Shown piece after piece: positions 1 through 64,000 of a DNA stretch of 64,000 bases. How positions within the stretch are numbered: the stretch's first letter is position 1; every line of letters starts with the position of its first letter. The stretch spans positions 13,202 through 77,201 of the forward strand of contig CAYJXI010000004.1 of assembly GCA_964374105.1 (NCBI GenBank). Reading direction: 5' to 3'. The notes beneath the pieces are model-generated. The model worked only from the letters and a program-made list of their open reading frames with translations. It was not told where the DNA came from and ran no database searches. This DNA comes from an uncultured Planctomycetales bacterium. Its GTDB lineage: Bacteria; Omnitrophota; Gorgyraeia; Zapsychrales; JANLHA01. The position numbers and the translations under genes were made by a program.

Positions 1-758
1 GTCAAAAAAAGAAAGGTCAGATGGGTCAAGATTGTCTTTTGAAAGTTCCCACCGGGACAATCCTTAGGGACTATGAAACGAAATTGTTAATCCGCGATCT
101 AGTTAAGGAGGGAGAAAAAGTCATTGTCGCCCGTGGAGGAGAGGGAGGCAAAGGGAACGCAAAAAACAAAACTCCCACTGAACCTCAGAAAGGTGAACAA
201 AGGATCGTTCATTTAGAGTTGAAATTGATAGCTGATGTGGGGATTATCGGTTTTCCCAATGCGGGGAAATCAACTTTGATATCCAATATCTCCCGAGTCA
301 AATCCAAGATTGCTGACTATCCTTTTACGACCAAACAACCTATTTTAGGAATCGTTAAGACAGAAGATTTTGATTTTGTTGTGGCTGATCTCCCGGGTCT
401 CATTGAGGGAGCTTATATGGGAAAAGGATTAGGGCATCGATTTTTAAAACATGCTGAAAGGACAAAAATTCTTCTTCATTTGATTGATATGGGGGCCAGC
501 GAAGGCAGAGACCCTATAGCGGATTATGAGAAAATCAAAGAAGAGTTGCAGAAATTTTCTGATAAATTATTTTTGAAACAAAGAATCATTGTGGCCAATA
601 AAATGGATTTACCGGATGCTAAGAAACATTTGCATCGATTTAAGCGAAAATTCGCTGATGAGGTTATCGAAATTTCCGCCCTCAAAAAGCAAGGTCTAAA
701 CACCTTGATCTTAAAAGTCAAAAAATTGTTAATGAAAGAGATGTCAATAAAAGATTGA
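1..758 (+). CDS. obg: GTPase Obg/CgtA, 5'-truncated at the window edge. The reading frame is open from nt 3; the first in-window ATG is at 21.
   Basis: G1 motif GFPNAGKST, DLPGLIEGA, NKMD. The Obg-fold segment with the GGEGGKGN glycine-rich stretch precedes the G domain. There is no stop upstream in frame. Confidence 0.85.
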   Translation, partial: QKKKGQMGQDCLLKVPTGTILRDYETKLLIRDLVKEGEKVIVARGGEGGKGNAKNKTPTEPQKGEQRIVHLELKLIADVGIIGFPNAGKSTLISNISRVKSKIADYPFTTKQPILGIVKTEDFDFVVADLPGLIEGAYMGKGLGHRFLKHAERTKILLHLIDMGASEGRDPIADYEKIKEELQKFSDKLFLKQRIIVANKMDLPDAKKHLHRFKRKFADEVIEISALKKQGLNTLILKVKKLLMKEMSIKD

Positions 759-781
759 ACCCTCTTCTTAAGGGGTAAGCT

Positions 782-1870
782 ATGGTGAGGAAATTCCCCA
801 GACAAATCCGAAAACTTGTCATTAAAATCGGTTCAAGTGTCATTGCGACTTATAAAATGAAGCCCAAAACGGCCCATCTTTATTCTCTGATTGAGCAGAT
901 TGGTCAGCTTAAAAAAGATCATCGGGATGTCGTGTTAGTAAGTTCTGGTGCAATTGTCTTAGGGATGGGAGAGATGAATATCAGCCATCGACCGCATGAT
1001 TTATCTACGTTACAAGCGTTAGCCGCTGTTGGGCAGACAGTTCTGATGCGGACCTACAGTGATTTGTTTAAAAAAGTCGATATCAAATGCGCTCAGGTCC
1101 TATTGACTTGGGATGATTTCGATAACCGTGACCGGTATAATAATGCACGGAAGACCTTAAAGGCTATTTTGGACAAGGGTATCATTCCCATAATCAATGA
1201 AAATGACACCATTGCCAATGATGAAATCAAATTTGGGGATAATGATAGACTCTCGGCTTTGGTGGCAAGTCTCATTCCCGCTGATCTTTTGCTGATCCTT
1301 TCCGATGTGGAGGGGTTTTATGAACTGAGAGATGGTCAAAAGAAATTATTTGATGAAATCAAAGAGATCACTCAGGAGATAGAAGGGATGGCAAAAGGGA
1401 CCACTAAGAAGCATTTTTCTAAAGGAGGAATGATTTCTAAACTAGAGGCGGTTAAGATTGCCATTCATGCTAATATCCCCTGCATCGTTGCCCACGGGGA
1501 AACAGAAAATATCCTTCCCCGGATTTTAAGCGGAGAACGGATTGGAACTTTTTTTATGGAGAAAGGGGATCGGTTATTGGCGCGTAAACATTGGATTTCT
1601 TTCGGGGCAAAACCCAAAGGTGTCATTACCGTTGATCAAGGGGCAAAAGAGGCCTTGTTAAAAGGTGGGCGCAGTCTCCTCTTGCCTGGGCTGGTGGCTT
1701 GGGAAGGACATTTTAATGCGGATGATGTAGTGGTTGTCTGTGATCAAGACCGCAAGGAAATTGCCCGGGGGATTATCAATTATTCCTATCAGGATTTAGC
1801 AAGTACGGATAATAAAAAAGGAAAAACCGAAGTCATTCATTGCGATGATCTGGTTTTAAGCAAAAGATAG
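782..1870 (+). CDS. proB: Glutamate 5-kinase
   Basis: N-terminal KLVIKIGSSVI kinase motif, about 360 aa, C-terminal PUA-like domain (GVITVDQGA...VVVV). It lies upstream of proA. Confidence 0.85.
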   Translation: MVRKFPRQIRKLVIKIGSSVIATYKMKPKTAHLYSLIEQIGQLKKDHRDVVLVSSGAIVLGMGEMNISHRPHDLSTLQALAAVGQTVLMRTYSDLFKKVDIKCAQVLLTWDDFDNRDRYNNARKTLKAILDKGIIPIINENDTIANDEIKFGDNDRLSALVASLIPADLLLILSDVEGFYELRDGQKKLFDEIKEITQEIEGMAKGTTKKHFSKGGMISKLEAVKIAIHANIPCIVAHGETENILPRILSGERIGTFFMEKGDRLLARKHWISFGAKPKGVITVDQGAKEALLKGGRSLLLPGLVAWEGHFNADDVVVVCDQDRKEIARGIINYSYQDLASTDNKKGKTEVIHCDDLVLSKR

Positions 1871-1961
1871 AATGTCTACCGTTCAGTAGGATTACGACTG
1901 GCATAGATTTTTTATCTTTATTGTATCGGAAATTCAAAATAAAGGATTTCGATACAACTTG

Positions 1962-2059
1962 GGGGTTGTTAACCCCGCATCTTGCGAAAGCTGCGGGGTT
2001 AAGGGAAGGGGTGACAACCCCGATGATACATCGGGGCGCCGACCCCGCCAATGGCGGGG
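1962..2059 (+). other. GC-rich multi-hairpin element in the proB-proA spacer (candidate structured RNA or REP-like element)
   Basis: Hairpin AACCCCGCA(12-nt loop containing GCGAAAGC)TGCGGGGTT at 1971-2000. There is an alternative upstream pairing GGGGTT/AACCCC (1962-1976). CCCCGATG-ATA-CATCGGGG lies at 2018-2036 and CCCCGCC-AAT-GGCGGGG at 2043-2059. Confidence 0.4.
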
Positions 2060-2119
2060 TATGGATAAAATAGTGCCGAACATAGTGAGGCCTATTTTAT
2101 TTAAGGGAGTTAAAAACCA

Positions 2120-3385
2120 ATGAAGGGGACATTAGAAAATCAAATAGTGAAAATGGCTAAGGCTGCTAAGCAGGCCTGTTTAAAGTTATCCCTTGTTCCT
2201 ACACAAGAGAAAAATAAGGCCCTGCAGGTGATGGTTGATTCTCTTATGATGAATAAAGACTATCTTTTTAAAGAGAATCAAAGAGACATTCATCAAGCTC
2301 ATAAGAATCGCTATTCCAAGGCTTTGATTGACCGTCTAACCCTCAATGAAAAACGGATCCAAGAAATGGCTCAATGCCTTCTGGAAACAGCTAAGTTAAA
2401 AGATCCGGTGGGGGAGGTGCTACAAACAATCACCCGGCCCAATGGTCTTAAGATTGAGAAGGTAAGAACCCCTCTAGGAGTCGTAGGAATCATTTATGAA
2501 TCTCGGCCCAATGTCACCAGTGATTGCATAGGCTTATGTTTGAAATCTGGGAATGCCGTGATCCTCAAAGGGGGAAAAGAGGCTTGTTATTCCAATCAGG
2601 CTATTTTTCATATTCTCAAAAAATCATTATCTCAAACTGCCATACCGCAAGAAGCCGTCCAATTGGTCCCTTCCCAAGACCGCAGGGCGGTCAATATCCT
2701 ACTAAGGTTAGATAAATATGTGGATGTGATGATCCCCCGGGGTGGAGAAAGCCTGATAAGCTTTGTGGCTCGACGTTCCTTGATCCCTGTCATTAAGCAC
2801 TATAAGGGAAATTGTCACACCTTTGTGAGTGATAAAGCCGACTTGAGGTTGGCTCAAACGATTTGTTTCAATGCCAAGGTCCAGCGACCGGCCACCTGCA
2901 ATGCGATGGAAACATTGCTCGTCCATCGGGCAGTTGCCTCGCAATTTTTACCGAATATGATTGTGGAATTTACAAAGGCCGGAGTGGAAATCCGTGGGTG
3001 TCCAATAACGCGCAAGGTCATCAAGGAAGGGATTAAAAAGGCAACTGAAAAAGATTGGTATGAAGAATATTTGGATTTGATTTTAGCCGTTAAGGTGGTT
3101 CATTCCCTTAAGGAGGCGATCGATCATATCAATACTTATGGGTCGCATCATTCCGATTGTATTGTGACGGAAGATAAACAAGAGGCGCAAGAATTCCTAA
3201 AGTCTGTTGATTCCGCCTGTCTTTATGTCAACGCCTCAACCCGCTTCACCGATGGATACCAATTTGGGATGGGGGCAGAAATTGGAATCAGCACCGACAA
3301 ATTACATGCCCGCGGACCGATGGCTTTGGAGGAGTTAACGACCTATAAATTCCTTATTTATGGTCAAGGACAAATCCGAGAGTAA
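2120..3385 (+). CDS. proA: Gamma-glutamyl phosphate reductase
   Basis: About 420-aa aldehyde-dehydrogenase-fold protein. It has typical ProA segments (VIYESRPNVT, catalytic Cys region NASTRFTDG) and is adjacent to proB. Confidence 0.85.
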   Translation: MKGTLENQIVKMAKAAKQACLKLSLVPTQEKNKALQVMVDSLMMNKDYLFKENQRDIHQAHKNRYSKALIDRLTLNEKRIQEMAQCLLETAKLKDPVGEVLQTITRPNGLKIEKVRTPLGVVGIIYESRPNVTSDCIGLCLKSGNAVILKGGKEACYSNQAIFHILKKSLSQTAIPQEAVQLVPSQDRRAVNILLRLDKYVDVMIPRGGESLISFVARRSLIPVIKHYKGNCHTFVSDKADLRLAQTICFNAKVQRPATCNAMETLLVHRAVASQFLPNMIVEFTKAGVEIRGCPITRKVIKEGIKKATEKDWYEEYLDLILAVKVVHSLKEAIDHINTYGSHHSDCIVTEDKQEAQEFLKSVDSACLYVNASTRFTDGYQFGMGAEIGISTDKLHARGPMALEELTTYKFLIYGQGQIRE

Positions 3386-3432
3386 TATTGACAATCCAAG
3401 ATTTAAACTTCCAAATTCCTTAGATATTGTTC

Positions 3433-4029
3433 ATGCAGAAATCGAACGAAAAACGTATAGGGATATTAGGCGGGACCTTTAATCCCATTCATATGGGTCA
3501 TCTTGCGATTGCGCAAATGTCTTTAGAGAAATTGAAATTGAATAAAATTCTCTTTGTCCCATCTTATCTTCCTCCCCACAAAAGAATTACTTATTTGGCT
3601 TCTGCTTATGATCGTTTGCAAATGGTGAGATTAGGTATTAAAGGGAACCCCCATTTCGAAGTTTTGGATTACGAAATTAAAAGGAAAGGCAGATCCTATA
3701 CGATTGAGACAGTGAAATTTTTAAAAAATATTTACCTTCGAAAGACAAAACTGTATTTTATTATTGGGGAAGATAGTTTACCTTATCTAAAGAGTTGGAA
3801 ACAGATCGAGGAAGTTGTGAAAATTGTTTCTTTTATCGTGGTTAATCGCCCGGGCTATAGAAAAAGAAAAGTACCGTTAGGGATTAAGTATCACAGTGTG
3901 GTGATGCCGGGAATAGAGATTTCCTCATCCTATCTTCGGCAGCGTATATCCCAAGGAAAATCCATAAAATATCTTGTCCCCGATGAAGTTATTAGCTATA
4001 TTGAAAATCATCAACTCTATACTATATAG
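3433..4029 (+). CDS. nadD: Nicotinate-nucleotide adenylyltransferase
   Basis: RIGILGGTFNPIHMGHL (HxGH nucleotidyltransferase motif), about 198 aa. The track ORF starts at TTG 3427; ATG 3433 is preferred. Confidence 0.8.
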   Translation: MQKSNEKRIGILGGTFNPIHMGHLAIAQMSLEKLKLNKILFVPSYLPPHKRITYLASAYDRLQMVRLGIKGNPHFEVLDYEIKRKGRSYTIETVKFLKNIYLRKTKLYFIIGEDSLPYLKSWKQIEEVVKIVSFIVVNRPGYRKRKVPLGIKYHSVVMPGIEISSSYLRQRISQGKSIKYLVPDEVISYIENHQLYTI

Positions 4030-4146
4030 AGGAAGGAAGTAAGATTTAATAACTAAAGACCATTGGTTTTATCGGGCCGTTAAAACGATTATCGCAGGCA
4101 CGGATTTTTAAATGAGTTGGGAATCGTTTATAGAGAGGATTGAATC

Positions 4147-5583
4147 ATGAAAGTTAACGAAAATAATAATGAAATTAAATTTGGGACAGATGGGTGGAGG
4201 GCCATCATCTCAGAAAAATTTACTTTCAAAAATGTCTCCATTGTCAGTCAAGCCATCAGCGATTGGATTAACCGTGACTTAAAGAAGATCCCTTATAAAA
4301 GAAAAAGGGTGGCGGTGGGTTATGATACACGGTTTATGTCAGCCGATTATGGGAGGATTGCGAGTTGTGTTTTGGCGCAAAATGGGATTGAGGTATTGCT
4401 TTCCGATTCCTCTATTCCCACACCGGCCCTCAGCTATGGAGTACCGCTAAACAAATGTGTTGCGGGTATTATGATTACAGCCAGCCACAATCCTTATTGG
4501 TTTAATGGAATTAAAATCAAAACACATCTTGGAGGGGGAGCCTCAATGGATATTACCGATAGGGTGGAGTCTTATCTGTATAAAACGGATGTCAAATCCA
4601 TGAATTTCGATGGGGCTATACGGGAAAGGAACATTCTCCTCCATGATTTTAAGGTCAATTATTTAAAATTTATTAAAAATTACATTGATCTTAAAAAGAT
4701 AAAAAAAGCCAGGTTTAAAGTTCTTTTGGATGCGATGCACGGCAGTGGCAATGGGCTTATGGCCGAGATTCTTAAAGGAACAAATATCCGGTTGTCCTTG
4801 ATGCGGGAAGATATCAATCCTTTTTTTGAGGGAACCAAACCTGAACCGGTTGTGGAATTCTTAAGTGAAATATTAGGCAGGGTTAAAAAGGAAAAGTTCG
4901 ATCTGGGGTTGGTTTTGGATGGAGATGCTGACCGCATTGCAGCTGTCGCTGCTCAAGGAGAATTTATCCATCCTCAGAAAATTTTAGGGTTATTGATCTT
5001 GCATCTTGTCCGTAACCGAGGAAGAAAAGGGGGCGTTGTCAAAACCATCTGCGGAACGACCTTGATTGATAAAATCACTCAAAAATTAAATCTCAAGCTT
5101 TTTGAAACACCGGTTGGATTTAAGTACATCTCGGATATTATGGTTTCGGAAAATATTGTGGCCGGTGGAGAAGAAGCGGGGGGAATGGGCTTTCAGGATT
5201 ATATCCCAGAAAGGGATGGAACTTTGGCCGGGCTCCTTCTCCTTGAGATGATGGTTTATCAGAAGAAGAATATAAAGAAAATCATCACTGAGATGGAAAA
5301 GGAGTTTGGTCATTACTATTATCAAAGAAGAGATGTGAAAATAAAGGAAGGCAAACAATTCGATTTGGATAAATTTAAATCGATGAGTCGCTTATTAGGC
5401 AAAAAGGTTGTTGAGGTTAAAGATTTTGATGGAGTCAAACTGATTTGTGAAGATGAAAGTTGGCTGATGTTAAGACCCTCTGGAACCGAGCCCCTTGTCC
5501 GTGTTTATTCGGAGGCCAAATCTCTTGCTCGAGCTAAACAATTGATTGTGTTGGGAGAAAAATTATTAAAAAGAAAGATCTAA
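4147..5583 (+). CDS. Phosphoglucomutase/phosphomannomutase family protein
   Basis: FGTDGWRA N-terminal motif and the active-site serine motif TASHNPYWFNG, in a 478-aa protein. Confidence 0.75.
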   Translation: MKVNENNNEIKFGTDGWRAIISEKFTFKNVSIVSQAISDWINRDLKKIPYKRKRVAVGYDTRFMSADYGRIASCVLAQNGIEVLLSDSSIPTPALSYGVPLNKCVAGIMITASHNPYWFNGIKIKTHLGGGASMDITDRVESYLYKTDVKSMNFDGAIRERNILLHDFKVNYLKFIKNYIDLKKIKKARFKVLLDAMHGSGNGLMAEILKGTNIRLSLMREDINPFFEGTKPEPVVEFLSEILGRVKKEKFDLGLVLDGDADRIAAVAAQGEFIHPQKILGLLILHLVRNRGRKGGVVKTICGTTLIDKITQKLNLKLFETPVGFKYISDIMVSENIVAGGEEAGGMGFQDYIPERDGTLAGLLLLEMMVYQKKNIKKIITEMEKEFGHYYYQRRDVKIKEGKQFDLDKFKSMSRLLGKKVVEVKDFDGVKLICEDESWLMLRPSGTEPLVRVYSEAKSLARAKQLIVLGEKLLKRKI

Positions 5584-5620
5584 TTCTTCCTTTTAGGAAG
5601 GAAGCATTTTCTACAAAGGA

Positions 5621-6199
5621 ATGATTTATTGGGTTGCCTACTATATAATTAAAATTTTTTTTAAGATATTTTTCCCTATTCGAACAACCGGTTTTGAAAA
5701 TATCCCCCCCAGCGGAAGTTATATCCTGGCTAGTAATCACTTAAGTTATCTAGATCCATTGATTATTGGATTAAGTATTCCAAGAAGATTAAGTTATCTT
5801 GCCAAAGATTCGTTATTTAAGAACCGAATTTTCGGTGCTTTATTAAAACAGTGTGGGGCCTTTCCAGTTAAAAGAGAGACATCTGATATTCGATCCATTC
5901 GGGAGGCTTTAAAAAGGATTCAAAAAGGGGAACCCCTCGTTTTTTTTCCCCAAGGGACCAGAAAGGCTTCTTTAGAAAATGTTAAAATTTATTCTGGAAT
6001 TGGATTTCTGGTGGCCAAAACAAGGGTTCCGGTTATACCTATTAAAATTACTGGTTCAGATCAGGCTCTTCCCCCCGGTCGTCGCTTCCTCAAACGACAT
6101 CCAGTTTTTATCCACTTTGGTAAACCCTTAGAATTTGCCAAGGAGGATGTCTATCAACAGGTAGCCAGCCGTATTATGTCAACTATTGAATCCCTTTAG
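5621..6199 (+). CDS. plsC: 1-acyl-sn-glycerol-3-phosphate acyltransferase
   Basis: N-terminal hydrophobic helix, HX4D acyltransferase motif (ASNHLSYLDP), FPQGTR motif, 192 aa. Confidence 0.75.
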   Translation: MIYWVAYYIIKIFFKIFFPIRTTGFENIPPSGSYILASNHLSYLDPLIIGLSIPRRLSYLAKDSLFKNRIFGALLKQCGAFPVKRETSDIRSIREALKRIQKGEPLVFFPQGTRKASLENVKIYSGIGFLVAKTRVPVIPIKITGSDQALPPGRRFLKRHPVFIHFGKPLEFAKEDVYQQVASRIMSTIESL

Positions 6200-6423
6200 A
6201 CAATCGTAACGATGGATACCTAACTAGTATCAATTCCTTATAATTCTTACCGCTCACTGATTTGCACCGATTTGCCTTTTGTTACAAAATATGTTATATT
6301 TACGATTGGAAGTCTGAAAGCGCTTTCTTATTATTACTTAACTATACACATTGCAATAAGTTATATCATTCCAAGAGATTTTCATGGGTTTATTACTTGA
6401 TTCTTTGTTGAATTTGAATTTGA

Positions 6424-9400
6424 TTGAGGTGTCAGAAAGTGATCAATTTTATTGAGCGCAAGCGAAACCCTAATATTTATCGTTTCATTACTGGATTTTT
6501 CTGTTTCTCTTTTTTTCTTAGTAGTATTATCCCGCCCTACTCTTTAAGTTACGCTCAGACTTTTCCTCAATATCTTCCCAACCAATTTCCTAATTTATCC
6601 GGTTATTCTATCCTTAATCTCCCAACCCCGGGAACAATGATAACGATGAGTGATGAATTTATCCCGGTCCTTGTCAAAGGAATTACCCTTTATCCTAATA
6701 ATCCACTCCAATTTGATTTTATTGTAGATACTGGTGATACAGATTTGGAAGGAGAAGAATTAAAGACAGAATCCAGTAAGTTGATCAAGTACTTTTTGGC
6801 CTCCCTTACCGTACCAGAAGAGGAATTATGGGTTAATTTATCCCCCTATGAAAAGGATCGGATCATTCCAGAAGGCTTAGGAATCACCGAAATGGGCAAG
6901 GACCTTCTGGCCCAGGATTATATTTTAAAACAATTAACTGCCTCGTTAATTTATCCTGAGAATGATTTGGGTAAAGAGTTTTGGGCACGAGTTTATAAGA
7001 AGGCACAAGAAAAGTACGGATCGACAAATATCCCCATTAATACCTTCAATAAGGTATGGATTCTTCCAGACCGGGCGGTTGTCTATGAACATGAGGGGAG
7101 TGCCTTTGTTGTTGAGCGTCATTTAAAAGTGATGCTCGAAGAAGATTATTTGAGTTTACAAAATAACCTGGGGAATGAAAAGCTGGGCACCCATCAACTT
7201 AAAGAAACCGATGTTAAAAACTTAAGCAACATTTCTGGTGAGGTGGTAAGAGAGGTGTTGATCCCGGAAATCGAAAAAGAAGTCAATGAGGGTAAAAACT
7301 TTGCTAACTTAAGGCAGATCTATAATTCCATGATCTTGGCGACATGGTATAAAAAGAATCTCAAAGAAAGCCTTTTGGGGCAAGTTTACATGGATCAGAA
7401 TAAAACCAAGGGTGTAGATGTTGACGACAAACTTATCAAACAAAAGATTTATGATCAATATATTGCCGCCTTTAAACAAGGTGTCTACAACTATATTAAG
7501 GAAGACGTTGACCCATTAACCCAAGATTTAATTCCCAAAAAATATTTTTCAGGAGGAGCCATGGGTGTCTGGGCAGAGCAATTGATTGAGCTGCAAGGAA
7601 GCCTGGAAAATCAACCTCCCCGGGTCGTGCAAGCGGTTACAAAACCTCGCGGCAAACATCGAAAGATCACCTGGGAAGCTTTAGATGTGGGAACCAATGC
7701 CAGACCTGAGGTGGTTGATGAGCTTGCAAAAGTTTTCCGTGGGCCAGCGATGCGGCTGTCCGGACTGGGATTAGATGAGAATCAGGAAAAGCTGGTTGAT
7801 GATACAATAGCCACCTATTTTGAAGGGGAAAGACTTAAAAGTGGCCGCCTTTTACTCCCACGGGATGAAGAATATCAACTCTTGGATCCCGATGGGGCCT
7901 TAAGGGATAATGGTGTCAAGATTTATCTTCTCCCGGGGTTAATCAACAAGATACTCCAGTTGGCGGATCAACGTAAAATTCTAAATCCCCCCATTGATCT
8001 TATTAGTCATCCTGGTCCTACCCGAAGAAATATTTATATTGATCCTGCTTATTTTGAATCCATATTGAAATTACAACCTAAAATCTGGCTCTCCCAATGG
8101 GCGGTCCATGAACTGGCGCATATCGAGCATCCTGAGGCGGAGGAAAAAGAAATTCTAAAAATGGCTCCGATTCCCGGGGTAACTCTTGCTGAAGAAAAAC
8201 CAGAAAGACTCAAATCCAAAGAGGAGCGTAAAAAACAAAAGGAATTTAAAAAACCAATCTTCAAGCGACCTGTTACGTTGAAGTCATCCATCCGCGAACT
8301 TGATTTTGGTCTTTTCCCTAATATTGCCCGGCCGGTGTATGCTTCTTTAGAGGAGGCAGGGATCAAAACCGTTGGCGATTTTAGGAACTGGACCGAAGAA
8401 GATCTCTCGAAGCTTAAATATATTAAAGGGAGAGTTGTCAAAAGAATCAAAGATACCTTGTTGAGAGAAGTCAAGGTGAAATTAAAAGGGGAAGAGGAGA
8501 AAAAAGCGAAGCCAGTGACAAAGAAAAAAAAGGAAGAAAAGACAGTTAAGGAAGAAGGGCCTATCACGCTAAAGTCCTCGATTCGACGGTTGAATTTGGG
8601 CAAGAGGCCATTTTCGGACAAAGTCTTTAAGGCCTTGGAATCGTCTGGGATTTTTACCATTAAAGACCTTAAAAATAAATCAGTAGAGGAATTGTTTAAG
8701 ATCAAGTGGATTGGAACGGATGTTGTGTTAAGGATAAAGACAGAATTGGTAAGAACGGTTGGGGAGAATTTAAAAGGCGAGGTATGGCCTGAAGTAAAGC
8801 CGGCGGTTAAGAAAGAGAAAAAGATTGATTTAACTGTCACAACCGAAACAGAAGGTTTTAGTGATGTCTATGGCAAGTCCTATTTGCAAGGGAACTCCGG
8901 TGTTTCCTTTACCAAGGTCCAGCTAAGAGAATTGATGGGCCGTTGGTCAGAGAAAGTTCCCTCTAAAGCTTCGGTCGCCCCGATTTCTTCCCGAATGACC
9001 ATGGGACTTTTTAATATTGGGTTGTTGGAGAGACTAGGCAATGGAACACCGGGACGACCTTATCAATACCGATTAGTCAGCTGGCTTCGGGAGAAGGCCT
9101 TAAAGTTGGATAATATCGAGGAGTGGTTAAGTTCTCAAGATCCCCGGCTCATCGAAAATGAATTGCAAAAGGCCCATGTTCGATATCGTAATATCCCTAA
9201 GGTTCAATCATTGGTCAAAAAATGGGAAAGAGATGTTAAGAAGGGTAAGGCACCGGCAAAAAAAGAGGTCGCAGCCGCAAGAATATTTGGACGTGTCCCT
9301 GGCTATACCATCTATGATGCCTTATTGGATATTATGTATTTAGAGAAGGAACTCAGTGGGAAAAAAGGAAAAGCCCCGCGAGTATCAGAAAAACAAGCCG

Positions 9401-12400
9401 TGGATTTAAAATTGACAACCGAAACTGAAGGCTTTAAAGATGTTATTGGAAAATCGGATTTGCAGAAAAAACCCGGGGTGACCTTTAATAAAAGACAGCT
9501 TATGCAATTTTGGGGACGATGGTCCAATGTCAAAAAAGTCCCAGGTAAAGAAGGGACGGCCTGGCGGGTGTTGATGGGGCTTTATTCGATTGGACTCCTT
9601 GAGGGGAAAAAGACAGATAAGGACTCCAAAATTTCCCAAGAATTTCGTTTGGTCAGTTGGTTAAGAGAAAAGGCACTGCGAGTCAAGGATATTGAAGAGT
9701 GGCTCATCTCCCAAGATCCTGAGCTCATTGAGGGAGAACTTAAAAAGGGCCATATCCAATATCGTGATTATAAAAGAGTTCGTAAGATTATTCAGCAATG
9801 GCAAAAAGATGTTAAACAAGGAAAGATTCCCAAGAGAAAAGAAATCCCGGAAGTGAAAAGAATGGGACGAGTTCCTGGGTATACCATTTATCATGCCTTA
9901 TTGGATATCATGAGCCTGGAAAAAGAATTAAGCAAAAAAGGAAAAGCTCCGGCCATGCGTTGGTCAGGATTGGAAATGGATGAGGGTCAAGAAAAGCTGG
10001 TGGATGATGCGGTTGCGAGTTATTTCGAAGGAGAGAAACTGATGGAAGGTCGATTGATCCTGCCGCGGGATGAAGAATTCAAGGTCCTGGATCCCGAAGG
10101 CGTCTTACGGGATAATGGGGTTAAGATATATTTTCTCCCCAATTTGATTGGTAAGATTACGCAGTTAGCCTCAGACCGTAAAATCAATAATCCCCCCATT
10201 GATCTTGTCAGTCACCCCGGTCGCACAAGAAGAAATATTTACATTGACTCAGCCTATTATGATTCAGTCTTAAAAAATCAAAGTAAGATTTGGAGAACGC
10301 AATGGGTTGCCCATGAACTGGCCCATATCGAAAACCCTGAGGCTGAGGAGATGACCATTCGAAAGATAGCTCCATTACCAACGGGTGAGAAAGTTGCTAA
10401 AGAAGCCCCTGTCAAACCGGAAAAGAAAAAAGCTGAAAAGAAAATAGAGAAACCTGAAAAACGAGAAGAAGAAAAGGAGAAGGTGGTAAAAGAAGAAGGG
10501 CTGATCACACTTAAGTCCTCGATTCGACGATTAGATTTTGGTCTTTTGCCAAATATTGCTGGACCTGTGTATGATTCTCTGGAGGAGGCGGGAATTAAAA
10601 CAGTGGAAGATCTCACTCAATGGAGCGAAGAAGATTTATTGAAGCTTAAATACATTAAGGCTAGTGTGCTACAGAGAATCAAAGATACATTATGGAAAGA
10701 AGTCAAAAAGAGATTAAAAGGGGAAGAGGAGAAAAAAGCGAAGCCAGAGAAAAAGAAGAAAGAAGAAAAGCCTATTGTGGAAGAAGGGCCGATAACGCTT
10801 GAGTCTTCGATTCGCAGATTGAATTTAGGGAAAAAACCATTTGTGTTGAAAGTCTACAAGGCCTTAGAATCAGCTGAGATTAAGACTATTGAGGATCTTA
10901 AGAATAAATCAGAAAATGAACTGTTAAAGATCAAGTGGATTGGGAAAGGAGTTGTGGCAAGAATAAAATCAGAACTGTTAAGCACGGTTGGGGAGACTTT
11001 AAAAGGCGAGGAGGTTAAAGAACCTCCTGAACCAATGGCTAAAAAGGGAGAGAAAAAAGAAGAGAAACCTCCCAAAAAAGAGAAACCGATTGACTTAACT
11101 GTTACAACCGAAACGCAAGGGTTTCAAGACATCTTTGGCAATCCCAATTTGCAAGGGAAACCCGGTGTGACCTTCACTAAAATCCAATTACAAGATTTAA
11201 TGGGGCGATGGTCAAATAAAGTTCCTTCTAAAGCTTCGGTAGCCCCGATTTCTTCCCGAATGACCATGGGGCTTTATAATGTTGGGTTACTCGAACGAAG
11301 AGGCAATGGTACCTCGCGAAGTCCTCATGAATATCGTCTGGTCAATTGGCTGAGGGAGAAAGGCTTAAAGTTGGATGATATTGAAGGGTGGTTAAATTCT
11401 CAGGATCCTGATTTAATGGAAAAAGAATTAGGCAAGGCCCATGTTCAATATGACGATCTCCCCAAGGTGCAAGAGTTGGTCAGAGCATGGAGGGTCCAAG
11501 TCGATTCTGGCAAAGCTGTAGAGAAAAAAGAACGTGAACCAGTCAAAAAATTTGGACGAATGGCCGGTTACACAATCTTTCATGCCCTGATTGATATCAT
11601 GAGTCTGGAAAAAGAATTAAGCAAACAAAAAGCTGAGGCTCCAAGCAAAGAGGCGGGTCCTAAGGTAGAAAAAAAGCCAAAGGAAAAAGAAAAGATTGCC
11701 AAACCCGGTACAACCCTACCGGAAAATGTCCTTAAGGCTTTACCATTTTTTGAAAAAATTTTGAAAAATCAAGTTACTGAAATTCCCCCAGAACAAATTC
11801 CTATTATGCGTGAGGTTTATAAGGATATTCTTCAAACATTTAGCAATATTAACGGTGATCCAGAAGCCTGGTTGAAGGCGCAGTTTAAGGTGGAAGAGGA
11901 TAACCTTGCGATTTTAATTTGGATCTATAATAAAAAACCAAAAATTGTCCAGTTTTTCTTGAAGGCATTGGAGGGAAGAGAAGAAGCCAAAAGAAAAAAA
12001 CCTATTAAAAAAGAGGAAGTCCCCAAGCCTGAAACAAAACCATTTTATCGAGAGAAGGGTGTACAACAATTTCTTGCGTCACCATCCTCGAAATTTATCC
12101 TTATATTCAATCAAAGCGGCTCAAAAAGAATTATTGATCTGAAGACCGCAGAGGATACGGGAATTCAGATTGAAGAGAAAGATGGGCCTAAGGCCCTAGA
12201 TGCAGTATTTTCACCAGAAGATCAATATCTAGTTGTTTGGTATGAATATGGGCCGGCTCGAATATGGGATTTAGAGAAGAAACAAGAACGCACGGATATT
12301 TCGATTGGCACCAACGAAGTCAGTCCGAAATTAATACCCGTCTTAGAACAAAGATATGGGAGGGGAACAGAAGCATTTAAACGTCAGCTGCGCAATGCCA

Positions 12401-15400
12401 AAGGTGTAAAAGCAGCCAAATTTTCCTTGGAAGGGAGGCGACTTTACATTCAGTATGCCAATTCCTTTGCCAAGGTGTTTGATGTGGAAACGGGTCAGGT
12501 CCTGGGTCCGGAGACAAAGACGCATGAACGGGCCATGTTTTCCCGCGATGGGACACTTTTAAAGGTTTGGCCTAAGCCAAAGAAGGGAGAAAGACGGGGG
12601 ATCTCCAAGCCAAATGTGATTGATATTAAGACTGGTGAGTTCAAGGGGGATCCTGGGAATGCCTTTGACTATGACGAGGAGGAAAATCCTCGTTTTGTTC
12701 ACCAAGTCCATGTTTATCCCCGTTTTTATGATCTGCCTCGTAAACCTATTTTCCTTAAAGTGTCACCCAATGGGAGATGGGTTTTATATTCGGATGGGCA
12801 AACTTATCTTCAAATATATGAGGTGGCGACAAAAAGGCTTCTTCCGATAACCTTTTCTAAAAATATCATTGATGGAAAAAGGGAGTTCCAAGTCGAGCCG
12901 ACCTTTACCGAGGATAACAAACTCCTTTTGAGTTTACGCCAATTTCGCGAAAGGATCTCAGGAAAACCCGATAGATGGGCAAGGTTAGATAGTCTGTTGA
13001 TTGATCTTGAGAACCCAACCGATATCAAAGAATTGCCCCGTAAGGCTTGGATTTCCTCAGATGGGAAGAAAATATTTGTTGTCACCAATATCGAACATGT
13101 TGAATCCGGCCCTCAATTACCTCGCCATCGCCTTTTGGAGGCCCTTGAGTTGAATGATACGGGTGTAGCTTTCCGGGATGATGTTAAATTAGAACTTCCT
13201 CAATTTACCTCCAATAGTAAAAAATTGATTGTCTATTTTGAAGATCAAGGGTTAGATGTGATTGATTTGGCTGTGGCCGAACCAAAGGTGATCAAAGAGG
13301 AAATTCTCCCGGAACCTGCGAAAGCAAAGGGTATTAAAGAAATTGACCTTGATGAATTCTTAAAAAAGATAGAAGGAACCCCTAATGATATCCCCTATAA
13401 AGTCTTGGATTGGATCACAGAGCAGAAAACACCCTTAAGATTTGAAGATCCCCCAAGGGCCCCACCGGTTTTTGAAGCTCTTTCTATTTACGATATCCCT
13501 GGGAAAGGAAGCCGATCCTTAGAGAAACTCTTAGAAGATAGCAAATTTCATAAACGGATAGGAGAGCATTTCATTTATCAAAGGGACGATGGGAGTTATT
13601 TGGTTATTCGATTCTTAAAAGAAGGGGAGGACCCTGGGCGGCTCCTCTATGAAAGCAAATGGTTTGATTATTTGCAGGAATTAAAGGACAGAGGGATAAA
13701 ACTCAATGGGAGTTACCCCAAAGCTGTCCTTTTAGACAATGAGCGGGTGGTGCGTTTAAGTCCACAGAAATTACCCGAAAGATTAGCAGATAACATACAA
13801 TTTTTTAAGGATGAGTCGGTTCAATTGCACTCAAGGGAGGAGGGGGATACATCTGGAATATCGATTTATACGCTTATGGCGTATAAAATCAGAGATTTGG
13901 ATTATGTGATTCCTTTGCCGGATGCCAAGCCCATTGACCAATCCATTCGGATCAACCTCCATGACTTATCTTTATTGCTTCGTTTGGGTTTGGTGAATCC
14001 AGAAATCATTAATCTTTTAAGCCGAAGCAGGATCAATGGGGGAGTGCATGAATCATTTTTGTGGATGGCGGAAATTTTACATGATGCCGAATGGAATAAA
14101 CGGGCAGAACGGCATAAGCTTTTTGAACTCGAAAGTTCGATCATCCAGGTCAAGATGAAGGCCAGTGGTCCTGGAAATTTTGCGGGTATGGTCAAGATCA
14201 ATGACTTAATCGAGTTGAAACCGCCGCTGGTGGATTTTAAGCAACTAGAAACCTATTCGGCGGATGATCGGACGAAACTTCTTTCTGTCTATTTTGTCGG
14301 GAATTATCTGATTGCAAGCATCTTAAGTGAGGCTAAAAGTTTACGGGAAGAATTTAAATTGAATGAGAATAGTCCTGACCATATGACAAAATTTGCCGAA
14401 CGTTTAAAATCAATCTATACAAACGCTTATGTATCCTTTAACAATAAACCAATACCCACCAAGATATTTTCTCTCATCAATTGGCAAGAATTGGCTCGAC
14501 AGATAGCTCAATTCATGACGGACAAGAGCCCTGAGGCGGTTAAACATCAAAGATTACCCTCGGAATTCCTCAAAGCCAACTATATTTTTACCGCCTTTAT
14601 GGTGGAAGATTTTGCCATGACCCATGGTAAAAGAGATCAGGCGATGTTGACAGGAATAGATTTAGAATCTGCCAAAGAGCAAGTCTCTTCCATACTGAGT
14701 GAATTTAATAATTGGGCACAGTCGTTTCGGGGGGAATATGATCCGGTCAAGTTATTCAGTGAAATTAGGGCGCAGATGACCACTTCTCAAGCATTGGCGG
14801 CATTTATCAAGCAAAATTTAGAAAAATTATTTCAGATCCGAAAGGAATTAACTGATAAAAAAGAGCTAGATAGTTTAAAGAGTTCGGTTTTAAGACAAAC
14901 CATTTCCAAATTGGATACACTTTTGTATCAATTGACTGGTGAACCGGCCTTCGTTTCTTTTGAAGGTTTTCTAGAGGCTTTTAGAGACAAGAAATCCCCA
15001 TTTTTTACATTAAAACCCGAAACAAGGTTAACCATCACCACCCAAGATACAAGGGAGTACAAATTCGCTTTTCGTCAATTTGATAATAACTTTGTCCCCA
15101 ACGCTATTTACGGGACAAAAGGAGAAACGGTTTACAATAACCATTACGGGCCAAAAGGAGAAGTCATTATCAGGGATTATATAACAAGCATTAAGGTCGG
15201 AATGGTTGATCAGGCGATAGTGACAAGGAAAGAACAACCCCCAACTCCAGGAACATTTACCAAAGGTGGGATTGATTTGAATCCAGAATTGCTAGATCTT
15301 CAAATCAAACGGGATGGGAAAGGAGTCCCGTTACCCTTGCTCCAACAACCTATCCAAGATATGAAGATTGAAGGCTTTTTACCGATCATCATCAATGTGG

Positions 15401-15582
15401 CGCCCGTCAACCTGCCTTTGCTTCTGGGAGTAGCGGAACCTGGAAAAAAGAAAGAAGACAAAGAGGCAGCACCTACCCCTCTGGATAGTGATTTAGGCTA
15501 TACGTCTCCTAGAGGCGTGGATTTGGTTAATAAGCGCTCAAAGAATTTCTATGCTAAGAAATTGAGTTTGGTCCTTCCTTAG
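6424..15582 (+). CDS. Giant (3052-aa) secreted or surface protein with internally duplicated modules. The true start is possibly GTG 6439, preceded by GAGGTG.
   Basis: Uninterrupted 9.16-kb ORF. The N-terminal hydrophobic signal-peptide-like segment is FFCFSFFLSSIIPPYSLSYA. It carries two HELAH-containing modules, four HhH modules resembling the RNAP alpha C-terminal domain, three copies of an approximately 190-aa module, a Lys/Glu-rich linker and a TolB/WD40-like region. It is followed by a strong intrinsic terminator. Confidence 0.8.
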   Translation: MRCQKVINFIERKRNPNIYRFITGFFCFSFFLSSIIPPYSLSYAQTFPQYLPNQFPNLSGYSILNLPTPGTMITMSDEFIPVLVKGITLYPNNPLQFDFIVDTGDTDLEGEELKTESSKLIKYFLASLTVPEEELWVNLSPYEKDRIIPEGLGITEMGKDLLAQDYILKQLTASLIYPENDLGKEFWARVYKKAQEKYGSTNIPINTFNKVWILPDRAVVYEHEGSAFVVERHLKVMLEEDYLSLQNNLGNEKLGTHQLKETDVKNLSNISGEVVREVLIPEIEKEVNEGKNFANLRQIYNSMILATWYKKNLKESLLGQVYMDQNKTKGVDVDDKLIKQKIYDQYIAAFKQGVYNYIKEDVDPLTQDLIPKKYFSGGAMGVWAEQLIELQGSLENQPPRVVQAVTKPRGKHRKITWEALDVGTNARPEVVDELAKVFRGPAMRLSGLGLDENQEKLVDDTIATYFEGERLKSGRLLLPRDEEYQLLDPDGALRDNGVKIYLLPGLINKILQLADQRKILNPPIDLISHPGPTRRNIYIDPAYFESILKLQPKIWLSQWAVHELAHIEHPEAEEKEILKMAPIPGVTLAEEKPERLKSKEERKKQKEFKKPIFKRPVTLKSSIRELDFGLFPNIARPVYASLEEAGIKTVGDFRNWTEEDLSKLKYIKGRVVKRIKDTLLREVKVKLKGEEEKKAKPVTKKKKEEKTVKEEGPITLKSSIRRLNLGKRPFSDKVFKALESSGIFTIKDLKNKSVEELFKIKWIGTDVVLRIKTELVRTVGENLKGEVWPEVKPAVKKEKKIDLTVTTETEGFSDVYGKSYLQGNSGVSFTKVQLRELMGRWSEKVPSKASVAPISSRMTMGLFNIGLLERLGNGTPGRPYQYRLVSWLREKALKLDNIEEWLSSQDPRLIENELQKAHVRYRNIPKVQSLVKKWERDVKKGKAPAKKEVAAARIFGRVPGYTIYDALLDIMYLEKELSGKKGKAPRVSEKQAVDLKLTTETEGFKDVIGKSDLQKKPGVTFNKRQLMQFWGRWSNVKKVPGKEGTAWRVLMGLYSIGLLEGKKTDKDSKISQEFRLVSWLREKALRVKDIEEWLISQDPELIEGELKKGHIQYRDYKRVRKIIQQWQKDVKQGKIPKRKEIPEVKRMGRVPGYTIYHALLDIMSLEKELSKKGKAPAMRWSGLEMDEGQEKLVDDAVASYFEGEKLMEGRLILPRDEEFKVLDPEGVLRDNGVKIYFLPNLIGKITQLASDRKINNPPIDLVSHPGRTRRNIYIDSAYYDSVLKNQSKIWRTQWVAHELAHIENPEAEEMTIRKIAPLPTGEKVAKEAPVKPEKKKAEKKIEKPEKREEEKEKVVKEEGLITLKSSIRRLDFGLLPNIAGPVYDSLEEAGIKTVEDLTQWSEEDLLKLKYIKASVLQRIKDTLWKEVKKRLKGEEEKKAKPEKKKKEEKPIVEEGPITLESSIRRLNLGKKPFVLKVYKALESAEIKTIEDLKNKSENELLKIKWIGKGVVARIKSELLSTVGETLKGEEVKEPPEPMAKKGEKKEEKPPKKEKPIDLTVTTETQGFQDIFGNPNLQGKPGVTFTKIQLQDLMGRWSNKVPSKASVAPISSRMTMGLYNVGLLERRGNGTSRSPHEYRLVNWLREKGLKLDDIEGWLNSQDPDLMEKELGKAHVQYDDLPKVQELVRAWRVQVDSGKAVEKKEREPVKKFGRMAGYTIFHALIDIMSLEKELSKQKAEAPSKEAGPKVEKKPKEKEKIAKPGTTLPENVLKALPFFEKILKNQVTEIPPEQIPIMREVYKDILQTFSNINGDPEAWLKAQFKVEEDNLAILIWIYNKKPKIVQFFLKALEGREEAKRKKPIKKEEVPKPETKPFYREKGVQQFLASPSSKFILIFNQSGSKRIIDLKTAEDTGIQIEEKDGPKALDAVFSPEDQYLVVWYEYGPARIWDLEKKQERTDISIGTNEVSPKLIPVLEQRYGRGTEAFKRQLRNAKGVKAAKFSLEGRRLYIQYANSFAKVFDVETGQVLGPETKTHERAMFSRDGTLLKVWPKPKKGERRGISKPNVIDIKTGEFKGDPGNAFDYDEEENPRFVHQVHVYPRFYDLPRKPIFLKVSPNGRWVLYSDGQTYLQIYEVATKRLLPITFSKNIIDGKREFQVEPTFTEDNKLLLSLRQFRERISGKPDRWARLDSLLIDLENPTDIKELPRKAWISSDGKKIFVVTNIEHVESGPQLPRHRLLEALELNDTGVAFRDDVKLELPQFTSNSKKLIVYFEDQGLDVIDLAVAEPKVIKEEILPEPAKAKGIKEIDLDEFLKKIEGTPNDIPYKVLDWITEQKTPLRFEDPPRAPPVFEALSIYDIPGKGSRSLEKLLEDSKFHKRIGEHFIYQRDDGSYLVIRFLKEGEDPGRLLYESKWFDYLQELKDRGIKLNGSYPKAVLLDNERVVRLSPQKLPERLADNIQFFKDESVQLHSREEGDTSGISIYTLMAYKIRDLDYVIPLPDAKPIDQSIRINLHDLSLLLRLGLVNPEIINLLSRSRINGGVHESFLWMAEILHDAEWNKRAERHKLFELESSIIQVKMKASGPGNFAGMVKINDLIELKPPLVDFKQLETYSADDRTKLLSVYFVGNYLIASILSEAKSLREEFKLNENSPDHMTKFAERLKSIYTNAYVSFNNKPIPTKIFSLINWQELARQIAQFMTDKSPEAVKHQRLPSEFLKANYIFTAFMVEDFAMTHGKRDQAMLTGIDLESAKEQVSSILSEFNNWAQSFRGEYDPVKLFSEIRAQMTTSQALAAFIKQNLEKLFQIRKELTDKKELDSLKSSVLRQTISKLDTLLYQLTGEPAFVSFEGFLEAFRDKKSPFFTLKPETRLTITTQDTREYKFAFRQFDNNFVPNAIYGTKGETVYNNHYGPKGEVIIRDYITSIKVGMVDQAIVTRKEQPPTPGTFTKGGIDLNPELLDLQIKRDGKGVPLPLLQQPIQDMKIEGFLPIIINVAPVNLPLLLGVAEPGKKKEDKEAAPTPLDSDLGYTSPRGVDLVNKRSKNFYAKKLSLVLP

Positions 15583-15611
15583 ATTGTTTGTTAAGGAGAT
15601 TTTTACTAAAG

Positions 15612-15640
15612 GCAACCTAAGATTTAGGTTGCTTTTTTTT
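15612..15640 (+). terminator. Rho-independent terminator of the giant gene
   Basis: GCAACCTAA-GAT-TTAGGTTGC: a 9-bp perfect stem and 3-nt loop followed by T8, located 30 nt after the stop codon. Confidence 0.8.
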
Positions 15641-15745
15641 ACTACAAAAAACCACCTCATGCCTACGAAAGCAGGCATCAACAAGAAGGACCTTATTACA
15701 CAAGAGTGGATTCCTGTTTACACAGGATTGACTCATAAAATTTAA

Positions 15746-15774
15746 TTGACAAATCAGTCTATTTTGCGATAATG
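15746..15774 (+). promoter_or_regulatory. Candidate sigma70-type promoter for rpsA
   Basis: TTGACA (15746-15751), a 16-nt spacer, then GATAAT. It lies about 85 nt upstream of the rpsA start. Confidence 0.35.
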
Positions 15775-15855
15775 GGTGCACTTTAGAGCTTGGTAAAGGT
15801 TAATCTTTGTCAAATTCTAAAGAATTTTTATAGAAAAGAGAGGTTTATTTAAGGT

Positions 15856-17412
15856 ATGAATGAAAATCACCGTTCATCGTTAGAATCCCTGTATGACAGC
15901 ACTTTAAAGTCTATTCGGGAAGGAGAGATTGTCAAAGGAAATATTGTTGCCATCAGCAGAAGTGAGGTTGTGGTTGATATTGGTTTTAAATCGGAAGGTT
16001 TTGTCCCTATCGAAGAATTCCGAAACAAAGAAGATTTGGAAATCAACAAAGAGGTGGAAGTCCTTATTGAATCCGTTGAAGATGAAGAAGGCCGACTGGT
16101 TCTATCGAAGTTGAAAGCCGAGAGAGTTAAGGGATGGCAAAAATTTATGGTGGATATTAACGAAGGAGACATCGTGGAGGGACGTGTGATCAAATTGGTT
16201 AAGGGCGGTTATATGGTGGATATCAGTGGTGTGGAAGGGTTTCTCCCTATGTCTTTATCCGCTTTTAAAGGATATTCTTCGGACGCAATCATGTCGCATA
16301 AATATCGTTTCCAAGTAGCCAAGATCAATAAACAAAGACGGAATCTCATCCTTTCTCGTCGAGATGTTGTTCAGAAAGACCGGGATATGGTGAGGGAAAA
16401 ACTTTGGAGTGAATTGCAAAAAGGACAACGTCGTAAAGGAATCATCAAAGGGATTACCGATTTTGGAGCCTTCATTGATTTAGGTGGGGTAGATGGATTA
16501 TTGCATATTACGGATATGAGCTGGTCACGGATCAATCACCCTACCGAAATTGTCAAGGTGGGTGATCAAATTGAGGTGCTGATTTTAGATTTTGATAAAG
16601 AAAATTCAAAGGTCTCCTTAGGGTTAAAACAGATCACTTCCAATCCCTGGGAGGATATTTATGATAAATATCCGGCAGGGTCTAAGGTGAGGGGCAAAGT
16701 CGTTAACATCATGCCTTACGGTGTTTTTGTGGAAATAGATAAAGGGATTGAAGGGCTTCTTCACTCCTCGGAAGTTTCTTGGCAAAAGAAGCTTGTCAAC
16801 CCTCAGGAGATTTTTAAATTAGGAGATTTGATCGATGTTGTGATTATCAATGTGGATAAGGATTCTAAGCGGATAAGTTTAAGTATGAAACAGCTAGAAA
16901 ATAACCCTTGGTTGGAGGCACAGAAAAATTATCCTATCGGTACCAAAGTCAAAGGGACAGTCAGAGGTTTTACGGATTACGGGGCATTCGTTGAATTGGA
17001 ATCGGGCTTAGAGGGAATGATTCATGTCTCAGATATGTCTTGGACTAAAAAAGTAAACCATCCTCAAGATATCTTGCAAAAAGGACAACAAATTGAGGTA
17101 ATGGTCTTGGGTATTGATCCCGAGAATCGAAAGATCACCTTAGGGTTAAAACAGCTTTTTGAGAATCCCTGGCCGGAAATTGTCCAAAAATACCCGGTGG
17201 GTTCAGAGGTAGATGCCGAGGTCGTCTTAAATTCAAATTTTGGTGTTTTTGTGAGACTGGATGGGGAAGTGGAGGCCTTGGTTTACTCTTCGGAAATTGA
17301 TAAAGAACAAGCGGTCTCTTTAAAGCCAGGTGATAAATTAAGGGTTAAGATTATCAAAGTGGATGCGGAACAAATGAAGATTGGGGTAAGCACCCGGTTA
17401 TCTCCATCCTAA
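15856..17412 (+). CDS. rpsA: 30S ribosomal protein S1
   Basis: 518 aa with multiple tandem S1 (OB) domains carrying repeated GxV.G.V..I..fGaFV.l motifs. Confidence 0.85.
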   Translation: MNENHRSSLESLYDSTLKSIREGEIVKGNIVAISRSEVVVDIGFKSEGFVPIEEFRNKEDLEINKEVEVLIESVEDEEGRLVLSKLKAERVKGWQKFMVDINEGDIVEGRVIKLVKGGYMVDISGVEGFLPMSLSAFKGYSSDAIMSHKYRFQVAKINKQRRNLILSRRDVVQKDRDMVREKLWSELQKGQRRKGIIKGITDFGAFIDLGGVDGLLHITDMSWSRINHPTEIVKVGDQIEVLILDFDKENSKVSLGLKQITSNPWEDIYDKYPAGSKVRGKVVNIMPYGVFVEIDKGIEGLLHSSEVSWQKKLVNPQEIFKLGDLIDVVIINVDKDSKRISLSMKQLENNPWLEAQKNYPIGTKVKGTVRGFTDYGAFVELESGLEGMIHVSDMSWTKKVNHPQDILQKGQQIEVMVLGIDPENRKITLGLKQLFENPWPEIVQKYPVGSEVDAEVVLNSNFGVFVRLDGEVEALVYSSEIDKEQAVSLKPGDKLRVKIIKVDAEQMKIGVSTRLSPS

Positions 17413-17635
17413 ACATTTAAGGATTAGTTAGTGATTAATTATTGAATTAAACGAATAGCTTAATTGCGATCGGTTACGAGCTTTCAAGGAAAGATTCTTA
17501 AAGATTGTCAATAATTTAAACCTGCCGATTGAGTTAATTCAAACAAAAACAAAGTAACACATTAGTTCCAATAAGTTTTTCCAATTACCCAAAGCGATTA
17601 ATAATAATTTACTTTCTTAAGCGGAATTTTTTACC

Positions 17636-18805
17636 ATGTCCATCAAAAGCATCATAGAGCAGATTAGACGCGGGACAACCGAGATTATCGATTTAGAGAA
17701 TTTAGAGGTAAAATTAAAGGAAAGCGTTGATCAAAAGAGGCCTCTACGAGTCAAAGCGGGTTTTGATCCCACGGCTCCAGACCTTCATTTGGGTCACGCG
17801 GTTTTATTGAAAAAATTACGGCAATTCCAAGATTTAGGCCATGATGTCTATTTTTTAATTGGTGATTTTACTGCACAAATTGGAGACCCCACTGGACGCG
17901 ATCATTTAAGGCCAAAGTTAACATTTGATAAAATTGAGGAAAATGCAAAAACGTACAAAAAACAAGTCTTTAAAATTTTGGATGAAAAAAAAACAATGGT
18001 TGTCCTCAATAGCGAATGGTTAAACAAATTATCCAGCATTCAATTATTAGAACTCGCCGCGCATTGCACCGTGGCCCAAATGTTGGCTCGGGCAGACTTT
18101 AAAAAGCGATTCGAGGAGAAAAAAGAGATAAGCCTTCTTGAATTCATTTACCCTTTACTGCAAGGGTATGATTCTGTTTATCTAAAGGCGGATATTGAAT
18201 GTGGAGGAGCAGATCAAAAATTCAATTTGCTTATGGGTCGCCACTTGCAAGAGATATTAGGACAATCTCCCCAGGTCATTATCATGACTCCTCTTCTAGA
18301 GGGAATAGATGGAACAAAAAAGATGAGTAAATCTTTAAATAATTACATTGGGGTCAATGAAAATCCCAATGAGATTTTTGGTAAGTTGATGTCCATTAAT
18401 GATGAGCTCATGTATAAGTATTATGAAAGTCTGACGGAATTTGATTTAAAGATAATCAAAAATCTTCATCCAAAGCAAGCGAAGCTACAATTAGCACAAG
18501 AAATAGTTCGGCAGTTTTACAATTTTAAGGAGGCGCAGAAAGCAAAGGTAAATTTTGAAAAAATTTTTAGTCAGAGACAAGTTCCTGAAATCATGAAGGA
18601 GTTTCGTTTGAAACATATTGGAAAAGAGAAACTATCTGATATTTTACTGAATACCAAGATTGTGGATTCAAAAAATGAGGTTAGACGACTTCTCAAACAA
18701 GGGGCTATTACCCATAATGGAGAAAAGATTCCTAATGAAGATTGGCAAATCAAGGAAGGGGTTATCAAGATAGGCAAAAGACGATTTCTCAAAATCATTT
18801 CCTAA
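17636..18805 (+). CDS. tyrS: Tyrosyl-tRNA synthetase
   Basis: HIGH-type motif (DLHLGHAV), KMSKS motif and a C-terminal S4-like RNA-binding domain; 389 aa. Confidence 0.8.
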
Positions 18806-18880
18806 AACAAAAATTCGGCTTATTTTTATTTTTTTTCATCCGTTTTGCTGTCCCGGTTCGTTAAATTGATAATAAAATGC

Positions 18881-18909
18881 TTGACAAAATCCATTGGTAC
18901 TATTATACT
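18881..18909 (+). promoter_or_regulatory. Near-consensus sigma70 promoter upstream of the tRNA-Thr/rpmG/tRNA-Trp/secE/nusG cluster
   Basis: TTGACA, a 17-nt spacer, then TATACT. It lies about 200 nt upstream of tRNA-Thr. Confidence 0.45.
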
Positions 18910-19107
18910 TATGTTTCATTTCTCCCACACAGAGGTTAAGTTGTACTCCTGGTTTTAGCAGTAAATGAAAAAATTAAAATATCTTCGACGGGAATTAATC
19001 CTCTGAAAGCAATTTATTTTTAGTGAATGTCGCATTGGAGCCATTTCCTCTGATGTTAGACAGTAAGATTTATTTTATCTTTAGATATAGATATTTTAAT
19101 TCTAACT

Positions 19108-19180
19108 GCCCCTGTAGCTCAGCCGGTAGAGCACGTCCTTGGTAAGGACGAGGCAACCGGTTCAAGTCCGGTCGGGGGCT
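19108..19180 (+). tRNA. tRNA-Thr (anticodon GGT)
   Basis: Hand-folded cloverleaf. Acceptor stem GCCCCTG/CGGGGGC (one G-U pair), D arm GCTC...GAGC, anticodon stem CGTCC/GGACG with loop TTGGTAA, T arm CCGGT-TCAAGTC-CGGTC. CCA is not encoded. Confidence 0.8.
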
Positions 19181-19200
19181 TTTAATTAGAAAATTAGATC

Positions 19201-19353
19201 ATGCGAGAAAATATCCAACTCGAATGTACGGAATGTCAAAGAATTAATTACAGCAGTACAAAGGATAAGAAGAAAAATCCTGATCGTTTGGAATTGAAGA
19301 AATATTGTCGATTCTGTCGTAAACATACACCTCATCGAGAATTAAAAAAGTAA
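19201..19353 (+). CDS. rpmG: 50S ribosomal protein L33 (zinc-ribbon form)
   Basis: 50-aa [53 protein letters not shown] with a CxxC...CxxC motif. It is below the ORF-track length cutoff. Confidence 0.8.
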
Positions 19354-19493
19354 TTAATTCAAAATACCGGGAAGTAAAAATCATTGTCCTTCTTATTAGT
19401 TAACCAATACCAGGGCTTAAGGTGGAAAATAACCCATAACAAACTGTAAAGTTTCAATTTTTCGGAATGGATAGAAGGAAAAATGTGAAGACT

Positions 19494-19570
19494 AGGCCTG
19501 TAGCTCTAACTGGTAGAGCAGCGGACTCCAAATCCGTTGGTTGTGGGTTCAAATCCTACCAGGCCTGCCA
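19494..19570 (+). tRNA. tRNA-Trp (anticodon CCA), 3' CCA encoded
   Basis: Acceptor AGGCCTG/CAGGCCT, anticodon stem GCGGA/TCCGT with loop CTCCAAA, T arm GTGGG-TTCAAAT-CCTAC, discriminator G, then CCA. Confidence 0.8.
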
Positions 19571-19581
19571 TTATAAAAATT

Positions 19582-19767
19582 ATGTTTGAAAAAATTAAAA
19601 AGTTTGTTATGGAAGTTATTGTTGAATTAAAAAAGGTTTCTTGGACGACAAGGAGCGAATTAAAAGACTCAACATTAATTGTGATCATCAGCTCAGCTTT
19701 CTTGGGAATTTTTATCGTCATTACAGATTTTATTTTGTCAAAGATTGTGGGTTTTCTTATTAAATAA
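19582..19767 (+). CDS. secE: Preprotein translocase subunit SecE
   Basis: 61-aa protein with a single C-terminal transmembrane helix (LIVIISSAFLGIFIVITDFIL), immediately upstream of nusG. The track ORF begins inside tRNA-Trp; ATG 19582 is preferred. Confidence 0.75.
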   Translation: MFEKIKKFVMEVIVELKKVSWTTRSELKDSTLIVIISSAFLGIFIVITDFILSKIVGFLIK

Positions 19768-19772
19768 CGATT

Positions 19773-20303
19773 ATGATCATGAAATGGTATGTTGTCCATA
19801 CCCAAACAGGGGCAGAGGAAAAGGCGAAGGCCGGGTTAGAGAGTCGAATGGCCACAACGGCATTGAAAAATTATATCAGTGAAATAGTGGTTCCAACCGA
19901 ACAGGTCTCGGAAATCCGAGGAGGGAAAAAGCGTATTACCTCTCGTAAATTTTTCCCAGGTTATATCCTTGTTAAAATGGATATGAATAAAGAAAGTTGG
20001 TACCTGGTTAAGTCGACCCCTGGGATCACAGGATTTATTGGTCCTGGACGTATGCCTACATCAATTTCAGAAGAAGAAGTGAAGTCCATTATTCAACGAA
20101 CCCAAGATACAGAAACCAAACCAAGTCCTAAAATCGTTTTTGACTTGGGTGAGGCGGTAAGGATATCGGAGGGGCCGTTTGCTAACTTTAATGGCTCCGT
20201 GATGGAGGTCTATCCTGATCGTGGCAAATTGAAAGTCAGTGTTTCCATTTTTGGCAGATCGACTCTTGTGGAAATGGAATACTGGCAAGTGGAGAAGATT
20301 TAA
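19773..20303 (+). CDS. nusG: Transcription termination/antitermination factor NusG
   Basis: [19 protein letters not shown] domain and a C-terminal KOW motif ([21 protein letters not shown]). Confidence 0.85.
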
Positions 20304-20304
20304 G

Positions 20305-20733
20305 ATGGCAAAAGAGGTCGTGGCGCAACTCAAATTGTATGTCCCCGCAGGGCAAGCCAACCCAGCACCCCCCATCGGTCCGGCTTTAGGCCAACACGGG
20401 GTCAATATCATGAGTTTTTGCAAGGCCTTCAATGAACAGACCAAAGGAAAGGAAGGATTGATTTTACCAGCCGTCATCACCATCTATAAGGATAAATCTT
20501 TTGATTTTGTTATCAAATCACCACCCAGTTCGGTTTTGATTAAAAAGGCGGTCAATTTAGCCAAGGCCTCGGGACAAGCAGGTAAAGAAAAGATTGCCAG
20601 TTTAACGAAAGATAAGGTCAAAGAAATCGCTAAAATGAAATTGGAAGATTTGAATACAGGCAGTTTGGAGAAAGCCATAAAGATCATTAAAGGGACAGCC
20701 AAGAGTATGGGAATTGCCGTGGTGGATTCATGA
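20305..20733 (+). CDS. rplK: 50S ribosomal protein L11
   Basis: [36 protein letters not shown] is a canonical L11 N-terminus. Start ATG 20305 lies just after the nusG stop. Confidence 0.9.
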
Positions 20734-20742
20734 GAGGTCGAA

Positions 20743-21423
20743 ATGAAATTAACTAAAAGAAAAAAAGAATTTGCAAAATTATTTGTAGATCGCAAAAAAA
20801 ATTTCAGTTTAGAGGAGGCTGTTTCCAGTCTAGCCAAATTCCCTTTGGTCAAGTTTGATGAGACCGTTGAATTGCATTTGAATTTAAATATTGATAAAGA
20901 AGCCACTGATCAGGGAGTCCGGGGAACGGTGGTGTTACCTCATGGGACAGGAAAAAAGGTCAGAATCGCTGTCTTCTGCAAGGGGGAGCTGGCTAAAAAG
21001 GCGGAAGAAATGGGAGCTGAATATGTAGGAGCGGAAGAGTTGATTGAAAAAATTTCAAAAGGATTTCTAGACTTTGATTGCGTGATTGCTACCCCGGATA
21101 TGATGCGAGAATTAAGTAAATTGGGCAAAATCTTAGGCCCACGAGGTCTGATGCCAAGTCCTAAATCTGGAACCGTAAGTATGGATATCGAAAGAGTGAT
21201 CAAAGAAGTCAAGGCCGGGAGAGTTGAATTTAAATCCGATAAACAAGGTGGAATCCATGTCGGTATTGGTAAGCGTTCCTTCTCCCAAGATCAACTTTTG
21301 GAAAATGCTCATCAGCTCCTGACAGCTATCCAGCATGCTAAGCCGCAAACGATCAAAGGGAATTTGATTAAGAGTGTCTCTTTATCTTCAACTATGGGCC
21401 CGGGCTTAAAAGTTGCCGTTTAG
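20743..21423 (+). CDS. rplA: 50S ribosomal protein L1
   Basis: 226 aa; conserved L1 segments (GTGKKVRIAVF, MPSPKSGTV). Confidence 0.9.
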   Translation: MKLTKRKKEFAKLFVDRKKNFSLEEAVSSLAKFPLVKFDETVELHLNLNIDKEATDQGVRGTVVLPHGTGKKVRIAVFCKGELAKKAEEMGAEYVGAEELIEKISKGFLDFDCVIATPDMMRELSKLGKILGPRGLMPSPKSGTVSMDIERVIKEVKAGRVEFKSDKQGGIHVGIGKRSFSQDQLLENAHQLLTAIQHAKPQTIKGNLIKSVSLSSTMGPGLKVAV

Positions 21424-21468
21424 GAATTTGAAGATGGAATTTTGAATGTTATTCTTAAGGATACCAAG

Positions 21469-21996
21469 ATGAAAAGAGTCGGACAAATATTGAGGGATAA
21501 ATTAAAAGAAGGCATTAAGGAAAGTATTGGGCAAAATCGGGGAACTTTTCTTTTAAGTTATTCCGCCATATCCTCCAGCCAGATGAATGCTTTAAGAAAG
21601 GATTTGAGGAAAGTGGGGGCGCATATTTCTGCTTCGAAAAACCGAATTGCCAAGATAGCCTTAAAAGAACTTAAACAAGATCAATTTGCCAAACATATTG
21701 AAGGACAGACAGCTTTTGTTTGGAGTAATAACGATGCCGCTGTTGTATCAAAAGTTCTGATGAAATTTTCGGAAGATAAGAAAGGAATTGTTATTCGGGG
21801 TGGTCTGCTTGAGGGAACCATTCTTAATAAAGAGGATATTAAGCGGTTGTCGGATTTGCCATCCAGGGAAGTCTTATTGACCCAATTGGTACGAACAATG
21901 ATATCACCGGTCAGTTGCTTGCTGGGTGCGATGAATGGGAAAACTCGAGACTTATTATCTATATTGAAACAATTGAGTGAGAAAAAAGGGGGATAA
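21469..21996 (+). CDS. rplJ: 50S ribosomal protein L10
   Basis: L10 fold in the conserved position. The track ORF begins at TTG 21442; ATG 21469 with AAGGA 9 nt upstream is preferred. Confidence 0.8.
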
Positions 21997-22001
21997 TTAA
22001 A

Positions 22002-22430
22002 ATGTCTGAAAACACTGTGGCAGAAAGTAAAGAACGAATGCCGTTGTCACCTAAACTAGAGGAGGTGGCAAAAACAATTGAGGGTTTAACCGCTTTAGAA
22101 TTGGCAGACTTGGTAAAGGGCTTAGAACAAAGGTTGGGGATCCAGGCGGCAGCTCCGGTGGCCGCGGGGATGTTGATAGCTGGTGCTGCGGGTGGGGCGG
22201 CTGCGCCCAAGGAGGAGAAGACCTCTTTCAGCGTTGTCCTTACCTCTGCCGGGGCAAATAAGATTTCCGTTATCAAAGAGGTAAGAGCCGTCACCAACCT
22301 TGGCTTAAAAGAGGCTAAGGATTTGGTTGAATCCGCTCCTAAAACTGTCAAAGAAGACGTTTCCAAAGAAGAAGCCGATGACATTAAAAAGAAATTGGAA
22401 TCTGCTGGTGCTAAGGTTGAGCTTAAGTAA
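22002..22430 (+). CDS. rplL: 50S ribosomal protein L7/L12 (possible 12-aa N-terminal extension)
   Basis: N-terminal dimerisation domain, Ala/Gly hinge and C-terminal domain [14 protein letters not shown] strong GGGGGA RBS precedes ATG 22002; an alternative start is ATG 22038. Confidence 0.85.
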
Positions 22431-22782
22431 ACCTGTAAAGATGTGTTCCCAAGGGCGGCTTTTTTAAGGGGTAAAGATTGTAGTTTTTTAAGAAAAAATC
22501 TGTGAACAAAAGCAGATGGGAATTAAGGTCAAACTTAAGTCAATGAAATTTTCAGATCTACAAAAGCACCTCTACCATCGTGATTCTGGGCCTAACAAAC
22601 TGAATGATCCTGTATGTGCTCATAGCTTACTTAATCAATCATCCTGCCTCGCACCGAGGCTTCCCTCGACCTCGAGTCTCGGGACGAAAGGCGGCATGAG
22701 GCGATCTACACGATAACTGAAAAATTTGAACTCAAATTGAGGAAGAATAATCAGAAGCTTTTAACAACCCCCAAAAAATTTT

Positions 22783-25700
22783 ATGGAAAAATTAAAAATC
22801 AAAAATTTCGGTAAAATCAAAGATGCATTTGAATTACCACAGCTTTTGGATATACAAGTCAAAGCCTATGAGAGCTTTCTGCAAATGGAGGTATCTCCGG
22901 AAAAGCGAAGTGATCAGGGCTTAGAAGAAGTTTTCCGGGAGGTTTTCCCATTGGAAAGTTATGATGGGCAAATAAAACTCGAATATATCAGTTATTTGCT
23001 TGGGAAACCGAAGTATTCCGATATGGAATGTCAGCGAAGAAACATGACCTATGCTGCTCCCTTAAAAGTAAAATTACGCCTCATTACCCCGGTTGACATA
23101 AAAGAGCAGGAGGTTTACTTTGGGGATTTCCCTTTGATGACAGAAACAGGAACCTTTATTATTAATGGGGATGAGAGGGTGGTGGTTTCTCAGATCCAAC
23201 GTCCGCCGGGGGTCTCTTTCGAGGAGGAAGTACATCCTACGGGAAAAAGTATTTATCATGGGCGGATTATCCCTTCCCGAGGGGCATGGTTTGAGGTGAA
23301 ATACGATCTTAACGATGTGCTGTTTGCTTATATTGATCGCCGCAGGAACTTTCCGGTGACCCAGATTTTAAGAATCATGGGGTTAGCAACGCCCGAAGAG
23401 ATGCAAAAGATGCTTGGGGAGGAGGATATTAATAAACTCAAGAATACCCTTGAGCGAGATCACACCACCAACAAGGAAGATGCCCTCCTAGATTTCTATC
23501 GGAAGATGCGGCCTACTGAACCGGCTACTGTGGAAGTTGCTCAGGCATTATTCTTCCGATTATTTTTTGACCCTAAACGATATGATTTAAGTAAAGTAGG
23601 ACGCCACATTATCAATCGAAAATTAGGAACCAATATCCCGCTGGAAAATCGAGTCTTGGATATCAATACGGTGGTAGCGGTTATCCGATATCTTTTTGGT
23701 TTAAGAGAAGGAAGAGGGGAAACAGACGATATTGACCATTTGGGCAATCGCCGGATCAAAACCGTAGGAGAACTCATCCAGAACCAGGTCAGGATTGGGT
23801 TGGCACGGTTGGAAAGATCCATCAAGGAACGGTTGGTCGTTATGAGTTCCTTTGAAAATCTAACCGCCCATCATTTGATTAATTCTCGTCTTTTCTCTAA
23901 TCAGATTCATGATTTTTTTGCCAGAAGTCAATTGTCACAATTCATGGATCAAGTCAACCCCCTTTCCGAAATGACCCACAAAAGAAGGTTAAGTGCTCTT
24001 GGGCCAGGAGGATTGTCCCGGGAGAGGGCGGGCTTTGAAGTGAGAGACGTTCATCCGACCCATTATGGCCGTGTTTGTCCTATCGAAACACCCGAAGGTC
24101 CTAATATTGGTCTTATTTCTTCTTTGACAACCTGTGCTCGAGTGAATGAATTGGGTTTTATTGAAACGCCGTATTACAAAGTGGAAGACGGCCGTCTGAC
24201 CAGGAAGATAGAATATTTAACCGCAGATGTCGATCAAGACAAACATATCGCCCCGGCCAGTGTCCAGGTTGATAAAGATGGACAATTCTTAGATAAGGAA
24301 ATCATTTGTCGGCATAAAACTGATTTTCCCAAAGTCAAACCTCAACAAATCGATTTTAAAGACGTTTCTCCAAAGCAGCTTGTTTCAGTAGCTACCTCCC
24401 TTATTCCTTTTTTAGAACATGATGATGCAAATCGCGCCCTGATGGGATCCAATATGCAGAGGCAAGCGGTTCCCTTGATGGTCACTGAAGTTCCTTATGT
24501 GGGAACAGGGATGGAGGAGAAGGTGGCAAGGGATTCGGGGGTGGTCGTGGTGGCCAGAGAATCAGGGAGAGTCAATAAGGTCGATGGGAAAGAGATTGTA
24601 ATTGGTGAGGAGGTTTATCAACTGAAGAATTTCATGCGTTCTAATGCTAATACTTGTGTCCACCAGAGACCTTTGGTTCAATTGGGGGATTATGTGGAGA
24701 AGGGACAGATTATTGCGGATGGAATGGCCACCCAAGATGGAAGAATTGCGTTGGGACGGAATGTGTTGGTGGCGTTTATGCCTTGGCGAGGGTATAACTT
24801 TGAGGATGCTATTCTGATCAATCAACATTTGGTTAGGGAAGATGTTTTTACCTCAATTCATGTTGAAAAATTTGAAATTGAAGCGAGAGAAACTCGCTTA
24901 GGCAATGAAGAGATTACCCGGGATATTCCCAATGTGGGTGAAGATGCCCTTAAGGATTTGACCGAAGAAGGTGTTGTTCGTATCGGAGCAGAGGTTAAAG
25001 CGGGGGATTATCTTGTTGGCAAAGTGACTCCCAAAAGCGAGAAGGAACTCTCTCCGGAAGAGAGGTTGTTGCGTGCAATTTTTGGGGAAAAGGCCGCTGA
25101 TATTCGCGATACTTCCTTGACCCTTCCTCCCGGAATAGAAGGTGTGATTGTAAATGCCGAGATCTTTCAGAGAACCGAGCGGGGCCGAAAATCAAAAGAA
25201 GATAAAGGGAAAGAAGTGGAAGCTCTTAAAAAAGTCAAAGAATATTTCCGCCAAGAAATTGAATTTATTGAAACCGAAAAGAACAAGAAATTAAGCAAGC
25301 TTTTGGGTATTGATGCAAAAAAGATTTCGAAAATCGACCTCAATGAATATTCCGCTGATACAGAAGTGCAAGAGATATTAAATTTCTTCAATGATAAGAT
25401 TGCAGAATTAGTGGAAGAAGAAGCCCAGGAGCTTGATCGGGCTAAACGAGGCGATGAATTACCTGCGGGAGTTATCAAAAGGGTGGTTGTCTATATAGCC
25501 ACCAAACGAAAGTTATCCGAAGGAGACAAGATGGCTGGTCGTCATGGGAATAAGGGAATTGTCTCTCGGATTCTCCCAGAGGAAGATATGCCTTATTTAG
25601 CCGATGGATCTGCTGTGGATATCATCCTCAATCCATTAGGGGTCCCTTCTCGTATGAATGTAGGGCAACTTCTGGAAACGCATTTGGGGTGGGCGGCGCA

Positions 25701-26277
25701 TGCGCTTGGTTTTTATGCAGAATCCCCAGTCTTCAACGGTGCGACAGAAGAGGAAATCCGCCAATTATTAAGGGAAGCGAATCTTCCCGAAGATGGTAAG
25801 ACAACTGTCTTTGATGGATTCACCGGAGAACAGTTTGATCAAAGAGTGACGGTTGGCTACATCTACATGCTAAAACTCAATCATTTGGTGGATGAAAAGA
25901 TTCATGCCCGTTCCATCGGACCATATTCTTTAGTGACCCAGCAGCCCTTAGGAGGAAAGGCCCATTTTGGTGGTCAAAGATTCGGAGAAATGGAGGTTTG
26001 GGCCTTAGAAGCTTATGGGGCGGCTTTTACTTTGCAGGAGATGTTGACCGTTAAAAGCGATGATGTCAAAGGAAGAAGTGAGATTTATGAAGCTATTGTT
26101 AAGGGTGAACAGAAATTGACAACGGGGGTCCCGGAATCTTTTAATGTTTTAGTCAAAGAATTACAAGGCCTGTGTTTGGATATTAAGCTCGATAAAGCCA
26201 ATGCCGAACCGGTTAAGGATGGGAAAAAAGAAAATAAGGATTTGTTAAGGGAAAAAGAAAAGGAGAAGAAAAGGTAA
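22783..26277 (+). CDS. rpoB: DNA-directed RNA polymerase subunit beta
   Basis: 1164 aa with conserved beta segments (rifampicin cluster [23 protein letters not shown] active-site region). Confidence 0.95.
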
Positions 26278-26278
26278 T

Positions 26279-29200
26279 ATGTCTTCTATTAAAAAAGAAA
26301 TACTAGAAAGTGATACGGTTTCCATTAAAATTGCTTCTCCCGAAGTTATTCGATCTTGGTCCCATGGGGTCGTGAGAAAGGCCGAAACCCTCAATTATCG
26401 AACCTTAAAGCCAGAAAAGGATGGTTTGTTTTGTGAACGGATTTTTGGCCCTGTCCGAGATTGGGAATGCAATTGTGGAAAATATAAAGGAACAAAATTT
26501 AGAGGGATTACCTGTGATCGTTGTGGGGTCACGATTGCCAAATCGAATGTGCGGCGGGAACGCATGGGGCATATTGAATTAGCCTGTCCCGTGACACATA
26601 TTTGGTTTTATAAGGCGGTCCCAAGTCGTTTATCGGCCTTGTTACAAATCAGCTTGCGCGATTTGGAAAAATTAATTTATTACGAAGAATACTTGGTGAT
26701 TGACCCTGGGGAATCGCCTCTTAAGAAGAATGAGTTTTTGTCAGAGGAGCAGTACCAGGAAGCGATCGTCAAATATGGAGGAAATTTTAAAGCCAAAATC
26801 GGAGCTGAGGCTGTTAAGGATCTGTTAAAAGAAATTGATCTCAATACCCTTTGTAAAAAATTACGGAAAGATCTGGAAAAAATTAACCCCAACAGCACCA
26901 ATGCCAAAAAGATCTCTAAGACCTTAAAGATTGTGGAAGATTACAAAAGTTCAGGGAATAAACCGGAATGGATGGTCTTGGATGTTTTACCGGTGATCCC
27001 TCCCGATTTAAGACCGCTTGTTCCTTTGGAAGGAGGTCGATTTGCTACTTCGGATCTGAACGATTTATATCGTCGAGTTATAAATCGTAATAACCGATTG
27101 AAAAAATTAATCGACCTGAAGGCACCAGAAATTATTATTCGTAATGAAAAAAGGATGCTCCAGGAGGCGGTTGATGCTCTCTTAGATAATGGACGGCATG
27201 GCCGACCAGTTTTGGGATCTGGCAATAGACCCTTGAAATCCCTTTCTGATATGTTAAAAGGGAAGCAAGGTCGATTCCGTATGAATCTCTTAGGGAAACG
27301 TGTGGATTATTCTGGCCGATCAGTTATTGTGGTTGGACCTAAGTTGAGATTGCATGAATGTGGGTTACCTAAAAAGATGGCTTTGGAATTATTTGAGCCA
27401 TTTATTATTCGAAAATTAAGAGAGAAGGGTTATGTTCATACGATCCGTGGCGCCAAACGGATGGTGGAAAGAGCTAAGATTGAAGTCTGGGATATCTTGG
27501 ATGAGGTTATTACAGATCATCCGATTATGTTAAATAGGGCCCCAACCTTACACCGACTCAGTATTCAGGCCTTTCAACCCATTTTAACGGAAGGCAAAGC
27601 CATAAAACTTCATCCTCTTGTTTGTTCTGCCTTCAATGCCGATTTTGATGGGGACCAAATGGCTGTTCATGTTCCTCTCTCCCTAGAGGCGCAAATTGAG
27701 TGTCGTCTAGAATTATTATCAGTCAATAACCTGTTTTCTCCCGCGGATGGACGTCCCATTGTTTCTCCAACCCAGGATATGGTTCTGGGACTTTATTATC
27801 TTACTAAAGATAAACCTGAGGATAGATTGGATAAGAAGTTATTTTTCAACAGTCAAGAGGTCATTATTGCTTATAATGATGGTCAACTGAAATTGCACAG
27901 CGGGATTAAATTGAGAATTAATCAACCTGTCTGGGGCGATGAAAAACCTTCTCTGATTATCTCTCAAGAGCAGTCGACAAAAATAGATAAGGAACCAGAG
28001 AAAAAGGCTATCGTTGAAAAGACACAGATTATTGAAACAACGGTTGGTCGGGTATTTTTAAACGGATTGCTACCCGAAGGGTTTGGCTATGTGAATGAAA
28101 CCATGGACAAGAAGAAAATCGGTGCGGTGATTTCCGACTGCTACAAACGTTTTGGACAAAACACAACGGTACAGTTATTAGATAAGCTCAAAGATTACGG
28201 ATTTGAGTCAGCAACCATAGCGGGTATTTCTATTTCCATTGAAGATCTTACCAGTCCTAAAGAAAAGGATAAACATATTAAGGAAGCCAAACTGGATGTC
28301 TCAAAGATTGAAGATCAATATCGAAAAGGGATTATAACGGGTCGAGAACGTTATAACAAAATCATTGATGTTTGGACCCACACAACCGAGAAGATATCGG
28401 ATTTGGTTTTCCAGCAGATGGATCCTTTTAACCCTCTTTTTATTATGGCCGATTCAGGGGCCCGGGGGTCTCGTTTACAAATCCGCCAATTATCTGGGAT
28501 GCGAGGTTTGATGGCCAAACCTTCTGGGGAGATCATTGAAAATCCTATTACCGCTAGCTTCCGAGAAGGGTTGACTGTTCTTGAGTATTTCATCTCAACC
28601 CATGGGGCTCGTAAGGGTTTAGCGGATACGGCCCTTAAAACGGCGGATGCCGGATACCTTACGCGTCGGTTAGTCGATGTCGCGCAGGAGGTTGTTATTA
28701 TCGAAGTAGATTGTGGGACTGTGAATGGGATTACCGTTTCGGCGATTGTCGAAGGAGATGAATTGGTTGTCAGTCTCAAAGAAAGAATCACTGGACGGGT
28801 GGCCTTGGATAGTATTGCGGATGTGGTAACAGATCAGGTTATCGTAGAGGCGGGTGAAGAGATTACTGAGGAAAAGGCCGTCGTCATTGAACAGCTTGGA
28901 ATTGAAAAGGTCCGGATTAGAAGTGTTTTAACGTGTGAGACCGATCGAGGTGTCTGTATTAAATGTTATGGCCGTAATCTGGCAACACAGCGACTGGTGG
29001 AAATAGGAGAGGCGGTGGGAACCATTGCTGCCCAAAGTATCGGAGAGCCGGGAACCCAATTGACTATGCGCACCTTCCATATTGGGGGAACCGCAAGCCG
29101 TGCGGTTGAGCAATCCTATTACAAAGCGAAAAACAAAGGGATTGTGAAATATCATCAATTACGGGTGGTGGCTAGGAACAAAGAGTATGTCGTTCTCAAT

Positions 29201-30403
29201 CGAAATGGTTCGGTCAGTATCAACAACGAATATGGCCGAGAATTTGAACGGTATCAATTACCCCAAGGGGCCGCGATTAAGTTTGCTGATGAATCTTCCA
29301 TCGAGAAGGGAGAAATTTTTGCCACCTGGGATCCCTATACGATTCCTATCATCACCGAAGTGAAAGGGGCCGTTAATTCCGAAGATCTCATTCATGATGT
29401 CACTGTACAAGAAGAACAAAATCCTATCACTGGGATTACGGAACGGGTTATTGTGGAACATAAACAAGAATATCATCCGCAGATTATCATTACGGATGAG
29501 AAGCAGGAGGTGGTGGGAATTTATTCCATTCCGGTAGGGGCGCACATACTGGTGAGTGATAAACAATCAGTGAACGCCGGGGATTTGATAGCCAAAATCC
29601 CTCGGGGTATTGGAAAAACTCGAGATATCACGGGAGGTCTGCCTCGGGTAGCGGAGTTGTTTGAGGCTAGACGTCCCAAAGATCCCGCTGTTATTAGTGA
29701 GATCGATGGCAATGTTGAATTCGGTGAAGATCGAAGGGGGTTACGCACAATCATCATTAAAAGCCCTACCGGGATGACCAAGGAATACACCATCCCTCAT
29801 GGGAAACACCCCAACGTTTATAAGGGTGATCGGGTTTTTGCCGGTCAACAGTTAACAGACGGGCCGGTCGTTCCTCAGGATATATTGCGTGTCTGTGGGG
29901 ATAAGGTTTTGCAGGAATACCTTCTTAATGAAATTCAAGAGGTCTATCGTCTGCAGGGTGTGAGGATTAATGATAAGCACATTGAGCTTATCATTTCGCA
30001 GATGTTAAAGAAGGTCAAGATTGAAGATTCGGGGGATACTCATTTTCTTGTAGGAGAACAGGTAGATCGCATCAAATTTAAAAAGGAGAATGAAGAAGTT
30101 TTAAAGAAGAAAGGAAAACCTGCTCAAGCTACCCCCTTATTGTTGGGGATTACTAAGGTTTCTTTAACCACCGACAGTTTTATATCTGCTGCCAGTTTCC
30201 AAGAAACGACCAGAGTCTTGACAGAGGCAGCAGCGTCTGGTAAAATCGACATTTTATCTGGATTGAAAGAAAATGTCATTGTTGGACATCTTATTCCAGC
30301 GGGAACAGGCCTTAAATTTTACGATCAAGTAGAAATGGTAAAATATGCCAACGATACAACAACTCATAAGGAAGAGAAGAAGACAGAAAATCCGGAAGAG
30401 TAA
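26279..30403 (+). CDS. rpoC: DNA-directed RNA polymerase subunit beta'
   Basis: 1374 aa with an N-terminal zinc-finger CNCGKY..C, the NADFDGDQM catalytic motif, and trigger-loop/bridge-helix regions. Confidence 0.95.
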
Positions 30404-30716
30404 ATCCCCGGCTTTAACCGAGTGTCCGCAGAGAAGGGGGGTATGCCTCCAGGTGAGGACCATGACTCCTAAGAAACCCAACTCGGCATTGCGCAAGATT
30501 GCTCGGGTTCGTCTCTCTAATCATATTGAGGTCACCTCGTATATACCCGGAGAGGGGCATAACCTCCAGGAGCACTCGATTGTGTTAGTCAGGGGGGGGC
30601 GTGTTAAAGATTTGCCCGGTGTTCGATATCACATTGTTCGAGGGACTTTGGACGCAGCGGGGGTAGATAAACGTAAAAAATCGAGGTCTAAATACGGAAC
30701 TAAACTTCAAAAATAA
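30345..30716 (+). CDS. rpsL: 30S ribosomal protein S12 (overlaps the rpoC 3' end by 59 nt in another frame)
   Basis: [10 protein letters not shown]...[16 protein letters not shown]...[10 protein letters not shown] aligns residue for residue with canonical S12 from the first Met; 123 aa. Confidence 0.9.
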
Positions 30717-30738
30717 TTTTAATTGGTAAAAAGGAATC

Positions 30739-31209
30739 ATGAGACGACGCAGAGCAGAACGAAGAGAGGTTCAAGTAGATCCAAAATTTAACAGCCAATT
30801 AGTGGCAAAGTTTATCAATATTGTTATGTTTAAGGGAAACAAAAATGTTGCCGAAAAAATTGTTTATGGGGCATTAGATATCTTAAAAAAGAAAACCCAA
30901 GAAGAGAGTGCCATAAAGGTCTTTAATAAAGCCATTGACAATGTCCGCCCTAAATTGGAATTAAAACCAAGGCGGGTAGGAGGGGCTACCTATCAAATAC
31001 CAGTGGAGGTTTCTCTCCTTCGCGGCAATTCTTTGGCGCTTCGTTGGGTTAGAGATTTTGCTCGTAAGAAAAAGGGAAAAGCTATGATTATGAAATTGGC
31101 TGACGAACTTCTGGCGGCTTATAAAGGAGAAGGGCAAGCTATTAAAAAACGTGATGAAACGCATAAAATGGCTGAGGCTAATAAGGCCTTTGCCCATTTG
31201 AGGTGGTAA
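30739..31209 (+). CDS. rpsG: 30S ribosomal protein S7
   Basis: 156 aa; canonical S7 core and C-terminal HLRW-like end. Confidence 0.9.
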   Translation: MRRRRAERREVQVDPKFNSQLVAKFINIVMFKGNKNVAEKIVYGALDILKKKTQEESAIKVFNKAIDNVRPKLELKPRRVGGATYQIPVEVSLLRGNSLALRWVRDFARKKKGKAMIMKLADELLAAYKGEGQAIKKRDETHKMAEANKAFAHLRW

Positions 31210-31211
31210 GG

Positions 31212-33296
31212 ATGGTCCAAACGGCTTCTTTAAAAAATTTAAGAAATATTGGGATTATTGCCCATATCGATGCTGGGAAAACAACAACCACAGAACGTAT
31301 CCTTTTCTATACAGGGGTAATCCATAAAATGGGTAATGTGGATGAGGGAACCACCACCACCGACTGGATGCCGCAGGAAAGGGAACGTGGAATTACCATT
31401 ACGGCTGCCAGTACGACCTGTTATTGGCAAGACAAAAAGATCAATATTATCGATACTCCCGGACACGTAGACTTTACTATAGAGGTGGAGAGGTCTTTAA
31501 AGGTTTTGGATGGGGCGGTTGTGGTTCTCTGTGGAACAAGCAGTGTTCAACCGCAAACCGAGACTGTTTGGCGTCAAGCAGAACGATATCATGTCCCCCG
31601 GATTTCTTTTGTCAATAAGATCGACCGTCTCGGGGCAAATTTTGACCGCGTCATTAACGATATTCATGACCGATTAGGGGCCAATGCCGCAGCCATTTAT
31701 TTTCCGGATGGGAGTGAGGATAACTTTAAAGGTATTGTGGATATCATTAACAATCAATATATTGCTTACAAAGATGCCGAAGGGTTGGAGATGGAAAGAA
31801 AAGAAGTTCCAGAGGCTTTAAAGGAAAGATTGAATGATTATCGTCATAAATTGGTTGAACGATTGGCGGAAGCGGACGATTTTATCATGGAGAAATTTTT
31901 AGAAGAAAAAGAAATTCTCCCTGAGGAGATGATGTCGGCGATTCGCCGGGCGGTTCTGAAATGTAAATTTTTACCTGTTCTTGTTGGGACCGCCTTAAGA
32001 AACAGAGGTGTCCAGCTGGTTTTAGATGCCGTTTGCGATTACCTGCCCTCGCCGTTTGATATCCCACCCATTACTGGAATTGATCCCAAAACTAAAGAAA
32101 CCACCCAGCGAGAAGTATCAGACAAAGCTCCTTTAAGTGCGCTTGTTTTTAAGATCGCTTCTGATCCTTATGTCGGAAAACTATTTTATACCAGAGTCTA
32201 TTCTGGACGGATTGATACCGGGACTCCGATTTATAATTCCACAAGACAATTAAGGGAACGAGTCGCTAAAATTGTGGTGATGCATGCCAATAAGCAGGAA
32301 ATCGTTACCAAAGGAGAGACAGGAGAAATTGTGGCCCTGGTGGGGTTTAAGGATACCAAATCGGGAGATACGATTTGTGATGAAAAAATCCCCATCTTGA
32401 TTGAAAGTATGAAAATCCCTGAACCGGTTGTCTCTATGGCGATAGAACCCAAAACAAAAGCCGATCAAGATAAATTAGGGTTAACCTTAAGGAAATTCCT
32501 CGATGAAGATCCATCCTTGAGGGTGAAATATGAACAAGAAACCGGGCAAACCATCATTTCCGGTATGGGGGAATTACATTTGGAAATTATTATTGACCGA
32601 ATGAAACGAGAACATAACCTGGAAACAAATATTGGACGGCCAGAAGTCGCTTATCATGAAACGATTACCCAAAAGGTCACCGGGGTGGTGGGAAAATTTA
32701 TTTCCCAAACCGGTGGTCGGGGTCAGTACGGGCACTGTGTCATTAATGTGGAACCTGCAGAAGAACGAGGCAAGGGAATTAGTTTTATCAATAAAATCAA
32801 AGGAGGGTCTATCCCTCGAGAATTTATTCCTGCTGTAGAAGACGGGATCTATATGGCCGCCCAAAATGGAATCTTGGCTGGGTATCCTGTTACCGATTTT
32901 GTTGTGACCTTAGTGGATGGTTCTTATCATGAGGTGGATTCAAGCGAAATTGCCTTTCAGTTAGCCGGTAAATATGCCTTGAAAGAGGCCTTACAGAGAG
33001 GTGGATCCGTATTCATTGAACCGATTGCAGATTTAGAGATCGTTGTACCTGAAGAGTTCATGGGATCGGTCATTGGTGATTTAAATTCCCGAAGGGCAAA
33101 GATTGTATCAATGGGAACTCAAGGAAAATTAAAAACCGCTCGTTGCGAGGTCCCTGTTGCTGAAATGTTTAATTATGCCAATGCCCTTCGTTCACTCACA
33201 CAGGGACGAGGTTCATTTTCTATGGAACCATCATTCTATGCCGAAGTCCCTCAATTTATCGCCGAGAAGATCAAAGGCGCTAGAGAGAATCCATAA
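31212..33296 (+). CDS. fusA: Elongation factor G
   Basis: NIGIIAHIDAGKTTTTERIL G1 motif, DTPGHVDF, NKIDR; about 695 aa. The track starts at GTG 31203 inside the rpsG stop; ATG 31212 with AGGTGG upstream is preferred. Confidence 0.9.
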   Translation: MVQTASLKNLRNIGIIAHIDAGKTTTTERILFYTGVIHKMGNVDEGTTTTDWMPQERERGITITAASTTCYWQDKKINIIDTPGHVDFTIEVERSLKVLDGAVVVLCGTSSVQPQTETVWRQAERYHVPRISFVNKIDRLGANFDRVINDIHDRLGANAAAIYFPDGSEDNFKGIVDIINNQYIAYKDAEGLEMERKEVPEALKERLNDYRHKLVERLAEADDFIMEKFLEEKEILPEEMMSAIRRAVLKCKFLPVLVGTALRNRGVQLVLDAVCDYLPSPFDIPPITGIDPKTKETTQREVSDKAPLSALVFKIASDPYVGKLFYTRVYSGRIDTGTPIYNSTRQLRERVAKIVVMHANKQEIVTKGETGEIVALVGFKDTKSGDTICDEKIPILIESMKIPEPVVSMAIEPKTKADQDKLGLTLRKFLDEDPSLRVKYEQETGQTIISGMGELHLEIIIDRMKREHNLETNIGRPEVAYHETITQKVTGVVGKFISQTGGRGQYGHCVINVEPAEERGKGISFINKIKGGSIPREFIPAVEDGIYMAAQNGILAGYPVTDFVVTLVDGSYHEVDSSEIAFQLAGKYALKEALQRGGSVFIEPIADLEIVVPEEFMGSVIGDLNSRRAKIVSMGTQGKLKTARCEVPVAEMFNYANALRSLTQGRGSFSMEPSFYAEVPQFIAEKIKGARENP

Positions 33297-33334
33297 CGAA
33301 AAAGTAAACTTTTTTCAAAAGGGGAGGAATAGAA

Positions 33335-34531
33335 ATGGCTAAAGGAAAATTCGTAAGAAATAAGCCACATGTCAATATTGGTACCATCGGTCACGTTGAC
33401 CATGGGAAGACGACCTTAAGTGCTGCGATTTCCACTATTTTGTTTAAGAAGGGTTTGGCCAGTGAGGCAAGAACCTATGATTCCATCGACAACGCTCCAG
33501 AAGAAAGAGAGCGAGGGGTTACTATCAATATCTCTCATCTTGAATATGAAACCGAGAAAAGGCATTATGCTCATATCGATTGTCCTGGCCATGCTGACTA
33601 TATTAAAAACATGATTACCGGAGCGGCCCAGATGGATGGGGCTATTCTTGTTGTCTCTGCGGCTGATGGCCCGATGCCCCAAACCCGAGAGCACATTTTG
33701 TTAGCGCGTCAGGTTAACGTTCCTCAGCTGGTGGTTTTTATGAATAAGTGTGATCAAGTTCAAGACAAGGAACTCTTAGACCTCGTTGAACTGGAAGTCA
33801 GGGACCTCTTAAAGAAATACAAATTTGACGGGGATAAGACTCCTATTATTAAAGGAAGTGCTTTAGATGCCTTAAACCATCCGGAGGATCCGCAGAAAGC
33901 TCAGCCTATTTTGGATTTGATGAAGGCGGTGGATGAATTTATCCCCGAACCTAAAAGAGAGTTTGATAAGCCCTTTTCCATGGCGGTTGAGGACATTTTC
34001 TCTATATCCGGACGGGGAACTGTCGCCACCGGCAGAATTGAACGCGGGAAAGTTAAAGTGGGTGATGAAGTGGATGTGGTTGGACTTCGAGAAAATATTC
34101 AAAAGACAGTTGTTACTGGAGTTGAGATGTTCCGTAAAGAACTGGATGAAGGGATTGCCGGTGACAATGTAGGGCTCCTTTTGCGCGGTATGGATAAAGG
34201 TTCCATTGAGCGAGGAATGGTTTTAGCTAAAATAGGATCCATCCAGCCACATACGAAATTTAAGGCCCAAGTCTATATTTTAACAAAAGAAGAGGGTGGG
34301 CGTCATACTCCCTTTTTCAAAGGGTACCGACCGCAATTCTATTTTAGAACCACGGACGTGACGGGAACCGCCGAATTACCTGCCGGACAGGAAATGTGTA
34401 TGCCGGGGGATAATGCAGAACTTACGGTTGAGTTGATCACTCCCGTGGCTATGGAAAAGGAATTGCGATTTGCTATTCGTGAAGGTGGAAAAACAGTTGG
34501 GGCAGGTGTGATCTCAGAGATTTTAAAGTAA
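33335..34531 (+). CDS. tuf: Elongation factor Tu
   Basis: [22 protein letters not shown]; 398 aa. Confidence 0.95.
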
Positions 34532-34573
34532 GTTATAAAGAATGGGGTCCTTAAGGAACTGTATTACCTTAAA

Positions 34574-34876
34574 ATGCAGAAGATAAGAATAAAATTGAAG
34601 GCCTTTGATCATCGTCTTATTGATCAGTCTGCACAAGAGATTGTGGATACGGCTATCCGTACCGGTGCCAAGGTCTCGGGGCCAGTTCCTTTGCCGACCA
34701 AAAAGGAGTTGTATACGGTGTTACGTTCACCGCATATTGATAAAAAATCGCGCGAACAATTTCACTTGGCGATTCATAAACGCCTCATTGATCTTATTGA
34801 CCCAACCGCGAAGACCATTGAAGCCCTGCGGAAATTAAATTTGCCGGCAGGTGTGGATGTGGAAATAAAGCAGTGA
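34574..34876 (+). CDS. rpsJ: 30S ribosomal protein S10
   Basis: 100 aa; [20 protein letters not shown] is a canonical S10 start. It is the first gene of the S10 operon. Confidence 0.9.
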
Positions 34877-34941
34877 GGTTTTGAATTTATTTAGTCATTT
34901 AGAGTTTAGGGTTTAGGATTTGTATGGGATGAGAGAATAAA

Positions 34942-35676
34942 ATGATCCGTGGATTACTTGGGAAAAAAATAGGAATGACACAAATTTTCGACAAAGAAGG
35001 GAATGTTATCCCGGTGACAGTTGTCGAGGCAGGTCCTTGTTATATATTGAATCTTCTGGAAAACCCTTTGAAGGTAAGATTGGGCTTTGATCCGCTAAAG
35101 GAGTCGCGGGTTAACAAACCTAAATCAGGATTTTTTAAAAAGATCGGGGTGAAGCCGTTACGGTTGATAAGAGAACTCGAATCCACCGACAATAAGGAGT
35201 ATAAGATCGGCCAAGAACTGAGGGCAGATGTTTTCAAGGCAGGAGATTTTGTGGATGTGACTGGTATATCGAAAGGCAAGGGGTTTCAAGGGGGAATGAA
35301 GCGGTGGAACTGGGCGGGTGGACCGGGATCCCATGGATCGATGCATCATAGGAGGGTTGGAGCAATATCATCCAGTGCCGATCCATCTAGAGTCTACTTG
35401 GGGACGCATATGCCTGGACATATGGGACACGATCGCGTGACCGTTCAAGGCCTAAGAGTCATTCAAGTGGATGTAGAAAATAATTTGCTTCTCATCAAAG
35501 GGGCAGTCCCGGGACATAAGAATAGCTGGCTAACTATCAATCGATCCAAAAAGAAGGTTTTCAAGTCACTGGATGAAACGAAACCAGTTGTTTCTAAGAA
35601 AGTCAATCCAATGAAACAAAGTAAAGCCAAGGTTGCCGGCAAGGTTCCGGCTGGGAAGCCCGCGGCTAAGGCATAA
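34942..35676 (+). CDS. rplC: 50S ribosomal protein L3 (with Lys/Ala-rich C-terminal tail)
   Basis: [16 protein letters not shown] is a canonical L3 N-terminus. Confidence 0.9.
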
Positions 35677-35687
35677 TAGTTAAGGAT

Positions 35688-36320
35688 ATGGGAACGTTGA
35701 CATTACAAGTTTTAAATAAAGAAGGGAAAGAAGCCGATAAAATCAATCTTCCTGAAGATATTTTTGGGAAGGGAGTCAATACCAAGGTCCTTCATCAGGC
35801 GGTGGTGATGTATCAGGCGTGTTTACGCCAGGGGACAAGTTCAACAAAAACCAGAGGAGAAGTTTCTGGAGGCGGCAAAAAGCCCTGGCGCCAGAAAGGT
35901 ACTGGTCGGGCTAGAGCGGGATCGATCCGTTCTCCTTTGTGGATTGGCGGAGGCGTTGTTTTTGGCCCCCACCCGCGTGATTTCGGCTATTCTATTTCTA
36001 AAAAAGTCAAAAGAGTGGCTTTAGCAGAAAGTTTGAATGCCAAGTACCAATCTAAAGATTTAATTGTTTTAGAAGAATTCAAAGATAAATTGACCAAGAC
36101 CAAAGAGTTTGCCAAGATCTTAAAGACATTGAATCTGGGAGGTAAAATCTTAGCACTTTTAGATGGCTGTGATGAAAGTGTGAAATTGGCGGGTCGTAAT
36201 ATTTACAAATTTCGAATCAAACGAGCCGAAGATGTGAATTGCTATGATGTGTTGCGAAATAAAACATTGCTAGCAACTAAATCAGCCTTTTTAAAATTAT
36301 TGGATCGGATTAAGAATTAA
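35688..36320 (+). CDS. rplD: 50S ribosomal protein L4
   Basis: Position and length (210 aa); conserved GTGRAR motif. Confidence 0.9.
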   Translation: MGTLTLQVLNKEGKEADKINLPEDIFGKGVNTKVLHQAVVMYQACLRQGTSSTKTRGEVSGGGKKPWRQKGTGRARAGSIRSPLWIGGGVVFGPHPRDFGYSISKKVKRVALAESLNAKYQSKDLIVLEEFKDKLTKTKEFAKILKTLNLGGKILALLDGCDESVKLAGRNIYKFRIKRAEDVNCYDVLRNKTLLATKSAFLKLLDRIKN

Positions 36321-36330
36321 CAGAGCATTT

Positions 36331-36609
36331 ATGATCACTAGTTACGATATTATTAAAACATTGATTCGGACCGAAAAAGGAACAGAACTGGAGCCCTTAA
36401 GAAAGTATCTTTTTGAAGTTTCTTCTTCGGCCAATAAAATCCAGATCAAGAAGGCCATTGAAGAGATTTACAATGTTAAGGTTGACTGTGTGAATACGGT
36501 GATTGTTGCCGGAAAACGAAAAAGAGTACGGCAAGAGTTCGGATATACCAGCGATTGGAAAAAGGCGGTTGTAACACTTAAAGAAGGACATAAAATTGAA
36601 GTCACATAA
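36331..36609 (+). CDS. rplW: 50S ribosomal protein L23
   Basis: 92 aa; conserved S10-operon order. Confidence 0.85.
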   Translation: MITSYDIIKTLIRTEKGTELEPLRKYLFEVSSSANKIQIKKAIEEIYNVKVDCVNTVIVAGKRKRVRQEFGYTSDWKKAVVTLKEGHKIEVT

Positions 36610-36627
36610 TTAATAAGAGGTGGCAAC

Positions 36628-37461
36628 ATGGGGATTAAAAGATTTAAACCTACCACAAGCAGTTTAAGGCATACTGCTATTTCCGACTTTAGTGAGATCA
36701 CTAAAGATAAACCAGAGAAATCTCTTTTAAGGCCTTTACGCAAAAAAGGTGGCCGCAATATGTACGGCCGGATTTCGGTACGGTTTAGGGGTGGTGGACA
36801 CAAAAGGATGTATCGACTCATTGATTTTAATCGAAATCGTTTCGATGAAGAGGCGGCGGTTCTGGCCATTGAATATGACCCCAATCGGTCCGCCCGAATT
36901 GCGCTTATTCGGTATCCGGATGGAACAAAATCTTATATCTTGGCACCTCTTGAGCTTGTGGTTGGGTCAAAGATTATGAGTACGAAAAGTAAAGAAATTG
37001 AGATCAAACCTGGCAATGCCATGCTGCTCAGGATGATCCCTTTAGGAACAGCGATTCATAATATCGAAATTGAACCAGGCAGAGGTGGAAAGCTGGTTCG
37101 ATCAGCAGGTTCCTCAGCCCAATTGATGGCTAAAGAGGGAGAATATGCCCATGTTCGATTACCTTCCAATGAGGTTCGAAAATTTAGATTAGATAGTTTA
37201 GCTACGATAGGACAATTGGCGAATGTGGAGCATGAGACCATTTCTATTGGGAAAGCAGGGCGATCTCGTTGGTTGGGGAGACAACCCCATGTCCGAGGAG
37301 CGGCTATGAATGCTGTCGACCATCCCCATGGCGGTGGAGAGGGTAAAGCCCCGCAAGGGAATCCTCATCCGGTTTCTCCCTGGGGGCAAGCCACCAAGGG
37401 TTTAAAAACACGTAGTAAGAAAAAATACTCTGATCAGTTTATTGTCAAAAGAAGGAAATAG
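36628..37461 (+). CDS. rplB: 50S ribosomal protein L2
   Basis: 277 aa; the GRNxxGRIxxRxRGGGHKR-like segment and the C-terminal [18 protein letters not shown] motif are present. Confidence 0.95.
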
Positions 37462-37466
37462 AAAAG

Positions 37467-37754
37467 ATGCCGCGTTCGGTTAAAAAAGGTCCTTATGTGG
37501 AGGCAGCCTTATTAAAGAAATTAAAAAGATTAATGGATACGGGTCAACGTCAACCGATTAAGACCTGGTCCAGGCGATCAACTGTTACTCCTGAATTTGT
37601 AGGGTATACAGTGGCTGTCCATGATGGTCGTAAACATGTTCCTATTTATGTGACGGAGAATATGGTAGGATATAAATTTGGTGATTTTGCACCGACACGA
37701 ACTTTTAGGAAACACGGCGGGGTCAAAGCCAAAAGGGGCCCTGAGAAAACTTAA
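37467..37754 (+). CDS. rpsS: 30S ribosomal protein S19
   Basis: [11 protein letters not shown] is a canonical S19 start; 95 aa. Confidence 0.9.
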
Positions 37755-37768
37755 AAATTTGGATATTT

Positions 37769-38104
37769 ATGATTGTCAGAGCTTATGGAAGATATCTAAG
37801 AGCCTCCCCCATGAAGATCAAGCAGGTGATTGATCTTATTCGGGGAAAAGAGGTCAGGGCATCGTTGGCCATTTTGACTCATCTGAATAAAAGATCTTCG
37901 GGGCTTATTACGAAGGTTTTGAATTCCGCTGTTAGCAGTGCAAAGCAAAAGGGACTGAATGAAGAGCAATTATATATCTCTAAGATTACCGCTGATCATG
38001 GCCCTATGTGGAAACGGTTCCGTGCCGCGGCCTTTGGTCGAGCGACACCTATTTTGAAAAGAACAACACACCTGAAAATAGAATTGGATTTAAAAACACG
38101 ATAG
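37769..38104 (+). CDS. rplV: 50S ribosomal protein L22
   Basis: 111 aa; RYLRASPMKIKQVIDLIRGK matches the L22 N-terminal consensus. Confidence 0.9.
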   Translation: MIVRAYGRYLRASPMKIKQVIDLIRGKEVRASLAILTHLNKRSSGLITKVLNSAVSSAKQKGLNEEQLYISKITADHGPMWKRFRAAAFGRATPILKRTTHLKIELDLKTR

Positions 38105-38115
38105 GAGATTCAAAA

Positions 38116-38775
38116 GTGGGACAAAAAGTACACCCCTTCTTGCAAAGAATTGGGATCAACACCACTTGGCGAAGTTTATGGTACGCTGATCGGAAAGAAT
38201 ATGCTCAAAATGTAACAGAAGATTTTAAGATTCGAAAGTTCATTAAAGAAAAGTTTGCCCAGGCGGCTGTGTCGCATGTTGTGATTGAGCGTTTGGCTGA
38301 TCAAGTGAAGATCAAAATTGCGACAGCCCGGCCGGGGATCATCATTGGCCGTCGAGGAGCCGATATTGAACGTTTACGAGAAGATTTGCGTAAAATCACC
38401 AATAAGGAAATTGAAGTTGAGATCAATGAAATCAAGGTCCCGGTCATGGATGCCCAGCTGGTAGCCCAAAATGTAGCTTTTCAACTGGAAAAAAGAGTGG
38501 CCTTTCGCCGGGCAGTCAAAAGGGCCCTTGAACAGTCGATACAAGCGGGTTCCAAAGGTATTAAGATCAGTATGGCCGGAAGATTAGGGGGAGCAGAAAT
38601 GGCTCGTCGTGAAACCTATCATGAGGGGAGCCTCCCGCTGCAGACTTTAAGGGCTAATATCGATTACGGTTTTGCCGAGGGCTTTACAACTTATGGGTGC
38701 ATTGGAATTAAGGTTTGGATTTATAAAGGAGATATCTTGAAGGACAAAAATAAAGAAGAGAAATTGAAGAAATAA
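38116..38775 (+). CDS. rpsC: 30S ribosomal protein S3
   Basis: GTG start giving MGQKVHPFLQRIGIN (canonical S3 N-terminus), with AGGAG 7 nt upstream. The track ORF (38008) starts inside rplV and is rejected. KH domain and GRLGGAEMAR motif are present. Confidence 0.9.
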   Translation: MGQKVHPFLQRIGINTTWRSLWYADRKEYAQNVTEDFKIRKFIKEKFAQAAVSHVVIERLADQVKIKIATARPGIIIGRRGADIERLREDLRKITNKEIEVEINEIKVPVMDAQLVAQNVAFQLEKRVAFRRAVKRALEQSIQAGSKGIKISMAGRLGGAEMARRETYHEGSLPLQTLRANIDYGFAEGFTTYGCIGIKVWIYKGDILKDKNKEEKLKK

Positions 38776-38799
38776 CGGATTTAAAGGAGTGAAGTAGTT

Positions 38800-39216
38800 A
38801 TGCTTTTAATGCCCAAAAGAGTGAAATATCGTAAGGCCCAGAAAGGGAAGGTTCGCGGGATTGCGTTACGAGGGCATCGCTTGATTTTTGGAGAATTTGG
38901 TCTTAAGGCCTTAGACAATGGTCTTATTAAAGGAAGTCAGTTGGAGGCCTGTCGGGTTGTCATAGCAAGAAAATTGTCAGGAGCCGGTAAGCTTTGGATC
39001 AATGTTTTCCCCAATAAACCGGTCACAAAGAAACCAGCAGAAACACGCATGGGAAAGGGGAAAGGAGATCTCGATCATTGGGTCTGCCAGATTAAAAGAG
39101 GACGGATGATCTTTGAATTAGGAGGTATTCCGGAGGATTTTGCCCGACAAATTTTTCGACTGGTTGCCTTTAAATTGCCTATAAAAACACGATTTGTTAA
39201 ACGGCTTGGTTATTAA
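38800..39216 (+). CDS. rplP: 50S ribosomal protein L16
   Basis: MLLMPKRVKYRKAQKG matches L16; AAGGAG lies 10 nt upstream. Confidence 0.9.
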   Translation: MLLMPKRVKYRKAQKGKVRGIALRGHRLIFGEFGLKALDNGLIKGSQLEACRVVIARKLSGAGKLWINVFPNKPVTKKPAETRMGKGKGDLDHWVCQIKRGRMIFELGGIPEDFARQIFRLVAFKLPIKTRFVKRLGY

Positions 39217-39242
39217 TTTAACTTGAATTAAAAATTGCAGTC

Positions 39243-39449
39243 ATGAAAACAAAAGAGTTGAGAATTTTAAGTTCCGAAGAACTCATCCAAAAGGAAAAAA
39301 ATCTAAAAAAAGAGTTATTTGAGCTGAATTATCAACGGAAAATTGGGCGGGTCGATAAACCGTCTCGTTTTAAATTGATCAAAACTGATATTGCACGAAT
39401 CCTCACAATTTTGAAAGAAAGAGAAAAAGATGGAAGCAAGACTCAATAG
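39243..39449 (+). CDS. rpmC: 50S ribosomal protein L29
   Basis: 68 aa; KELRILSSEEL...KELFELN is a typical L29 helix. Confidence 0.85.
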   Translation: MKTKELRILSSEELIQKEKNLKKELFELNYQRKIGRVDKPSRFKLIKTDIARILTILKEREKDGSKTQ

Positions 39450-39699
39450 AAGAAAGCATCTTTCGGGCTGGGTGATCAGCGATAAGATGAATAAGACACG
39501 TGTCGTACAAGTCCAATGGGTCTCTAAGCATACCAAATATAATAAAACAATAAAACGATTTGTGAAATTTAAGGCTCATGATGAGAAGAATGAATCAAAG
39601 ATGGGAGATCTTGTCAGGATTATGGAGACCCGCCCCCTGTCCAAAGATAAACGCTGGGTGATTATGGAAGTTGTAAAGCGAAATCAATCAAGGAATTAA
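39430..39699 (+). CDS. rpsQ: 30S ribosomal protein S17
   Basis: GWVISDKMNKTRVV matches the S17 consensus; overlaps rpmC by 20 nt. Confidence 0.85.
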   Translation: MEARLNRRKHLSGWVISDKMNKTRVVQVQWVSKHTKYNKTIKRFVKFKAHDEKNESKMGDLVRIMETRPLSKDKRWVIMEVVKRNQSRN

Positions 39700-39700
39700 T

Positions 39701-40069
39701 ATGCTTTGGATGAAGTCTATTCTAGATGTGGCTGATAATACCGGAGCCAGAAAGGCTTCTTTGATTGGGGTTCTTAATAGCAAGGGAAGGCGTTGGGCCC
39801 GAGTGGGAGACATTGTTCGGATTAATATCAAGGCATCGGATCCGGATGCGGCCATCAAAAAAGGAGACAAGGCTAAAGCGGTTATCGTTAGAACGAGATC
39901 TCCTATTCGTCGTCCCGATGGCACTTATGTACGGTTTGATTCTAATGCCTTGGTGATTATTGATGAAACCGGAAATCCTAAAGGGACTCGAGTCTTCGGT
40001 CCAGTGGCAAGGGAATTAAGAAATCTCGAATTTATGAAAATTATTTCCCTGGCTCCAGAGGTGGTCTAG
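39701..40069 (+). CDS. rplN: 50S ribosomal protein L14
   Basis: ILDVADNTGARK is a canonical L14 motif; 122 aa. Confidence 0.9.
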   Translation: MLWMKSILDVADNTGARKASLIGVLNSKGRRWARVGDIVRINIKASDPDAAIKKGDKAKAVIVRTRSPIRRPDGTYVRFDSNALVIIDETGNPKGTRVFGPVARELRNLEFMKIISLAPEVV

Positions 40070-40381
40070 ATGTTACGGATTAAAAAAAACGATAAAGTGA
40101 TGGTTATTACAGGTAAGGATAAGGGGAAGATGGGAAAAGTTCTACGGGTCATCCCTAAGGAAGATCGGCTTGTTGTAGAAAATATTAATGTCACTAAAAA
40201 AGCCGTTAGGAAGTCTCAAAAAAATCCTCAGGGAGGGGTTATCCAAATTGAGTCACCAATTCATCGTTCCAATGTTATGGTGGTTGACCGAAAGACCAAT
40301 AAACCCACCCGGTTTGGTATTTCTATCCTTAAGGATGGCAGTAAGGTTCGTATCAGTAAAAAAAGTCAGGAAGCGCTTTAA
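40070..40381 (+). CDS. rplX: 50S ribosomal protein L24
   Basis: KOW motif IKKNDKVMVITGKDKGKMGKVLRV. Confidence 0.9.
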   Translation: MLRIKKNDKVMVITGKDKGKMGKVLRVIPKEDRLVVENINVTKKAVRKSQKNPQGGVIQIESPIHRSNVMVVDRKTNKPTRFGISILKDGSKVRISKKSQEAL

Positions 40382-40393
40382 AGGTAAAAAAAT

Positions 40394-40939
40394 ATGATGA
40401 CTCGACTCTTTAAAAAATATAAAGAAGAAATTGTTCCGGCTGTCCAAAAGAAGTTTAATATCAACAACGCTATGGCTGTTCCTCGTCTTGAAAAGATTGT
40501 GGTGAACATGGGGGTAGGGGAAGCCATTAATGATATTAAGTTCATCGAAACGGCCATGCAAGAATTAGCGATGATCACTGGACAAAAGCCGATCTTAAGA
40601 AGATCGAAAGAAGCCATTTCCAACTTTAAATTAAAACTAGGTATTCCCATTGGATGTAAAGTGACATTGCGCCGTGCCAAGATGTACGAATTTATGGATC
40701 GATTTTTCAATGCCACTTTACCGCGTATTCGTGATTTTAATGGAGTGCCCAGGAGATCTTTTGATAAGGAGGGAAATTACAATCTAGGAATTAATGATCA
40801 ATCGATTTTCCCGGAAATAGATACCGGTAAGATGTCCCGAACTCAAGGGATGGATATCGCCTTTGTTTTTAATAAGGGCCCTAAAGAATTAACCTCCGAG
40901 GTGTTAACCCTTTTTGGACTGCCGTTTGGCCGATCATGA
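40394..40939 (+). CDS. rplE: 50S ribosomal protein L5
   Basis: 181 aa; conserved L5 segments and position in the spc operon. Confidence 0.9.
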   Translation: MMTRLFKKYKEEIVPAVQKKFNINNAMAVPRLEKIVVNMGVGEAINDIKFIETAMQELAMITGQKPILRRSKEAISNFKLKLGIPIGCKVTLRRAKMYEFMDRFFNATLPRIRDFNGVPRRSFDKEGNYNLGINDQSIFPEIDTGKMSRTQGMDIAFVFNKGPKELTSEVLTLFGLPFGRS

Positions 40940-40999
40940 AACAAAAGTGAAGAGTTATCATTAAGGATTATCTATTAAGATAAGGAAGGAATAGAGGTT

Positions 41000-41185
41000 A
41001 TGGCAAGGAAAGCCTTAATCAATAAATCAAAAAGAAAACCAAAATTTTCGACACGACAACATAACCGCTGCCTGCTTTGTGGGCGTCCGAGAGGTTATTT
41101 AAGAAGGTTTGGGACTTGTCGTATTTGTTTTAGAGAATTGGTTTGGAGAGGAGAGATTCCGGGAGTGAAAAAGGCCAGCTGGTAA
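41000..41185 (+). CDS. rpsN: 30S ribosomal protein S14 type Z (zinc-ribbon form)
   Basis: 61 aa; [23 protein letters not shown] carries two CxxC motifs. Confidence 0.9.
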
Positions 41186-41325
41186 TCATTGGTTGTTAGA
41201 GGAGTTACTATCAAAGAATAATTTATAGAGGTACCGAAAATTTTTCCTAAAGATATCTTCCTTCTTAACTGAGTTTAAAGGGCGAAGCGAAGGATTAACA
41301 CTGAATTTAAAATTTATTAAACATC

Positions 41326-41414
41326 AGGACTTACGCGTTTGGCCAGTTTTTTAGGATTCCCCTGTGTATAGGGAACCACGAGAGGCGTCCCAACAGGGCA
41401 AACGCGTAAGTCCT
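41326..41414 (+). other. Long perfect inverted repeat (16-bp stem, about 57-nt structured loop) within an atypical 255-bp rpsN-rpsH spacer
   Basis: AGGACTTACGCGTTTG (41326-41341) pairs with CAAACGCGTAAGTCCT (41399-41414). The loop contains internal pairings TTCCC..GGGAA and CCCTG..CAGGG. Confidence 0.5.
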
Positions 41415-41440
41415 AAACATATTAAACAAGGTTATTGGAC

Positions 41441-41836
41441 ATGTCTCTTCATGACCCTATAGCAAATGCTTTGACGTCGGTAAGAAACGCCTTGCATGCT
41501 AAAAAAGAAACCGTTGATCTCCCTGCGTCAAAATTAATGAAGCAAATACTGGAAATCTTCAAAAATGATGGATACATTGAAGATTTCCGACTGCTTAAGA
41601 ATAATGTCCAAGGCTCTTTTAAAGTTTATTTGAAATATGATAAAAAGAAGTCCTGTATTCTGGGGTTGAGGCGAATCTCTAGGCCGGGTTTACGAGTTTA
41701 TGTCAGGCAGGATAAAGTTCCTCGCGTTTTGAGCGGTCTAGGAACAGCGGTGATCTCCACCTCCAAAGGGGTCATTTCCGACAAGGAAGCTCGCAAACTC
41801 AAATGTGGAGGAGAAGTCCTCTGTTATATTTGGTAA
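41441..41836 (+). CDS. rpsH: 30S ribosomal protein S8
   Basis: MSLHDPIANALTSVRNA matches the S8 N-terminus. The track ORF starts at TTG 41435; ATG 41441 is preferred. Confidence 0.9.
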   Translation: MSLHDPIANALTSVRNALHAKKETVDLPASKLMKQILEIFKNDGYIEDFRLLKNNVQGSFKVYLKYDKKKSCILGLRRISRPGLRVYVRQDKVPRVLSGLGTAVISTSKGVISDKEARKLKCGGEVLCYIW

Positions 41837-41842
41837 GAAGAC

Positions 41843-42382
41843 ATGTCAAGAATAGGTAAAATAGCGATTCCAGTTCCCTCCGATGTAAAAGTCTTTGTTG
41901 AGCCTATGTGTGTTCGTTTGGAAGGACCTAAGGGGAAATTAATACTTAATCTTCCTGAGAACATCCAAGTTCAGCTTAAAGATCATTCTTTATTGGTTAA
42001 TCGGATTTCGGATTTAAAACAGGATCGTGCAAATCATGGGACAGTTCGAGCCATTTTGGCGCATATGATCATTGGTGTAACCAAAGGACACAAAAAGGAA
42101 CTAGAAATCCAAGGGGTGGGTTTCAAGGCCCAGTTGCAAGGTAACAGGCTCATCCTGAATTTAGGTTTAAGCCATCCGTTGGAATATTTTATTCCTAAAG
42201 ATATCAAAGTCACTGTTCCTCAACCCACATTGGTTAATGTGGAGGGAACAGATAAGGCTTTAGTTGGACAGGTCGCAGCACAGATACGTGATTTCAAACG
42301 AGCGGAGCCTTATAAAGGCAAAGGGGTTCGCTACGTTGGGGAAGTTGTCAGAAGAAAACAAGGGAAATCAGTGACCAAGTAA
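41843..42382 (+). CDS. rplF: 50S ribosomal protein L6
   Basis: MSRIGKIAIPVPSDVKV is a canonical L6 start; 179 aa. Confidence 0.9.
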   Translation: MSRIGKIAIPVPSDVKVFVEPMCVRLEGPKGKLILNLPENIQVQLKDHSLLVNRISDLKQDRANHGTVRAILAHMIIGVTKGHKKELEIQGVGFKAQLQGNRLILNLGLSHPLEYFIPKDIKVTVPQPTLVNVEGTDKALVGQVAAQIRDFKRAEPYKGKGVRYVGEVVRRKQGKSVTK

Positions 42383-42418
42383 CATTTTTGATGTGATCAA
42401 TTAGGATTTATTGGGAAT

Positions 42419-42790
42419 ATGGTTACAAAGATTAAAATCAAGGAGCTTAAAAGAGTTGCTAGGCATGAGAGAATTCGTTGGAAGATCTCTGGCAGACCCG
42501 ATCGGCCCAGATTGTGTATCCATCGTAGTTTAAAGAATCTCTATGTCCAACTCATTGATGATCTCAATGGGAAAGTTCTTTTTGGATTTTCTACTCTTAA
42601 TAAAGATTTGCGAAATAAGATCAAAAGTGGAGGCAATGTTGAAGCAGCGAGTATTCTAGGAGAAGCCGTAGCCAAAGAGGTCATGAGTAGAGGAATTAAG
42701 AATGTGTGTTTTGATCGAGGGGGCTATCTTTATCATGGTCGAATTAAGGCTTTTGCTGAAGCGGCGCGAAAGGGTGGGTTGGAATTTTAA
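42419..42790 (+). CDS. rplR: 50S ribosomal protein L18
   Basis: RPRLCIHRSLKNLYVQLIDD matches the L18 consensus. Confidence 0.9.
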   Translation: MVTKIKIKELKRVARHERIRWKISGRPDRPRLCIHRSLKNLYVQLIDDLNGKVLFGFSTLNKDLRNKIKSGGNVEAASILGEAVAKEVMSRGIKNVCFDRGGYLYHGRIKAFAEAARKGGLEF

Positions 42791-42849
42791 TTTTTCGTTT
42801 ATTTTTAAAACTTAAGGAAAGGCATTAAAAGCCGAAAGGTCAAAAGGAA

Positions 42850-43458
42850 ATGAGCAAGGAAAGAAGGTTAAAAAGCGAAAATTTGAGTAAAGAAGAGCCT
42901 CGGCCGGTAAGAAAAAGGGAGCTTAAACAGCCTGACCTAAAGGAAGAACTCATTGAGTCAGAAGTGGTGGCGAAACCCGAAGTGAGCCAGCGCCCTCCCG
43001 CAAGGATCCGGACAGCAGAGATAGCAGAATTTTTTGAAAATGTTGTTGCCATCAATCGGATCACCAAAGTCACAAAAGGAGGGAAGAAATTATCTTTTAG
43101 TGCTTTGGTGGTGGTGGGAGATACAAAAGGACGCGTGGGATATTGTTTAGAAAAAGCCGGGGAGGTGGCCATGGCCATCAAAAAGGCCTTGGCAGGAGCT
43201 AAGAAGAATTTGATTAACGTTCCTTTAAAAGGGACAACAATTCCGCACGAGATTATTGGAGTTTGTGGAGGAGCAGAAGTTTTATTGAAGCCTGCGGCCG
43301 AAGGGACAGGGGTTATCGCTGCTGGACCGGTTCGGGCGGTGTGTGAAGGGGCAGGGATCCACAACATATTGTCCAAATGTCATCGATCAAATAATCCCAT
43401 CAATGTCGTTAAGGCTACGATCGATGGGTTAAGTCGTTTAAAATCTGCAAACAATTAA
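42850..43458 (+). CDS. rpsE: 30S ribosomal protein S5 (with about 35-aa basic/acidic N-terminal extension)
   Basis: Core [24 protein letters not shown] (dsRBD) and the C-terminal domain are present; 202 aa against the usual 166. Confidence 0.85.
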
Positions 43459-43478
43459 AATTGAAAATTGAATTTAAA

Positions 43479-43973
43479 ATGCATCTTCAAGATTTAAGAT
43501 CACCGCAAGGATCAAAGAAGGGGAAAAAGATTGTAGGTCGCGGACCCGGAAGTGGCCATGGGAAAACTTCCTGCCGTGGACACGGGCGTAATCAAAGGGC
43601 TCGTTCGGGACGGGGAATTTTAAACACCTTGGAGGGAGGGCAAATGCCCCTTATTCGACGACTCCCCAAGGTCGGGTTTCGAAGTAAGAGACCTATTGTT
43701 TATCAGTTTGTCAATGTGGCGAGTTTATCCCGATTTAGGGCAGGTTCGGTTGTTGATGGGAAGGCATTGAAAGCCGGAGGTCTTATTAAAAATTATTTCA
43801 AACCTTTTAAGATCTTGGGCGATGGAGAAATCAACAAACCCTTAACCGTTTATGCCTATCAGTTTTCCCAGATGGCGGTTGATAAAATTGTGAAAGCGGG
43901 TGGGAAAATTGAAAGAATTGATGCAACTTTTTTTAAGCAGGAAGAATCCAACAACCCAAAGGGAAATAACTGA
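43479..43973 (+). CDS. rplO: 50S ribosomal protein L15
   Basis: MHLQDLRSPQGSKKGKKIVGRGPGSGHGKT aligns with the L15 N-terminus from ATG 43479. The track TTG 43461 would add 6 aa. It directly follows rpsE with no L30 gene. Confidence 0.85.
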   Translation: MHLQDLRSPQGSKKGKKIVGRGPGSGHGKTSCRGHGRNQRARSGRGILNTLEGGQMPLIRRLPKVGFRSKRPIVYQFVNVASLSRFRAGSVVDGKALKAGGLIKNYFKPFKILGDGEINKPLTVYAYQFSQMAVDKIVKAGGKIERIDATFFKQEESNNPKGNN

Positions 43974-44062
43974 CCCTTTGGGTAGTTTTCGCTTATTTAT
44001 TCCCTGAGGGGTCATGACGGGTCGAGGAACTCCCCGACCCGTCAAAATAAATCTTATCGAGA

Positions 44063-45406
44063 ATGTTAACGGCCTTTGTCAATTGTTTTAAGATTCCCGA
44101 GTTAAAGAAGAAGATCTTGTTTACTCTGGGAATTGTTCTCGTTTATCGCATTGGTTGCTTTATCCCAACGCCGGGTGTGAATGGGGCGGTTTTAACAGCT
44201 TATTTTCAGAAACTCAATTCAACCGGTGGAGGAACGATCTTTGGCATCATGAATATGTTTTCCGGTGGCGCCATCGAAAAAATGACGATTTTTGCGTTAG
44301 GAGTCATGCCGTATATCTCCAGTTCGATTATTATGCAGCTTTTGACAGCGGTCATTCCCGCCTTGGAGAGATTGGCTAAAGAGGGGCAGGCGGGATATCA
44401 TAAGATTAATCAATATACCCGCTATGGAACACTGGCTCTATCCTTAGTTCAGTCTTTTTTCATTGCCCTCTGGTTAGAGAAACAGGCTTTTGATGCAGTT
44501 CAAGTGGTCAATAATCCCGGCTGGGGGTTTCAACTTGTGACGGTTTTGACATTATCCTGCGGGACATTATTTTTGATGTGGCTGGGAGAACAGATTCAAG
44601 AACGAGGTATAGGTAATGGGATGTCCTTACTCATTACTGCGGGCATCATCTCCGCTGCCCCGGCAGCCTTAAGCCAGTTAACCCTATTGTTATCGGGAAA
44701 AACGGTGGGGGCCAATCAACTGCAACCACTTACTCTTGTCATCATGATTCTTTTTCTGATAGGTGTGATTGTGGCGATCACCTTGATTACTCAGGCGCAA
44801 AGGAAGATCCCGGTTCAGTATGCTCGTCGCATTGTGGGACGAAAAGTTTATGGGGGGCAAAGCACCTACATTCCTTTGAAGGTGGATACCTCGGGTGTCA
44901 TTGCCATCATTTTTGCCCAATCGATCATTTTATTTCCGGCCACCATAGCGAGTTTCATCCCCTCTCAGGCTTTTCAGGCATTTGCGGCTACCTTCACGCG
45001 GGGAGGGTGGATTTATTATACGGTTTACGGAATATTGATTGTCTTTTTTTGCTATTTTTATACCGCGATTGTTTTTAATCCCGTTGATGTTGCTGAGAAT
45101 TTGAAAAAGCACGGGGGTTTTATCCCAGGGGTAAGACCCGGGTCGCAAACCGCTGATTATCTTGATTTCGTTTTAGTAAGAATCACCTTGGCGGGGGCTT
45201 TGTTTATTTGTCTCATTGCCACTATGCCGGATGCTATTATGGCCTCGTTTAAGGTCCCTTATTTAGTGGCTTCGTTCTTTGGGGGTACAGGGATCTTGAT
45301 TACGGTTGGGGTCATGCTGGACACAATGAAACAAATCGAGTCGCATTTGTTGATGCGGCATTATGAAGGGTTTTTAAAAACCGGACAACTCAGAGGTCGA
45401 AGGTGA
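44063..45406 (+). CDS. secY: Preprotein translocase subunit SecY
   Basis: 447 aa, 10 predicted transmembrane segments; conserved GIMPYISSSII and GNGMSLLI motifs. Confidence 0.95.
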   Translation: MLTAFVNCFKIPELKKKILFTLGIVLVYRIGCFIPTPGVNGAVLTAYFQKLNSTGGGTIFGIMNMFSGGAIEKMTIFALGVMPYISSSIIMQLLTAVIPALERLAKEGQAGYHKINQYTRYGTLALSLVQSFFIALWLEKQAFDAVQVVNNPGWGFQLVTVLTLSCGTLFLMWLGEQIQERGIGNGMSLLITAGIISAAPAALSQLTLLLSGKTVGANQLQPLTLVIMILFLIGVIVAITLITQAQRKIPVQYARRIVGRKVYGGQSTYIPLKVDTSGVIAIIFAQSIILFPATIASFIPSQAFQAFAATFTRGGWIYYTVYGILIVFFCYFYTAIVFNPVDVAENLKKHGGFIPGVRPGSQTADYLDFVLVRITLAGALFICLIATMPDAIMASFKVPYLVASFFGGTGILITVGVMLDTMKQIESHLLMRHYEGFLKTGQLRGRR

Positions 45407-46089
45407 GAATTGTACTCTTAGGGCCACCGGGAGCAGGCAAAGGAACATTAGCTAATTTAATCAAAGAAAAATTCAATATTTTGCATATATCAACAGGAGA
45501 TATTTTCAGGGAGGAGATGAAAAGCCAATCGAAATTGGGAGGAGAGATCAAACGATATGTTGAGAGTGGGAAACTTGTCCCGGATAAGATTGTCACTCAG
45601 ATTGTTAAAAATAAGTTGCTCAATGACAAAGTGACCCAAAAGGGGTATATGTTGGATGGTTTTCCCAGAACGAGAACTCAGGCAATAGAATTAGATAGAA
45701 TTTTAGCTAGGATTAGACAACCTATAGATTATGCCCTTTATATGGAGGCCTCGTTACCCGTTATTATCGAACGTTTAACGGGGCGACGGGTCTGCAGAGA
45801 TTGCGGGGCATTATATCATATCGTTAATAAACCTCCCAAAGGTGATTATCGATGTGATGATTGCCATGGGGAGATCTATCAGAGGGCAGATGATAATGAA
45901 GAAACGATAAAAACAAGGATGGACGTTTATCTTAAAAAAACAACTCCTATTATTCAATATTATGAAGGGCAGAACAAATTAAGAACAGTCGATGCTGACC
46001 ATGGATCGGATCATGTGTTAAATTATCTTGTTAAGCTTCTTAATGAAGACAGCAAAGCAAATAATAATAAAGTCTCAAGAAGAGCTTGA
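45403..46089 (+). CDS. adk: Adenylate kinase (zinc-lid form, C-terminal extension)
   Basis: P-loop GPPGAGKGT; the LID carries CRDCG...CDDCHG (Cys4). Confidence 0.9.
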   Translation: MRIVLLGPPGAGKGTLANLIKEKFNILHISTGDIFREEMKSQSKLGGEIKRYVESGKLVPDKIVTQIVKNKLLNDKVTQKGYMLDGFPRTRTQAIELDRILARIRQPIDYALYMEASLPVIIERLTGRRVCRDCGALYHIVNKPPKGDYRCDDCHGEIYQRADDNEETIKTRMDVYLKKTTPIIQYYEGQNKLRTVDADHGSDHVLNYLVKLLNEDSKANNNKVSRRA

Positions 46090-46801
46090 AATACTTTACC
46101 AAGCAGGTAAGATATTAGCCGACATCATCAGAGAATTAACGAGTTCTTTGAAATCGGGAATGACAACACGACAAGTCGATCAGATTGCGGAAGGATTGAT
46201 TACTCAACGCGGTGTGCAATCGGCCTTTAGAGGATATCGAGGATTCCCAGACTGTACTTGCATTTCGGTGAATCAAGAAGTGGTTCATGGTATCCCCAGC
46301 GAACGGGTGATACAAAGCGGTGATATCGTCAGTTTGGATGTGGGGATTATTTACAAAAATTATTATTCTGATACAGCGTCAACCATCGGTATTGGCAAGA
46401 TCAGCCCCGCATTGCAAAAGTTGTTAGATATTACGAAGGGGTCCCTTTACAAAGGAATTGCTCAAGCTAAAGTGAATAATCATTTGTCAGATATTTCCTT
46501 CGCGATTCAGAGTTATGTTGAGGCGAATCATTTTTCGGTCGTTCGGGATTATGTTGGGCATGGGATTGGACGATCGTTGCATGAGGAACCGGAAATCCCG
46601 AACTTTGGTCCGGCTCATTGTGGTCCGGTATTAAAGGAAGGGATGGTTTTAGCGATTGAACCCATGGTCAATATGGGAGCATGGCAGACTAAAATCAGCG
46701 AGGATGGGTGGACCGTCGTGACGATGGATGGGAAACCCTCTGCTCATTTTGAACACACCGTTGCGGTGACAAAGTCGGGACCGATCATTTTTACAGAATA
46801 A
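46043..46801 (+). CDS. map: Methionine aminopeptidase type I
   Basis: M24A pita-bread fold with the metal ligands D..D..H..E..E. The N-terminus [20 protein letters not shown] aligns with Map. ATG 46043 is preferred over track TTG 46028. Overlaps adk by 47 nt. Confidence 0.85.
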
Positions 46802-46802
46802 A

Positions 46803-47021
46803 ATGGCCAAAGAGGATTTGATAGAAGTCGAAGGCGTCGTTAAAGAGGCATTGCCCAATGCCATGTTCCGTATTGAATTAGATAATGGACATTTAGTTTC
46901 GGCCCATATTTCGGGTAAGATCAGGATGCACTTTATTCGCATCCTGCCTGGAGATAGGGTGAAAGTTGAACTTTCTCCCTACGATTTGTCTCGGGGGCGA
47001 ATTACTTACAGGTGTAAATAA
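46803..47021 (+). CDS. infA: Translation initiation factor IF-1
   Basis: 72 aa; [13 protein letters not shown]...FRIELDNGH is canonical. Confidence 0.9.
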
Positions 47022-47134
47022 TGAAAGTTAAATCTTCCGTCAAGAGAATTTGTAGTAAATGTAAAATCATTCGGCGTAAGGGTGTTGTTCGAGTGATTTG
47101 TTCTAATCCAAAGCACAAACAAAGACAAGGATAA
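47021..47134 (+). CDS. rpmJ: 50S ribosomal protein L36 (zinc-ribbon form)
   Basis: 37-aa [37 protein letters not shown]. Its start shares the A of the infA TAA (TAATG). It is below the ORF-track cutoff. Confidence 0.85.
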
Positions 47135-47201
47135 GGCCATTAAACTATTAAGTATTGACAATGTTATTTAAGGAAACAAATAACAAAAGGAAGACAGAGA
47201 T

Positions 47202-47582
47202 ATGCCGAGAATTTTAGGAGTTGATATTCCTCGTGAAAAAAGGATCGAAGCGGCTTTACCCTATGTTTATGGGGTAGGACGGACAACGGCCCGAAAGATA
47301 TTGGATGAGGCCAATATTGATTATAACCGAAGAGCCAAAGATCTATCCGAGGAAGAGATCGCTCGAATTACCGTTATCGTTCAAAAGAATTATTTGGTCG
47401 AAGGGGATCTTAGGCGAACTGTTTCGCAAAATATCAAACGACTCATGGACATTGGGGCTTATCGCGGATTAAGACATCGCAAAGGACTGCCAGTCAGAGG
47501 CCAGAGGACAAGAACGAATGCCAGGACGCGAAAGGGAAAGAAAACAATTGTTGGAAAAATTATTAAAACTTTAGAAAAATAA
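47202..47582 (+). CDS. rpsM: 30S ribosomal protein S13
   Basis: [16 protein letters not shown] is a canonical S13 start. Confidence 0.9.
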
Positions 47583-47598
47583 AAGAAATTGAGGCAAT

Positions 47599-48021
47599 AT
47601 GGTGACAAAAAAAGCTGAACCACAGCAAGAAATCGTTAAAAAAGAAAAAAAGGCTAAAAAGAAGGCCATCAAAGGTATTTCTTCGGGTTTCGTGCATATC
47701 AAGGCCACCTTTAATAATACCATTATTACTATCACAGACAGACAAGGTAATGTGCTTGTCTGGTCAAGTCCTGGGAGTGTGGGTTTTAGTGGATCGAAAA
47801 AATCGACTCCTTTTGCTGCGCAAGTGGCTGCCAGAGAGGCCGCAAGGCAGGCGAAGGATATGGGGATTCAGAATGTGGATATCCTTGTTAAAGGGCCTGG
47901 ATCTGGACGGGAATCTGCTATACGGGCTATTCAGGCAACGGGATTAATGATAACCTCAATCCGGGATGTGACCCCGATGCCGCATAACGGATGTCGTCCG
48001 CGAAAAAAACGTCGTGTTTAA
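47599..48021 (+). CDS. rpsK: 30S ribosomal protein S11
   Basis: [18 protein letters not shown] matches S11; 140 aa. Confidence 0.9.
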
Positions 48022-48084
48022 AGGGAAAAGAATTGGAATTTATTACTTAGGTATGAAGATCATATTAGAAAGGAATCTGTTGTC

Positions 48085-48711
48085 ATGGCTAGAGATTTAG
48101 GACCGAGTTGTCGATTGTGTAGACGAGAAGGCGAAAAGCTTTTCTTGAAGGGAACACGTTGTTTTACGCATAAATGTGCTGTAGAACGCAGAGAATACGC
48201 CCCAGGGCAGCATGGGATTAAGCGTACCAAATTGTCGAACTATGGGATCCAACTTCGTGAAAAGCAGAAAGTTAAACGAATATACGGCCTTTTAGAAAGA
48301 CAATTTCAACTGTATTTTGCCAAAGCTGTTCGTCACAAGGGAGTTACGGGAACGGTATTGCTGCAATTCTTAGAACGAAGGCTTGATAGTGTAATTTATT
48401 ATTTGGGATTTGCGACATCTCGAAAACAAGCGAGACAAGTTGTTGGTCATGGGTTTGTGCATGTCAATGATCGGCCGGTCAACATCCCTTCCTATTTAGT
48501 CAAACCGAATGATGAGATTTCGATCAAATTTAAAACCAAAGGGCAGAAGTTTATCAAAGAAAATATCGCTACTACTAAGAATCGGATTATTCCTCAATGG
48601 TTGAGTGTTGATGTAGAACATTATAAGGCAAAAGTGTTAAGGCTTCCGGAACGAGAAGATATCGGTTTTGATGTGAATGAACAATTTGTCGTTGAATTAT
48701 ATTCAAGATAA
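48085..48711 (+). CDS. rpsD: 30S ribosomal protein S4
   Basis: N-terminal Cys cluster CRLCRREG...C..HKC and an S4 RNA-binding domain. Confidence 0.9.
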   Translation: MARDLGPSCRLCRREGEKLFLKGTRCFTHKCAVERREYAPGQHGIKRTKLSNYGIQLREKQKVKRIYGLLERQFQLYFAKAVRHKGVTGTVLLQFLERRLDSVIYYLGFATSRKQARQVVGHGFVHVNDRPVNIPSYLVKPNDEISIKFKTKGQKFIKENIATTKNRIIPQWLSVDVEHYKAKVLRLPEREDIGFDVNEQFVVELYSR

Positions 48712-48800
48712 ATCCTCTTTCCATCTTTCCATTTAGAAGAATGGGCAAAGAAGGAATGAGGCGTAAAACTCCAATCCATCAGAATAATTAGGAGGAGAAC

Positions 48801-49799
48801 ATGGGGGTTAAGTGGCGTGATTTTCAAATGCCTAAGAGGCTGGATTGCGATGAAGCAAGTTACACAAATACATACGGTCGATTTATAGCCGAACCATTCG
48901 AAAGGGGGTACGGTGTCACTCTAGGAAATTCTTTAAGAAGGATTTTATTATCATCCATCGAAGGCAGTGCGATAACTTCAATTAAGATCGAAGGAGTGCA
49001 GCATGAATTTACAACAATGTCGGGTGTACTGGAGCCGGTGACAGATATTATTCTCAATATCAAAGGCTTGGTCTTGAAATCCCATTCTAAAGTTCCCAAA
49101 TTAATCTATATCAAGGCTAATAAAAAAGGCAAAGTTTTAGCTAAAGAGATTATTTGTGATGAAACAATTGAAATCATTAATCCCGATCATCACATTGCCA
49201 CATTGGGTCAGGATATCCCTTTTAATGTGGAATTGGAAGTCTCTAAAGGCAGGGGCTATGTACCAGCAGAAATGAATAAGAAGGAGGGGGGGGGGCTTGA
49301 AGCAATTGTGGTGGATTCCATTTTTACCCCTATCAATAAGGTTAACTTTTTGGTGGAAAATACTCGGGTAGGCCAAAGGACCGATTATGATCGGTTAATA
49401 TTAGAAGTGTGGACCAATGGGGGCATCAATCCTAAAGAGGCCCTGCTTTATGCGGCTAATATTTTACAGCGACACCTAGATGTCTTTGTGAGTTATGGAC
49501 AACTCCCGGAAGAAGAAGAAGAGGAAGAGGAAATATCTGCGGAAGAACAGGCGCTTTATGAGAAGTTGCGTCTACCTATTTCTGAGCTGGAATTGTCGGT
49601 CCGCAGTGCCAATTGTTTAAAAGAAGCCAATATCAAGACCATAGCCGATTTGGTTAGAAAGAGTGAGTCGGAATTACTAAGTTTCCGCAATTTCGGTAAG
49701 AAATCTTTATCAGAAATCAGTGATCTTTTGAAAGTTATGGGGTTACAATTAGGGATGAAAATTGACAGCAAAAAATTAAGAAAGGTGACTTCAGAATAA
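48801..49799 (+). CDS. rpoA: DNA-directed RNA polymerase subunit alpha
   Basis: N-terminal domain motifs, a poly-Glu linker, and a C-terminal HhH domain (LSVRSANCLKEANIKTIADL). It contains a G10 run at 49286-49295. Confidence 0.95.
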   Translation: MGVKWRDFQMPKRLDCDEASYTNTYGRFIAEPFERGYGVTLGNSLRRILLSSIEGSAITSIKIEGVQHEFTTMSGVLEPVTDIILNIKGLVLKSHSKVPKLIYIKANKKGKVLAKEIICDETIEIINPDHHIATLGQDIPFNVELEVSKGRGYVPAEMNKKEGGGLEAIVVDSIFTPINKVNFLVENTRVGQRTDYDRLILEVWTNGGINPKEALLYAANILQRHLDVFVSYGQLPEEEEEEEEISAEEQALYEKLRLPISELELSVRSANCLKEANIKTIADLVRKSESELLSFRNFGKKSLSEISDLLKVMGLQLGMKIDSKKLRKVTSE

Positions 49800-49805
49800 A
49801 AGACT

Positions 49806-50432
49806 ATGAGACATGGTTACGCAGAAAATAAATTAGGAAGGAATTCCCGTTGGCGTATGGCCACGGTTCGCGATCTGGCTAAGGCGACTTTAATACGAGA
49901 GAGGATTTGCACGACCAAGGCCAAGGCCAAAGAAGCCCGTAAACTTGTGGAAAGACTCATAACCTTGGGTAAGAAAGGGACCCTAGCTCACCGAAGACGG
50001 GCGTTTGCCATTTTGGGTGATCATCAGTTGGTCAGCAATCTTTTTGAAAAGACCGCTCCCCGGTTCCGGCAAAGACAAGGAGGATATACAAGGATTATTC
50101 CCCTTTCTTTAAGACGGGGGGATAATGCCCACTTGACTTATCTGGAATTGACCGAGAAAAAAGAAGTCATTGTCAGTAAAACCAAATCGCAAGCGGTTGC
50201 CAAGGAAAAACCCTTACCGCCAGTCACATCTCAGGAACCCAAAGCCCCACTGAAAGGGACACCGGAGAAAATCCAGGTTCAAGAGGCTCTTAAGACAGCC
50301 CCACAGACAACAAAACCTAAGTTCCCCAATTTGTTTCCTAAAAGGGATAAGTCTTCTCAGGAAAAAGGAAAATCAAATAAGAGTATTGTAGGAGGTTTTA
50401 AAAAAATGTTTACTAAAAAACCTTCTGAGTAA
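49806..50432 (+). CDS. rplQ: 50S ribosomal protein L17 (with about 90-aa Lys/Pro-rich C-terminal extension)
   Basis: MRHGYAENKLGRNSRWRMATVRDLA is a canonical L17 start. The conserved core ends near residue 120; the rest is low-complexity. Confidence 0.85.
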   Translation: MRHGYAENKLGRNSRWRMATVRDLAKATLIRERICTTKAKAKEARKLVERLITLGKKGTLAHRRRAFAILGDHQLVSNLFEKTAPRFRQRQGGYTRIIPLSLRRGDNAHLTYLELTEKKEVIVSKTKSQAVAKEKPLPPVTSQEPKAPLKGTPEKIQVQEALKTAPQTTKPKFPNLFPKRDKSSQEKGKSNKSIVGGFKKMFTKKPSE

Positions 50433-50441
50433 ACGATTGGC

Positions 50442-51629
50442 ATGGAGACCTTTGCCCTGAAAATTAATCGTAGAGTCAAAGAGATTGTTGGTTCAACAAC
50501 GTTAGCCATTACGGCTAGGGCGAAAGAATTGCAAGCTCAGGGTCGTGATGTTGTTAATTTTGCGGCCGGTGAACCGGATTTTGACACTCCCACCGAAATT
50601 AAACAAGCCGCCATGAGGGCCATTGAAAAAGGATTTACAAAATATACTCCTACCCTTGGAACAAAAGAATTAAAAGAGGCCATTGCCGCCAAATTCAAGA
50701 AGGATAATGTTATCACCTACCAAGCGAATCAAATCGCTGTTTCCTGCGGGGCTAAACATTCCATATTTAATATTATTCAAGTCTTAGCTGACGAAGGGGA
50801 TGAAGTATTGATTCCTTCGCCCTATTGGGTGAGTTATCCGGAAATGGTGAAAATAGCCGGGGCGACTCCTAAGATTTTACCCACAACTGCAGCCGATCAT
50901 TTCAAAATCACCAAAGAACAATTGGAAGAAAACATAACGGAGAATACAAAAATCTTGATCCTTAATTCTCCCTCCAATCCTACGGGAATGGTTTATTCAG
51001 ATCAAGAACTGAAAAAAATTGCGGAAGTTGTTGTCAGGAAAAATATTTTCGTTATCAGTGATGATATTTATGAAAAACTGATATACGATATCCCGAAATT
51101 CACTTCGATAGCCTCGTTAGGGAAGGAGATTTATGATTTAACAATAACCGTAAATGGGGTATCCAAGGCTTATTCCATGACGGGCTGGCGGATTGGCTAT
51201 TGCGCTGGCCCACCAGAAATCATTGACTATATTAATAAATATCAAGATCATTCTACCTCGAATCCTACCTCGATCAGTCAAATGGCTGCGCTGGAGGCGC
51301 TTAGATCATCAGAGCAAAGTATTCTGAAGATGCAAGAGGAATTTCAAAAGAGGCGAGACGTTATGATGGCAGCCTTAGATGAGATCCCTAAAATCAGATA
51401 TATCCGTCCCGAGGGAGCATTTTATGTCTTCTGCGATATTTCCCGGTTAGGAGATTCCCTCAACTTTTCTAAAAGAATTTTAGATGAAATCAATGTTGCG
51501 GTAATTCCAGGGGATGGATTTGGGGCTTCTGGTTATGTCCGATTAAGTTTTGCCACGTCCTTAGAGAAAATCAAGGAAGGGATGAAACGTTTATCGCCAT
51601 GGGTGAACCATTTCCAAGAGGATAAATAA
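50442..51629 (+). CDS. Aspartate/aromatic aminotransferase (PLP fold type I)
   Basis: NFAAGEPDFDTP, SKAYSMTGWRIGY (PLP-lysine region); 395 aa. Confidence 0.75.
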   Translation: METFALKINRRVKEIVGSTTLAITARAKELQAQGRDVVNFAAGEPDFDTPTEIKQAAMRAIEKGFTKYTPTLGTKELKEAIAAKFKKDNVITYQANQIAVSCGAKHSIFNIIQVLADEGDEVLIPSPYWVSYPEMVKIAGATPKILPTTAADHFKITKEQLEENITENTKILILNSPSNPTGMVYSDQELKKIAEVVVRKNIFVISDDIYEKLIYDIPKFTSIASLGKEIYDLTITVNGVSKAYSMTGWRIGYCAGPPEIIDYINKYQDHSTSNPTSISQMAALEALRSSEQSILKMQEEFQKRRDVMMAALDEIPKIRYIRPEGAFYVFCDISRLGDSLNFSKRILDEINVAVIPGDGFGASGYVRLSFATSLEKIKEGMKRLSPWVNHFQEDK

Positions 51630-51661
51630 ATTTTTATTAAAAGATATGAAAAGGAAATGAC

Positions 51662-52723
51662 ATGGAATTGAGAGACCTACTCATCATGGCCATTCAAAAA
51701 CGGGCTTCCGACATTCATTTGACCCATGATACCCCACCTCTTTTAAGAATTGATGGACAGCTTGTCATGACCAACCGCGACCCCCTCTCACGGGAAGAGA
51801 TGAAAAAGATGATTTACGGAATCCTGACTGATAATCAGAAAGAGAAATTTGAAAAAGATAAAGAATTAGATTTTTCCCTAGCTCTTTCGGGAATGGATCG
51901 GTTTCGAGTTAATGTGCATATGCAAAGAGGGGCGGTTGAGGCGGCTTTTCGAAGGATCCCTCTCTTTATCCCAAACATGAAAGAACTGGGTCTTCCTCCT
52001 GTCATTGCGGACTTTGCCAGAAAACCTAATGGTCTTGTTTTGATTACGGGACCAACCGGAACCGGGAAAACAACCTCCTTAGCCTCGATGATCAATTTGA
52101 TCAATGAAGAACGGGAGGCATTGATTGTCTGTATTGAGGACCCTATCGAGTATGTTCACTTCAATAAAAAATCTATTATCAAGCAAAGGGAAGTTTACAG
52201 CGACACCCATTCCTTTGCAGAGGCGCTGAAAAGATGCTTAAGACAAGATCCCGATATCATCGTTGTGGGAGAGATGCGGGATCTGGAAACGATTGCAACA
52301 GCTTTAACCGCTGCTGAAACAGGACATTTGGTTTTAGCGACTTTGCACACGCCTGATTGCCCGCAAACGATTGAACGAATTATTGATGTTTTCCCACCCA
52401 GCCAACAACAACAGGTTAAATTGCAATTGTCCTCAGCTTTGCAGGGGGTGGCTTCTCAGCTCTTGTTGCCACGGGCCAATGGGGAAGGGCGTGTCTTAGC
52501 TACAGAAATTATGGTGGCGACCCCTGGAATCAGAAACTTGATCCGGGAAATGGCGATTGAGCAACTCCCCACCGCTATTCAAACCGGGAGTGCTTACGGC
52601 ATGCATACCATGGATAAATCACTACAGAAATTTTATCAGGAAGGCATTATCACTTACGAGATGGCCATCACTTATGCGAAAAATAAAGAAGAGTTTAAAC
52701 AACTTTTGAATGAAAGAGGCTAA
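51662..52723 (+). CDS. pilT: Type IV pilus retraction ATPase PilT (twitching motility protein)
   Basis: Walker A GPTGTGKTT, Walker B/Asp box, His box, and the PilT-specific AIRNLIRE motif; 353 aa. Confidence 0.8.
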   Translation: MELRDLLIMAIQKRASDIHLTHDTPPLLRIDGQLVMTNRDPLSREEMKKMIYGILTDNQKEKFEKDKELDFSLALSGMDRFRVNVHMQRGAVEAAFRRIPLFIPNMKELGLPPVIADFARKPNGLVLITGPTGTGKTTSLASMINLINEEREALIVCIEDPIEYVHFNKKSIIKQREVYSDTHSFAEALKRCLRQDPDIIVVGEMRDLETIATALTAAETGHLVLATLHTPDCPQTIERIIDVFPPSQQQQVKLQLSSALQGVASQLLLPRANGEGRVLATEIMVATPGIRNLIREMAIEQLPTAIQTGSAYGMHTMDKSLQKFYQEGIITYEMAITYAKNKEEFKQLLNERG

Positions 52724-52805
52724 TCTAATTTCCCTCATTTTTTCAATCGTTTTTGACGAAAGTCAGCCAAGGTCAGCAAATTTTTAAAAATAAAAAGGAT
52801 GGGAT

Positions 52806-53885
52806 ATGGCTTTTCGCATTACTGTTTTACCGGGAGACGGGATTGGCCCGGAAGTCGTTTTAGCCATGCGTCAATGTGTGGATGCCCTAGGTTTGGGGAT
52901 TGAATGGGAAGAGCATCTGGTGGGTGAACATGCAATCAAAAAATTTGGAACCCCCCTGCCTGAGGGAGTGTTAGGATCCATCCGTAAAAATAAGGTAGCC
53001 ATCAAAGGTCCTATCGTTACACCGGTGGGAACAGGTTTTCGCTCCGTCAATGTTCAATTGCGACAATCCCTCGATCTCTTTGCTTGTGTCCGTCCAATTA
53101 AATATTATGAGGGGACAAAAGCCAAGGCTAAAAAATTAGACCTTGTCATCTTTCGAGAAAATACCGAAGATCTTTATGCCGGCATTGAATTTGATCTAGC
53201 CAGCAAGGAATGCAAACAACTCATCCAAGAAATAAATCAACTTCAACCCAGACAAATCAGAGATGATTCGGCTATTTCCATTAAACCCATATCGATCACC
53301 GCCACCAAACGGATCGTTAAATTTGCTTTTGACTATGCCTTGAAGAATAATCGGGAAAAGGTGTGTGCGGTTCATAAAGCCAATATCATGAAATTTACGG
53401 ACGGTCTTTTTTTAAAGACGGCCCGTGAGGTAGCCAAAGAGTATGAAGGGAAAATTCAATTTTCTGATGTCATTGTTGATAATTTGTGTATGCAACTGGT
53501 TCAGAACCCGGAGATTTTTGATATTCTTGTTTTACCTAATCTTTATGGCGATATTGTTTCGGATTTGTGTGCGGGATTGATGGGAGGATTAGGGATTGCA
53601 CCGGGAGCGAATATTGGTGATGGAATTGCCTTGTTTGAACCGGTGCATGGCTCCGCCCCTAAATATACCGGTCAAAATAAAGTTAACCCTACCGCTACAA
53701 TCCTGTCAGCGGTGTTGATGTTGAGATTTCTCAAAGAGGAAAAGGCTGCCGAGCGACTTGAAAATGCTGTTAAAGAGGTCATTAAACAAGGTCAATACGT
53801 CACTTATGATTTAAAACCGACCCGAGATGATCCTACCGCCGTAGGAACAAGTCAGATGGCTGAGGCTATCTGTAGGAAATTGTAA
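52806..53885 (+). CDS. Isocitrate/isopropylmalate dehydrogenase family (probable NAD-dependent isocitrate dehydrogenase)
   Basis: ITVLPGDGIGPEV, NLYGDIVSDL, GSAPKYTG motifs; 359 aa. No leu genes are nearby. Confidence 0.6.
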   Translation: MAFRITVLPGDGIGPEVVLAMRQCVDALGLGIEWEEHLVGEHAIKKFGTPLPEGVLGSIRKNKVAIKGPIVTPVGTGFRSVNVQLRQSLDLFACVRPIKYYEGTKAKAKKLDLVIFRENTEDLYAGIEFDLASKECKQLIQEINQLQPRQIRDDSAISIKPISITATKRIVKFAFDYALKNNREKVCAVHKANIMKFTDGLFLKTAREVAKEYEGKIQFSDVIVDNLCMQLVQNPEIFDILVLPNLYGDIVSDLCAGLMGGLGIAPGANIGDGIALFEPVHGSAPKYTGQNKVNPTATILSAVLMLRFLKEEKAAERLENAVKEVIKQGQYVTYDLKPTRDDPTAVGTSQMAEAICRKL

Positions 53886-53993
53886 GGGCAACATTAGAAT
53901 TCAATTGATATAAAAATAACCTCGTTCCCAAGATGGGTAACCTTACCTCGGGTGCGGGGTTCCTTATTTTTGAAGGATGGTTTTTTGTAAAAA

Positions 53994-54662
53994 ATGAAGC
54001 CGAAAAATCAACAAAAGAAACTTCTGTGCATTATCAAGGATTTAGGTCTCATAGAATATGAAAAGGCTTACCAAATCCAAAAACTGTGTGTTGAGGAAGT
54101 CCTGAAAGGCAACCCTCAGTCGTTGATTATCTGTGAACACCCCTGTGTTGTGACCTTGGGTCGGTTAGCTAAAGAGGAAAATTTATTGATCCCGCATCAA
54201 GATATCGAAAAAAAGAAGGTTAAAATTCTTCCCATTGATCGGGGAGGGGACATTACCCTGCATAGTCCTGGCCAACTTGTGATTTATCCTATTTTGAATT
54301 TAAAAAATTATGGAATGGATCTGAAAAAATATCTTTTTCATCTGGAACAAGTCGCCATTGATTTCTTGAGGGATTTTGATATATTGGCTTGTAGAAAATT
54401 GCAACAGACAGGCGTTTGGGTGGGGAAAGACAAGGTGGCTTCCATTGGGATTGGTGTGAAAAGATGGATATCCTTTCATGGAATGGCTATTAATGTCAAT
54501 ACCGATTTGGACCTTTTTTCGATGATCCGGCCATGTGGGTTGGATGTTCGGATGACCTCACTCAATAATTTAAAAGGAAGCCCCATCAATTTTCGATTCG
54601 CTAAGAATGTTTTCATTAAGAAATTTTGCCAACAGTTTCATTTAGCAACAAGCAATTCTTAA
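53994..54662 (+). CDS. lipB: Octanoyltransferase (lipoyl(octanoyl) transferase)
   Basis: LIEYEKAYQIQ, CEHPCVVTLGR, and the conserved PCG near the C-terminus (catalytic Cys region). Confidence 0.75.
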   Translation: MKPKNQQKKLLCIIKDLGLIEYEKAYQIQKLCVEEVLKGNPQSLIICEHPCVVTLGRLAKEENLLIPHQDIEKKKVKILPIDRGGDITLHSPGQLVIYPILNLKNYGMDLKKYLFHLEQVAIDFLRDFDILACRKLQQTGVWVGKDKVASIGIGVKRWISFHGMAINVNTDLDLFSMIRPCGLDVRMTSLNNLKGSPINFRFAKNVFIKKFCQQFHLATSNS

Positions 54663-54700
54663 TTTTTGGAATATGTAACTCCTAGAATTGAATTTTTTTA

Positions 54701-54958
54701 TTGATGAAAAGCGCAATGAATAAAATGGTTGTCCCGGAATTGGGGGAAGGAATTGAAAAGGCTATTGTCGCCTGCTGGCATGTCAAATCCGGCGACTTCG
54801 TCAACCATGATGATGATATCGTGGAAATGGTAACGGATAAGGCCAGTTTTCAGGTAAGCGCCCCGATTTCGGGCGTGGTAAAAAAGATTATGGTAAAGGA
54901 AGGACAAGAGGTTAAGATCGGAGATGTTTTGGCAATTATTGAACCCGATTCCTTGTAA
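54701..54958 (+). CDS. Stand-alone lipoyl-attachment domain protein (about 80 aa)
   Basis: Single biotin/lipoyl hybrid barrel: VPELGEGI...EMVTDKASFQVSAPISGVV...GDVL. The xDKA lipoyl-lysine motif resembles E2 lipoyl domains. Alternative starts lie at 54716 and 54725. Confidence 0.6.
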   Translation: MMKSAMNKMVVPELGEGIEKAIVACWHVKSGDFVNHDDDIVEMVTDKASFQVSAPISGVVKKIMVKEGQEVKIGDVLAIIEPDSL

Positions 54959-54972
54959 AATAGCAACGATCT

Positions 54973-56118
54973 ATGCTCAACAGAACAGATAAAAGAAGAA
55001 AAATTCTTCTTATGTATATTACCAAAGTTTCGGGTCATCGTCAGGCAACCATGGCCATCCAGCGCTCCTTACGTCGCTTAGATCCCAATTGTGAGGCCCC
55101 CAGTATCAACGGGTTCGAATACACATATCCTTTGCTTGAAAAATTGGTCAATCGGGCTTATATGAGTGTCATTAAAAGATCACCTAAGGTTTGGGATTAT
55201 CTTTACGATAATCCCAAAGTTATAAAAAGATCAGAAACGATTAAAAATTTTTTACATAAATCTAGCCATACAAAGCTTGAGAAACTTTTTGAAAGATATC
55301 AACCAGATACAGTAGTCTGTACTCAAGCATTCCCTTGTGGGATGGTTGCTGATTACAAAAGGACCCATCAATTAGATATTACTCTCATTGGTGTTTTGAC
55401 TGACTTTGCCCCACATTCTTACTGGATCAATGAGGGCATTGATTACTATATTGTTCCTTCTCAGGAGGTGAAGGATCGATTTGTTCAAAAAGGCGTTCCT
55501 GAAGAAAGCATTAGGGTTTTTGGTATTCCGATTCGATTAAAATTTGCTTCTCCATTGGATAAAGAGTCTATTGCTAAAAAATTAGGACTGGATTTAACAA
55601 TTCCCGTTGTTCTTATCATGGGTGGGGGGCAGGGTCTTGGCCCTATCCAAGAAATTGTCGAATCTTTGATGAAGATAAAATCCACAATCCAACTGGTTGT
55701 CATCACGGGGATCAATAAGAAGCTTGTAAAATGGCTACAAAAAGAGCGAGCGAAGTTCCATAAAAAAATTGTAACTTATGAATATGCTAGCAATGTTGAT
55801 GAATTGATGGAAGTCTCTACCATGATTATCACAAAACCAGGGGGATTAACCACCAGTGAGGCCCTGGTGAAGGGATTGCCGATGGTTATCGTTAATCCCC
55901 TGCCTGGTCAGGAGATGTATAATACGGAGTTTTTGATTAAGAAAGGAATTGGAATTCGTATTGAAAATCTTAAGGGAATTGGAGAGGAAATTGAAAAGTT
56001 ATTAAATTTCCCTCAGCGCCTTGCCTCTATGAGAAAGGCCGCCTTTGAAAATGGGAAACCCCAAGCGGCTTTAGATATTGCTAGATTCATCCTAGATCAT
56101 TGTAAGAGTCATGTTTAA
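54973..56118 (+). CDS. MGDG-synthase-family glycosyltransferase (GT28; diacylglycerol glycosyltransferase-like)
   Basis: N-terminal KILLMYITKVSGHRQATMAIQ (GGH-type motif of MGD/UgtP N-domain) and a C-terminal GT28 domain with the GG..T..E motif (KPGGLTTSEAL). Confidence 0.6.
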   Translation: MLNRTDKRRKILLMYITKVSGHRQATMAIQRSLRRLDPNCEAPSINGFEYTYPLLEKLVNRAYMSVIKRSPKVWDYLYDNPKVIKRSETIKNFLHKSSHTKLEKLFERYQPDTVVCTQAFPCGMVADYKRTHQLDITLIGVLTDFAPHSYWINEGIDYYIVPSQEVKDRFVQKGVPEESIRVFGIPIRLKFASPLDKESIAKKLGLDLTIPVVLIMGGGQGLGPIQEIVESLMKIKSTIQLVVITGINKKLVKWLQKERAKFHKKIVTYEYASNVDELMEVSTMIITKPGGLTTSEALVKGLPMVIVNPLPGQEMYNTEFLIKKGIGIRIENLKGIGEEIEKLLNFPQRLASMRKAAFENGKPQAALDIARFILDHCKSHV

Positions 56119-56349
56119 AATATTGCTTACCAAATGATAGATCCCTTGATAAGATTACTCGATGATTAGCATGACCTGCCCCGATCATAAAGGGGCAATG
56201 ACTGATTAGAGAAAGAAGTGGCTTTAATCTAGTTAGAAAATGATCTGTGAAATCGAATTTGTTCAATCTATTAAAAATTTTAAGAAAGAACGAGCTTGAA
56301 GTAAGATTGCTAGAGAATTGGAGATATCAATGGATTGCTTCTCTAAGGG

Positions 56350-57243
56350 TTGATCTTTTGGTCATATAAAGGGATGTTTAAATTTCTCTTATATAAATTG
56401 GGGCAGTTCATTGTTAATCATTTATCACTAAAGGCTTCCTATCGGTTCGCTAGTGTTTTATCAGACCTTCAATATTATCTATCATTCCGGGATAGACGAT
56501 CGGTTAAAAATAATTTAAGGATTATAGTCCCGGATGAAAAACACATTCCCGAATTGGCAAAAGAGGTGTTTAGAAATTTTGGGAAATATCTGGTTGAGTT
56601 CTTTCGGATGGCCAGAGAGATCGATAGTGTGTTTATGGAGGAGAAAATCAAGGTTGATCATCTAGAGTATGTCAAACAGGTCTTGGACAATGGGAAAGGG
56701 GCAATCATTTTATCGGCCCATATTGGGAATTGGGAATTGGGAGGGGTGATCTTAAGTCAACTGGGTTATCCAGCTATGGTGATCGCCCTACCTCATAAAG
56801 AACGTCCCGTAAATGATTTGTTCAATAAACAGAGAGAAACAAGGGGGGGGAAGGTTATCCCATCACACTCATCGGTTAGAAAATGCATAGAAACACTAAA
56901 AAATAATGGGATAGTGGCTGTTGTTGCAGATCGTGATTTCACAAACAGTGGTGAGACTCTGGATTTTTTTGACCGAAAGGCCGTTATCCCTAAAGGCGCG
57001 GCAATTTTTTCAGCTAAAACGGGTGCTGCTATCATCCCAACTTTTTTAATCCGCCAAGCAGATAACACATTTCGACTTATTATGGAAAAACCCATTTATC
57101 CTCCTAAGATTGTCAATGGACAGGTAGATCAGGAAACGCTCCTTTCGATCATGAAGCAACATACCAAGGTCATCGAAGAAAAAATCAGACAATATCCTAC
57201 CCAATGGTTAATGTTTAGAGAATTTTGGGTTAAAGATCGATAA
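56350..57243 (+). CDS. Lipid A biosynthesis lauroyl/myristoyl acyltransferase family (LpxL/HtrB-like)
   Basis: HIGNWELGG (HX4-type acyltransferase motif), the C-terminal QWLMFREFW motif typical of LpxL/LpxM, and an N-terminal membrane anchor. Confidence 0.65.
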   Translation: MIFWSYKGMFKFLLYKLGQFIVNHLSLKASYRFASVLSDLQYYLSFRDRRSVKNNLRIIVPDEKHIPELAKEVFRNFGKYLVEFFRMAREIDSVFMEEKIKVDHLEYVKQVLDNGKGAIILSAHIGNWELGGVILSQLGYPAMVIALPHKERPVNDLFNKQRETRGGKVIPSHSSVRKCIETLKNNGIVAVVADRDFTNSGETLDFFDRKAVIPKGAAIFSAKTGAAIIPTFLIRQADNTFRLIMEKPIYPPKIVNGQVDQETLLSIMKQHTKVIEEKIRQYPTQWLMFREFWVKDR

Positions 57244-57397
57244 TTGTTTTTTCCCTAAAAGGTAGAAAATTTAGGTGTCTTTCCCTCGGGTTTTCGAATT
57301 TGTAGGATTAGTCTTTTTAAATCTTCAATAAATGATAGAATGTTTGAAGCAATTGTTGGTCTTTAAGAAAATTTAATTTGACAAGGAGTGCACAGAA

Positions 57398-58063
57398 GTG
57401 AATATCTGTGTGGTCATTCCTGTTCATAATGAGGTGAAAAGTATTGGATCTCTTGTTGAATCAATCAAAAGAAAGAAATTTGATGTCGTCGTCATTGATG
57501 ATGGATCAACGGATGATTCCCATTCTGTTGCTCAAGAAAAGGGTGCTATTGTACTTAAGAATGAAACTAAACACGGCAAAGGGATGTCTCTTCAAAAAGG
57601 TTTTGAATATGCTATAGCACATCAATACGAAGGTGTCATCACCATGGACGGAGACGGGCAACACGATGTGGAAGATATTGACAAGTTTATCAAAGCCATT
57701 GCGAAGGATCCCAAAAGTATTATCACGGGGAATCGCATGGGAGATCCAGCGGGAATGCCACGGAGTCGTTATTTCACCAATTGGTTCATGTCTAGGCTAA
57801 TCTCCTGGCTGTGCAAACAGAGAATTCCGGATACCCAGTGTGGGTTTCGGTACATCGGTTGCGATATCCTGAAGAATTGCCATTTTCTGACCAAAGATTT
57901 TGAGATTGAAAGCGAAGTCCTTATCAAGGCCAGTAAGAAAGGATATAAAATTTATTCGGTGCCGGTAAAATCCATTTATCAGAACGAGGAAAGTAAAATT
58001 CGCCCTTTTAAAGACACATTCAGATTTATTACTTATTTGTTTAAAGAATGGGAGAATACTTAA
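57398..58063 (+). CDS. Family 2 glycosyltransferase (polyprenyl-phosphate sugar transferase-like)
   Basis: GTG start with AAGGAG 8 nt upstream. VVIPVHNE...VVVIDDGSTDDS (DxD region) and a DGDGQH motif. Confidence 0.7.
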   Translation: MNICVVIPVHNEVKSIGSLVESIKRKKFDVVVIDDGSTDDSHSVAQEKGAIVLKNETKHGKGMSLQKGFEYAIAHQYEGVITMDGDGQHDVEDIDKFIKAIAKDPKSIITGNRMGDPAGMPRSRYFTNWFMSRLISWLCKQRIPDTQCGFRYIGCDILKNCHFLTKDFEIESEVLIKASKKGYKIYSVPVKSIYQNEESKIRPFKDTFRFITYLFKEWENT

Positions 58064-58079
58064 ATTTTTAGGCCTAAAA

Positions 58080-58799
58080 ATGATTAATGATCGTAATTTT
58101 GAAAACTATGGTATCGGGGAAAAAGAAAATAGGATATTCCAATTTTCGATGTTAACTTCTCTTTTGGTGCATATTTTTGCCGTTGTAAGTATGCTATTAA
58201 CTAACTTACACGTTTATGGAAAAACGCAAAAGACTATTGAGGTCGTCTATCACCCCCTCCCTGCAGAAATTCATAAGAAAACTTATAAAATTCAAAAGAT
58301 ACAAACAATTAACCCCCAAAAGATCCCTCCCAGTCCTAAAGTTCTGACAAGAAAAGAGAAATCTACCGAGTCCTTGATTAAAGACTTAAATAAAAAGAAG
58401 ATAAGCTTGAGTTCTCTTGAGAAACAACCACTGAAGGTCCCCACTTTAACACAAAAGCGGATTATTACTGTTCCTGTTTTGGAGTCGGGAAAGATTTCCT
58501 ATCCTAATTACTTAAATTATAATGAACGCATTCGAAATAAAATCAAAAATCGTGCTTATCTTTATGTAGATGATCCTTACCTGCAAAATGGAGAAGTGTA
58601 TTTAACATTTGTTTTACTAGCAAACGGTGAATTAAAGATGATCAAGGTTAATCATGAGAAGTCGATAGCCAATGATCATTTACGAAGTATCGGGTTAAGA
58701 AGTATCAAAGAATCAAGCCCTTTTCCTTCTTTCCCAGGGGAGCTTAAATATCCAGAATTATCCTTTAATGTCATCATTTCTTTTGAGATGAATAAATAA
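58080..58799 (+). CDS. TonB-family energy-transducer-like membrane protein
   Basis: Single N-terminal transmembrane helix, a Pro/Lys-rich spacer, and a C-terminal segment (YLTFVLLANGEL...FPSFPGE) resembling the TonB C-terminal domain. Confidence 0.4.
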   Translation: MINDRNFENYGIGEKENRIFQFSMLTSLLVHIFAVVSMLLTNLHVYGKTQKTIEVVYHPLPAEIHKKTYKIQKIQTINPQKIPPSPKVLTRKEKSTESLIKDLNKKKISLSSLEKQPLKVPTLTQKRIITVPVLESGKISYPNYLNYNERIRNKIKNRAYLYVDDPYLQNGEVYLTFVLLANGELKMIKVNHEKSIANDHLRSIGLRSIKESSPFPSFPGELKYPELSFNVIISFEMNK

Positions 58800-59059
58800 A
58801 CGGCAGGATTTATTTTTCTTAAAATCTTTTAGACTTAAGGAAGATCTTTAGCAATCTTGAGAAAATTTTCATTTTTTAATTGAAGATTTAAGTTATGGTG
58901 CAGTATTTATATGACATTGACAACGATTTTAACATTTGGTATTTTAAACGTATTCTTTAAGAGAATGTTGGGATGATTGATAGCTTAAACTCAACGAGTG
59001 TGTTATAAGGCTTAAGTTTAATGTGAATATCTAAAAATTTAATAAGGAAATGACGCCAA

Positions 59060-59497
59060 ATGGAATTTAAAAAGTACGTGGATGAATCGTGGAAAGAGTC
59101 GGTGAAGCAAGAAAAAGAATTATGGACAAAAAGTCAACAAAAACAAAATGACCGCGGCACCCCGTCTTCTCATGATTCTCAACGATCTTTGCAAGGAGGG
59201 ACTTCCCATGAACCTCAAGAAGAGGAGCCTCTGGAGATTAATTTTATTAGATATATAACGAGCTTAGCCTTTCAGAGTTTGGTGTTTTTAGGAGAAATCC
59301 CCAATCCTATGGCAGGGAATCAAATTGAGAAGAACCTCAACCAAGCTAAACTCCTTATAGATACCTTGATTATAATCCGAGAAAAAACTAAAGGAAATTT
59401 GACTCAAGAAGAAGAGGATCTACTGAACTCAACAGTATATGAATTGCAAGTTAAGTATGTCGAACATTATAAGAATGAGTCCAAGGTTAACCAATAA
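59060..59497 (+). CDS. DUF1844-like protein
   Basis: Central FIRYITSLAFQSLVFLGEIPNP...EKTKGNLTQEEEDLL matches the DUF1844 signature pattern recalled from memory. Confidence 0.4.
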   Translation: MEFKKYVDESWKESVKQEKELWTKSQQKQNDRGTPSSHDSQRSLQGGTSHEPQEEEPLEINFIRYITSLAFQSLVFLGEIPNPMAGNQIEKNLNQAKLLIDTLIIIREKTKGNLTQEEEDLLNSTVYELQVKYVEHYKNESKVNQ

Positions 59498-59544
59498 TTT
59501 TTAATCAGTATGTGGCTCATCCGAAGGAAAGGAATCCCAATTCT

Positions 59545-59700
59545 ATGATCGATGAAGAATTATTAAAGATACTAGCTTGTCCTGCCTGCAAATCTGAGGT
59601 GGAGTTAAAAAATGAAAAGATCATCTGTAAACGGTGTGGTCGTAAATATCCTATCCGGGAGGGGATTCCGGTTATGCTAGTTGATGAGGCAGAAAAGTAG
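59545..59700 (+). CDS. Trm112/YcaR-family small zinc-ribbon protein
   Basis: LLKILACPACKSEVE...ICKRCGRKYPIREGIPVMLVDEA. The track uses GTG 59512; ATG 59545 with AAGGAAAGGA upstream is preferred. Confidence 0.65.
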   Translation: MIDEELLKILACPACKSEVELKNEKIICKRCGRKYPIREGIPVMLVDEAEK

Positions 59701-59746
59701 GACAAAGATCATCAAATTAAATTTCCAAACACAAAGGTGATTAACA

Positions 59747-60187
59747 TTGAAAAAGATATTAGTCATTCATGGGCCTAATCTGCATCTTTTAGGTCAACGT
59801 GAGAAAGATATTTATGGCACGGTCACTTTAGAGGAAATCAATGATAAGCTAAAGCAAGTGGCTAAACGCCATGCTGTTCACCTAAAGATTGTCCAATCCA
59901 ATCATGAAGGTGAAATTGTAGAAACTATAGGGAAGGCTAAACACGATCGTTTCAAGGCCATATTGATCAATCCGGCGGCTTATACCCATACCAGCATCGC
60001 CATTCGAGATGCTTTATTAGCGGTCAATTTACCAACGGTTGAAGTCCATCTGTCCAATATCCATTCCCGAGAAGATTTTCGGAAGAATTCGATGGTTGCA
60101 CCCGTCAGCCATGGTCAGATCATTGGTTTTGGATATTACAGTTATATCCTTGGGTTGGAGGCCGTCATTCATATTCTTGACCATTAA
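59747..60187 (+). CDS. aroQ: 3-dehydroquinate dehydratase, type II
   Basis: [35 protein letters not shown] are canonical DHQase II motifs. Confidence 0.85.
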
Positions 60188-60290
60188 TTTTTTTAGGATT
60201 TCTTGATCTACTAATATCGACATTTTATAAAAACAGAATATTGTGATATCTCCCTAAGATCAAATCGCCTAATTTTGAATTGACATCCGC

Positions 60291-61346
60291 ATGGGGAATT
60301 GTGTGAATGAACGAATAGAAAATTTAATTAAGAAACTCAAAGAATATCATCTGGATGCTTATCTTGTTACTCATGACATTAATATATCCTATCTCACTAG
60401 ATTCCCTGCCTCTGAATCGTGGTTATTGATTTTTCCCTCTAAAATTTTTTATATCACTGACTTCCGTTATGTTTGGGAAGCCAAGAAAGGTCTTCACGGT
60501 ATTAAGGTTAAACAGTATAGGCGATCGGCAATCGATGTTCTATTTAAGTTAATTCGTTCTCAGTATGCCAAACGTTTAGGATATGACGACCGGCATATTT
60601 CATTGGATCTGTATAAAAGAATAAAAAAGGTATGCCCTTCCACAGTCCAATTGGTGGTTAAGAATAACATTGTCGAAGAATTACGAGCGATCAAGTCTAG
60701 AGAAGAAATACAAAAGATCCGTGGTTGTCTTAAACTTCAACTTAAAGCCTATCAGTTTTTAAAAAGAGTTGTTAAACCAGGGCTAACAGAAAAAGAAATT
60801 TTTTTAAAATTAGAAGAGTTCGTCAAATCAAAAAAAGCGGCGTTCTCTTTTAACCCCATCATTGCCTCAGGACCCAATTCTTGTTTTCCCCATGCCAAAA
60901 TCACTGATCGTAAGATCAAAAATAATGAATCGGTCTTGATCGATATGGGAATTGAAAGGGAAGGTTATAAGTCCGACTTGACACGTATGTTCTTTTTAGG
61001 TAAAATAGCGCCTCTTGTGCAGAAAGTCAATGATATTGTATTCATGGCACAGAAAAAGGCCATAGCCAAGATTAGGCCCAATATCAAAGCTTGTCATATC
61101 GATCAGGAGGCACGTAACTATCTAAAAAAAAACAAGTTAGCAGAATTCTTTGGCCATTCTTTAGGCCATGGGGTGGGATTAGAAATCCATGAATGGCCTC
61201 GTATCTCGCAAAAGAGTACCGCTATCCTTAAAGAGGGCATGATATTTACCGTTGAGCCAGCCGTTTACATTCCAAATAAATTTGGCGTTCGTATTGAAGA
61301 TATGATTCTTGTCACAAAAGACGGATGTGAAGTCTTAAGCAATTAA
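60291..61346 (+). CDS. pepP: Xaa-Pro aminopeptidase / M24B-family peptidase
   Basis: N-terminal creatinase-like domain and a C-terminal pita-bread domain with metal ligands (D..D, HSLGHGVGLEIHE, E..E). Confidence 0.75.
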   Translation: MGNCVNERIENLIKKLKEYHLDAYLVTHDINISYLTRFPASESWLLIFPSKIFYITDFRYVWEAKKGLHGIKVKQYRRSAIDVLFKLIRSQYAKRLGYDDRHISLDLYKRIKKVCPSTVQLVVKNNIVEELRAIKSREEIQKIRGCLKLQLKAYQFLKRVVKPGLTEKEIFLKLEEFVKSKKAAFSFNPIIASGPNSCFPHAKITDRKIKNNESVLIDMGIEREGYKSDLTRMFFLGKIAPLVQKVNDIVFMAQKKAIAKIRPNIKACHIDQEARNYLKKNKLAEFFGHSLGHGVGLEIHEWPRISQKSTAILKEGMIFTVEPAVYIPNKFGVRIEDMILVTKDGCEVLSN

Positions 61347-61424
61347 CATCCTCAAAAAGTCCGTTTTTGACCTGATTTCTAATTTTTAAAAGTGTTTTCA
61401 AGGTAAAGAACAGGAGAGACATTC

Positions 61425-61991
61425 ATGGCAATCGGTATCAACGAGATCAATACCGGTATTGGTCTTAAAATCAACGATGAAATTTACCTCGTTACAGAAT
61501 ATCATCATGTTAAACCAGGAAAGGGAAGTGCTTTTGTTAGAGTACGGTTAAGAAGCTTAAAAAATGATGCCATGTTAGAAAGGACATTCCGCTCATCGGA
61601 TAAGCTAGAAGATGTAAATTTAGAAGAAAAGAAATTTGAATTTTTGTACCGTTCCGGTAACATTTTTCATTTTATGGATCACTCAACTTATGAAGGAGTG
61701 GTTATCACCCAAGATCAAATCGGAGAAGGCGCTAATTTCCTTTTGGAAAATCTTCAAGTGGAGGGATTGACTTATAACAACAAAGTTCTTAAAGTCATTT
61801 TACCTAATTTTATAGTGGCAAAGATTGTTGAGTCAGAGCCCGGGATTCGCGGAGATTCAACAAAATTAGGGACCAAACCCGCCAAGATTGAGACAGGAGC
61901 GATTATTCAAGTGCCACTTTTTATCAATACGGATGATTGGGTTAAAATCGATACCCGAACCGGTGAATACGTCGAGAGGGTACAAAAATGA
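61425..61991 (+). CDS. efp: Elongation factor P
   Basis: 188 aa; KPGKGSAFVRVRLRSL loop containing the conserved modifiable Lys. Confidence 0.9.
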   Translation: MAIGINEINTGIGLKINDEIYLVTEYHHVKPGKGSAFVRVRLRSLKNDAMLERTFRSSDKLEDVNLEEKKFEFLYRSGNIFHFMDHSTYEGVVITQDQIGEGANFLLENLQVEGLTYNNKVLKVILPNFIVAKIVESEPGIRGDSTKLGTKPAKIETGAIIQVPLFINTDDWVKIDTRTGEYVERVQK

Positions 61992-62446
61992 ATTTCAAAG
62001 AAATCAAAGAATTAATTAATCTGATGAATGAAAATGAATTAACGGAGATTGAAATCGAAAGAGAAGGTACTAAGATCAAAATTAAAAAATCGATTCAAGA
62101 ATATGGAGAACCAGTAGTTCGACAACCGGTGGAATACACTGTCACAACTCAATCCCCACTCGCTTTAAATCAAGAAACCCCGCAGTCACCAAGCACAACC
62201 AAAAATACAAAAGCCATTGTCTCTCCCATGGTCGGAACTTTTTACCGAGCTCCCTCACCGGAAGCTCCACCTTTTGTAGAGGTGGGTCAGATTGTGGAAG
62301 TCGGGCAGGTTGTTTGCATCGTTGAGGCCATGAAACTTATGAATGAAATCAAATCAGAAGTTCGTGGGAAAGTCATTGAAGTCGCTGTAGAAAATGCTGA
62401 ACCAGTGGAGTTTGGTCAAACGATATTTATTTTAGAACCAATTTAA
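61988..62446 (+). CDS. accB: Biotin carboxyl carrier protein of acetyl-CoA carboxylase
   Basis: C-terminal biotinyl domain with EAMKLMNEI (biotin-attachment Lys); overlaps the efp stop by 4 nt. Confidence 0.85.
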
Positions 62447-62477
62447 ATCAAACAAGTTTAACCCCTCCATCATTATT

Positions 62478-63836
62478 ATGTTTTCAAAGATTCTTATAGC
62501 CAATCGCGGTGAGATCGCATTAAGAATCATACGGGCCTGCCGTGAATTGAATATCCGCACCGTAGCGGTTTATTCAGAAGCGGACCGCAACTCTTTACAT
62601 GTCCGTTTTGCCGATGAAGCAGTTTGTATAGGTCCGGCTCCCAGCGTTGATAGTTATCTCAATATCCCTGCCGTTATTTCTGCTGCTGAAATAACCGATG
62701 TGGAAGCTATTCACCCCGGCTATGGTTTTCTTGCAGAAAATGCCCACTTTGCCGAAATTTGTGAATCATGTAATATTTCCTTTATAGGTCCCACACCTGA
62801 GACTATTCGTCTCATGGGAGATAAAGTTACCGCCAGAGAAACTGTTCGTAAGATGGGCATGCCACTTACCCCGGGAAGTAAGGGAGTGGTGAAAGATCAA
62901 AAAGAAGCTTTAGAAGTTGCCAAAAAGATCAAGTATCCTGTCATTATCAAGGCGGCAGCAGGAGGAGGAGGAAAAGGAATGAGGGTATGCCATAATGATG
63001 TGAGTTTGACTGGATCCTTTGTTATGGCTCAAAAGGAAGCATCAGCTAATTTTAAAAATGATGACATCTATATTGAGAGATATATTTCGGAACCACGGCA
63101 TATCGAATTTCAGATTTTAGCCGATAAATATGGTAATATAATTCATCTGGGTGAACGTGATTGCAGTATCCAGCGTAGACACCAGAAATTGCTCGAAGAA
63201 TCACCCTCCCCAGGTTTAGATAGTAAACTGCGAAAAAAAATGGGTGAACTTGCCGTGAAGGTAGCCAAGGCGGTCAATTATCGAGGGGTAGGAACAATTG
63301 AGTTCCTCTTGGATTCCAATGGGGATTTCTACTTTATGGAAATGAATACCCGTATTCAAGTGGAACATCCTGTGACAGAGGCGGTCACGGGAATTGATCT
63401 TGTTAAAGAACAGATTATGATTGCTAACGGAGTTAAACTCAAATTAAAACAGGATGATATCAGATTCCAGGGAGCGGCTTTGGAATGTCGGGTTAACGCC
63501 GAAGATCCTTTGAATAATTTTATTCCGTGTCCGGGAAAGATTGAAGAATTGAATATCCCAGGCGGGTTTGGGGTGAGGGTTGATACCCATATTTATCAAG
63601 GTTATATGATCAGTCCCTATTATGATTCGATGCTGGCCAAATTGATTGTCCATGGGAAAACGCGTTTGGAAGCAATTAAAATTATGAGACGGGCGCTGGG
63701 GGAGTTTTATATCAGCCCCATCAAAACCACAATTGGATTACATAGTCAGATACTTGAACATCCTCTTTTTGTTCAGGGGGACATTTCAACGCATTTTATT
63801 GAGAAAATTTTAAAGAGTGAAGAAATGAATAAATAA
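62478..63836 (+). CDS. accC: Biotin carboxylase
   Basis: ATP-grasp fold; [12 protein letters not shown]-like N-terminus, GGGGKGM glycine loop; 452 aa. Confidence 0.9.
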
Positions 63837-63933
63837 CTCTGATTTTGACTTTCGTGAAGATGAAATAATTTTATAATTGTTCCTGAAACGGGATGTGGAA
63901 TGAAAGTTAAGAAAAATTTGAAAGGAATCCAAC

Positions 63934-64000
63934 ATGAATGAATTTAATAAAGTTGACCTGGGGGCTATTACTATTCATAAAAACGTGATTGCTGAGATTG
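63934..64000 (+). CDS. 5' end of an Asp23/Gls24-like (alkaline shock protein family) gene, truncated by the window end
   Basis: MNEFNKVDLGAITIHKNVIAEI resembles the Asp23 N-terminus; AAAGGAA lies upstream. Only 22 codons are visible. Confidence 0.3.
   Translation, partial: MNEFNKVDLGAITIHKNVIAEI

Follow-up and report, generated by a model that had tools for sequence, protein, structure and literature searches.

A giant modular protein encoded between plsC and rpsA as a member of a large head-cargo-tail family that appears restricted to Omnitrophota

The giant gene between plsC and rpsA in the 64,000-nt stretch of DNA analyzed here (the window) encodes, judged by its sequence, an intact modular protein of probably 3047 aa. 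It belongs to a very large, uncurated family, in which a signal peptide and a constant head are followed by differing cargo, a constant tail and a short variable end. Intact members all possess a single head and a single tail, with a cargo that differs from one to the next. The family appears to be restricted to Omnitrophota; wherever sources of members were named, these were Omnitrophota MAGs in every case, whereas the window itself can be assigned to the phylum only indirectly from its housekeeping proteins. No description of such a cassette was found in the literature searched, and the head-cargo-tail arrangement is not a named family, in agreement with a first-pass annotation of the window that had assigned the protein to none: neither the head and tail nor modules A and B of the cargo gave a Pfam or NCBIfam match, even at E ≤ 10. 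With slightly better than even confidence, we read the protein as exported, sorted to the envelope and able to bind a polyanion, probably DNA.

Results

The giant gene and its integrity

The ORF at 6424..15582 (+) is the sole long ORF at its locus and comprises 3052 codons when counted from the TTG of the ORF scan, a stop-free run expected by chance at about 1e-84 (our own arithmetic, with ~6% stop codons expected at 41% GC). GTG 6439 is the more likely start, since it follows a Shine-Dalgarno-like GAGGTG (Table 1) and since 72 of 115 homologue alignments start exactly there (offset 0); the protein is thus probably 3047 aa long. The gene lies downstream of obg, proB, proA, nadD, a PGM/PMM-type mutase gene and plsC, and upstream of rpsA and tyrS, in agreement with the housekeeping neighborhood that the first-pass annotation had described; its view that the gene stems from a poorly studied, uncultivated lineage was supported as well. 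A 224-nt intergenic spacer precedes the gene, and the strong intrinsic terminator reported earlier was recovered behind it. As this terminator and a promoter-like site of rpsA (11/12 match with an extended TG) separate the two genes, co-transcription of the giant gene with rpsA is unlikely. GC content and GC skew match those of the neighbors, at odds with the earlier description of the gene as inserted. An Rfam scan of the 64-kb window returned two tRNAs and nothing else.

That the reading frame is long and uninterrupted, as first annotated, was corroborated by the assembly GCA_947085705.1, which carries the same gene in the same synteny with 2980 of 2981 residues identical and two mismatches across 25.6 kb. 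Self-comparison reproduced the duplicated super-modules of the first-pass annotation (aa 433-985 versus aa 1168-1741, 60-75% identity) and located a third module B copy at aa 993-1177. At the DNA level the duplicated segments are only 71-78% identical, and no tandem repeats were found, so that repeat collapse during assembly is unlikely; neither the repeat mis-assembly nor the internal stops that had been named as possible objections were indicated. A single head at the very start and a single tail at the very end are found here as in 71 intact family members.

Table 1. Features of the giant gene and its surroundings (positions within the window)
Feature	Position	Strand	Basis or remark
Shine-Dalgarno-like GAGGTG	6426..6431	+	read from sequence; 7 nt 5' of probable GTG start
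Probable start and Sec-type signal peptide, 39 aa	6439..6555	+	predicted SPase-I cleavage SYA↓Q, residues 37-40 from GTG
Constant head domain	6556..7557	+	terminates at invariant ...KYFSGG
Module A copy 1 (~150 aa, HELAH)	7720..8259	+	self-similarity
Alpha-CTD-type (HhH)2 domain 1	8269..8532	+	
Alpha-CTD-type (HhH)2 domain 2	8557..8820	+	profile, self-similarity, structure match
Module B copy 1 (~190 aa, basic, no family)	8821..9378	+	three internal copies
Module B copy 2	9400..9954	+	52-61% identical to copy 1
Module A copy 2 (HELAH)	9925..10473	+	self-similarity
Alpha-CTD-type (HhH)2 domain 3	10498..10734	+	profile, self-similarity
Alpha-CTD-type (HhH)2 domain 4	10786..11019	+	profile, self-similarity
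Module B copy 3	11089..11646	+	self-similarity
Beta-propeller-like region	12064..13308 (aa 1881-2295)	+	eight blade-like 'xS.DG..L' motifs
Atypical protein-kinase-like region	13480..14526 (aa 2353-2701)	+	FLK, YE, INLHD, SGPGNFAG
Constant tail core GGIDLNPELLDLQIKRDGKGVPLPLLQQPIQDMKIEGFLPIIINVAPVNLPLLLG	15262..15432	+	homologue alignment and HMM
Variable C-terminal extension (49 aa) and stop codon	15433..15582	+	family comparison
Intrinsic terminator	15608..15644	+	13-bp stem (15608-15636), loop, T-run

The head-cargo-tail family

The query gave >1,673 matches, which share with it only aa ~6-400 and ~2945-3005. A head profile retrieved 8,350, 7,907 and 6,684 clusters (50% identity) at E ≤ 1e-3, 1e-10 and 1e-30, respectively, and at least 584 places were confirmed in GTDB species representatives, with several per MAG and frequent tandem arrays; these numbers do not support the 'nothing comparable' of the first-pass annotation. 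Members range from ~0.8 to >5.3 kaa. The idea that the giants are fused head-tail arrays was rejected for the material at hand, in which no ORF contained more than one head or tail. Paralog cargo includes PGK, GAPDH, PGI, TIM, PGM, enolase, hexokinase, PPDK, receiver, GGDEF and J domains. Domains such as PGK, GAPDH, GGDEF, receiver and J need ATP, GTP, NAD or cytoplasmic partners, an observation that speaks against export, and such cytoplasmic-type domains are hard to square with a periplasmic or extracellular site.

Cysteine makes up 0.062% of 174,927 residues of family ORFs compared with 1.21% in 336 neighboring ORFs of the same MAGs, a depletion of about 20-fold; the housekeeping proteins of the present window contain 0.99%. 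The single cysteine of the query, C22, resides within the signal peptide, and GAPDH-bearing members retain the catalytic Cys (ASCTTN). A survey of 10-kb flanks at 78 related loci, to which the present window does not belong, revealed no recurrent neighbor gene, with at most 7 of the 78 sharing one, and at none of the related loci did plsC or rpsA adjoin a family gene.

Signal peptide, constant head and constant tail

The hydrophobic, signal-peptide-like N-terminus noticed in the first-pass annotation is substantiated by family statistics. Position -1 is Ala in 114 and +1 is Gln in 103 of 116 family signal peptides, with A, S, G or V at -3; the median is 21 aa for the length of the uncharged stretch and +3 for the net charge of the n-region. 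The query N-terminus conforms to this Sec/SPase-I pattern ending in ...A↓Q, and one head follows directly behind it. The head spans ~330 aa, with members ~60% identical and the query 49-60% identical to members; its HMM covers aa 7-393 of the query (numbering of the 3052-aa ORF), and the motifs NPLxFDF, WVNLSPYE, TEMGRDLLAQDY, NTFNKVWI and the closing ...KYFSGG stand out. The first-pass annotation had delimited an unrecognizable N-domain of ~440 aa. It is indeed without relatives in Pfam and NCBIfam (zero matches even at E ≤ 10), and the head profile found none among PDB sequences, but the constant N-terminal region (signal peptide plus head) measures ~375 aa and is, together with the C-terminal end, one of the two hallmarks of a huge paralogous family. 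The predicted head model (pLDDT 65) is mixed alpha/beta rather than a beta-helix; as its confidence is moderate and no known fold matched it, the model points to no function.

The tail core of ~57 aa (consensus GGIDLNP..LDLQIKRDG.GVPLP..QQP..IEGFLPVIIN..P..LPLLLG) lies at the extreme C-terminus in 117 of 119 homologues. Its HMM recognized 82 ORFs in the 78 related loci and this window taken together, C-terminal every time, and matches the query once, at aa 2947-3003 of 3052. It was thus correctly annotated that neither LPXTG nor PEP-CTERM is present, but a conserved C-terminal module does exist. The most hydrophobic 19-mer of the query (KD 1.97) is located in the tail, whose hydrophobic stretch includes ~3 prolines; Pfam, NCBIfam (E ≤ 10) and PDB searches with the tail gave no match. 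Between 0 and 60 variable residues follow across the family, forming a flank that is acidic in 102 of 118 members (median net charge -3) and that closes in many of them with a loosely conserved ...ELSLLN-type end. With its ~3 prolines and acidic flank, the tail is unlike any known C-terminal sorting signal, which does not favor viewing it as one. Another feature is an invariant Gly-Gly marking each cargo boundary. These dipeptides could be processing sites; the residues upstream of them do not fit the leader consensus for C39 double-glycine cleavage.

Cargo of this member

The cargo consists of two repeats of module A (with HExxH), two alpha-CTD-type HhH domains and module B, followed by a third module B, a propeller-like region and a kinase-like region. 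Four alpha-CTD-type domains had been overlooked in the first-pass domain inventory. They are recognized by PF03118 (RNA_pol_A_CTD) in four stretches at 81.7 bits versus a gathering threshold of 23.8, and all four superpose on solved alpha-CTDs as compact (HhH)2 folds. Compared with RpoA, the copies are devoid of the alpha N-terminal domain, are paired inside an exported-type giant protein, carry a 12-13-aa insertion past the first helix and keep the '265 determinant' in part. Relative to R265, N268, G296, K298 and S299 of the E. coli alpha-CTD, Arg is present in four of four copies and Asn in two of four, the second hairpin being only partly alignable. The query is no RpoA by the rpoA equivalog models, which align their C-terminal ~80 positions only, with 60 bits compared to cut-offs of 228-277. 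The net charge of the protein is +56 overall, with +20 and +8 for the two alpha-CTD pairs, which are joined by Lys-rich linkers. As the only assignable cargo, the alpha-CTD/HhH domains are of a DNA-binding type and would fit the 'eDNA binding' among the functions considered in the first-pass annotation better than adhesion.

Module A has homologues in the family members P0028 and, in four copies, P0007. A zincin metallopeptidase would be expected to show a conserved HExxH with a third ligand and a zincin fold. HELAH occurs in both query copies, but the P0007 homologues do not preserve its Glu and His, and no Pfam peptidase model matches the module. AF2 models of module A reached pLDDT values of 75-89, and none of the listed top fold matches was attributable to it. 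Module B was modeled with low confidence; no close relatives of it were present in a metagenome scan, and no homologues among family members or in related-locus ORFs. The putative beta-propeller-like region spans aa 1881-2295; the earlier description rests there on the eight blade-like motifs and on WD40-type profile matches, all of which are sub-threshold (E 0.005-0.1). For aa 2353-2701 we infer a kinase-like character from a weak match to an NCBIfam SidJ-related pseudokinase model (E 2e-4, 20 bits versus a cut-off of 300) and from an alignment of 375 aa with the part of P0119 that precedes its tail, at 27% identity. A protein-kinase fold would be expected to have a beta3 Lys, an alphaC Glu, a catalytic HxD and a DFG Asp; FLK, YE and LHD are shared with P0119, which has Asp at the DFG-like position where the query has Asn. 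Phmmer comparison of both regions with PDB sequences yielded noise only. When modules B, the linker and the two regions resembling a propeller and a kinase were used as jackhmmer queries against 120 members and all related-locus ORFs, no relatives emerged, and a second metagenome scan contained no close relatives of the C-terminal cargo. A search with just the cargo (aa 430-2935) retrieved only the protein itself and one weakly matching S8-peptidase protein, the filter probably being swamped by Lys/Glu-rich linkers. As no cargo homologues were found, conservation cannot support a function for the cargo of this member.

Discussion

The reading that we favor can be laid out as a sequence of steps. 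Judged by sequence, the gene forms its own transcription unit, with the spacer before it, the terminator behind it and the separate promoter-like site of rpsA. From the family statistics, a canonical Sec signal is expected to be cut by SPase I after Ala39, whereupon the bulk of the protein would leave the cytoplasm. The observed ~20-fold purge of non-essential cysteines may then reflect extracytoplasmic life or unfolded transit through the envelope; cysteine depletion is a known signature of extracytoplasmic or transit-unfolded proteins in organisms that do not have a disulfide-forming system. Head and tail would act as address or anchoring parts. Since they are kept at ~60% identity over thousands of members with unrelated cargo, and since no partner gene recurs in the flanks of the 78 loci surveyed, they should serve a shared step. 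For instance, one envelope or secretion machine might recognize them, they might fasten the protein to a conserved component of the envelope, or heads might assemble with tails. The cargo appears oriented towards nucleic acids: the four alpha-CTD-type (HhH)2 domains are identified as such, and they are accompanied by the two HExxH A modules, three B modules of basic character, the platform resembling a propeller and the atypical kinase-like domain. With this cargo the protein would bind a polyanionic polymer, DNA being the most plausible candidate, either on the cell surface or where the cell touches another cell.

A more far-reaching proposal, to which we assign a small but real chance, is that the cassette constitutes an undescribed sorting or delivery system of Omnitrophota that brings catalytically competent, cytoplasmic-type modules (glycolytic enzymes, J, receiver and GGDEF domains and, in the present case, DNA binders of the alpha-CTD type) across the envelope to the contact zone or into the cytoplasm of a host or prey. 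If true, some metabolic and regulatory processes of these nanobacteria would take place beyond the cytoplasm of the cell itself, and head and tail would be machine-recognition modules. A constant N-terminal module reused with many payloads is also known from TPS/CDI exoproteins and polymorphic toxins; there, however, the variable part is an end, whereas here the payload is internal and followed by a constant tail, and the head, with its mixed alpha/beta model, matches no TPS/hemagglutination-activity-domain model.

The most probable of the alternatives, though in our estimate an unlikely one, is that of an effector: the cassette would deliver active cytoplasmic-type cargo into the cytoplasm of prey or host, and the present protein would bind prey DNA or transcription machinery via its alpha-CTDs. 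PGK, GAPDH with its catalytic Cys, PGI, TIM, enolase, hexokinase, PPDK, GGDEF, receiver and J domains need a nucleotide-containing compartment and yet all reside behind canonical signal peptides, the cysteine purge would fit unfolded transit, and the weak SidJ-like kinase match is reminiscent of effector-type domains. In the same direction, Omnitrophota have been reported as predatory or host-dependent epibionts (PMC10066038; 10.1101/2023.11.21.568195). Against this, no translocon was identified, no neighbor gene is conserved in the 78 loci, and a known injection signal is absent. Moreover, glycolytic enzymes on bacterial surfaces can be moonlighting binders.

Slightly less probable is a self-assembling coat, in which heads and tails of paralogs would bind each other to form an extracellular heteropolymer that displays the cargo, the present member adding DNA binding. 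Constant ends, a free middle, many paralogs per genome and the lack of a dedicated partner gene nearby would be in line with this. Spidroins may serve as the analogy for assembly controlled by the termini, as they form a multigene family with conserved N- and C-terminal domains around a highly variable core; they stem from unrelated organisms, are unrelated in sequence, and their core is repetitive structural sequence instead of enzymes. An extracellular 'coat' made of a giant protein has been proposed for Velamenicoccus archaeovorus, according to the summary given in PMC10066038; that coat was, however, ascribed to a different protein of 39,678 aa.

Still less probable, we think, is a cytoplasmic scaffold tethered to the inner membrane, with the N-terminal segment and/or the tail acting as uncleaved anchors and the protein serving as a transcription or nucleoid scaffold that is encoded beside rpsA and rpoBC. 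The paralog cargo is of cytoplasmic type, the alpha-CTD is normally a cytoplasmic transcription module, and TM anchors with domains on the cytoplasmic side are predicted for about half of the long proteins of Omnitrophota (10.64898/2026.06.07.730766). On the other hand, the positive n-region, the small residues at -3/-1 and the invariant Ala-Gln after helix-breaking prolines argue for a signal that is cleaved and oriented N-in; for a protein of the cytoplasm there would be no rationale to deplete cysteine 20-fold, and the hydrophobic segment of the tail is followed by an acidic flank.

It is very improbable that the giant belongs to an established class, such as autotransporters or trimeric autotransporters, T9SS cargo, RTX/T1SS adhesins or LPXTG or PEP-CTERM proteins. 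Signal peptide, very long passenger and conserved C-terminal element amount to a general resemblance, and autotransporters and RTX proteins typically have passengers poor in cysteine. However, no Pfam or NCBIfam model of such classes matched the head or tail (E ≤ 10) or the whole protein. A monomeric barrel would need more residues than the tail has, the last 130 aa of the protein gave no Pfam match (PF03797 and PF03895 included) at E ≤ 10, and 0-60 variable residues take the place of an aromatic beta-signal end. Bacteroidota T9SS cargo likewise combines a constant C-terminal module with unrelated exported proteins and many paralogs per genome, but does so without a constant N-terminal domain; the tail described here is shorter than a T9SS CTD, very hydrophobic and followed by a variable extension, and no Por_Secre_tail-type model in Pfam or NCBIfam matches it. 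Sortase, exosortase and rhombosortase signals (LPXTG, PEP-CTERM, GlyGly-CTERM) share with it a motif and a hydrophobic stretch near the C-terminus of signal-peptide proteins. Their motifs, though, comprise 3-5 aa compared with ~35 aa in the tail, and the tail does not conform to their pattern of short motif, TM helix and basic flank, given its ~3 prolines and a flank that is acidic rather than basic; no NCBIfam CTERM model matched at E ≤ 10. The chance that the ORF is an assembly artefact or a decaying pseudogene is practically negligible: internal duplications are present, but they have diverged at the DNA level, tandem repeats are absent, GCA_947085705.1 agrees, and head and tail are correctly placed at opposite ends of one frame.

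[quoted passage not shown] 2023, 10.1101/2023.11.21.568195). They come from the same phylum, likewise combine a signal peptide and hydrophobic segments with sugar-metabolism enzymes, receiver domains and HEAT repeats, and pose the same paradox of cytoplasmic-type enzymes with export signals. Their lengths, however, are 10-30 kaa and above, and they were classed by Pfam content and topology; in neither study did we find cysteine depletion or conserved head and tail parts mentioned. Omnitrophota are ultra-small bacteria of wide distribution that probably depend on a host or are predatory, and the many huge proteins they encode pose a puzzle. Cytoplasmic-type enzymes with export signals have been recorded in recent surveys, which offered no organizing principle. 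That thousands of otherwise unrelated, cysteine-purged proteins share a constant head and tail would provide a concrete, testable handle on this puzzle, as two short conserved modules can be tagged, deleted, targeted by antibodies or used as bait for the machinery. The sequence signature should also identify the whole cargo set of any Omnitrophota genome, and many 'glycolytic enzymes' in metabolic reconstructions of MAGs may turn out to be cargo of such exported-type proteins. A practical point is that gene callers truncate the signal peptide, for which the giant gene described here is an example.

A constant cassette around variable cargo

The main interest of the giant gene lies in its two ends, a constant N-terminal domain of ~330 aa behind the signal peptide (head) and a constant C-terminal core of ~57 aa (tail), and in the Cys-purged, enzyme-rich set of variable middles (cargo) that this cassette encloses. 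A search with the full-length product (the query) retrieved, among the matches listed, at least 1,673 proteins of 1.7–5.3 kaa that match it at the two ends only, namely at residues ~6–400 (~60% identity) and ~2945–3005 (~65%); those of their source names that give an organism are all Omnitrophica/Omnitrophota, one further name reading only 'hydrothermal vent metagenome'. Among 1.84 billion cluster representatives (50% identity), 8,350 matched the head profile (6,684 at E ≤ 1e-30), always at residues 1–370, and GTDB species representatives contain at least 584 head-encoding places, with several per MAG, as on six contigs of isolate OFTM38 and at five loci of SMAG_U7936. Titled records with a head are Omnitrophota, apart from some that carry the tag 'uncultured Planctomycetales' or simply 'bacterium'. 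The query is thus a member of a family whose size contradicts the view of the first-pass annotation that nothing comparable exists; its picture of a modular, unnamed and presumably exported protein from an obscure lineage stood, but it had missed that both ends define this very large family.

HMM scans covering the ORFs of 78 fetched related MAG loci and the window found the head in 112 ORFs, the tail in 82 and both in 71, invariably with the head in front and the tail at the end, and no ORF with more than one of either. Complete members measured 774–3,350 aa, and others left the locus ends at >3,700 aa. The head has 60 invariant columns in 32 members picked for diversity, its conservation ending abruptly after ...IPRKYFSGG; the tail consensus, vGGIDLNPALLDLQIKRDGNGVPLPLpQQPI..M.IEGFlPVIINITPvtNLPLLLG, is followed by 0–60 variable residues. 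An invariant Gly-Gly marks both the precise end of head conservation and the precise start of tail conservation (...YFSGG / cargo / GGIDLN...), leaving the cargo bracketed as GG...GG, and these borders may represent hinges or processing sites.

At L008, L017, L036, L052 and L077 (related MAG loci), a head-bearing ORF adjoins or overlaps a tail-bearing one; the few head-only/tail-only pairs look like frameshift-split genes, reflecting either sequencing errors or real paralog decay. Tandem arrays are common, with up to three head–cargo–tail genes separated by tiny or overlapping gaps (L019, L039, L040, L047, L074), which suggests local duplication followed by cargo replacement as a route of expansion. 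No neighbour gene recurs, any one being common to at most 7 of the 78 loci, and neither plsC nor rpsA adjoins a family gene in any of these other loci.

Export signals and cysteine depletion

Across the family, the N-terminal ~38 residues form a canonical signal peptide with a median n-region net charge of +3, an uncharged stretch of median 21 residues and a consistent cleavage-site pattern (Ala at −1 in 114/116 members, A/S/G/V at −3, Gln at +1 in 103/116), at which cleavage would be expected. The most hydrophobic 19-mer of the query sits in the tail instead (KD 1.97 versus 1.67 for the signal peptide). In the family this stretch holds about three prolines and the flank after the tail is acidic in 102 of 118 members, the opposite of sortase- or exosortase-type signals.

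Cysteine is almost absent from family members, with a median content of 0.00% in 120 of them, 69 having none beyond the signal peptide, and family ORFs contain 0.062% (174,927 residues) versus 1.21% in 336 neighbouring ORFs from the same MAGs. Housekeeping proteins of the window have 0.99%, and the single Cys of the query lies within its signal peptide. Bacteria that have no disulfide-forming system typically show such depletion in their extracytoplasmic proteins, and it is also typical of passengers that must cross the envelope unfolded, such as those of autotransporters and RTX proteins. According to precomputed Pfam matches, the cargo of paralogs includes phosphoglycerate kinase, GAPDH, glucose-6-phosphate isomerase, triose-phosphate isomerase, phosphoglucomutase, enolase, hexokinase, FBPase, isocitrate lyase/malate synthase, PPDK-type domains, UDP-glucose pyrophosphorylase and starch synthase, as well as response-regulator receiver, GGDEF, DnaJ, HEAT, M48 peptidase and ABC1 kinase domains. 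Of three GAPDH-bearing members examined, two retain the catalytic Cys of ASCTTN (P0013, residues 600–603; P0018, residue 3220), nearly all other Cys being gone from these proteins of 2–5 kaa; the motif was not found in the third, P0079. Since the catalytic Cys is among the few left, this argues for active cargo enzymes and for selection against every dispensable Cys.

Cargo of the query

Residues are numbered here from the TTG codon. Self-comparison bears out the duplicated super-modules of the earlier reading, residues 433–985 recurring at 1168–1741 with 60–75% identity and an extra copy of the last part at 993–1177. Each super-module consists of module A (~150 aa, containing HELAH), two RNA_pol_A_CTD/HHH_5 domains and the basic module B (~190 aa). 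Pfam detects these domains in four stretches (81.7 bits versus a cut-off of 23.8), which identifies their alpha-CTD fold; in the AlphaFold model of the first super-module, pLDDT is 75–89 for A, 70–87 for the two alpha-CTD-type domains and <50 for B. Aligned with an E. coli alpha-CTD reference sequence, all four copies keep the Arg equivalent to R265, two the Asn equivalent to N268, and all four have a 12–13-aa insertion after the first helix. The net charge of +56 is mostly due to the alpha-CTD pairs and B modules. Two family members share module A, namely P0028 and, with four copies, P0007; because its HExxH residues are not kept in P0007, a peptidase function appears doubtful.

Residues 1881–2295 contain eight blade-like motifs (xS.DG..L), every WD40 profile match being sub-threshold. 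The segment 2353–2701 weakly matches SidJ-related pseudokinases (E 2e-4, far under the cut-off) and is 27% identical over 375 residues to the region ahead of the tail in family member P0119, with FLK, YE, IN(L/I)HD and SGPx(D/N)FAG in common; the DFG-like Asp of P0119 is Asn in the query, and the segment may be an atypical, possibly inactive, kinase-like domain. Profile searches of 120 family members and related-locus ORFs, together with metagenome scans for close relatives, found no relatives of the remaining cargo. Judged by its domains, the query is a single member with orphan, DNA-binding-type cargo.

Proposed mode of action and alternatives

We propose that the query protein is translated from a transcript of its own, exported by Sec, putatively cleaved after Ala39 and resident outside the cytoplasm, where head and tail would serve as address, anchor or assembly modules common to the whole family. 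The cargo would bind a polyanion, most plausibly DNA, via two alpha-CTD-type HhH pairs on Lys-rich linkers, assisted by the basic B modules, the propeller-like platform and the kinase-like domain.

The general logic, in which one constant sorting module is combined with variable cargo, has precedents in T9SS, sortase/exosortase, autotransporter and polymorphic-toxin systems; the cassette itself is absent from the curated libraries searched (dated 2025–2026). Within the searchable literature we found no description of the conserved head, the conserved tail or the Cys depletion; Kizina et al. 2022 lies outside that scope and possibly contains one. That the cassette marks a genuinely new delivery system seems rather unlikely to us. 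Two recent preprints on Omnitrophota proteins of ≥10 kaa describe signal peptides, TM segments and a 'multi-enzyme metabolic' content, and remark on a topology paradox (10.64898/2026.06.07.730766; 10.1101/2023.11.21.568195); earlier work on Archaeovorin- and dockerin-type giants suggests post-translational cleavage. Delivery of the cargo into prey or host cytoplasm would settle the paradox that cargo dependent on ATP, NAD and GTP sits behind signal peptides and agrees with the reported predatory/host-dependent lifestyle (PMC10066038; 10.1101/2023.11.21.568195); we consider it unlikely. Self-assembly into an extracellular coat through head–tail contacts, for which spidroin termini offer an analogy, would be distinctly unlikely. 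The cargo types favour a membrane-tethered cytoplasmic scaffold, a reading opposed by the signal-peptide features and the Cys purge and in our estimate improbable. Assignment to a classical secretion or anchoring class is highly improbable, as neither head nor tail matched any Pfam or NCBIfam model and the tail flank is acidic.

Gene integrity and genomic neighbourhood

The ORF of the first-pass annotation proved intact (Table); by our own arithmetic, the chance probability of so many successive codons without a stop is ~1e-84 (~6% stops among random codons at 41% GC). Translation probably starts at the GTG, giving 3047 aa, because GAGGTG precedes it and 72 of 115 homologues begin aligning at exactly that residue. 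The public call (P0001/P0226, 2981 aa) begins at internal Met72, omitting signal peptide and head start; automated surveys that use such truncated calls would miss the export signals. We regard mis-assembly and decay as very unlikely, since internal duplicates share only 71–78% DNA identity, no tandem repeats were found in the gene, and the locus recurs in a second public assembly, GCA_947085705.1, with 2 mismatches over 25.6 kb and with its protein matching at 2980/2981 positions; an assembly artefact can be dismissed for practical purposes. The strong intrinsic terminator noticed earlier lies after the stop codon, and with a promoter-like site ahead of rpsA it makes a transcription unit of its own most likely.

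Table. Features of the window
Feature	Position	Strand	Detail
Giant gene	6424–15582	+	single uninterrupted ORF, 3052 codons from TTG
Part omitted by public call	6424–6636		
GAGGTG	6426–6431		7 nt 5' of GTG
GTG, probable start	6439		
Gly-Gly, head/cargo	7555–7557		
Gly-Gly, cargo/tail	15262–15267		
Terminator	15608–15636		13-bp stem, T-run
Sigma-70-like site	15746–15773		11/12 match, extended TG
RpsA	15856–17412		
TyrS	17636–18805		
tRNA-Thr(GGT)	19108–19180		Rfam
tRNA-Trp(CCA)	19494–19570		Rfam
RpoB	22783–26277		1164-aa product, by correspondence with L079
Presumed EF-Tu	33335–34531		taken by us as EF-Tu
Short overlapping ORF	42840–43376		

The housekeeping neighbourhood was recovered with NCBIfam (upstream obg, proB, proA, nadD, a PGM/PMM-type mutase and a plsC-type acyltransferase; downstream rpsA and tyrS). 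The gene had been described as inserted there; because its GC content and GC skew are like those of its neighbours, we see no mark of recent insertion. In the sister locus (L079, GCA_947085705.1 contig CAMTXN010000025.1), positions 1–1234, outside the window and ~9 kb ahead of the giant gene, encode a GspD-type secretin, followed by RNase E/G and rplU just before obg. The secretin is the envelope-machinery gene nearest to the giant gene, a closeness that may be coincidental. The only Rfam matches in the window are the two tRNAs, located between tyrS and ORFs equivalent to nusG-rplK-rplA-rplJ-rplL-rpoB by the gene order of L079. The RpsA, TyrS, RpoB and presumed EF-Tu products have no 90%-identity cluster mates beyond the two near-identical assemblies, and the lineage is very sparsely sampled; its assignment to Omnitrophota would here follow solely from the head–tail family. 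All ORFs of ≥150 aa in the window lie on the + strand except the short overlapping one, and cumulative GC skew climbs throughout the 22 kb profiled (1–22000), indicating an extreme gene-strand bias of the kind reported for complete Omnitrophota genomes (10.1101/2023.11.21.568195).

Follow-up and report, generated by a model that had tools for sequence, protein, structure and literature searches.

Architecture of the locus

The window analysed here, a stretch of 64,000 nucleotides from an uncultured Omnitrophota-type bacterium, contains a giant open reading frame (ORF) whose neighbours are housekeeping genes, among them rpsA and the rpoBC/ribosomal cluster. The size of its intact protein chain is 340 kDa. 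The features of the locus, numbered from the first letter of the window, are the following:

6424-15582, +: whole ORF, 3,052 aa counted from TTG 6424, assigned to the Omnitrophota 'head-tail' modular protein family
6484-6555, +: N-terminal hydrophobic, signal-peptide-like segment (aa 21-44), ending SYA/Q, with family-wide conservation
6601-7698, +: conserved 'head' domain (aa 60-425), about 50-66% identical to listed family members
7747-8178, +: A1 (aa 442-585), zincin-like domain with H529 (HPG), H562-E563-x-x-H566 (nt 8107-8121) and E574
8269-8493, +: B1 (aa 616-690), RNA polymerase alpha-CTD-type helix-hairpin-helix (HhH) domain
8560-8781, +: B2 (aa 713-786), alpha-CTD-type HhH, identity 49% to B1 and 73% to B4
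8827-9393, +: C1 (aa 802-990), orphan domain, N-terminal half faintly eS1/S3Ae-like
9403-9951, +: C2 (aa 994-1176), additional C copy of older divergence, identity 58% to C1 and 56% to C3
9952-10383, +: A2 (aa 1177-1320), zincin-like, HELAH at nt 10312-10326, 71% identical to A1
10501-10725, +: B3 (aa 1360-1434), alpha-CTD-type HhH, 73% identical to B1
10789-11010, +: B4 (aa 1456-1529), alpha-CTD-type HhH, 73% identical to B2
11092-11655, +: C3 (aa 1557-1744), orphan domain, 67% identical to C1
15199-15459, +: conserved C-terminal 'tail', GGIDLNPELLDLQIKRDGKGVPLP...EGFLPIIINVAPV
15608-15636, +: hairpin resembling an intrinsic terminator (stem of 13 bp, then a T run), 26 nt past the stop codon

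The true start is probably the GTG at 6439, with GAGGTG just upstream. The N-termini of family members align from query aa 6 on, which covers the signal-like segment; the NCBI gene call begins at M72 (P0001 starts at aa 72) and leaves this segment out.

The order A1-B1-B2-C1-C2-A2-B3-B4-C3, proposed by a sequence-only reading of this DNA, was recovered in this one ORF both with module HMMs and on a self-dot-plot, a check suggested by that reading and made here on the protein. The module edges were mostly as proposed, although the in-frame starts of C1 and C3 are 8827 and 11092 instead of 8826 and 11089. At the nucleotide level, a repeat finder detected long direct repeats of 255-300 nt in four families, with 71-78% identity and a spacing of 2205-2265 nt, and no comparable repeats elsewhere in 6000-16000. 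It was confirmed that a block of several domains has truly been duplicated within the gene, as proposed, and that the two copies are separated by an additional C. The cargo region is formed by two paralogous cassettes, A1-B1-B2-C1-C2 and A2-B3-B4-C3, arranged as beads-on-a-string on Lys/Glu/Pro-rich linkers (57-81% Lys, Glu and Pro between modules).

As the source is a metagenome-assembled contig, the arrangement might be an artefact, if two strain variants had been joined in error or if the giant ORF were no true gene, but this is extremely improbable. A second, independent assembly (GCA_947085705.1, 108-kb contig) showed identical architecture and the same gene context; over the 25,582 bases compared, 2 nt differed and indels were absent, and its protein had the same module count and 2980 of 2981 aa identical. 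This sole other database copy represents essentially the same strain, and no other relatives with B or C modules were found in database searches. Moreover, the copies are 30% divergent in DNA and hence are not strain variants, and the 9.2-kb frame is open, with an omega of 0.16, a head and a tail conserved family-wide and its own terminator.

A family of proteins with conserved ends and variable cargo

Query aa 6-420, which comprise the signal-like segment and the head of about 360 aa, aligned with the N-termini of the listed matches at 50-66% identity, and the tail (GGIDLNP..LQIKRDG.GVPLP...EGFLPVIIN, query aa 2926-3012) aligned with the C-termini of the same proteins at 45-80% identity. The matches at E <= 0.001 amounted to 1,672 proteins, with source names that, where given, were mostly Omnitrophica/Omnitrophota. 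No relatives of the head were found in Pfam, NCBIfam or PDB, nor was a published description of the head-tail family found. Judged by these alignments, the host protein is a member of a large Omnitrophota family in which the signal-peptide head and the tail are conserved and the cargo is swappable.

The cargo of the family consists predominantly of ATP- or NAD-requiring cytosolic enzymes (PGK, GAPDH, TPI, PGI, PGM, PEPCK) and of response regulators; such frequent cytosolic-enzyme cargo fits export poorly. Elsewhere in the family, A separates the cargo from the head or from the tail, beside PEPCK, PGM, phosphorylase or UDPGP cargo. In P0121, the best A homologue, A and HTH domains of the Xre type follow one another as A-HTH-HTH-HTH-A-HTH-HTH-HTH-A...A...A. 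Each A copy of all four multi-A proteins had its best match in another copy of the same protein. A-headed cassettes have been amplified independently in other members of the family.

The A, B and C modules

The A module was not recognised by Pfam or by any PDB sequence profile. The HExxH motif of gluzincins and minigluzincins is present in A and conserved across its family, and the giant protein contains only two such motifs. In 36 A modules from about 30 proteins, H91, H124, H128 and E136 (in A1, H529 of HPG, H562, H566 and E574) were invariant and E125 was conserved in at least 90%; E136 lies 8 residues after the second His of HExxH, and H91 lies upstream of the motif. The top PDB fold matches of an AF2 model of A (pLDDT 92.6) were selecase, abylysin and jannalysin, followed by BlaR1 and anthrax lethal factor, all of them weak (Foldseek E 0.015-2, TM 0.3-0.44), and metalloprotease, IrrE and SprT entries were matched weakly in a viral library. 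A thus appears to represent a previously undescribed family of zincin-like domains of about 145 residues, with the pattern HPG...HExxH...E and a modelled fold closest to minimal gluzincin peptidases. The motif and the weak fold matches suggest that it may be a zinc peptidase.

For the B modules, PF03118 matched the giant ORF in four stretches with 81.7 bits against a gathering cut-off of 23.8 (E 3.1e-23), and the NCBIfam rpoA model TIGR02027 matched them also. They aligned over the whole HhH core with the RpoA CTD of this same genome, although with only about 21% identity, so that they do not represent a recent capture, and, unlike in RpoA, they are arranged in tandem pairs within a protein of 3,052 aa with a predicted signal peptide. 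B can therefore be assigned to the RNA-polymerase alpha-CTD-type HhH domains (PF03118). The giant ORF was rejected as an RpoA because it lacks the dimerisation and insert domains (PF01193 and PF01000), both present in the N-terminal part of the genuine rpoA at 48801-49799.

In the case of C, no relatives were found among 1.84 billion representative proteins, and no Pfam families matched C1, C2 or C3 up to E = 5, PF01015 included; C can be regarded as an orphan domain. The only PDB matches of a C profile below E = 0.05 were eS1 chains (best E 1.4e-4), always in a register of C positions 12-117 to eS1 89-201, and 10 bits or more against this profile were reached by 103 of 120 real eS1 sequences and by 1 of 6,000 shuffled ones. 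With single modules the eS1 match had an E of 0.0075 for C1 and 0.063 for C3, without any for C2; an HMM of 120 eukaryotic eS1 sequences failed to detect C, and the hhalign probability between C and eS1 dropped from 86% to 21% with a deeper eS1 profile. The resemblance of C to ribosomal protein eS1/S3Ae is faint and unproven. The eS1/S3Ae family (PF01015) is present in archaea and eukaryotes only. A structure model of C, from an alignment of only 3 sequences, had a pLDDT of 42, and, as C could not be modelled, nucleic-acid binding by this domain would be a guess.

Age of the cassettes and selection on them

The sequence-only reading had considered the duplication to be recent, or concerted evolution to be ongoing, with the implication of an unstable, copy-number-variable and collapse-prone locus. 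A recent duplication requires near-identity of the whole unit in DNA, but the super-module copies showed about 65% identity in protein and 68% in codon-aligned DNA, with 71-78% over the long repeat families. Synonymous divergence was not low either: overall, cassettes 1 and 2 had a dS of about 1.44, near saturation, with a dN of 0.23 and an omega of 0.16 (Nei-Gojobori), and by module dS ranged over 0.85-2.2 (A1/A2, 2.1; B1/B3, 1.4; B2/B4, 0.85; C1/C3, 1.33). At identical residues, the same codon was used in 57% of cases, compared to 40% expected from codon usage. As synonymous sites are near saturation, the duplications can be placed long ago, although a dS of this size is imprecise and supports an old cassette duplication without dating it. 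On these values both cassettes have been kept by purifying selection, and each of them should therefore be functional.

Synonymous sites were saturated between B1 and B2 and between C1 and C2, with amino acid identities of 49% and 58%, respectively. Since the divergence of B1 from B2 and that of C2 from C1 and C3 are older than that of the super-module copies, at least three duplications of different ages are indicated. In this stepwise intragenic process, B gave B-B and C gave C-C' first, and the whole block was duplicated later.

Two short tracts are much more similar than the rest of the block:

8481-8515, +: 35-nt exact repeat, copy 1, encoding the linker LKGEEEKKAKP after B1
10713-10747, +: 35-nt exact repeat, copy 2, after B3
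8962-9005, +: tract of 44 nt inside C1 (KVPSKASVAPISSRMTMG), 1 mismatch to 11227-11270
11227-11270, +: partner of the 44-nt tract, inside C3

Both had been reported from the sequence, the second copy of the 35-nt match with a coordinate one base off; shuffles expect none of this length. In the second pair, 44 nt with 1 mismatch, the copies share an exact 28-mer core, at 8978-9005 and 11243-11270. The exact runs of 34/35 nt and 29 nt exceeded those in shuffles that left both the amino-acid alignment and the overall synonymous identity unchanged (p ~0.006 and ~0.001, respectively), although these p-values are modest after picking the longest runs, and only these two short tracts (35 and 29 nt) were beyond expectation. 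Because of them, the evolution of the copies would not have been fully independent.

The existence of these tracts, their excess over the shuffles, and the fact that the A copies within each of four proteins are closest to one another, as also expected under concerted evolution, are the points in favour of a recent or unstable locus. Against them stand a block identity of just 68-78% in DNA and 65% in protein and, above all, dS values of 0.85-2.2, by which this reading is largely refuted. Assembly collapse is unlikely too, since the longest exact repeat, of 35 nt, is resolved by ordinary k-mer assemblers, and the two assemblies match base for base across the region, with identical architecture. 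Altogether, a recent and unstable repeat is improbable. Ongoing concerted evolution is weakly supported by the two exact runs, but no homogenisation was apparent in the remaining block. A more plausible explanation of the tracts, although with somewhat less than an even chance of being right, is an old duplication with occasional short-tract gene conversion, or with nucleotide-level constraint, at these two segments only. It would account for runs that exceed a null in which the protein alignment and the synonymous identity are kept, for the approximately 2.5-fold difference in dS among modules (B2/B4 0.85 vs. A1/A2 2.1) and for a small hairpin-like element in both copies of the second tract (8989-9006 and 11254-11271). 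However, besides the small number of tracts and the modest p-values, one of the tracts is a purine-rich Lys/Glu linker with a narrow codon choice, and the hairpin of the other has just 5 base pairs.

Proposed role of the cassettes

The above results make it likely that the ORF carries an old, selectively maintained two-cassette cargo of zincin-like, alpha-CTD-type and orphan domains, which arose by stepwise duplication and may have a peptidase and nucleic-acid-binding role. In each cassette, a zinc-peptidase-like head would precede a series of small domains for the binding of nucleic acids, with the valency raised by duplication to four HhH and three C domains. The A domains could process the polyprotein at the cassette boundaries or cleave a bound partner, and the array could be exported or membrane-anchored through the N-terminal signal segment and the head of the family.

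Alternatively, the protein could stay in the producer as a membrane-tethered cytoplasmic scaffold, in which A would serve for non-catalytic docking and B and C would bind, near the membrane, nucleic acids of the producer itself or RNA polymerase and ribosome partners. The mostly cytosolic, ATP- or NAD-requiring enzymes and the response regulators carried by the family, as well as the position of the gene among housekeeping genes beside rpsA and the rpoBC/ribosomal cluster, would fit such a scaffold. Nevertheless, the N-terminus, with YAQ after an h-region, resembles a cleavable signal peptide, and the invariance of the putative metal-ligand residues of A argues for catalysis or at least for metal binding, so that we consider a scaffold rather unlikely.

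Comparison with known systems

The repetition of whole folded modules within the gene of a presumably exported protein recalls surface proteins of the Rib/alpha-C type. In such tandem-repeat proteins the repeats are typically near-identical in DNA and their number is strain-variable, whereas the cassettes described here differ by about 30% in DNA, and the two assemblies, which represent essentially one strain, showed no variation.

The Archaeovorins, giant proteins of Omnitrophota, share with this protein the phylum-level setting, a long multi-domain chain and N-terminal export signals. They are defined by ORFs of at least 20 kb, GT/GH/methyltransferase/NUDIX domains, C39/S8 peptidase domains and many TM helices, and the embedded peptidase domains are proposed to cut the chain into pieces (bioRxiv 10.1101/2023.11.21.568195); the head and tail domains were not found in its searchable parts. 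An identity as an Archaeovorin was rejected, the ORF being of 9.2 kb and without GT/GH, methyltransferase, NUDIX, C39 or S8 Pfam domains; the protein has 3,052 aa and not 7,000 aa or more.

In its pairing of an HExxH peptidase-like domain with a DNA-binding domain, P0121 resembles ImmA/IrrE (M78) with Xre-type HTH, but A gave no match to the M78 Pfam models and its partners in this window are HhH and C instead of HTH.

The best structural matches of the A model were the minigluzincins (selecase, proabylysin and projannalysin), small catalytic domains of zinc peptidases that measure about 100-150 residues and carry HExxH and a downstream acidic or His ligand. However, the structural similarity is weak (E 0.015, TM 0.32-0.44) and without a sequence-level relationship. 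In addition, A differs by a further invariant His (HPG) and by a beta/alpha part at its N-terminus, and it sits in multi-domain proteins, often in several copies. Wss1/Spartan have been placed among the minigluzincins also (PMC4559962). In Wss1/SprT-type enzymes a protease is coupled to DNA binding, as would be the case in the cassettes of A with B and C and in those of A with HTH.

Repeat architecture of the giant gene

A single uninterrupted frame of 3,052 codons holds the whole repeat region, and the module order proposed for it by the sequence-only reading, A1-B1-B2-C1-C2-A2-B3-B4-C3, was reproduced exactly by a protein self-dot-plot and by HMMs built from the modules. At the nucleotide level, four long families of direct repeats were detected (255-300 nt, 71-78% identity, spacing 2205-2265 nt), and no comparable nucleotide repeats were found elsewhere in 6000-16000. 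The two near-identical tracts that had been reported, one of 35 nt and exact and the other of about 45 nt with one mismatch, were also found to be real, the first with a one-base correction and against an expectation of 0 in shuffles. With such one-base corrections, the claimed intragenic duplication is confirmed. The features of this region are as follows:

6424-15582 (+), giant open reading frame
7744-9108 and 9949-11373, spans of the direct-repeat families
8481-8515 and 10713-10747, 35-nt exact match
8962-9005 and 11227-11270, 44-nt tract with one mismatch
8989-9006 and 11254-11271, small hairpin-like element (TCCCGAATGACCATGGG, 5-bp stem) in the near-identical C1/C3 tract
8049-8840 (-), antisense ORF of 263 aa
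10278-10616 (-), antisense ORF of 112 aa

The linkers between modules consist of 57-81% Lys, Glu and Pro. The idea that translation also starts internally, at the purine-rich 35-nt repeat, was rejected, as no start codon follows it within the linker. The hairpin-like element, which is the same in C1 and C3, coincides with the most conserved nucleotides and is itself too weak for a function to be assigned to it. Both antisense ORFs face purine-rich A/B stretches, one in each cassette. Lys/Glu-rich codons on the sense strand give rise to no stops in the opposite frame, and the ORFs are most likely a side effect of this.

Divergence of the copies and stability of the locus

The duplication had been described as recent, which the divergence of the copies does not support. 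In a codon-aware alignment the two super-modules (A1-B1-B2-C1 and A2-B3-B4-C3) were 65% identical in protein and 68% identical in nucleotides, and Nei-Gojobori estimates were pS 0.64, dS ~1.44, dN 0.23 and omega 0.16. The values for individual pairs of modules are listed below; none of the duplications is recent, and every copy has been kept under purifying selection.

Table. Divergence between module copies (pair; amino acid identity; dS)
A1/A2; 71%; 2.1
B1/B3; 73%; 1.4
B2/B4; 73%; 0.85
C1/C3; 67%; 1.33
B1/B2; 49%; saturated
C1/C2; 58%; saturated
C2/C3; 56%; 2.03 (near saturation)

The simplest history would consist of two steps, in which tandem duplication of B and of C came first and the A-B-B-C block was duplicated later, with or without the second C.

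Ongoing homogenisation had been offered as the alternative to a recent origin. The same codon was used at 57% of the identical residues, compared to 40% expected from codon usage alone. In 5,000 shuffles in which the protein alignment was kept and the synonymous states were redistributed, only two short exact runs, of 34/35 nt and 29 nt, exceeded the null (p ~0.006 and 0.001). These two runs are compatible with occasional short-tract gene conversion or with local nucleotide constraint; homogenisation of the whole block does not fit this pattern.

The locus had also been suspected of being unstable and prone to assembly collapse. The entry of the giant protein in the public collection (P0001) shares its cluster with a twin (P0232) from an independent assembly, GCA_947085705.1, where the gene lies on a 108-kb contig in the same neighbourhood; the two proteins are identical at 2980 of 2981 residues. 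A comparison over 25,582 bases showed two differing positions and no indel between the assemblies, which effectively represent the same strain. One of these positions, A/T at 9366 in the short C1-C2 linker, is the sole coding difference in the giant gene (Lys to Asn), and the other is at 2392. No exact repeat exceeds 35 nt, so that collapse during assembly is not to be expected, and the suspicion of instability found no support in this one comparison within effectively one strain. As a duplication the case is ordinary: many multi-domain proteins grow when a block of domains is duplicated and the copies then diverge over a long time. What stands out is the family to which the host protein belongs, the new zincin-like domain at the head of each cassette and module C as an orphan.

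Modules A, B and C

Module B is an alpha-CTD-type HhH domain. It matched Pfam RNA_pol_A_CTD in four stretches with 81.7 bits (cut-off 23.8) and, additionally, HHH_5 and NCBIfam rpoA models. The genuine rpoA of the genome (48801-49799) encodes a CTD that aligns with B across the whole helix-hairpin-helix core, with an identity of only ~21%; therefore, a recent capture of this CTD as B was ruled out. Two to nine tandem alpha-CTD-like HhH domains resembling B were also seen in unnamed metagenome proteins of 150-1,100 aa (P0129, P0134, P0138, P0139, P0141 and ~60 others).

Module A had no match in Pfam, NCBIfam, PHROGs, PADLOC or PDB sequences, and ~45 proteins carrying it were retrieved when 1.84 billion representatives were searched exhaustively with profiles. 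H91, H124, H128 and E136 were invariant across 36 aligned modules and E125 nearly so, defining the signature HPG...HExxH...E; outside A1 and A2, which have one each, no HExxH motif occurs in the protein. The AlphaFold2 model obtained with this alignment was confident (pLDDT 92.6, pTM 0.86). The top-ranked PDB structures in Foldseek searches were selecase, abylysin and jannalysin, with BlaR1 and anthrax lethal factor next, all at weak scores (E 0.015-2, TM 0.3-0.44), and matches in a viral library were weak yet consistently metalloprotease, IrrE or SprT entries. In the model, A has a compact fold closest to that of minimal gluzincins, with invariant residues of the metal-ligand type. We conclude that it is a new zincin-like domain family, probably of metallopeptidases, with a predicted catalytic activity.

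With respect to its position, A stands directly behind the conserved N-terminal domain (head) in the query and in P0024, P0124, P0125, P0137, P0146 and P0148 of the same head-tail family. In two further members (P0127 and P0136) it stands directly before the conserved C-terminus (tail), and in other proteins it is repeated within the cargo. The best A-module homologue, P0121 (2,773 aa, JGI metagenome), has five A copies in the order A-HTH-HTH-HTH-A-HTH-HTH-HTH-A...A...A, in which the HTH are of Xre type and two of the A copies each precede three of them. In all four multi-A proteins (the query, P0121, P0122 and P0123), each A copy finds its best match in another copy of its own protein, meaning that A-headed cassettes were either amplified in genes repeatedly and independently or slowly homogenised. 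A marks cassette boundaries and, on the former reading, was amplified within genes on at least four independent occasions. The earlier description of the architecture as prone to duplication has some merit on evolutionary timescales, but not on the timescale of strains or assemblies.

Module C matched no family in Pfam, PHROGs, NCBIfam or PADLOC. The same exhaustive search of 1.84 billion representatives, in a library without the query's own cluster, gave no relatives of C, whereas relatives of A and B were found. No C-related loci were detected in GTDB genomes or JGI metagenome contigs, and no other proteins with C or B-plus-C modules in the collections searched. The AF2 model of C, based on three sequences, had a pLDDT of 42 and was unusable for fold searches. 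The three-copy profile matched eukaryotic ribosomal eS1/S3a chains in the PDB (best E 1.4e-4), always aligning C positions 12-117 with eS1 89-201, and scored at least 10 bits on 103 of 120 real eS1 sequences vs. 1 of 6,000 shuffled ones. As single modules, C1 and C3 gave E values of 0.0075 and 0.063, whereas C2 alone gave no eS1 match; Pfam PF01015 did not match C, and an HMM from 120 eS1 sequences failed to detect it. The hhalign probability was 86% with a thin eS1 profile compared to 21% with a deep one. Homology of C to eS1/S3Ae is possible and unproven, and from these profile comparisons we regard the case for and against it as about evenly balanced.

Gene start and genomic context

The following features flank the giant gene or delimit it:

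6439 (+), GTG, probable start codon
6637 (+), M72, start in the public annotation
15608-15636, strong terminator-like hairpin behind the giant gene (13-bp stem and T run)
15746-15773, near-consensus promoter-like site ahead of rpsA (TTGACA-16-GATAAT, upstream TG)

The public annotation of P0001 and P0232 would drop the conserved signal-peptide-like N-terminus. The family alignments, together with a Shine-Dalgarno sequence (GAGGTG) located 7 nt ahead of it, make GTG 6439 the probable true start. Upstream of the gene are plsC-like and phosphoglucomutase genes, and downstream rpsA, tyrS, two tRNAs, nusG, rplKAJL and rpoBC. Judging from the terminator-like hairpin and the promoter-like site of rpsA, the giant gene seems to be transcribed as a separate unit. 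RpoB (22783-26277) was at most 58% identical to those of GTDB species representatives in a pattern scan that started mostly from a universal motif, and the lineage is probably poorly represented among them. Its assignment to Omnitrophota is accordingly based on the source names of proteins matching the head.

The head-tail family

Used as a full-length query, the giant protein retrieved 1,672 proteins whose source names, where given, were mostly Candidatus Omnitrophica or Omnitrophota. The similarity between the query and the family members listed is confined to two parts, which in the query lie at 6424-7698 and 15199-15459. One is an N-terminal region of ~400 residues (50-66% identity) that includes a signal-peptide-like segment ending in YAQ, and the other a C-terminal motif of ~60-80 residues, GGIDLNP..LQIKRDG.GVPLP...EGFLPVIIN. 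The cargo between them comprises PGK, GAPDH, TPI, PGI, phosphoglucomutase and PEP synthase, and further isocitrate lyase/malate synthase, response regulators, HEAT repeats, J domains and others. Several head-tail paralogues may be present on one contig. Neither head nor tail had a match in Pfam, NCBIfam, PHROGs or PADLOC, and the head had none in the PDB by sequence-profile search. The host family is very large and apparently specific to Omnitrophota; its putatively exported head and its tail are conserved, and the cargo between them is freely exchanged.

Apart from weak matches, the ~1,150 residues from C3 to the tail are unassigned and unique to the query. These matches are WD40/beta-propeller-like (aa ~1885-2039, 12076-12540, E ~3e-4, below Pfam thresholds) and, weaker still, to an NCBIfam model of a SidJ-related pseudokinase (aa 2370-2448, 13531-13767), which was rejected at 20 bits against a cut-off of 300. 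No PDB relative was found for aa 2331-2925.

No description of the head-tail family or of Omnitrophota polyproteins was found in the searchable literature. The published giant Omnitrophota proteins are encoded by much longer ORFs and have other domains than the query, and a preprint on a hypervariable locus was set aside as it concerns a different phenomenon.

Possible function of the cassettes

In each cassette, a zinc peptidase may be coupled to several small nucleic-acid-binding domains arranged as an array, and cassette duplication would raise the valency of this array. The N-terminal signal and the head would export or anchor the whole protein. As a rival to export, the protein could be a membrane-tethered cytoplasmic scaffold, a reading favoured by the cytosolic nature of much of the family cargo.

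A more far-reaching reading, which we consider quite unlikely, takes the cassettes for host-mimicking effectors of predatory or episymbiotic Omnitrophota. These would be exported by means of the head, cut by A into [HhH-HhH-C] units and directed at the information-processing machinery of a host or prey organism, either archaeal or eukaryotic, the head-tail family being a phylum-wide system for cargo delivery or display. Ribosomal protein eS1/S3Ae is found only in archaea and eukaryotes, and under the effector reading C would be a diverged copy of it. If this were true, the >1,600 family members, whose cargo includes glycolytic enzymes, regulators and arrays of DNA-binding domains, would form a delivery or display system hitherto undescribed. 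Should either the processing or the effector idea hold, the family would bear on the host interaction of ultra-small, host-dependent Omnitrophota.

Returning to the coupling of peptidase and array, the cassettes of P0121 parallel the A-HhH-HhH-C design described here, although their DNA-binding fold differs (Xre-HTH vs. HhH); the combination of a zinc-peptidase-like domain with a following array of small DNA-binding domains has arisen with two folds. A could cut the chain at cassette borders or, alternatively, a partner bound to the array, by analogy with ImmA/IrrE-Xre and SprT/Wss1, systems that pair a protease with DNA binding as proposed for the A cassettes.

Follow-up and report, generated by a model that had tools for sequence, protein, structure and literature searches.

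Among the described systems closest to the protein reported here, ComEA, an exported HhH protein that acts as the DNA receptor in natural competence, has a single HHH_3-type (HhH)2 domain preceded by a signal sequence or a membrane anchor and offers a precedent for an HhH domain at work outside the cytoplasm. MARTX toxins, which rely on type I secretion and on glycine-rich repeats, and polymorphic effectors have conserved ends flanking a variable cargo array with an internal protease-like module. The C-terminal domain of the RNA polymerase alpha subunit (alphaCTD; PF03118; for example PDB 1LB2, 3K4G and 1Z3E), a small domain that docks onto DNA and proteins, is a four-helix double-HhH fold, an independently folded knob on a long flexible linker. 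PF03118 modules also occur in tandem arrays (P0127, P0135, P0152, P0156, P0158, P0164 and others) with up to 10–11 copies (327 bits) and, in several cases, signal-peptide-like N-termini; we found no paper on these array proteins, none of which has been characterised. Finally, Omnitrophota encode giant mosaics of at least 10,000 aa with many TM helices and C39/S8 peptidase, SecA or dockerin content (West-Roberts et al. 2023, bioRxiv 10.1101/2023.11.21.568195; Nielsen & Lui 2026, bioRxiv 10.64898/2026.06.07.730766). The present protein resembles the giants of both studies in phylum, in its signal peptide and membrane-anchor topology, in being a mosaic of a family with cytoplasmic-type enzyme and regulator domains, and in having internal repeats that are old at the nucleotide level, but it measures only 3 kaa and has just two hydrophobic segments, one at the N-terminus and one in the C-terminal motif. 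In neither study did we find a description of its distinct and tightly defined bookend family (N-domain plus GGIDLN... C-motif) or any mention of alphaCTD cargo.

In the window (the whole 64,000-nt stretch of Omnitrophota DNA that was analysed), the gene lies in a single mechanically called frame of 3052 codons on the forward strand (6424..15582), opening at TTG 6424. We placed its start at a GTG codon (Table 1) preceded at a distance of 6 nt by the ribosome-binding site GAGGTG (6427–6432); alignment with homologues begins at ORF residue 6. The 9.1-kb frame is intact, and a second MAG holds a copy identical at 2980 of 2981 residues. In the public NCBI annotation the protein (P0001, 2981 aa) begins only at M72, which leaves out the signal peptide.

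Table 1. Features of the giant gene and the rpoA comparator, in window coordinates
Feature	Position	Strand	Basis or remark
Gene of the giant mosaic protein (predicted exported)	6439..15582	+	3,047 aa from GTG 6439; ORF, RBS and homologue alignment
Sec-type signal peptide (predicted)	6439..6555	+	Predicted cleavage after SYA, ORF residue A44
Conserved N-domain, aa 46–425	6559..7698	+	55–70% identity in 119/119 non-self matches
Module A1, HExxH domain, aa 433–590	7720..8193	+	HELAH at aa 562; self-similarity with A2
Module B1, alphaCTD-like (HhH)2, subtype B	8269–8493	+	PF03118 alone 23.6 bits; net charge +6
Module B2, alphaCTD-like (HhH)2, subtype B'	8560–8781	+	PF03118 alone 25.1 bits; net charge +7
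Module C1, orphan domain of ~190 aa	8824..9363	+	Self-comparison
Module C2, extra C copy	9400..9939	+	Self-comparison
Module A2, HExxH domain	9925..10398	+	HELAH at aa 1297; self-comparison
Module B3, alphaCTD-like (HhH)2, subtype B, paralogue of B1	10504–10725	+	PF03118 alone 28.1 bits; net charge 0
Module B4, alphaCTD-like (HhH)2, subtype B', paralogue of B2	10789–11010	+	PF03118 alone 32.4 bits; net charge +4
Module C3	11089..11628	+	Self-comparison
Unique cargo region D, aa 1742–2940	11647..15243	+	Weak WD40/beta-propeller-like and weak kinase-fold-like signals
C-terminal family motif, GGIDLNP..LDLQIKRDG.GVPLP..QQPI..M.IEGFLP.IIN..PV.NLPLLLG	15244..15453	+	Includes the second hydrophobic segment
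Terminator-like hairpin, then T-run	15608..15636	+	26 nt past the giant-gene stop codon
Genuine alphaCTD of the window's rpoA (comparator, outside the system)	49542..49733	+	PF03118 88.2 bits, aa 248–311

The host protein belongs to a very large, apparently unnamed, Omnitrophota-specific family, whose hallmarks are a Sec-type signal peptide, a conserved N-domain of ~380 aa and a hydrophobic C-terminal motif of ~55 aa, with highly variable cargo in between. The N-domain was present at a minimum of 591 loci in GTDB species genomes, in Omnitrophota-type MAGs and several times per genome; it matched no Pfam or NCBIfam model, and its AlphaFold2 (AF2) model (mean pLDDT 60) found no fold match in the PDB. 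The C-terminal motif recurred in 117–118 of the 119 non-self matches, has its hydropathy peak at aa 2982–3007, and was not matched by any sorting-signal model in NCBIfam or Pfam. More than 1,672 matches have only the bookends in common with the giant protein, and the cargo of such relatives includes PGK, PGI, TIM, GAPDH, PPDK, PGM, response-regulator and GGDEF domains. Modules A, B and C were absent from all 78 other family loci examined. Of the members examined, only this protein carries alphaCTD cargo. Its region D gave sub-threshold signals only (Pfam ANAPC4_WD40, 22.6 bits, under cut-off; an NCBIfam SidJ-related pseudokinase, E 2.3e-4, far under cut-off), and aa 2353–2701 are shared with P0119 at 27% identity.

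The predicted signal peptide, MINFIERKRNPNIYR-FITGFFCFSFFLSSIIPP-YSLSYA followed by Q, is of textbook Sec type: an n-region rich in K/R, an h-region of 18 aa and a c-region ending in SYA before Q. Across 110 complete family N-termini, the hydrophobic core was seen in 109, K/R before the core in 108 and an xxA site followed by Q or K in 97. Because the Sec signal peptide is family-wide and the bookends are conserved, export is well supported as a prediction. The initial annotation had described the protein as apparently exported and its possible DNA binding as extracellular; the former agrees with the family-wide signal, but Sec export by itself would carry it no further than across the inner membrane, and 'extracellular' goes beyond the evidence. 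No secretion machinery was found next to the gene, and the C-terminal hydrophobic motif suggests that the protein stays tethered.

The same annotation had proposed four alphaCTD-like HhH modules at 8269–11000, and both profile and structure comparisons bore out the number and the kind. PF03118 (RNA_pol_A_CTD) matched the whole protein at 81.7 bits (E 3.1e-23) in exactly four stretches, with HHH_5 as the second-ranked Pfam model (56.8 bits), and an HMM made from B1–B4 and run over the protein revealed no fifth copy. Scanned alone, B1 fell 0.2 bits under the PF03118 gathering score of 23.8 bits. The start of the proposed span is exact, but its end lies 10 nt short of that of B4 (11010), and the span also takes in the non-HhH modules C1, C2 and A2. 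Over 59 aa, B4 shares 39% identity with the alphaCTD encoded by the window's rpoA (48801..49799), the gene in which the alphaCTD peptide quoted for comparison was located. The AF2 model of B4 (pLDDT 74–87) consists of a short N-terminal helix and four helices in an alphaCTD-like pattern; its best Foldseek matches in the PDB were nearly all RNA polymerase alphaCTDs, from at least eight species, with probabilities of 0.97–1.0, and against entries of isolated alphaCTDs the TM-score by target was 0.66–0.85 (rmsd 1.1–2.9 Å, 52–68 columns). Profile and fold alike make B1–B4 genuine HhH domains of the alphaCTD family (PF03118).

The N-terminal arm also aligns ('L..PI..L.L' in alphaCTD, 'ITLKSSIRRL' in the B modules), and both are knobs on long flexible linkers. 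Unlike alphaCTD, however, the B modules stand outside RpoA and without an alphaNTD, in four copies within a predicted Sec-exported protein, and carry a 4–5-residue insertion (GLFPN or GKRP) before helix 1. The tandem arrays contain the best pairwise matches to B1–B4 (33–50% identity), but are far smaller (300–1100 aa), comprise almost only repeats, and none has the Omnitrophota bookends or modules A and C.

Self-comparison resolved the B modules into two B-B' pairs, connected by linkers rich in Lys and Glu, in two paralogous cassettes of the order A - B - B' - C, with the C domain present in three copies overall. Module A, a putative metalloprotease, has H97, H130, E131, H134 and E142 invariant across 15 copies; A-like modules occur in one to five copies each in many other giant proteins, while no sequence relative was found in Pfam or the PDB. 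Module C had no relatives among 1.84 billion representative proteins and only a weak eS1/S3Ae-like match among PDB profiles, and the AF2 model of C3 was unusable (pLDDT 26–62). Purifying selection acts on the duplicated modules: dN/dS was 0.11 for A1/A2, 0.12 for B1/B3 (74% amino acid identity, dS 1.36), 0.22 for B2/B4 and 0.19 for C1/C3, thus 0.11–0.22 overall at near-saturated dS values of 0.9–2.4. The two cassettes are ancient paralogues.

The expectation that the modules share the spacing and key residues of alphaCTD held for the hydrophobic core and hairpin geometry, but the DNA-contact residues differ. In B1, B2, B3 and B4, respectively, alignment to alphaCTD places P, K, P and K at R265; A, K, D and K at N268; S, A, S and A at C269; K, G, K and G at G296; and R, D, S and G at K298, while all four have V at S299 and Arg at E302. 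The rpoA alphaCTD of the window retains R265, N268, C269, G296, K298 and S299, and has a net charge of 0, as opposed to the mostly positive charges of the B modules. The tandem arrays retain the DNA determinant in about half of their modules (R/K265 in 46, N268 in 33 and G296 in 52 of 69). Positions 261 and 287, which contact sigma and activators, are not strictly retained in the B modules. The alphaCTD DNA-contact residues have thus been lost in B1–B4, and the suggested extracellular DNA binding in the manner of alphaCTD on UP elements is not supported, because the residues of the 265 determinant are replaced in all four modules.

An exported receptor whose four HhH modules bind extracellular or periplasmic DNA, ComEA- or UP-element-like, and pick up DNA from the environment or from prey at the cell surface seems unlikely to us. 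HhH folds classically bind the DNA backbone, the protein has a predicted export signal, the linkers are lysine-rich, and the modules may have some DNA affinity, with Lys265, Lys268 and Gly296 in B2 and B4 and with B1, B2 and B4 basic (+4 to +7). Yet the contact set is unconserved (Pro265 in B1 and B3, Val299 in all four), B3 is neutral, the ComEA-type HHH_3 model in Pfam found no match in the protein, and nuclease, competence or DNA-uptake genes were seen neither in the protein nor in its neighbourhood. We are more doubtful still of a host- or prey-directed effector, in which the bookends form a polymorphic system for delivery into a host cell by the logic of MARTX or Rhs toxins, the HExxH module releases the cargo, and alphaCTD-like decoys titrate transcription activators or region 4 of sigma in the host or occupy its DNA. 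Such a role would suit the conserved ends with hypervariable cargo that needs a cytoplasm (PGK, GAPDH, PPDK, receiver, GGDEF), the many paralogues per genome, the conserved HExxH domain heading each cassette, the signal peptides on some other alphaCTD arrays, the related giant protein P0147, in which two B-type modules accompany a sigma-70 region 4 domain, and the inferred host-dependent or predatory life of Omnitrophota (PMC10066038; bioRxiv 10.64898/2026.06.07.730766). The link to predation, however, comes from the literature and not from this locus; the resemblance to MARTX and polymorphic effectors is one of analogy only, with no sequence or fold relationship found; neither a translocation domain nor a pore-forming repeat nor a secretion system was identified; the bookends lack a recognisable fold and the processing sites are hypothetical; and the DNA residues are replaced, with the sigma/activator positions not kept strictly.

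It is very improbable that the protein is not exported at all, its N-terminal hydrophobic segment being an uncleaved anchor or irrelevant and its bulk cytoplasmic, where the B modules would meet transcription factors or DNA of the same cell. The cargo domains of the family are all of cytoplasmic type, the NCBI call from M72 has no signal, and TM-only, cytoplasm-facing architectures are common in larger Omnitrophota giants (bioRxiv 10.64898/2026.06.07.730766); but K/R before the h-region and a small-x-Ala site before Gln, typical of cleaved Sec signals, are conserved in ~100 paralogues, and the region before M72 is itself conserved in homologues, with a good ribosome-binding site upstream. Hardly credible is the notion that the B modules are evolutionary debris, functionless passengers of a recombination-prone gene: extreme cargo variability, the absence of A, B and C from the other family loci examined and the solitary C module would fit, but the low dN/dS of every module pair despite near-saturated dS, the intact frame and the conserved HhH structural core argue against it.

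With moderate confidence, we therefore favour recruited alphaCTD-type modules serving as flexibly tethered docking modules on an exported protein, a role that we infer from anatomy alone. The loss of the promoter-reading residues itself leads to this view, by which the B modules probably serve as tethered docking modules, and co-opted protein interaction appears the more likely half of the initial proposal. After translocation by Sec and cleavage behind SYA44, the C-terminal motif would tether the protein either to the outside of the cytoplasmic membrane or to the cell surface. This tethering step is a guess, because the N-domain and the C-terminal motif have no recognisable fold or family, and the ATP- or NAD-dependent cytoplasmic-type cargo elsewhere in the family does not sit easily with a function in the periplasm or at the surface. 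As small, independently folded knobs on flexible tethers, mechanically like alphaCTD, the B modules would offer an altered surface for which a protein partner, or non-specific nucleic acid bound through net positive charge, is likelier than AT-rich, UP-element-type DNA. The closest relative of B4 (50% identity), in P0147, retains G296, K298 and S299 and is placed after the sigma-70 region 4 domain, a hint of nucleic-acid-related ancestry. Recruited as cargo into the variable middle of a bookend-family protein, the B modules may act jointly with the neighbouring A and C modules of each cassette.

The four repeated modules B1-B4 of the giant protein (3,047 aa, product of 6439..15582) are alike in sequence and fold to the C-terminal domain of the RNA polymerase alpha subunit (alphaCTD). 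When the whole protein was searched, RNA_pol_A_CTD (PF03118) was the top Pfam family, reaching 81.7 bits (E = 3.1e-23) over four stretches against a gathering score of 23.8, and the generic HHH_5 model came second. Scanned singly, B1-B4 scored 23.6, 25.1, 28.1 and 32.4 bits with PF03118, B1 lying 0.2 bits below the gathering score, and this was the best-scoring helix-hairpin-helix (HhH) family for each of them. NCBIfam rpoA models also matched the B stretches, far under their full-length cut-offs, and a sequence search of the PDB matched B4 to B. subtilis alphaCTD chains. Among the B modules, B4 was modelled with AlphaFold2, and B1-B3 were compared with alphaCTD by alignment. The B4 model, built on a shallow alignment (block-mean pLDDT 74-87), showed the alphaCTD pattern, with one short helix at the N-terminus and then four more (18-28, 34-38, 42-46 and 53-67), and its top Foldseek matches in the PDB were RNA polymerase alphaCTDs of E. 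coli, B. subtilis, T. thermophilus, H. pylori, Caulobacter, Vibrio, Synechococcus and Streptomyces (probability 0.97-1.0). Superposition on entries of isolated alphaCTDs gave TM-scores by target of 0.66-0.85 and rmsd values of 1.1-2.9 Å over 52-68 columns at 24-35% identity; the modest Foldseek E-values (0.06-0.9) are due to a 60-residue domain being searched inside a 286-residue, half-disordered query. Profile and fold thus bear out the initial annotation, which had proposed four alphaCTD-like HhH modules; there are exactly four, and its coordinates were right to within 10 nt.

In RpoA, a cytoplasmic subunit of ~330 aa, the alphaCTD sits C-terminal to the alpha N-terminal domain. No match to the latter (RNA_pol_L or RNA_pol_A_bac) was present in the giant protein, and the real rpoA of the window lies at 48801..49799. 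Residues R265, N268, C269, G296, K298 and S299 (E. coli numbering) constitute the 265 determinant, by which alphaCTD contacts UP-element DNA. The B modules were aligned with the window's own RpoA and with the E. coli alphaCTD, whose numbering was verified by a backward count from residue 329. They keep the hydrophobic core (L260, L270, I275, L281, L289, I303), the D280 cap, the first hairpin and the N-terminal arm, and they also carry a 4-5-residue insertion before helix 1. The earlier claim that they share the key residues of alphaCTD therefore stands for the core, cap and first hairpin and fails for the 265 determinant, where B1-B4 read P/K/P/K at R265, A/K/D/K at N268, S/A/S/A at C269, K/G/K/G at G296 and R/D/S/G at K298, with V in place of S299 throughout. 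E302 was likewise reversed to R in all four modules. All six determinant residues were kept in the window's own RpoA, and a control set of 69 alphaCTD-like modules from other array proteins retained R/K265 in 46, N268 in 33, G296 in 52 and K/R298 in 33 cases, which makes the loss specific to the modules of the giant protein. Positions involved in activator and sigma docking read D/N/D/N (E261) and E/E/E/N (V287) in B1-B4, whose own partners are hypothetical, and net charges were +6, +7, 0 and +4 compared with 0 for genuine alphaCTD. The initial annotation had suggested extracellular DNA binding or a co-opted protein-interaction domain. Given these charges and the lost determinant, canonical minor-groove binding of the UP-element type is unlikely, above all in B1 and B3, although the modules may still hold nucleic acid electrostatically and without specificity. 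By profile and fold the B domain belongs to PF03118; it departs from a functional alphaCTD in standing outside RpoA and in its replaced 265 determinant.

The order of modules along the giant protein was derived from self-comparison (see table). B1 was 74% identical to B3 and B2 72% identical to B4, while B1 and B2 shared only ~49%, a pairing which implies that the unit is a B-B' di-domain (B1/B3 of subtype B, B2/B4 of subtype B') duplicated along with the flanking modules A and C. Linkers between the modules were rich in Lys and Glu. Nucleotide identity between the two A-B-B'-C cassettes was 66-75%, and synonymous divergence was near saturation (dS 0.9-2.4), so the duplication is old and a recent tandem expansion could be ruled out. 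Values of dN/dS between 0.11 and 0.22 for A, B and C, and also for the B-B' linker, place every copy under purifying selection. Two minus-strand ORFs lying over the B modules and linkers (8049-8840, 263 aa; 10278-10616, 112 aa) are most likely not genes; rich in F, S and L, they mirror the coding strand with its many Lys and Glu codons.

Features of the giant gene and its 3' flank (residues numbered along ORF 6424..15582)
Feature	Window position	Residues (aa)	Strand	Remark
Signal peptide and N-domain	6439-7698	46-425 (N-domain)	+	
A1	7720-8193	433-590	+	first cassette
B1	8269-8493	616-690	+	first cassette
B2	8560-8781	713-786	+	first cassette
C1	8824-9363	801-980	+	first cassette
C2	9400-9939	993-1172	+	extra copy between cassettes
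A2	9925-10398	1168-1325	+	second cassette
B3	10504-10725	1361-1434	+	second cassette
B4	10789-11010	1456-1529	+	second cassette
C3	11089-11628	1556-1735	+	second cassette
Region D	11647-15243	1742-2940	+	unique
C-terminal motif	15244-15453	2941-3010	+	
Terminator-like hairpin, 13 bp, with T-run	15608-15636			3' of the giant-gene stop codon
Promoter-like site, strong, near-consensus extended -10 (TTGACA-16-tgGATAAT)	15746-15773			precedes rpsA

Module A, which opens each cassette, is an undescribed HExxH domain of ~150 aa without a relative in Pfam, NCBIfam or PDB sequences. In 15 copies the histidine of an upstream HPG motif (H97), the HExxH motif and a Glu eight residues later (E142) were invariant. 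Many giant proteins contain one to five copies of the module, and several of these proteins have the conserved ends of the one studied here. Zincin metallopeptidases are recognised by HExxH with a third ligand together with homology to a known peptidase family; module A may be a processing protease. Module C, an orphan domain of ~190 aa, had no relative among 1.84 billion representative proteins and no match to Pfam S3Ae. A profile built from its three copies matched the archaeal and eukaryotic ribosomal protein eS1 in the PDB (eS1/S3Ae in 16 of 18 matches; best E = 6.7e-5 with eukaryotic eS1, over eS1 residues ~89-220). With single sequences, C3 reached eS1 at E = 0.036 and C2 had no match, and the whole-protein PDB search matched eS1 (E = 0.0064) to a segment covering the last part of B2 together with C1. 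The C3 part of a second AlphaFold2 model was too poor for fold comparison (pLDDT 26-62) and returned only low-probability matches to PadR/MarR-like winged helices. Region D showed weak WD40/beta-propeller-like Pfam matches around aa 1885-2040, just under cut-off, a weak NCBIfam match to 'SidJ-related pseudokinase' at aa 2370-2448 (E = 2.3e-4, far under cut-off) and 27% identity over aa 2353-2701 to P0119, a protein with the same conserved ends.

The ORF of the giant protein (6424..15582, + strand) is uninterrupted over 3052 codons. GTG 6439 is its likely start, as a GAGGTG ribosome-binding site lies six bases before it and homologues align from that residue. The NCBI version (P0001/P0179, 2981 aa) is 100% identical and starts at M72, inside the conserved N-domain and without the first 66 residues, so that the gene call lacks the signal peptide and ~27 residues at the start of the mature protein (window 6424-6636). 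Because the part upstream of M72 is conserved in homologues and preceded by the ribosome-binding site, the deposited annotation hides the predicted export signal. A copy of the protein was found in a second MAG, identical at 2980 of 2981 residues. The terminator-like hairpin and the promoter-like site before rpsA suggest that the giant gene forms its own transcription unit. The genes around it have housekeeping roles and all lie on the + strand: obg, proB, proA, nadD, a phosphoglucomutase and an acyltransferase on the 5' side, and rpsA, tyrS, tRNA-Thr, tRNA-Trp, nusG and rplK on the 3' side, followed by a long series of + strand ORFs up to rpoA; no secretion or competence genes were among these neighbours. 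The giant gene thus stands directly upstream of an rpsA-tyrS-nusG-rplK stretch leading to rpoA (window 6424-50000), and ribosomal-operon genes have been described as recurring in hypervariable regions of Omnitrophota genomes (10.64898/2026.06.07.730766). The free-standing phosphoglucomutase gene (4147-5583) lies two genes 5' of the giant gene.

Searching with the whole protein produced more than 1,672 significant matches. Among the matches listed, the 119 non-self proteins were 1,700-5,300 aa long, all named ones came from Candidatus Omnitrophota/Omnitrophica, and the only regions in common with the giant protein were residues ~40-420 (55-70% identity) and a C-terminal motif of ~55 residues (GGIDLNP.LLDLQIKRDG.GVPLP..QQPI..M.IEGFLPVIIN..PV.NLPLLLG). 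We refer to these conserved ends as bookends; in species-representative genomes the family had at least 591 loci, all in Omnitrophota-type MAGs, some of them deposited as 'uncultured Planctomycetales', with several copies per genome (at least six in isolate OFTM38 and five in SMAG_U7936). The middle varies from protein to protein and carries Pfam domains of cytoplasmic type, including phosphoglycerate kinase, glucose-6-phosphate isomerase, triose-phosphate isomerase, GAPDH, enolase, PPDK, isocitrate lyase, malate synthase, phosphoglucomutase (among the commonest cargo) and UGPase, as well as response-regulator receiver, GGDEF, HEAT-repeat, DnaJ and other domains. Neither bookend matched Pfam, NCBIfam or PADLOC, and PADLOC found nothing in the whole giant protein. 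The N-domain model (pLDDT 60, pTM 0.59) matched no fold in the PDB.

All three elements of the family, a Sec signal peptide, the ~380-aa N-domain and the C-motif, are present in the giant protein. Across 110 complete N-termini of the family, a hydrophobic core was found in 109, K/R before it in 108 and an xxA↓Q/K cleavage site in 97 (e.g. SYAQ, GYAQ, AYAQ); the signal of the giant protein reads MINFIERKRNPNIYR-FITGFFCFSFFLSSIIPP-YSLSYA↓QT. The giant protein contains only two hydrophobic segments, the second of which (aa 2982-3007) lies inside the C-motif. Predicted export across the cytoplasmic membrane is well supported by these family-wide sequence features. The initial annotation had called the protein secreted and apparently exported, with extracellular DNA binding as one option: the export signal recurs across the family, and passage beyond the periplasm, like tethering by the C-motif, can only be proposed.

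Among the family members examined, B modules were cargo of the giant protein alone. None of 78 other family loci, each taken with up to 10 kb downstream, contained B-, A- or C-like modules, and a profile search of GTDB representative contigs with the B alignment yielded no relative, the source genome not being among the representatives. When the A-B-B'-C cassette was compared exhaustively by HMMER with the same 1.84 billion representative proteins, 59 matches resulted, most of them to module A. About 25 of the 59 were tandem alphaCTD-like arrays in smaller, unrelated proteins, with up to 10-11 modules, PF03118 scores of up to 327 bits and, in some, signal-peptide-like N-termini; sigma-70 region 4 or a ResIII helicase domain was present in other alphaCTD arrays. 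Seven uncharacterised proteins (P0127, P0135, P0145, P0152, P0156, P0158 and P0164) consist of 5-11 tandem alphaCTD-like modules, several with signal-peptide-like N-termini, and the neighbours of P0127 (locus L079) include eukaryote-like Pfam families (Palm_thioest, CCDC90-like). At 50% identity, a module in P0147 (2,286 aa; locus L080 30-6890, on a contig of 38.7% GC) was the closest relative of B4; in this protein two B-type alphaCTD-like modules come straight after a sigma-70 region 4 helix-turn-helix. In RNA polymerase at promoters, sigma region 4 is in contact with alphaCTD. The P0147 modules share with the B modules a 'P.TL.S.I.RL' arm and the insertion, both absent from RpoA, and unlike B1-B4 they keep G296, K298 and S299. 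B4 was 39% identical to the window's own alphaCTD, to which B1-B3 had no reported match. Being no closer to it than to their B-type relatives in other proteins, the B modules are not a recent copy of rpoA. Our literature search on PF03118 outside RpoA and on secreted alphaCTD or HhH arrays found nothing relevant.

The most likely account, which we favour on balance, is a Sec-exported, envelope-tethered giant protein with the B modules as docking knobs. Sec would export the protein, cleavage would follow SYA44, and the C-terminal motif would keep the product at the envelope, with the two A-B-B'-C cassettes as functional units. Mechanically like alphaCTD, the B modules, small and rigid and carried by flexible, charged tethers, would dock on a partner, and their re-modelled surface would make a protein, or nucleic acid bound non-specifically, a likelier target than AT-rich DNA. 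Of this account, the data establish the fold, the architecture, the selective constraint, the signal peptide and the loss of the DNA determinant; where the protein resides, how it is tethered and what kind of partner it has are proposals. A DNA receptor resembling ComEA, which would share the placement behind a signal or anchor, seems doubtful: ComEA-type receptors carry HHH_3 (PF12836) in a competence context, whereas the giant protein had no HHH_3 match at E <= 1 and its gene lies among obg, proB, proA, nadD, the phosphoglucomutase, the acyltransferase, rpsA and tyrS instead of competence genes. It is improbable that the giant protein stays in the cytoplasm, anchored to the membrane; the cargo of its family is of cytoplasmic type, and the Sec features recur in nearly all complete N-termini. 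That the B modules are functionless debris is the least credible reading, every copy being under purifying selection.

The B modules might also serve as alphaCTD decoys within effector cargo directed at a host or prey, the logic of the family being similar to that of polymorphic toxins. Cytoplasmic-type, cofactor-dependent cargo makes little sense in the periplasm, a putative protease opens each cassette, and Omnitrophota have been inferred to be host-dependent or predatory (PMC10066038); however, nothing at the giant-gene locus indicates translocation, and we regard this explanation as unlikely. A broader and equally speculative form of the idea would make the family a very large, unnamed Omnitrophota system of Sec-exported polymorphic carriers, in which a conserved N-domain and C-motif with interchangeable cargo deliver cytoplasmic-type domains into host or prey. 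The giant protein would then contribute mimics of information machinery, namely alphaCTD-like knobs and possibly an eS1-like ribosomal module, to which a related giant protein would add sigma region 4. Once freed by the HExxH module, such mimics would titrate transcription or translation factors of the host.

The giant protein presents a known domain family in a new context, within a partly known class of mosaic proteins. Giant Omnitrophota proteins of at least 10 kaa that pair a signal peptide with an anchor and combine metabolic with regulatory domains as mosaics have already been reported, and the same localisation paradox has been debated for them (West-Roberts et al. 2023, 10.1101/2023.11.21.568195; Nielsen & Lui 2026, 10.64898/2026.06.07.730766). 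The archaeovorin and dockerin giants (West-Roberts et al. 2023) differ: they run to tens of thousands of residues, cross the membrane with many TM helices and contain C39/S8 peptidase, SecA or dockerin domains; the giant protein has two hydrophobic segments in 3,047 aa and matches none of those Pfam families. Within the incomplete literature covered, on giant proteins and otherwise, we found no description of the bookend family, its C-motif or alphaCTD cargo. The family escapes current annotation because Pfam and NCBIfam contain no model for either bookend and the deposited gene call drops the signal peptide.

Inside the cell, alphaCTD is the classic case of a docking domain on a tether. Its fold has been put to new use away from RNA polymerase and apparently beyond the cytoplasm, as shown by four diverged copies that follow a Sec signal and are under purifying selection, and the B-B' di-domain is small enough to suit direct binding assays. 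The analysis also exposes a sharply defined, multi-copy Omnitrophota family whose conserved ends frame cytoplasmic-type enzymes and regulators, and which offers a concrete way into the question of what exported 'cytoplasmic' domains do in the giant proteins of host-dependent nanobacteria.

Follow-up and report, generated by a model that had tools for sequence, protein, structure and literature searches.

We analysed the junction of the spc operon genes rpsN and rpsH within a 64-kb stretch of DNA, which as a whole we call the window. The features found at this junction are collected in Table 1. The rpsH product is identical (100%) to the database protein P0001, and the next-nearest relatives of this S8 protein are Omnitrophota proteins with at most 78% identity. 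The two genes are separated by 255 nt (41186-41440), a gap that the initial annotation had already described. Its accompanying view, namely that rpsN and rpsH are normally adjacent or a few nucleotides apart, holds only in part. Our spacer is the longest one seen, yet in 78 Omnitrophota-like loci in which both genes were located (76 found by scanning JGI metagenomes, 2 by look-ups) the spacers span 0-130 nt, with a median of about 40 nt and unrelated content. Upstream of the ribosomal gene clusters, the window also carries an ORF of 3052 aa (6424-15582, plus strand).

Table 1. Features at the rpsN-rpsH junction, in window coordinates
Feature	Position	Strand	Basis
rpsN (ribosomal protein S14, 61-aa zinc type)	41000-41185	+	ORF; S14 homologues upstream of S8 in relatives
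AT-rich part of the spacer upstream of the insertion, 134 nt, unstructured, without recognised feature	41186-41319	+	fold, similarity search
Left copy of the target-site duplication, AACAT	41320-41324	.	read from sequence; family-wide 5-bp, offset-1 rule
Very probable MITE, 91 nt (outermost C, 89-nt core, outermost A)	41325-41415	.	terminal repeats, target-site duplication
Left terminal inverted repeat, AGGACTTACGCGTTTGGC	41326-41343	+	minus-strand match to the scanned pattern GSCAAACGCGTAAGTCCT
Interior of the MITE, lineage-specific, with no relation to other interiors of the family	41344-41396	.	BLAST
Right terminal inverted repeat, GGCAAACGCGTAAGTCCT	41397-41414	+	in full-length relatives encodes the transposase C-terminus ...A-N-A-stop
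Right copy of the target-site duplication, AACAT	41416-41420	.	read from sequence; family-wide 5-bp, offset-1 rule
Likely rpsH ribosome-binding site, AAGG	41428-41431	+	read from sequence; probable role; 9 nt before ATG, outside the hairpin
rpsH (ribosomal protein S8, 131 aa)	41441-41836	+	Pfam PF00410; Omnitrophota homologues; start ATG 41441

The spacer and its inverted repeat

The downstream part of the spacer is dominated by a perfect inverted repeat. Its left arm, AGGACTTACGCGTTTG, lies at 41326-41341, and the exact reverse complement follows at 41399-41414. Direct reading and a repeat search agree on this 16-bp stem, which had been noted before, and the loop, previously given as about 57 nt, is exactly 57 nt long (41342-41398). 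With two mismatches (91% complementarity) the arms reach 23 nt, and they form the strongest inverted repeat of the 64-kb window. The 91-nt element defined below folds to -41.9 kcal/mol, compared with -23.1 +/- 3.2 kcal/mol for shuffled sequences (z = -6.0), and none of 200 shuffles was as good. Two pairings had been described inside the loop, TTCCC/GGGAA and CCCTG/CAGGG. Both do exist, but they are mutually exclusive, because both need the CCC at 41360-41361, and the MFE structure uses other pairs, with an irregular inner stem that contains G-G and A-A mismatches. From the end of the stem to the start of rpsH there are 26 nt, and the hairpin is clear of both the ribosome-binding site and the start codon.

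The fold of the region upstream of the element (41186-41324, 139 nt) has an energy of -14.5 kcal/mol and z = +2.1. This part of the spacer showed no similarity to the other fetched loci, and it contains one weak sigma-70-like match (41193-41222). Note that the insertion (that is, the element and one duplicated copy of its target) accounts for just 96 of the 255 nt. When the element and one AACAT are taken away, 159 nt are left, which still exceeds the spacer of every relative (0-130 nt).

The hairpin had been said to lack a following run of T and therefore not to be an intrinsic terminator. We come to the same conclusion: the sequence after the hairpin is AAACATATTAAAC, and an intrinsic (Rho-independent) terminator was rejected because no U-tract stands directly after the stem. 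A sequence scan found neither a terminator-like site nor a promoter signal within the element. Since the terminator scan accepts loops of 3-8 nt only, the missing U-tract, as read from the sequence, is the real argument against a terminator.

The Rfam scan that the initial annotation had proposed gave no match for the hairpin. At the gathering score, a search of the whole window with Rfam 15 returned nothing, and the window contains no 16S rRNA gene. A permissive search of 40900-41600 (E <= 10) yielded only matches at chance level; gltS, a lncRNA fragment, CopA, mir-586 and SAM-alpha were rejected as identities, all of them having E > 1.

Terminal repeats and the IS701-related group

Both arms are bordered by the same pentanucleotide, in the layout ...TTA[AACAT]C-AGGACTT...AAGTCCT-A[AACAT]ATT.... 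As the two copies of AACAT lie one base outside the repeats, the element extends from 41325 to 41415. Its outermost bases, C and A, are mismatched, whereas in the family they are usually T/A or C/G.

The pattern GSCAAACGCGTAAGTCCT was scanned against 185,579 species-representative genomes; the window's own genome is not among the matches listed. Those that are listed comprise at least 118 stretches from about 60 genome assemblies. Most of the hosts among the matches listed are Patescibacteria (Kaiser-, Sacchari-, Moranii-, Magasanik- and Falkowbacteria and others), and the other hosts are MAGs labelled Bdellovibrionales or Gammaproteobacteria and one Nitrospirales MAG. A few isolated single matches in other phyla may be due to chance (we estimate that about 35 are expected for the full database). 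In all matches listed, the 18-mer stands at the border between the interior of an element and an AT-rich flank, and the interiors are very diverse.

When left and right ends were paired, we obtained at least 87 elements within 3.5 kb and at least 85 within 1.5 kb (46-1402 bp). The paired elements are mostly 80-290 bp long, and four of those from the matches listed are full-length copies of 1065-1072 bp (L045, L028, L021 and L058). These 1.07-kb copies from Patescibacteria share their ends with the window element: the 16-nt repeats of L045, L028 and L058 are identical to it at 16 of 16 positions, and the left repeat of L021 is off by one base. The copy in L045 (5099-6169) has perfect 16-nt repeats and one ORF of 322 aa, which matches the NCBIfam model NF049921 'IS701 family transposase' with 366.7 bits (cut-off 250) and also Pfam DDE_Tnp_1 and DDE_5. 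This transposase ends in ...L-A-N-A-stop within the right repeat (GCA AAC GCG TAA), and the overlap of the stop codon with the repeat may help to explain why that stretch is conserved.

The duplication next to the repeats is a property of the family as well. Of the 85 elements paired within 1.5 kb among the matches listed, 42 are flanked by a perfect direct repeat of 5 bp that is set off by one base from the AGGACTT...AAGTCCT core; a control with shuffled flanks gave 0.85 such cases on average and never more than 4. The base between duplication and core is T or C on the left side and A or G on the right side.

Using tblastn, we found 40-46% identity between the L045 transposase and elements such as the annotated 'IS701-like element ISMesi2 family transposase', and 35-36% identity between it and plasmid transposases of the 'ISAba11 family'. 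The ends of ISMesi2, which is found on pMESIL01 of Allomeiothermus silvanus (Deinococcota), are TAGGAGTTACGCAGTTG / CAACTGCGTAAGTCCTA, and the end of a copy on a Methanosarcina barkeri plasmid is TAGGACTTACGCAGTT. Both repeats match that of the window at 13-14 of 16 positions, and a 5-bp duplication with an offset of one base is common to the window element, its family and the Methanosarcina copy (ATGGT). While the ISMesi2-like elements are autonomous and carry an NF049921 transposase, the window element keeps only the ends, around an unrelated interior of 53-57 nt. The Methanosarcina copy (L207, in M. barkeri MS plasmid NZ_CP009527.1, 9794-11250) is a full-length element with the same repeat core, and its transposase is 44.5% identical to the Patescibacteria transposase. 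Since this is a copy on an archaeal plasmid, the IS group crosses the boundary between bacteria and archaea.

A similar relation is seen to ISAba11 of Acinetobacter, an IS701-related element of about 1.1 kb. The outer 12-13 nt of its repeat match those of the window (the right end of ISAba11 is ...CTGCGTAAGTCCT and that of the window element ...ACGCGTAAGTCCT), whereas the inner positions differ (CAG vs CGTTTG). ISAba11 is autonomous and has its own transposase, unlike the window element with its 91 nt, no ORF and a host from a different phylum. According to PMC7519801, ISAba11 is IS701-related, its inverted repeats measure 13 bp and its target duplication 6 bp.

By working definition, a MITE is small, has no coding sequence, shares with an IS the repeats and the length of the duplication, and is mobilised in trans (PMC6382973, PMC10969869). 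The window element has 91 nt and no transposase gene; the ORFs that overlap it are spurious (32 aa), and its terminal repeats are perfect at 16 of 16 positions. The duplication at its flanks has the same length as that of the parent IS (5 bp, offset 1), and its terminal repeats are identical to those of the autonomous IS of 1065-1072 bp. The repeat core that is specific to the group, (T)AGGACTTACGC..., is present at both ends. Because no transposase ORF is found in it, the element is a non-autonomous derivative and not an IS. The same logic has been used to identify MITEAba12 in Acinetobacter, a non-coding element whose repeats and duplication length match the full-length ISAba12 and for which mobilisation in trans was inferred (PMC6382973). 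MITEAba12 differs from our case in that it belongs to a different IS family, that its parent IS is co-resident and that its transposition has been observed. In summary, we are confident that 41325-41415 is a non-autonomous MITE of the ISAba11/ISMesi2-like group of the IS701 family, inserted into the rpsN-rpsH spacer and tolerated there. Among the explanations offered by the initial annotation, a miniature inserted element had been listed last, and it is this one that the IS701-family terminal repeats and the 5-bp duplication support.

Two further observations concern other members of the family. Candidatus Kaiserbacteria CSBr16_134 (contigs of the SKGH01 series, L012-L124) contributes 25 fetched stretches with MITEs of about 125 and 215 nt, many of them at contig ends. 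For a genome of the candidate phyla radiation this MITE load is unusually high, and it is a likely cause of the fragmented assembly. Furthermore, the members of a subfamily of about 120 nt (for example L113 2564-2683, L061 1058-1178, L066 4030-4150 and L086 328-448) have in common a hairpin at their centre, and co-variation between genomes is seen in its stem (CGTACnnnnGTACG, GCTGTATACnnnATACAGC, CCATAGCnnnGCTATGG). The co-variation suggests a conserved internal structure, perhaps a site for a host factor or the transposase, or an RNA structure.

We also looked for further copies of the window element. The 64-kb window contains no second copy of the arm 16-mer with up to 3 mismatches and no IS701-like transposase, and no copy of the MITE was found in about 14 kb of flanks that were added by extending the window edges through Logan contigs. 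The 25-mer CCAACAGGGCAAACGCGTAAGTCCT, which runs across interior and repeat, had no match in the JGI metagenomes, and the repeat 18-mer had none in viral contigs. For the 57-nt stretch between the arms (41342-41398), BLAST found no match in any fetched locus.

Assembly breaks provide a different kind of evidence. Logan contigs (k = 31) of the same organism from the runs ERR3478686 and ERR4904391, obtained by exact-protein look-ups, both begin at 41385, and the Logan contig that carries rplE-rpsN ends at 41353. These positions are exactly 30 nt (k-1) inside 41414 and 41324, the outer ends of the inverted repeat, which is the pattern produced by a de Bruijn graph when a sequence is common to other loci. 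The breaks therefore suggest that further copies of the element are present in the source community, as supporting rather than decisive evidence; a polymorphism of the central 31 nt (41354-41384) would fit them as well, and there are other hairpin-rich sites in this genome at which Logan contigs break. Two other causes of the breaks were rejected. With an inversion of the loop, the divergence would start at 41342 and not at 41354, and the perfect arms of the inverted repeat itself, at 16 nt, do not reach the 30 nt (k-1) that such a break requires.

In another region of the window, downstream of the gene at 782-1870, there is a cluster of three GC-rich hairpins (1969-2060), namely TTAACCCCGCATCTT/AAGCTGCGGGGTTAA, CCCCGATGATACATCGGGG and ACCCCGCCAATGGCGGGGT. 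Two occurrences of the motif ACCCCG...CGGGGT lie in this cluster (0.02 expected), and Logan contigs from three runs end at 1991 and 2081, given as inside the cluster. These hairpins may be REP-like repeats or stacked terminators.

Related spc operons and alternative readings

The hairpin is absent from all of the 78 related spc operons, and no 16-mer resembling the repeat (up to 3 mismatches) occurs in 250 kb of the relatives' loci, flanks included. On the other hand, the relatives have 40 rpsN-rpsH spacers with a length of 40 nt or more, and 9 of these contain strong hairpins of unrelated sequence, which are likewise found at other junctions (2 of 10 rplE-rpsN spacers and 5 of 17 rpsH-rplF spacers). 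This suggests that the spc operon broadly tolerates palindromic insertions and that the rpsN-rpsH junction is no special site for them.

Strong unrelated hairpins in the rpsN-rpsH spacer were seen in L149, L179, L151, L176, L170 and L144. Those of L149 and L179, located just upstream of position 1501, have 19-bp stems in common, on AACACCCGGTGTT...AACACCGGGTGTT, with different inner stems and energies of -41 to -42 kcal/mol; hairpins of this type may represent a clade-specific RNA or further mobile elements of palindromic structure. A separate clade with 57% S8 identity (L191-L203) has a length-conserved rpsN-rpsH spacer of 68 nt upstream of position 1501. It contains the hairpin GGCCTGTCACGC-NNNNN-GCGTGCAGG, with a variable loop and variable closing pairs (CACGCATAATGCGTG, CACGCATGAAGCGCG, CACGCTTAACACGTG). 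This hairpin has a better claim than that of the window to be a genuine conserved leader of rpsH.

If the MITE had been domesticated, its RNA hairpin would act in cis on the spc mRNA. Processing of the hairpin by RNase III could uncouple rpsH-rplF and the genes that follow from those further upstream, or the hairpin could stop 3'-5' exonucleases and so stabilise the upstream mRNA. The length and stability of the stem (16 perfect bp, 23 at 91%, -41.9 kcal/mol, z = -6) would suit such a role, as would its location 26 nt before rpsH in an essential operon, where it would be transcribed for want of a terminator. At least two sequencing runs (ERR3478686 and ERR4904391) contain the insertion. For any effect that the window MITE might have on the spc mRNA, the best functional parallel is offered by the Correia elements of Neisseria, whose target duplication is TA and which are unrelated to it in sequence and in parent transposase. 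Correia elements are MITEs of about 100-150 bp that lie between genes and are co-transcribed, and the long RNA hairpins formed by the transcribed copies can be cut by RNase III (PMC2649163, PMC10969869). Experiments on these elements have demonstrated promoter, IHF and RNase III activities, whereas the window element is known from its sequence alone. Against a role in cis it has to be considered that the insertion is limited to one lineage, and hence there is no conservation or covariation that would point to selection. Furthermore, the relatives manage well on spacers as short as 0-130 nt, and the similar rates of unrelated hairpins at other junctions of the operon fit passive tolerance. On balance we regard domestication as unlikely. 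We would give just as little credit to an extended form of this idea, in which the stem of the co-opted MITE would set the ratio of proximal to distal spc products and the rpsN-rpsH junction of Omnitrophota would repeatedly recruit unrelated palindromic elements.

The initial annotation had favoured a different kind of regulation, a relocated S8 operator or another conserved structured RNA, and the evidence speaks against it. In E. coli, the operator through which S8 acts on the spc operon overlaps the start of rplE and mimics helix 21 of 16S rRNA; it is an irregular helix with conserved unpaired adenines. An operator of this type upstream of rpsH would allow S8 to repress its own translation. 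The window hairpin resembles it in being an RNA structure within the spc operon near an S8-related gene. What speaks for an operator is only the position of the hairpin, directly upstream of rpsH; its inner stem is irregular (G-G and A-A mismatches). Unlike the E. coli operator, it is a transposon end, is not conserved and overlaps no start site. Its arms are transposon ends that occur in multiple copies in unrelated genomes, across phyla and even on an archaeal plasmid, and a target-site duplication flanks them. The outer 16 bp are all perfect Watson-Crick pairs, the ribosome-binding site and the start codon are not overlapped, the hairpin is absent in 78 of 78 related operons, and Rfam gave no match even at E <= 10. 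The initial annotation had named two observations that would speak against a regulatory RNA, the absence of the repeat from related genomes and many copies elsewhere, and we have found both. The operator is thus very improbable.

An assembly artefact, in which the metagenome assembler would have put a chimeric or wrongly joined repeat into the spacer, can practically be dismissed. Repeats can misassemble MAGs and short-k assemblies do break here, but in independent Logan contigs rpsN is joined to the element's left 28 nt (L007) and its right 30 nt to rpsH (L001 and L002), all with identical junctions, and a real insertion is marked by the 5-bp duplication, which is the same on either side.

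Proposed history and meaning of the insertion

The element is an ordinary selfish insertion and not a conserved regulatory RNA. Its history may be pictured as follows. A full-length copy, resident in this genome or acquired transiently, would have supplied in trans a DDE transposase that recognised the AGGACTTACGCGTTTG ends. The element would then have been inserted into the AT-rich target AACAT, the 5 bp of which would have been duplicated in the process; the predicted empty site before the insertion is ...AAATTTATTAAACATATTAAACAAGG.... As there is no terminator and the operon is essential, the element is presumably transcribed within the spc mRNA. There its ends would pair as a stem of 16-23 bp, 26 nt before rpsH, and would leave the ribosome-binding site free. 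Most likely the MITE is a tolerated, near-neutral passenger, although a side effect on the processing or stability of the mRNA is possible.

In the literature that we searched there was no description of MITEs in Omnitrophota or Patescibacteria and no mention of ISMesi2. As far as the searchable literature shows, the occurrence of MITEs of this IS701 group in these two lineages is undescribed.

A conspicuous hairpin in a core ribosomal operon can pass for a riboswitch-like leader, and recognising it as a pair of transposon ends prevents the report of a false 'novel regulatory RNA'. The repeat of the ISAba11/ISMesi2 type is found almost base for base in Patescibacteria, in Omnitrophota, in a Nitrospirales MAG and in MAGs labelled Bdellovibrionales or Gammaproteobacteria. 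It has given rise to many independent MITE families, some of them with high copy numbers in the tiny genomes of the candidate phyla radiation. In the case described here, an essential operon tolerates a hairpin of -42 kcal/mol only 26 nt before a start codon.
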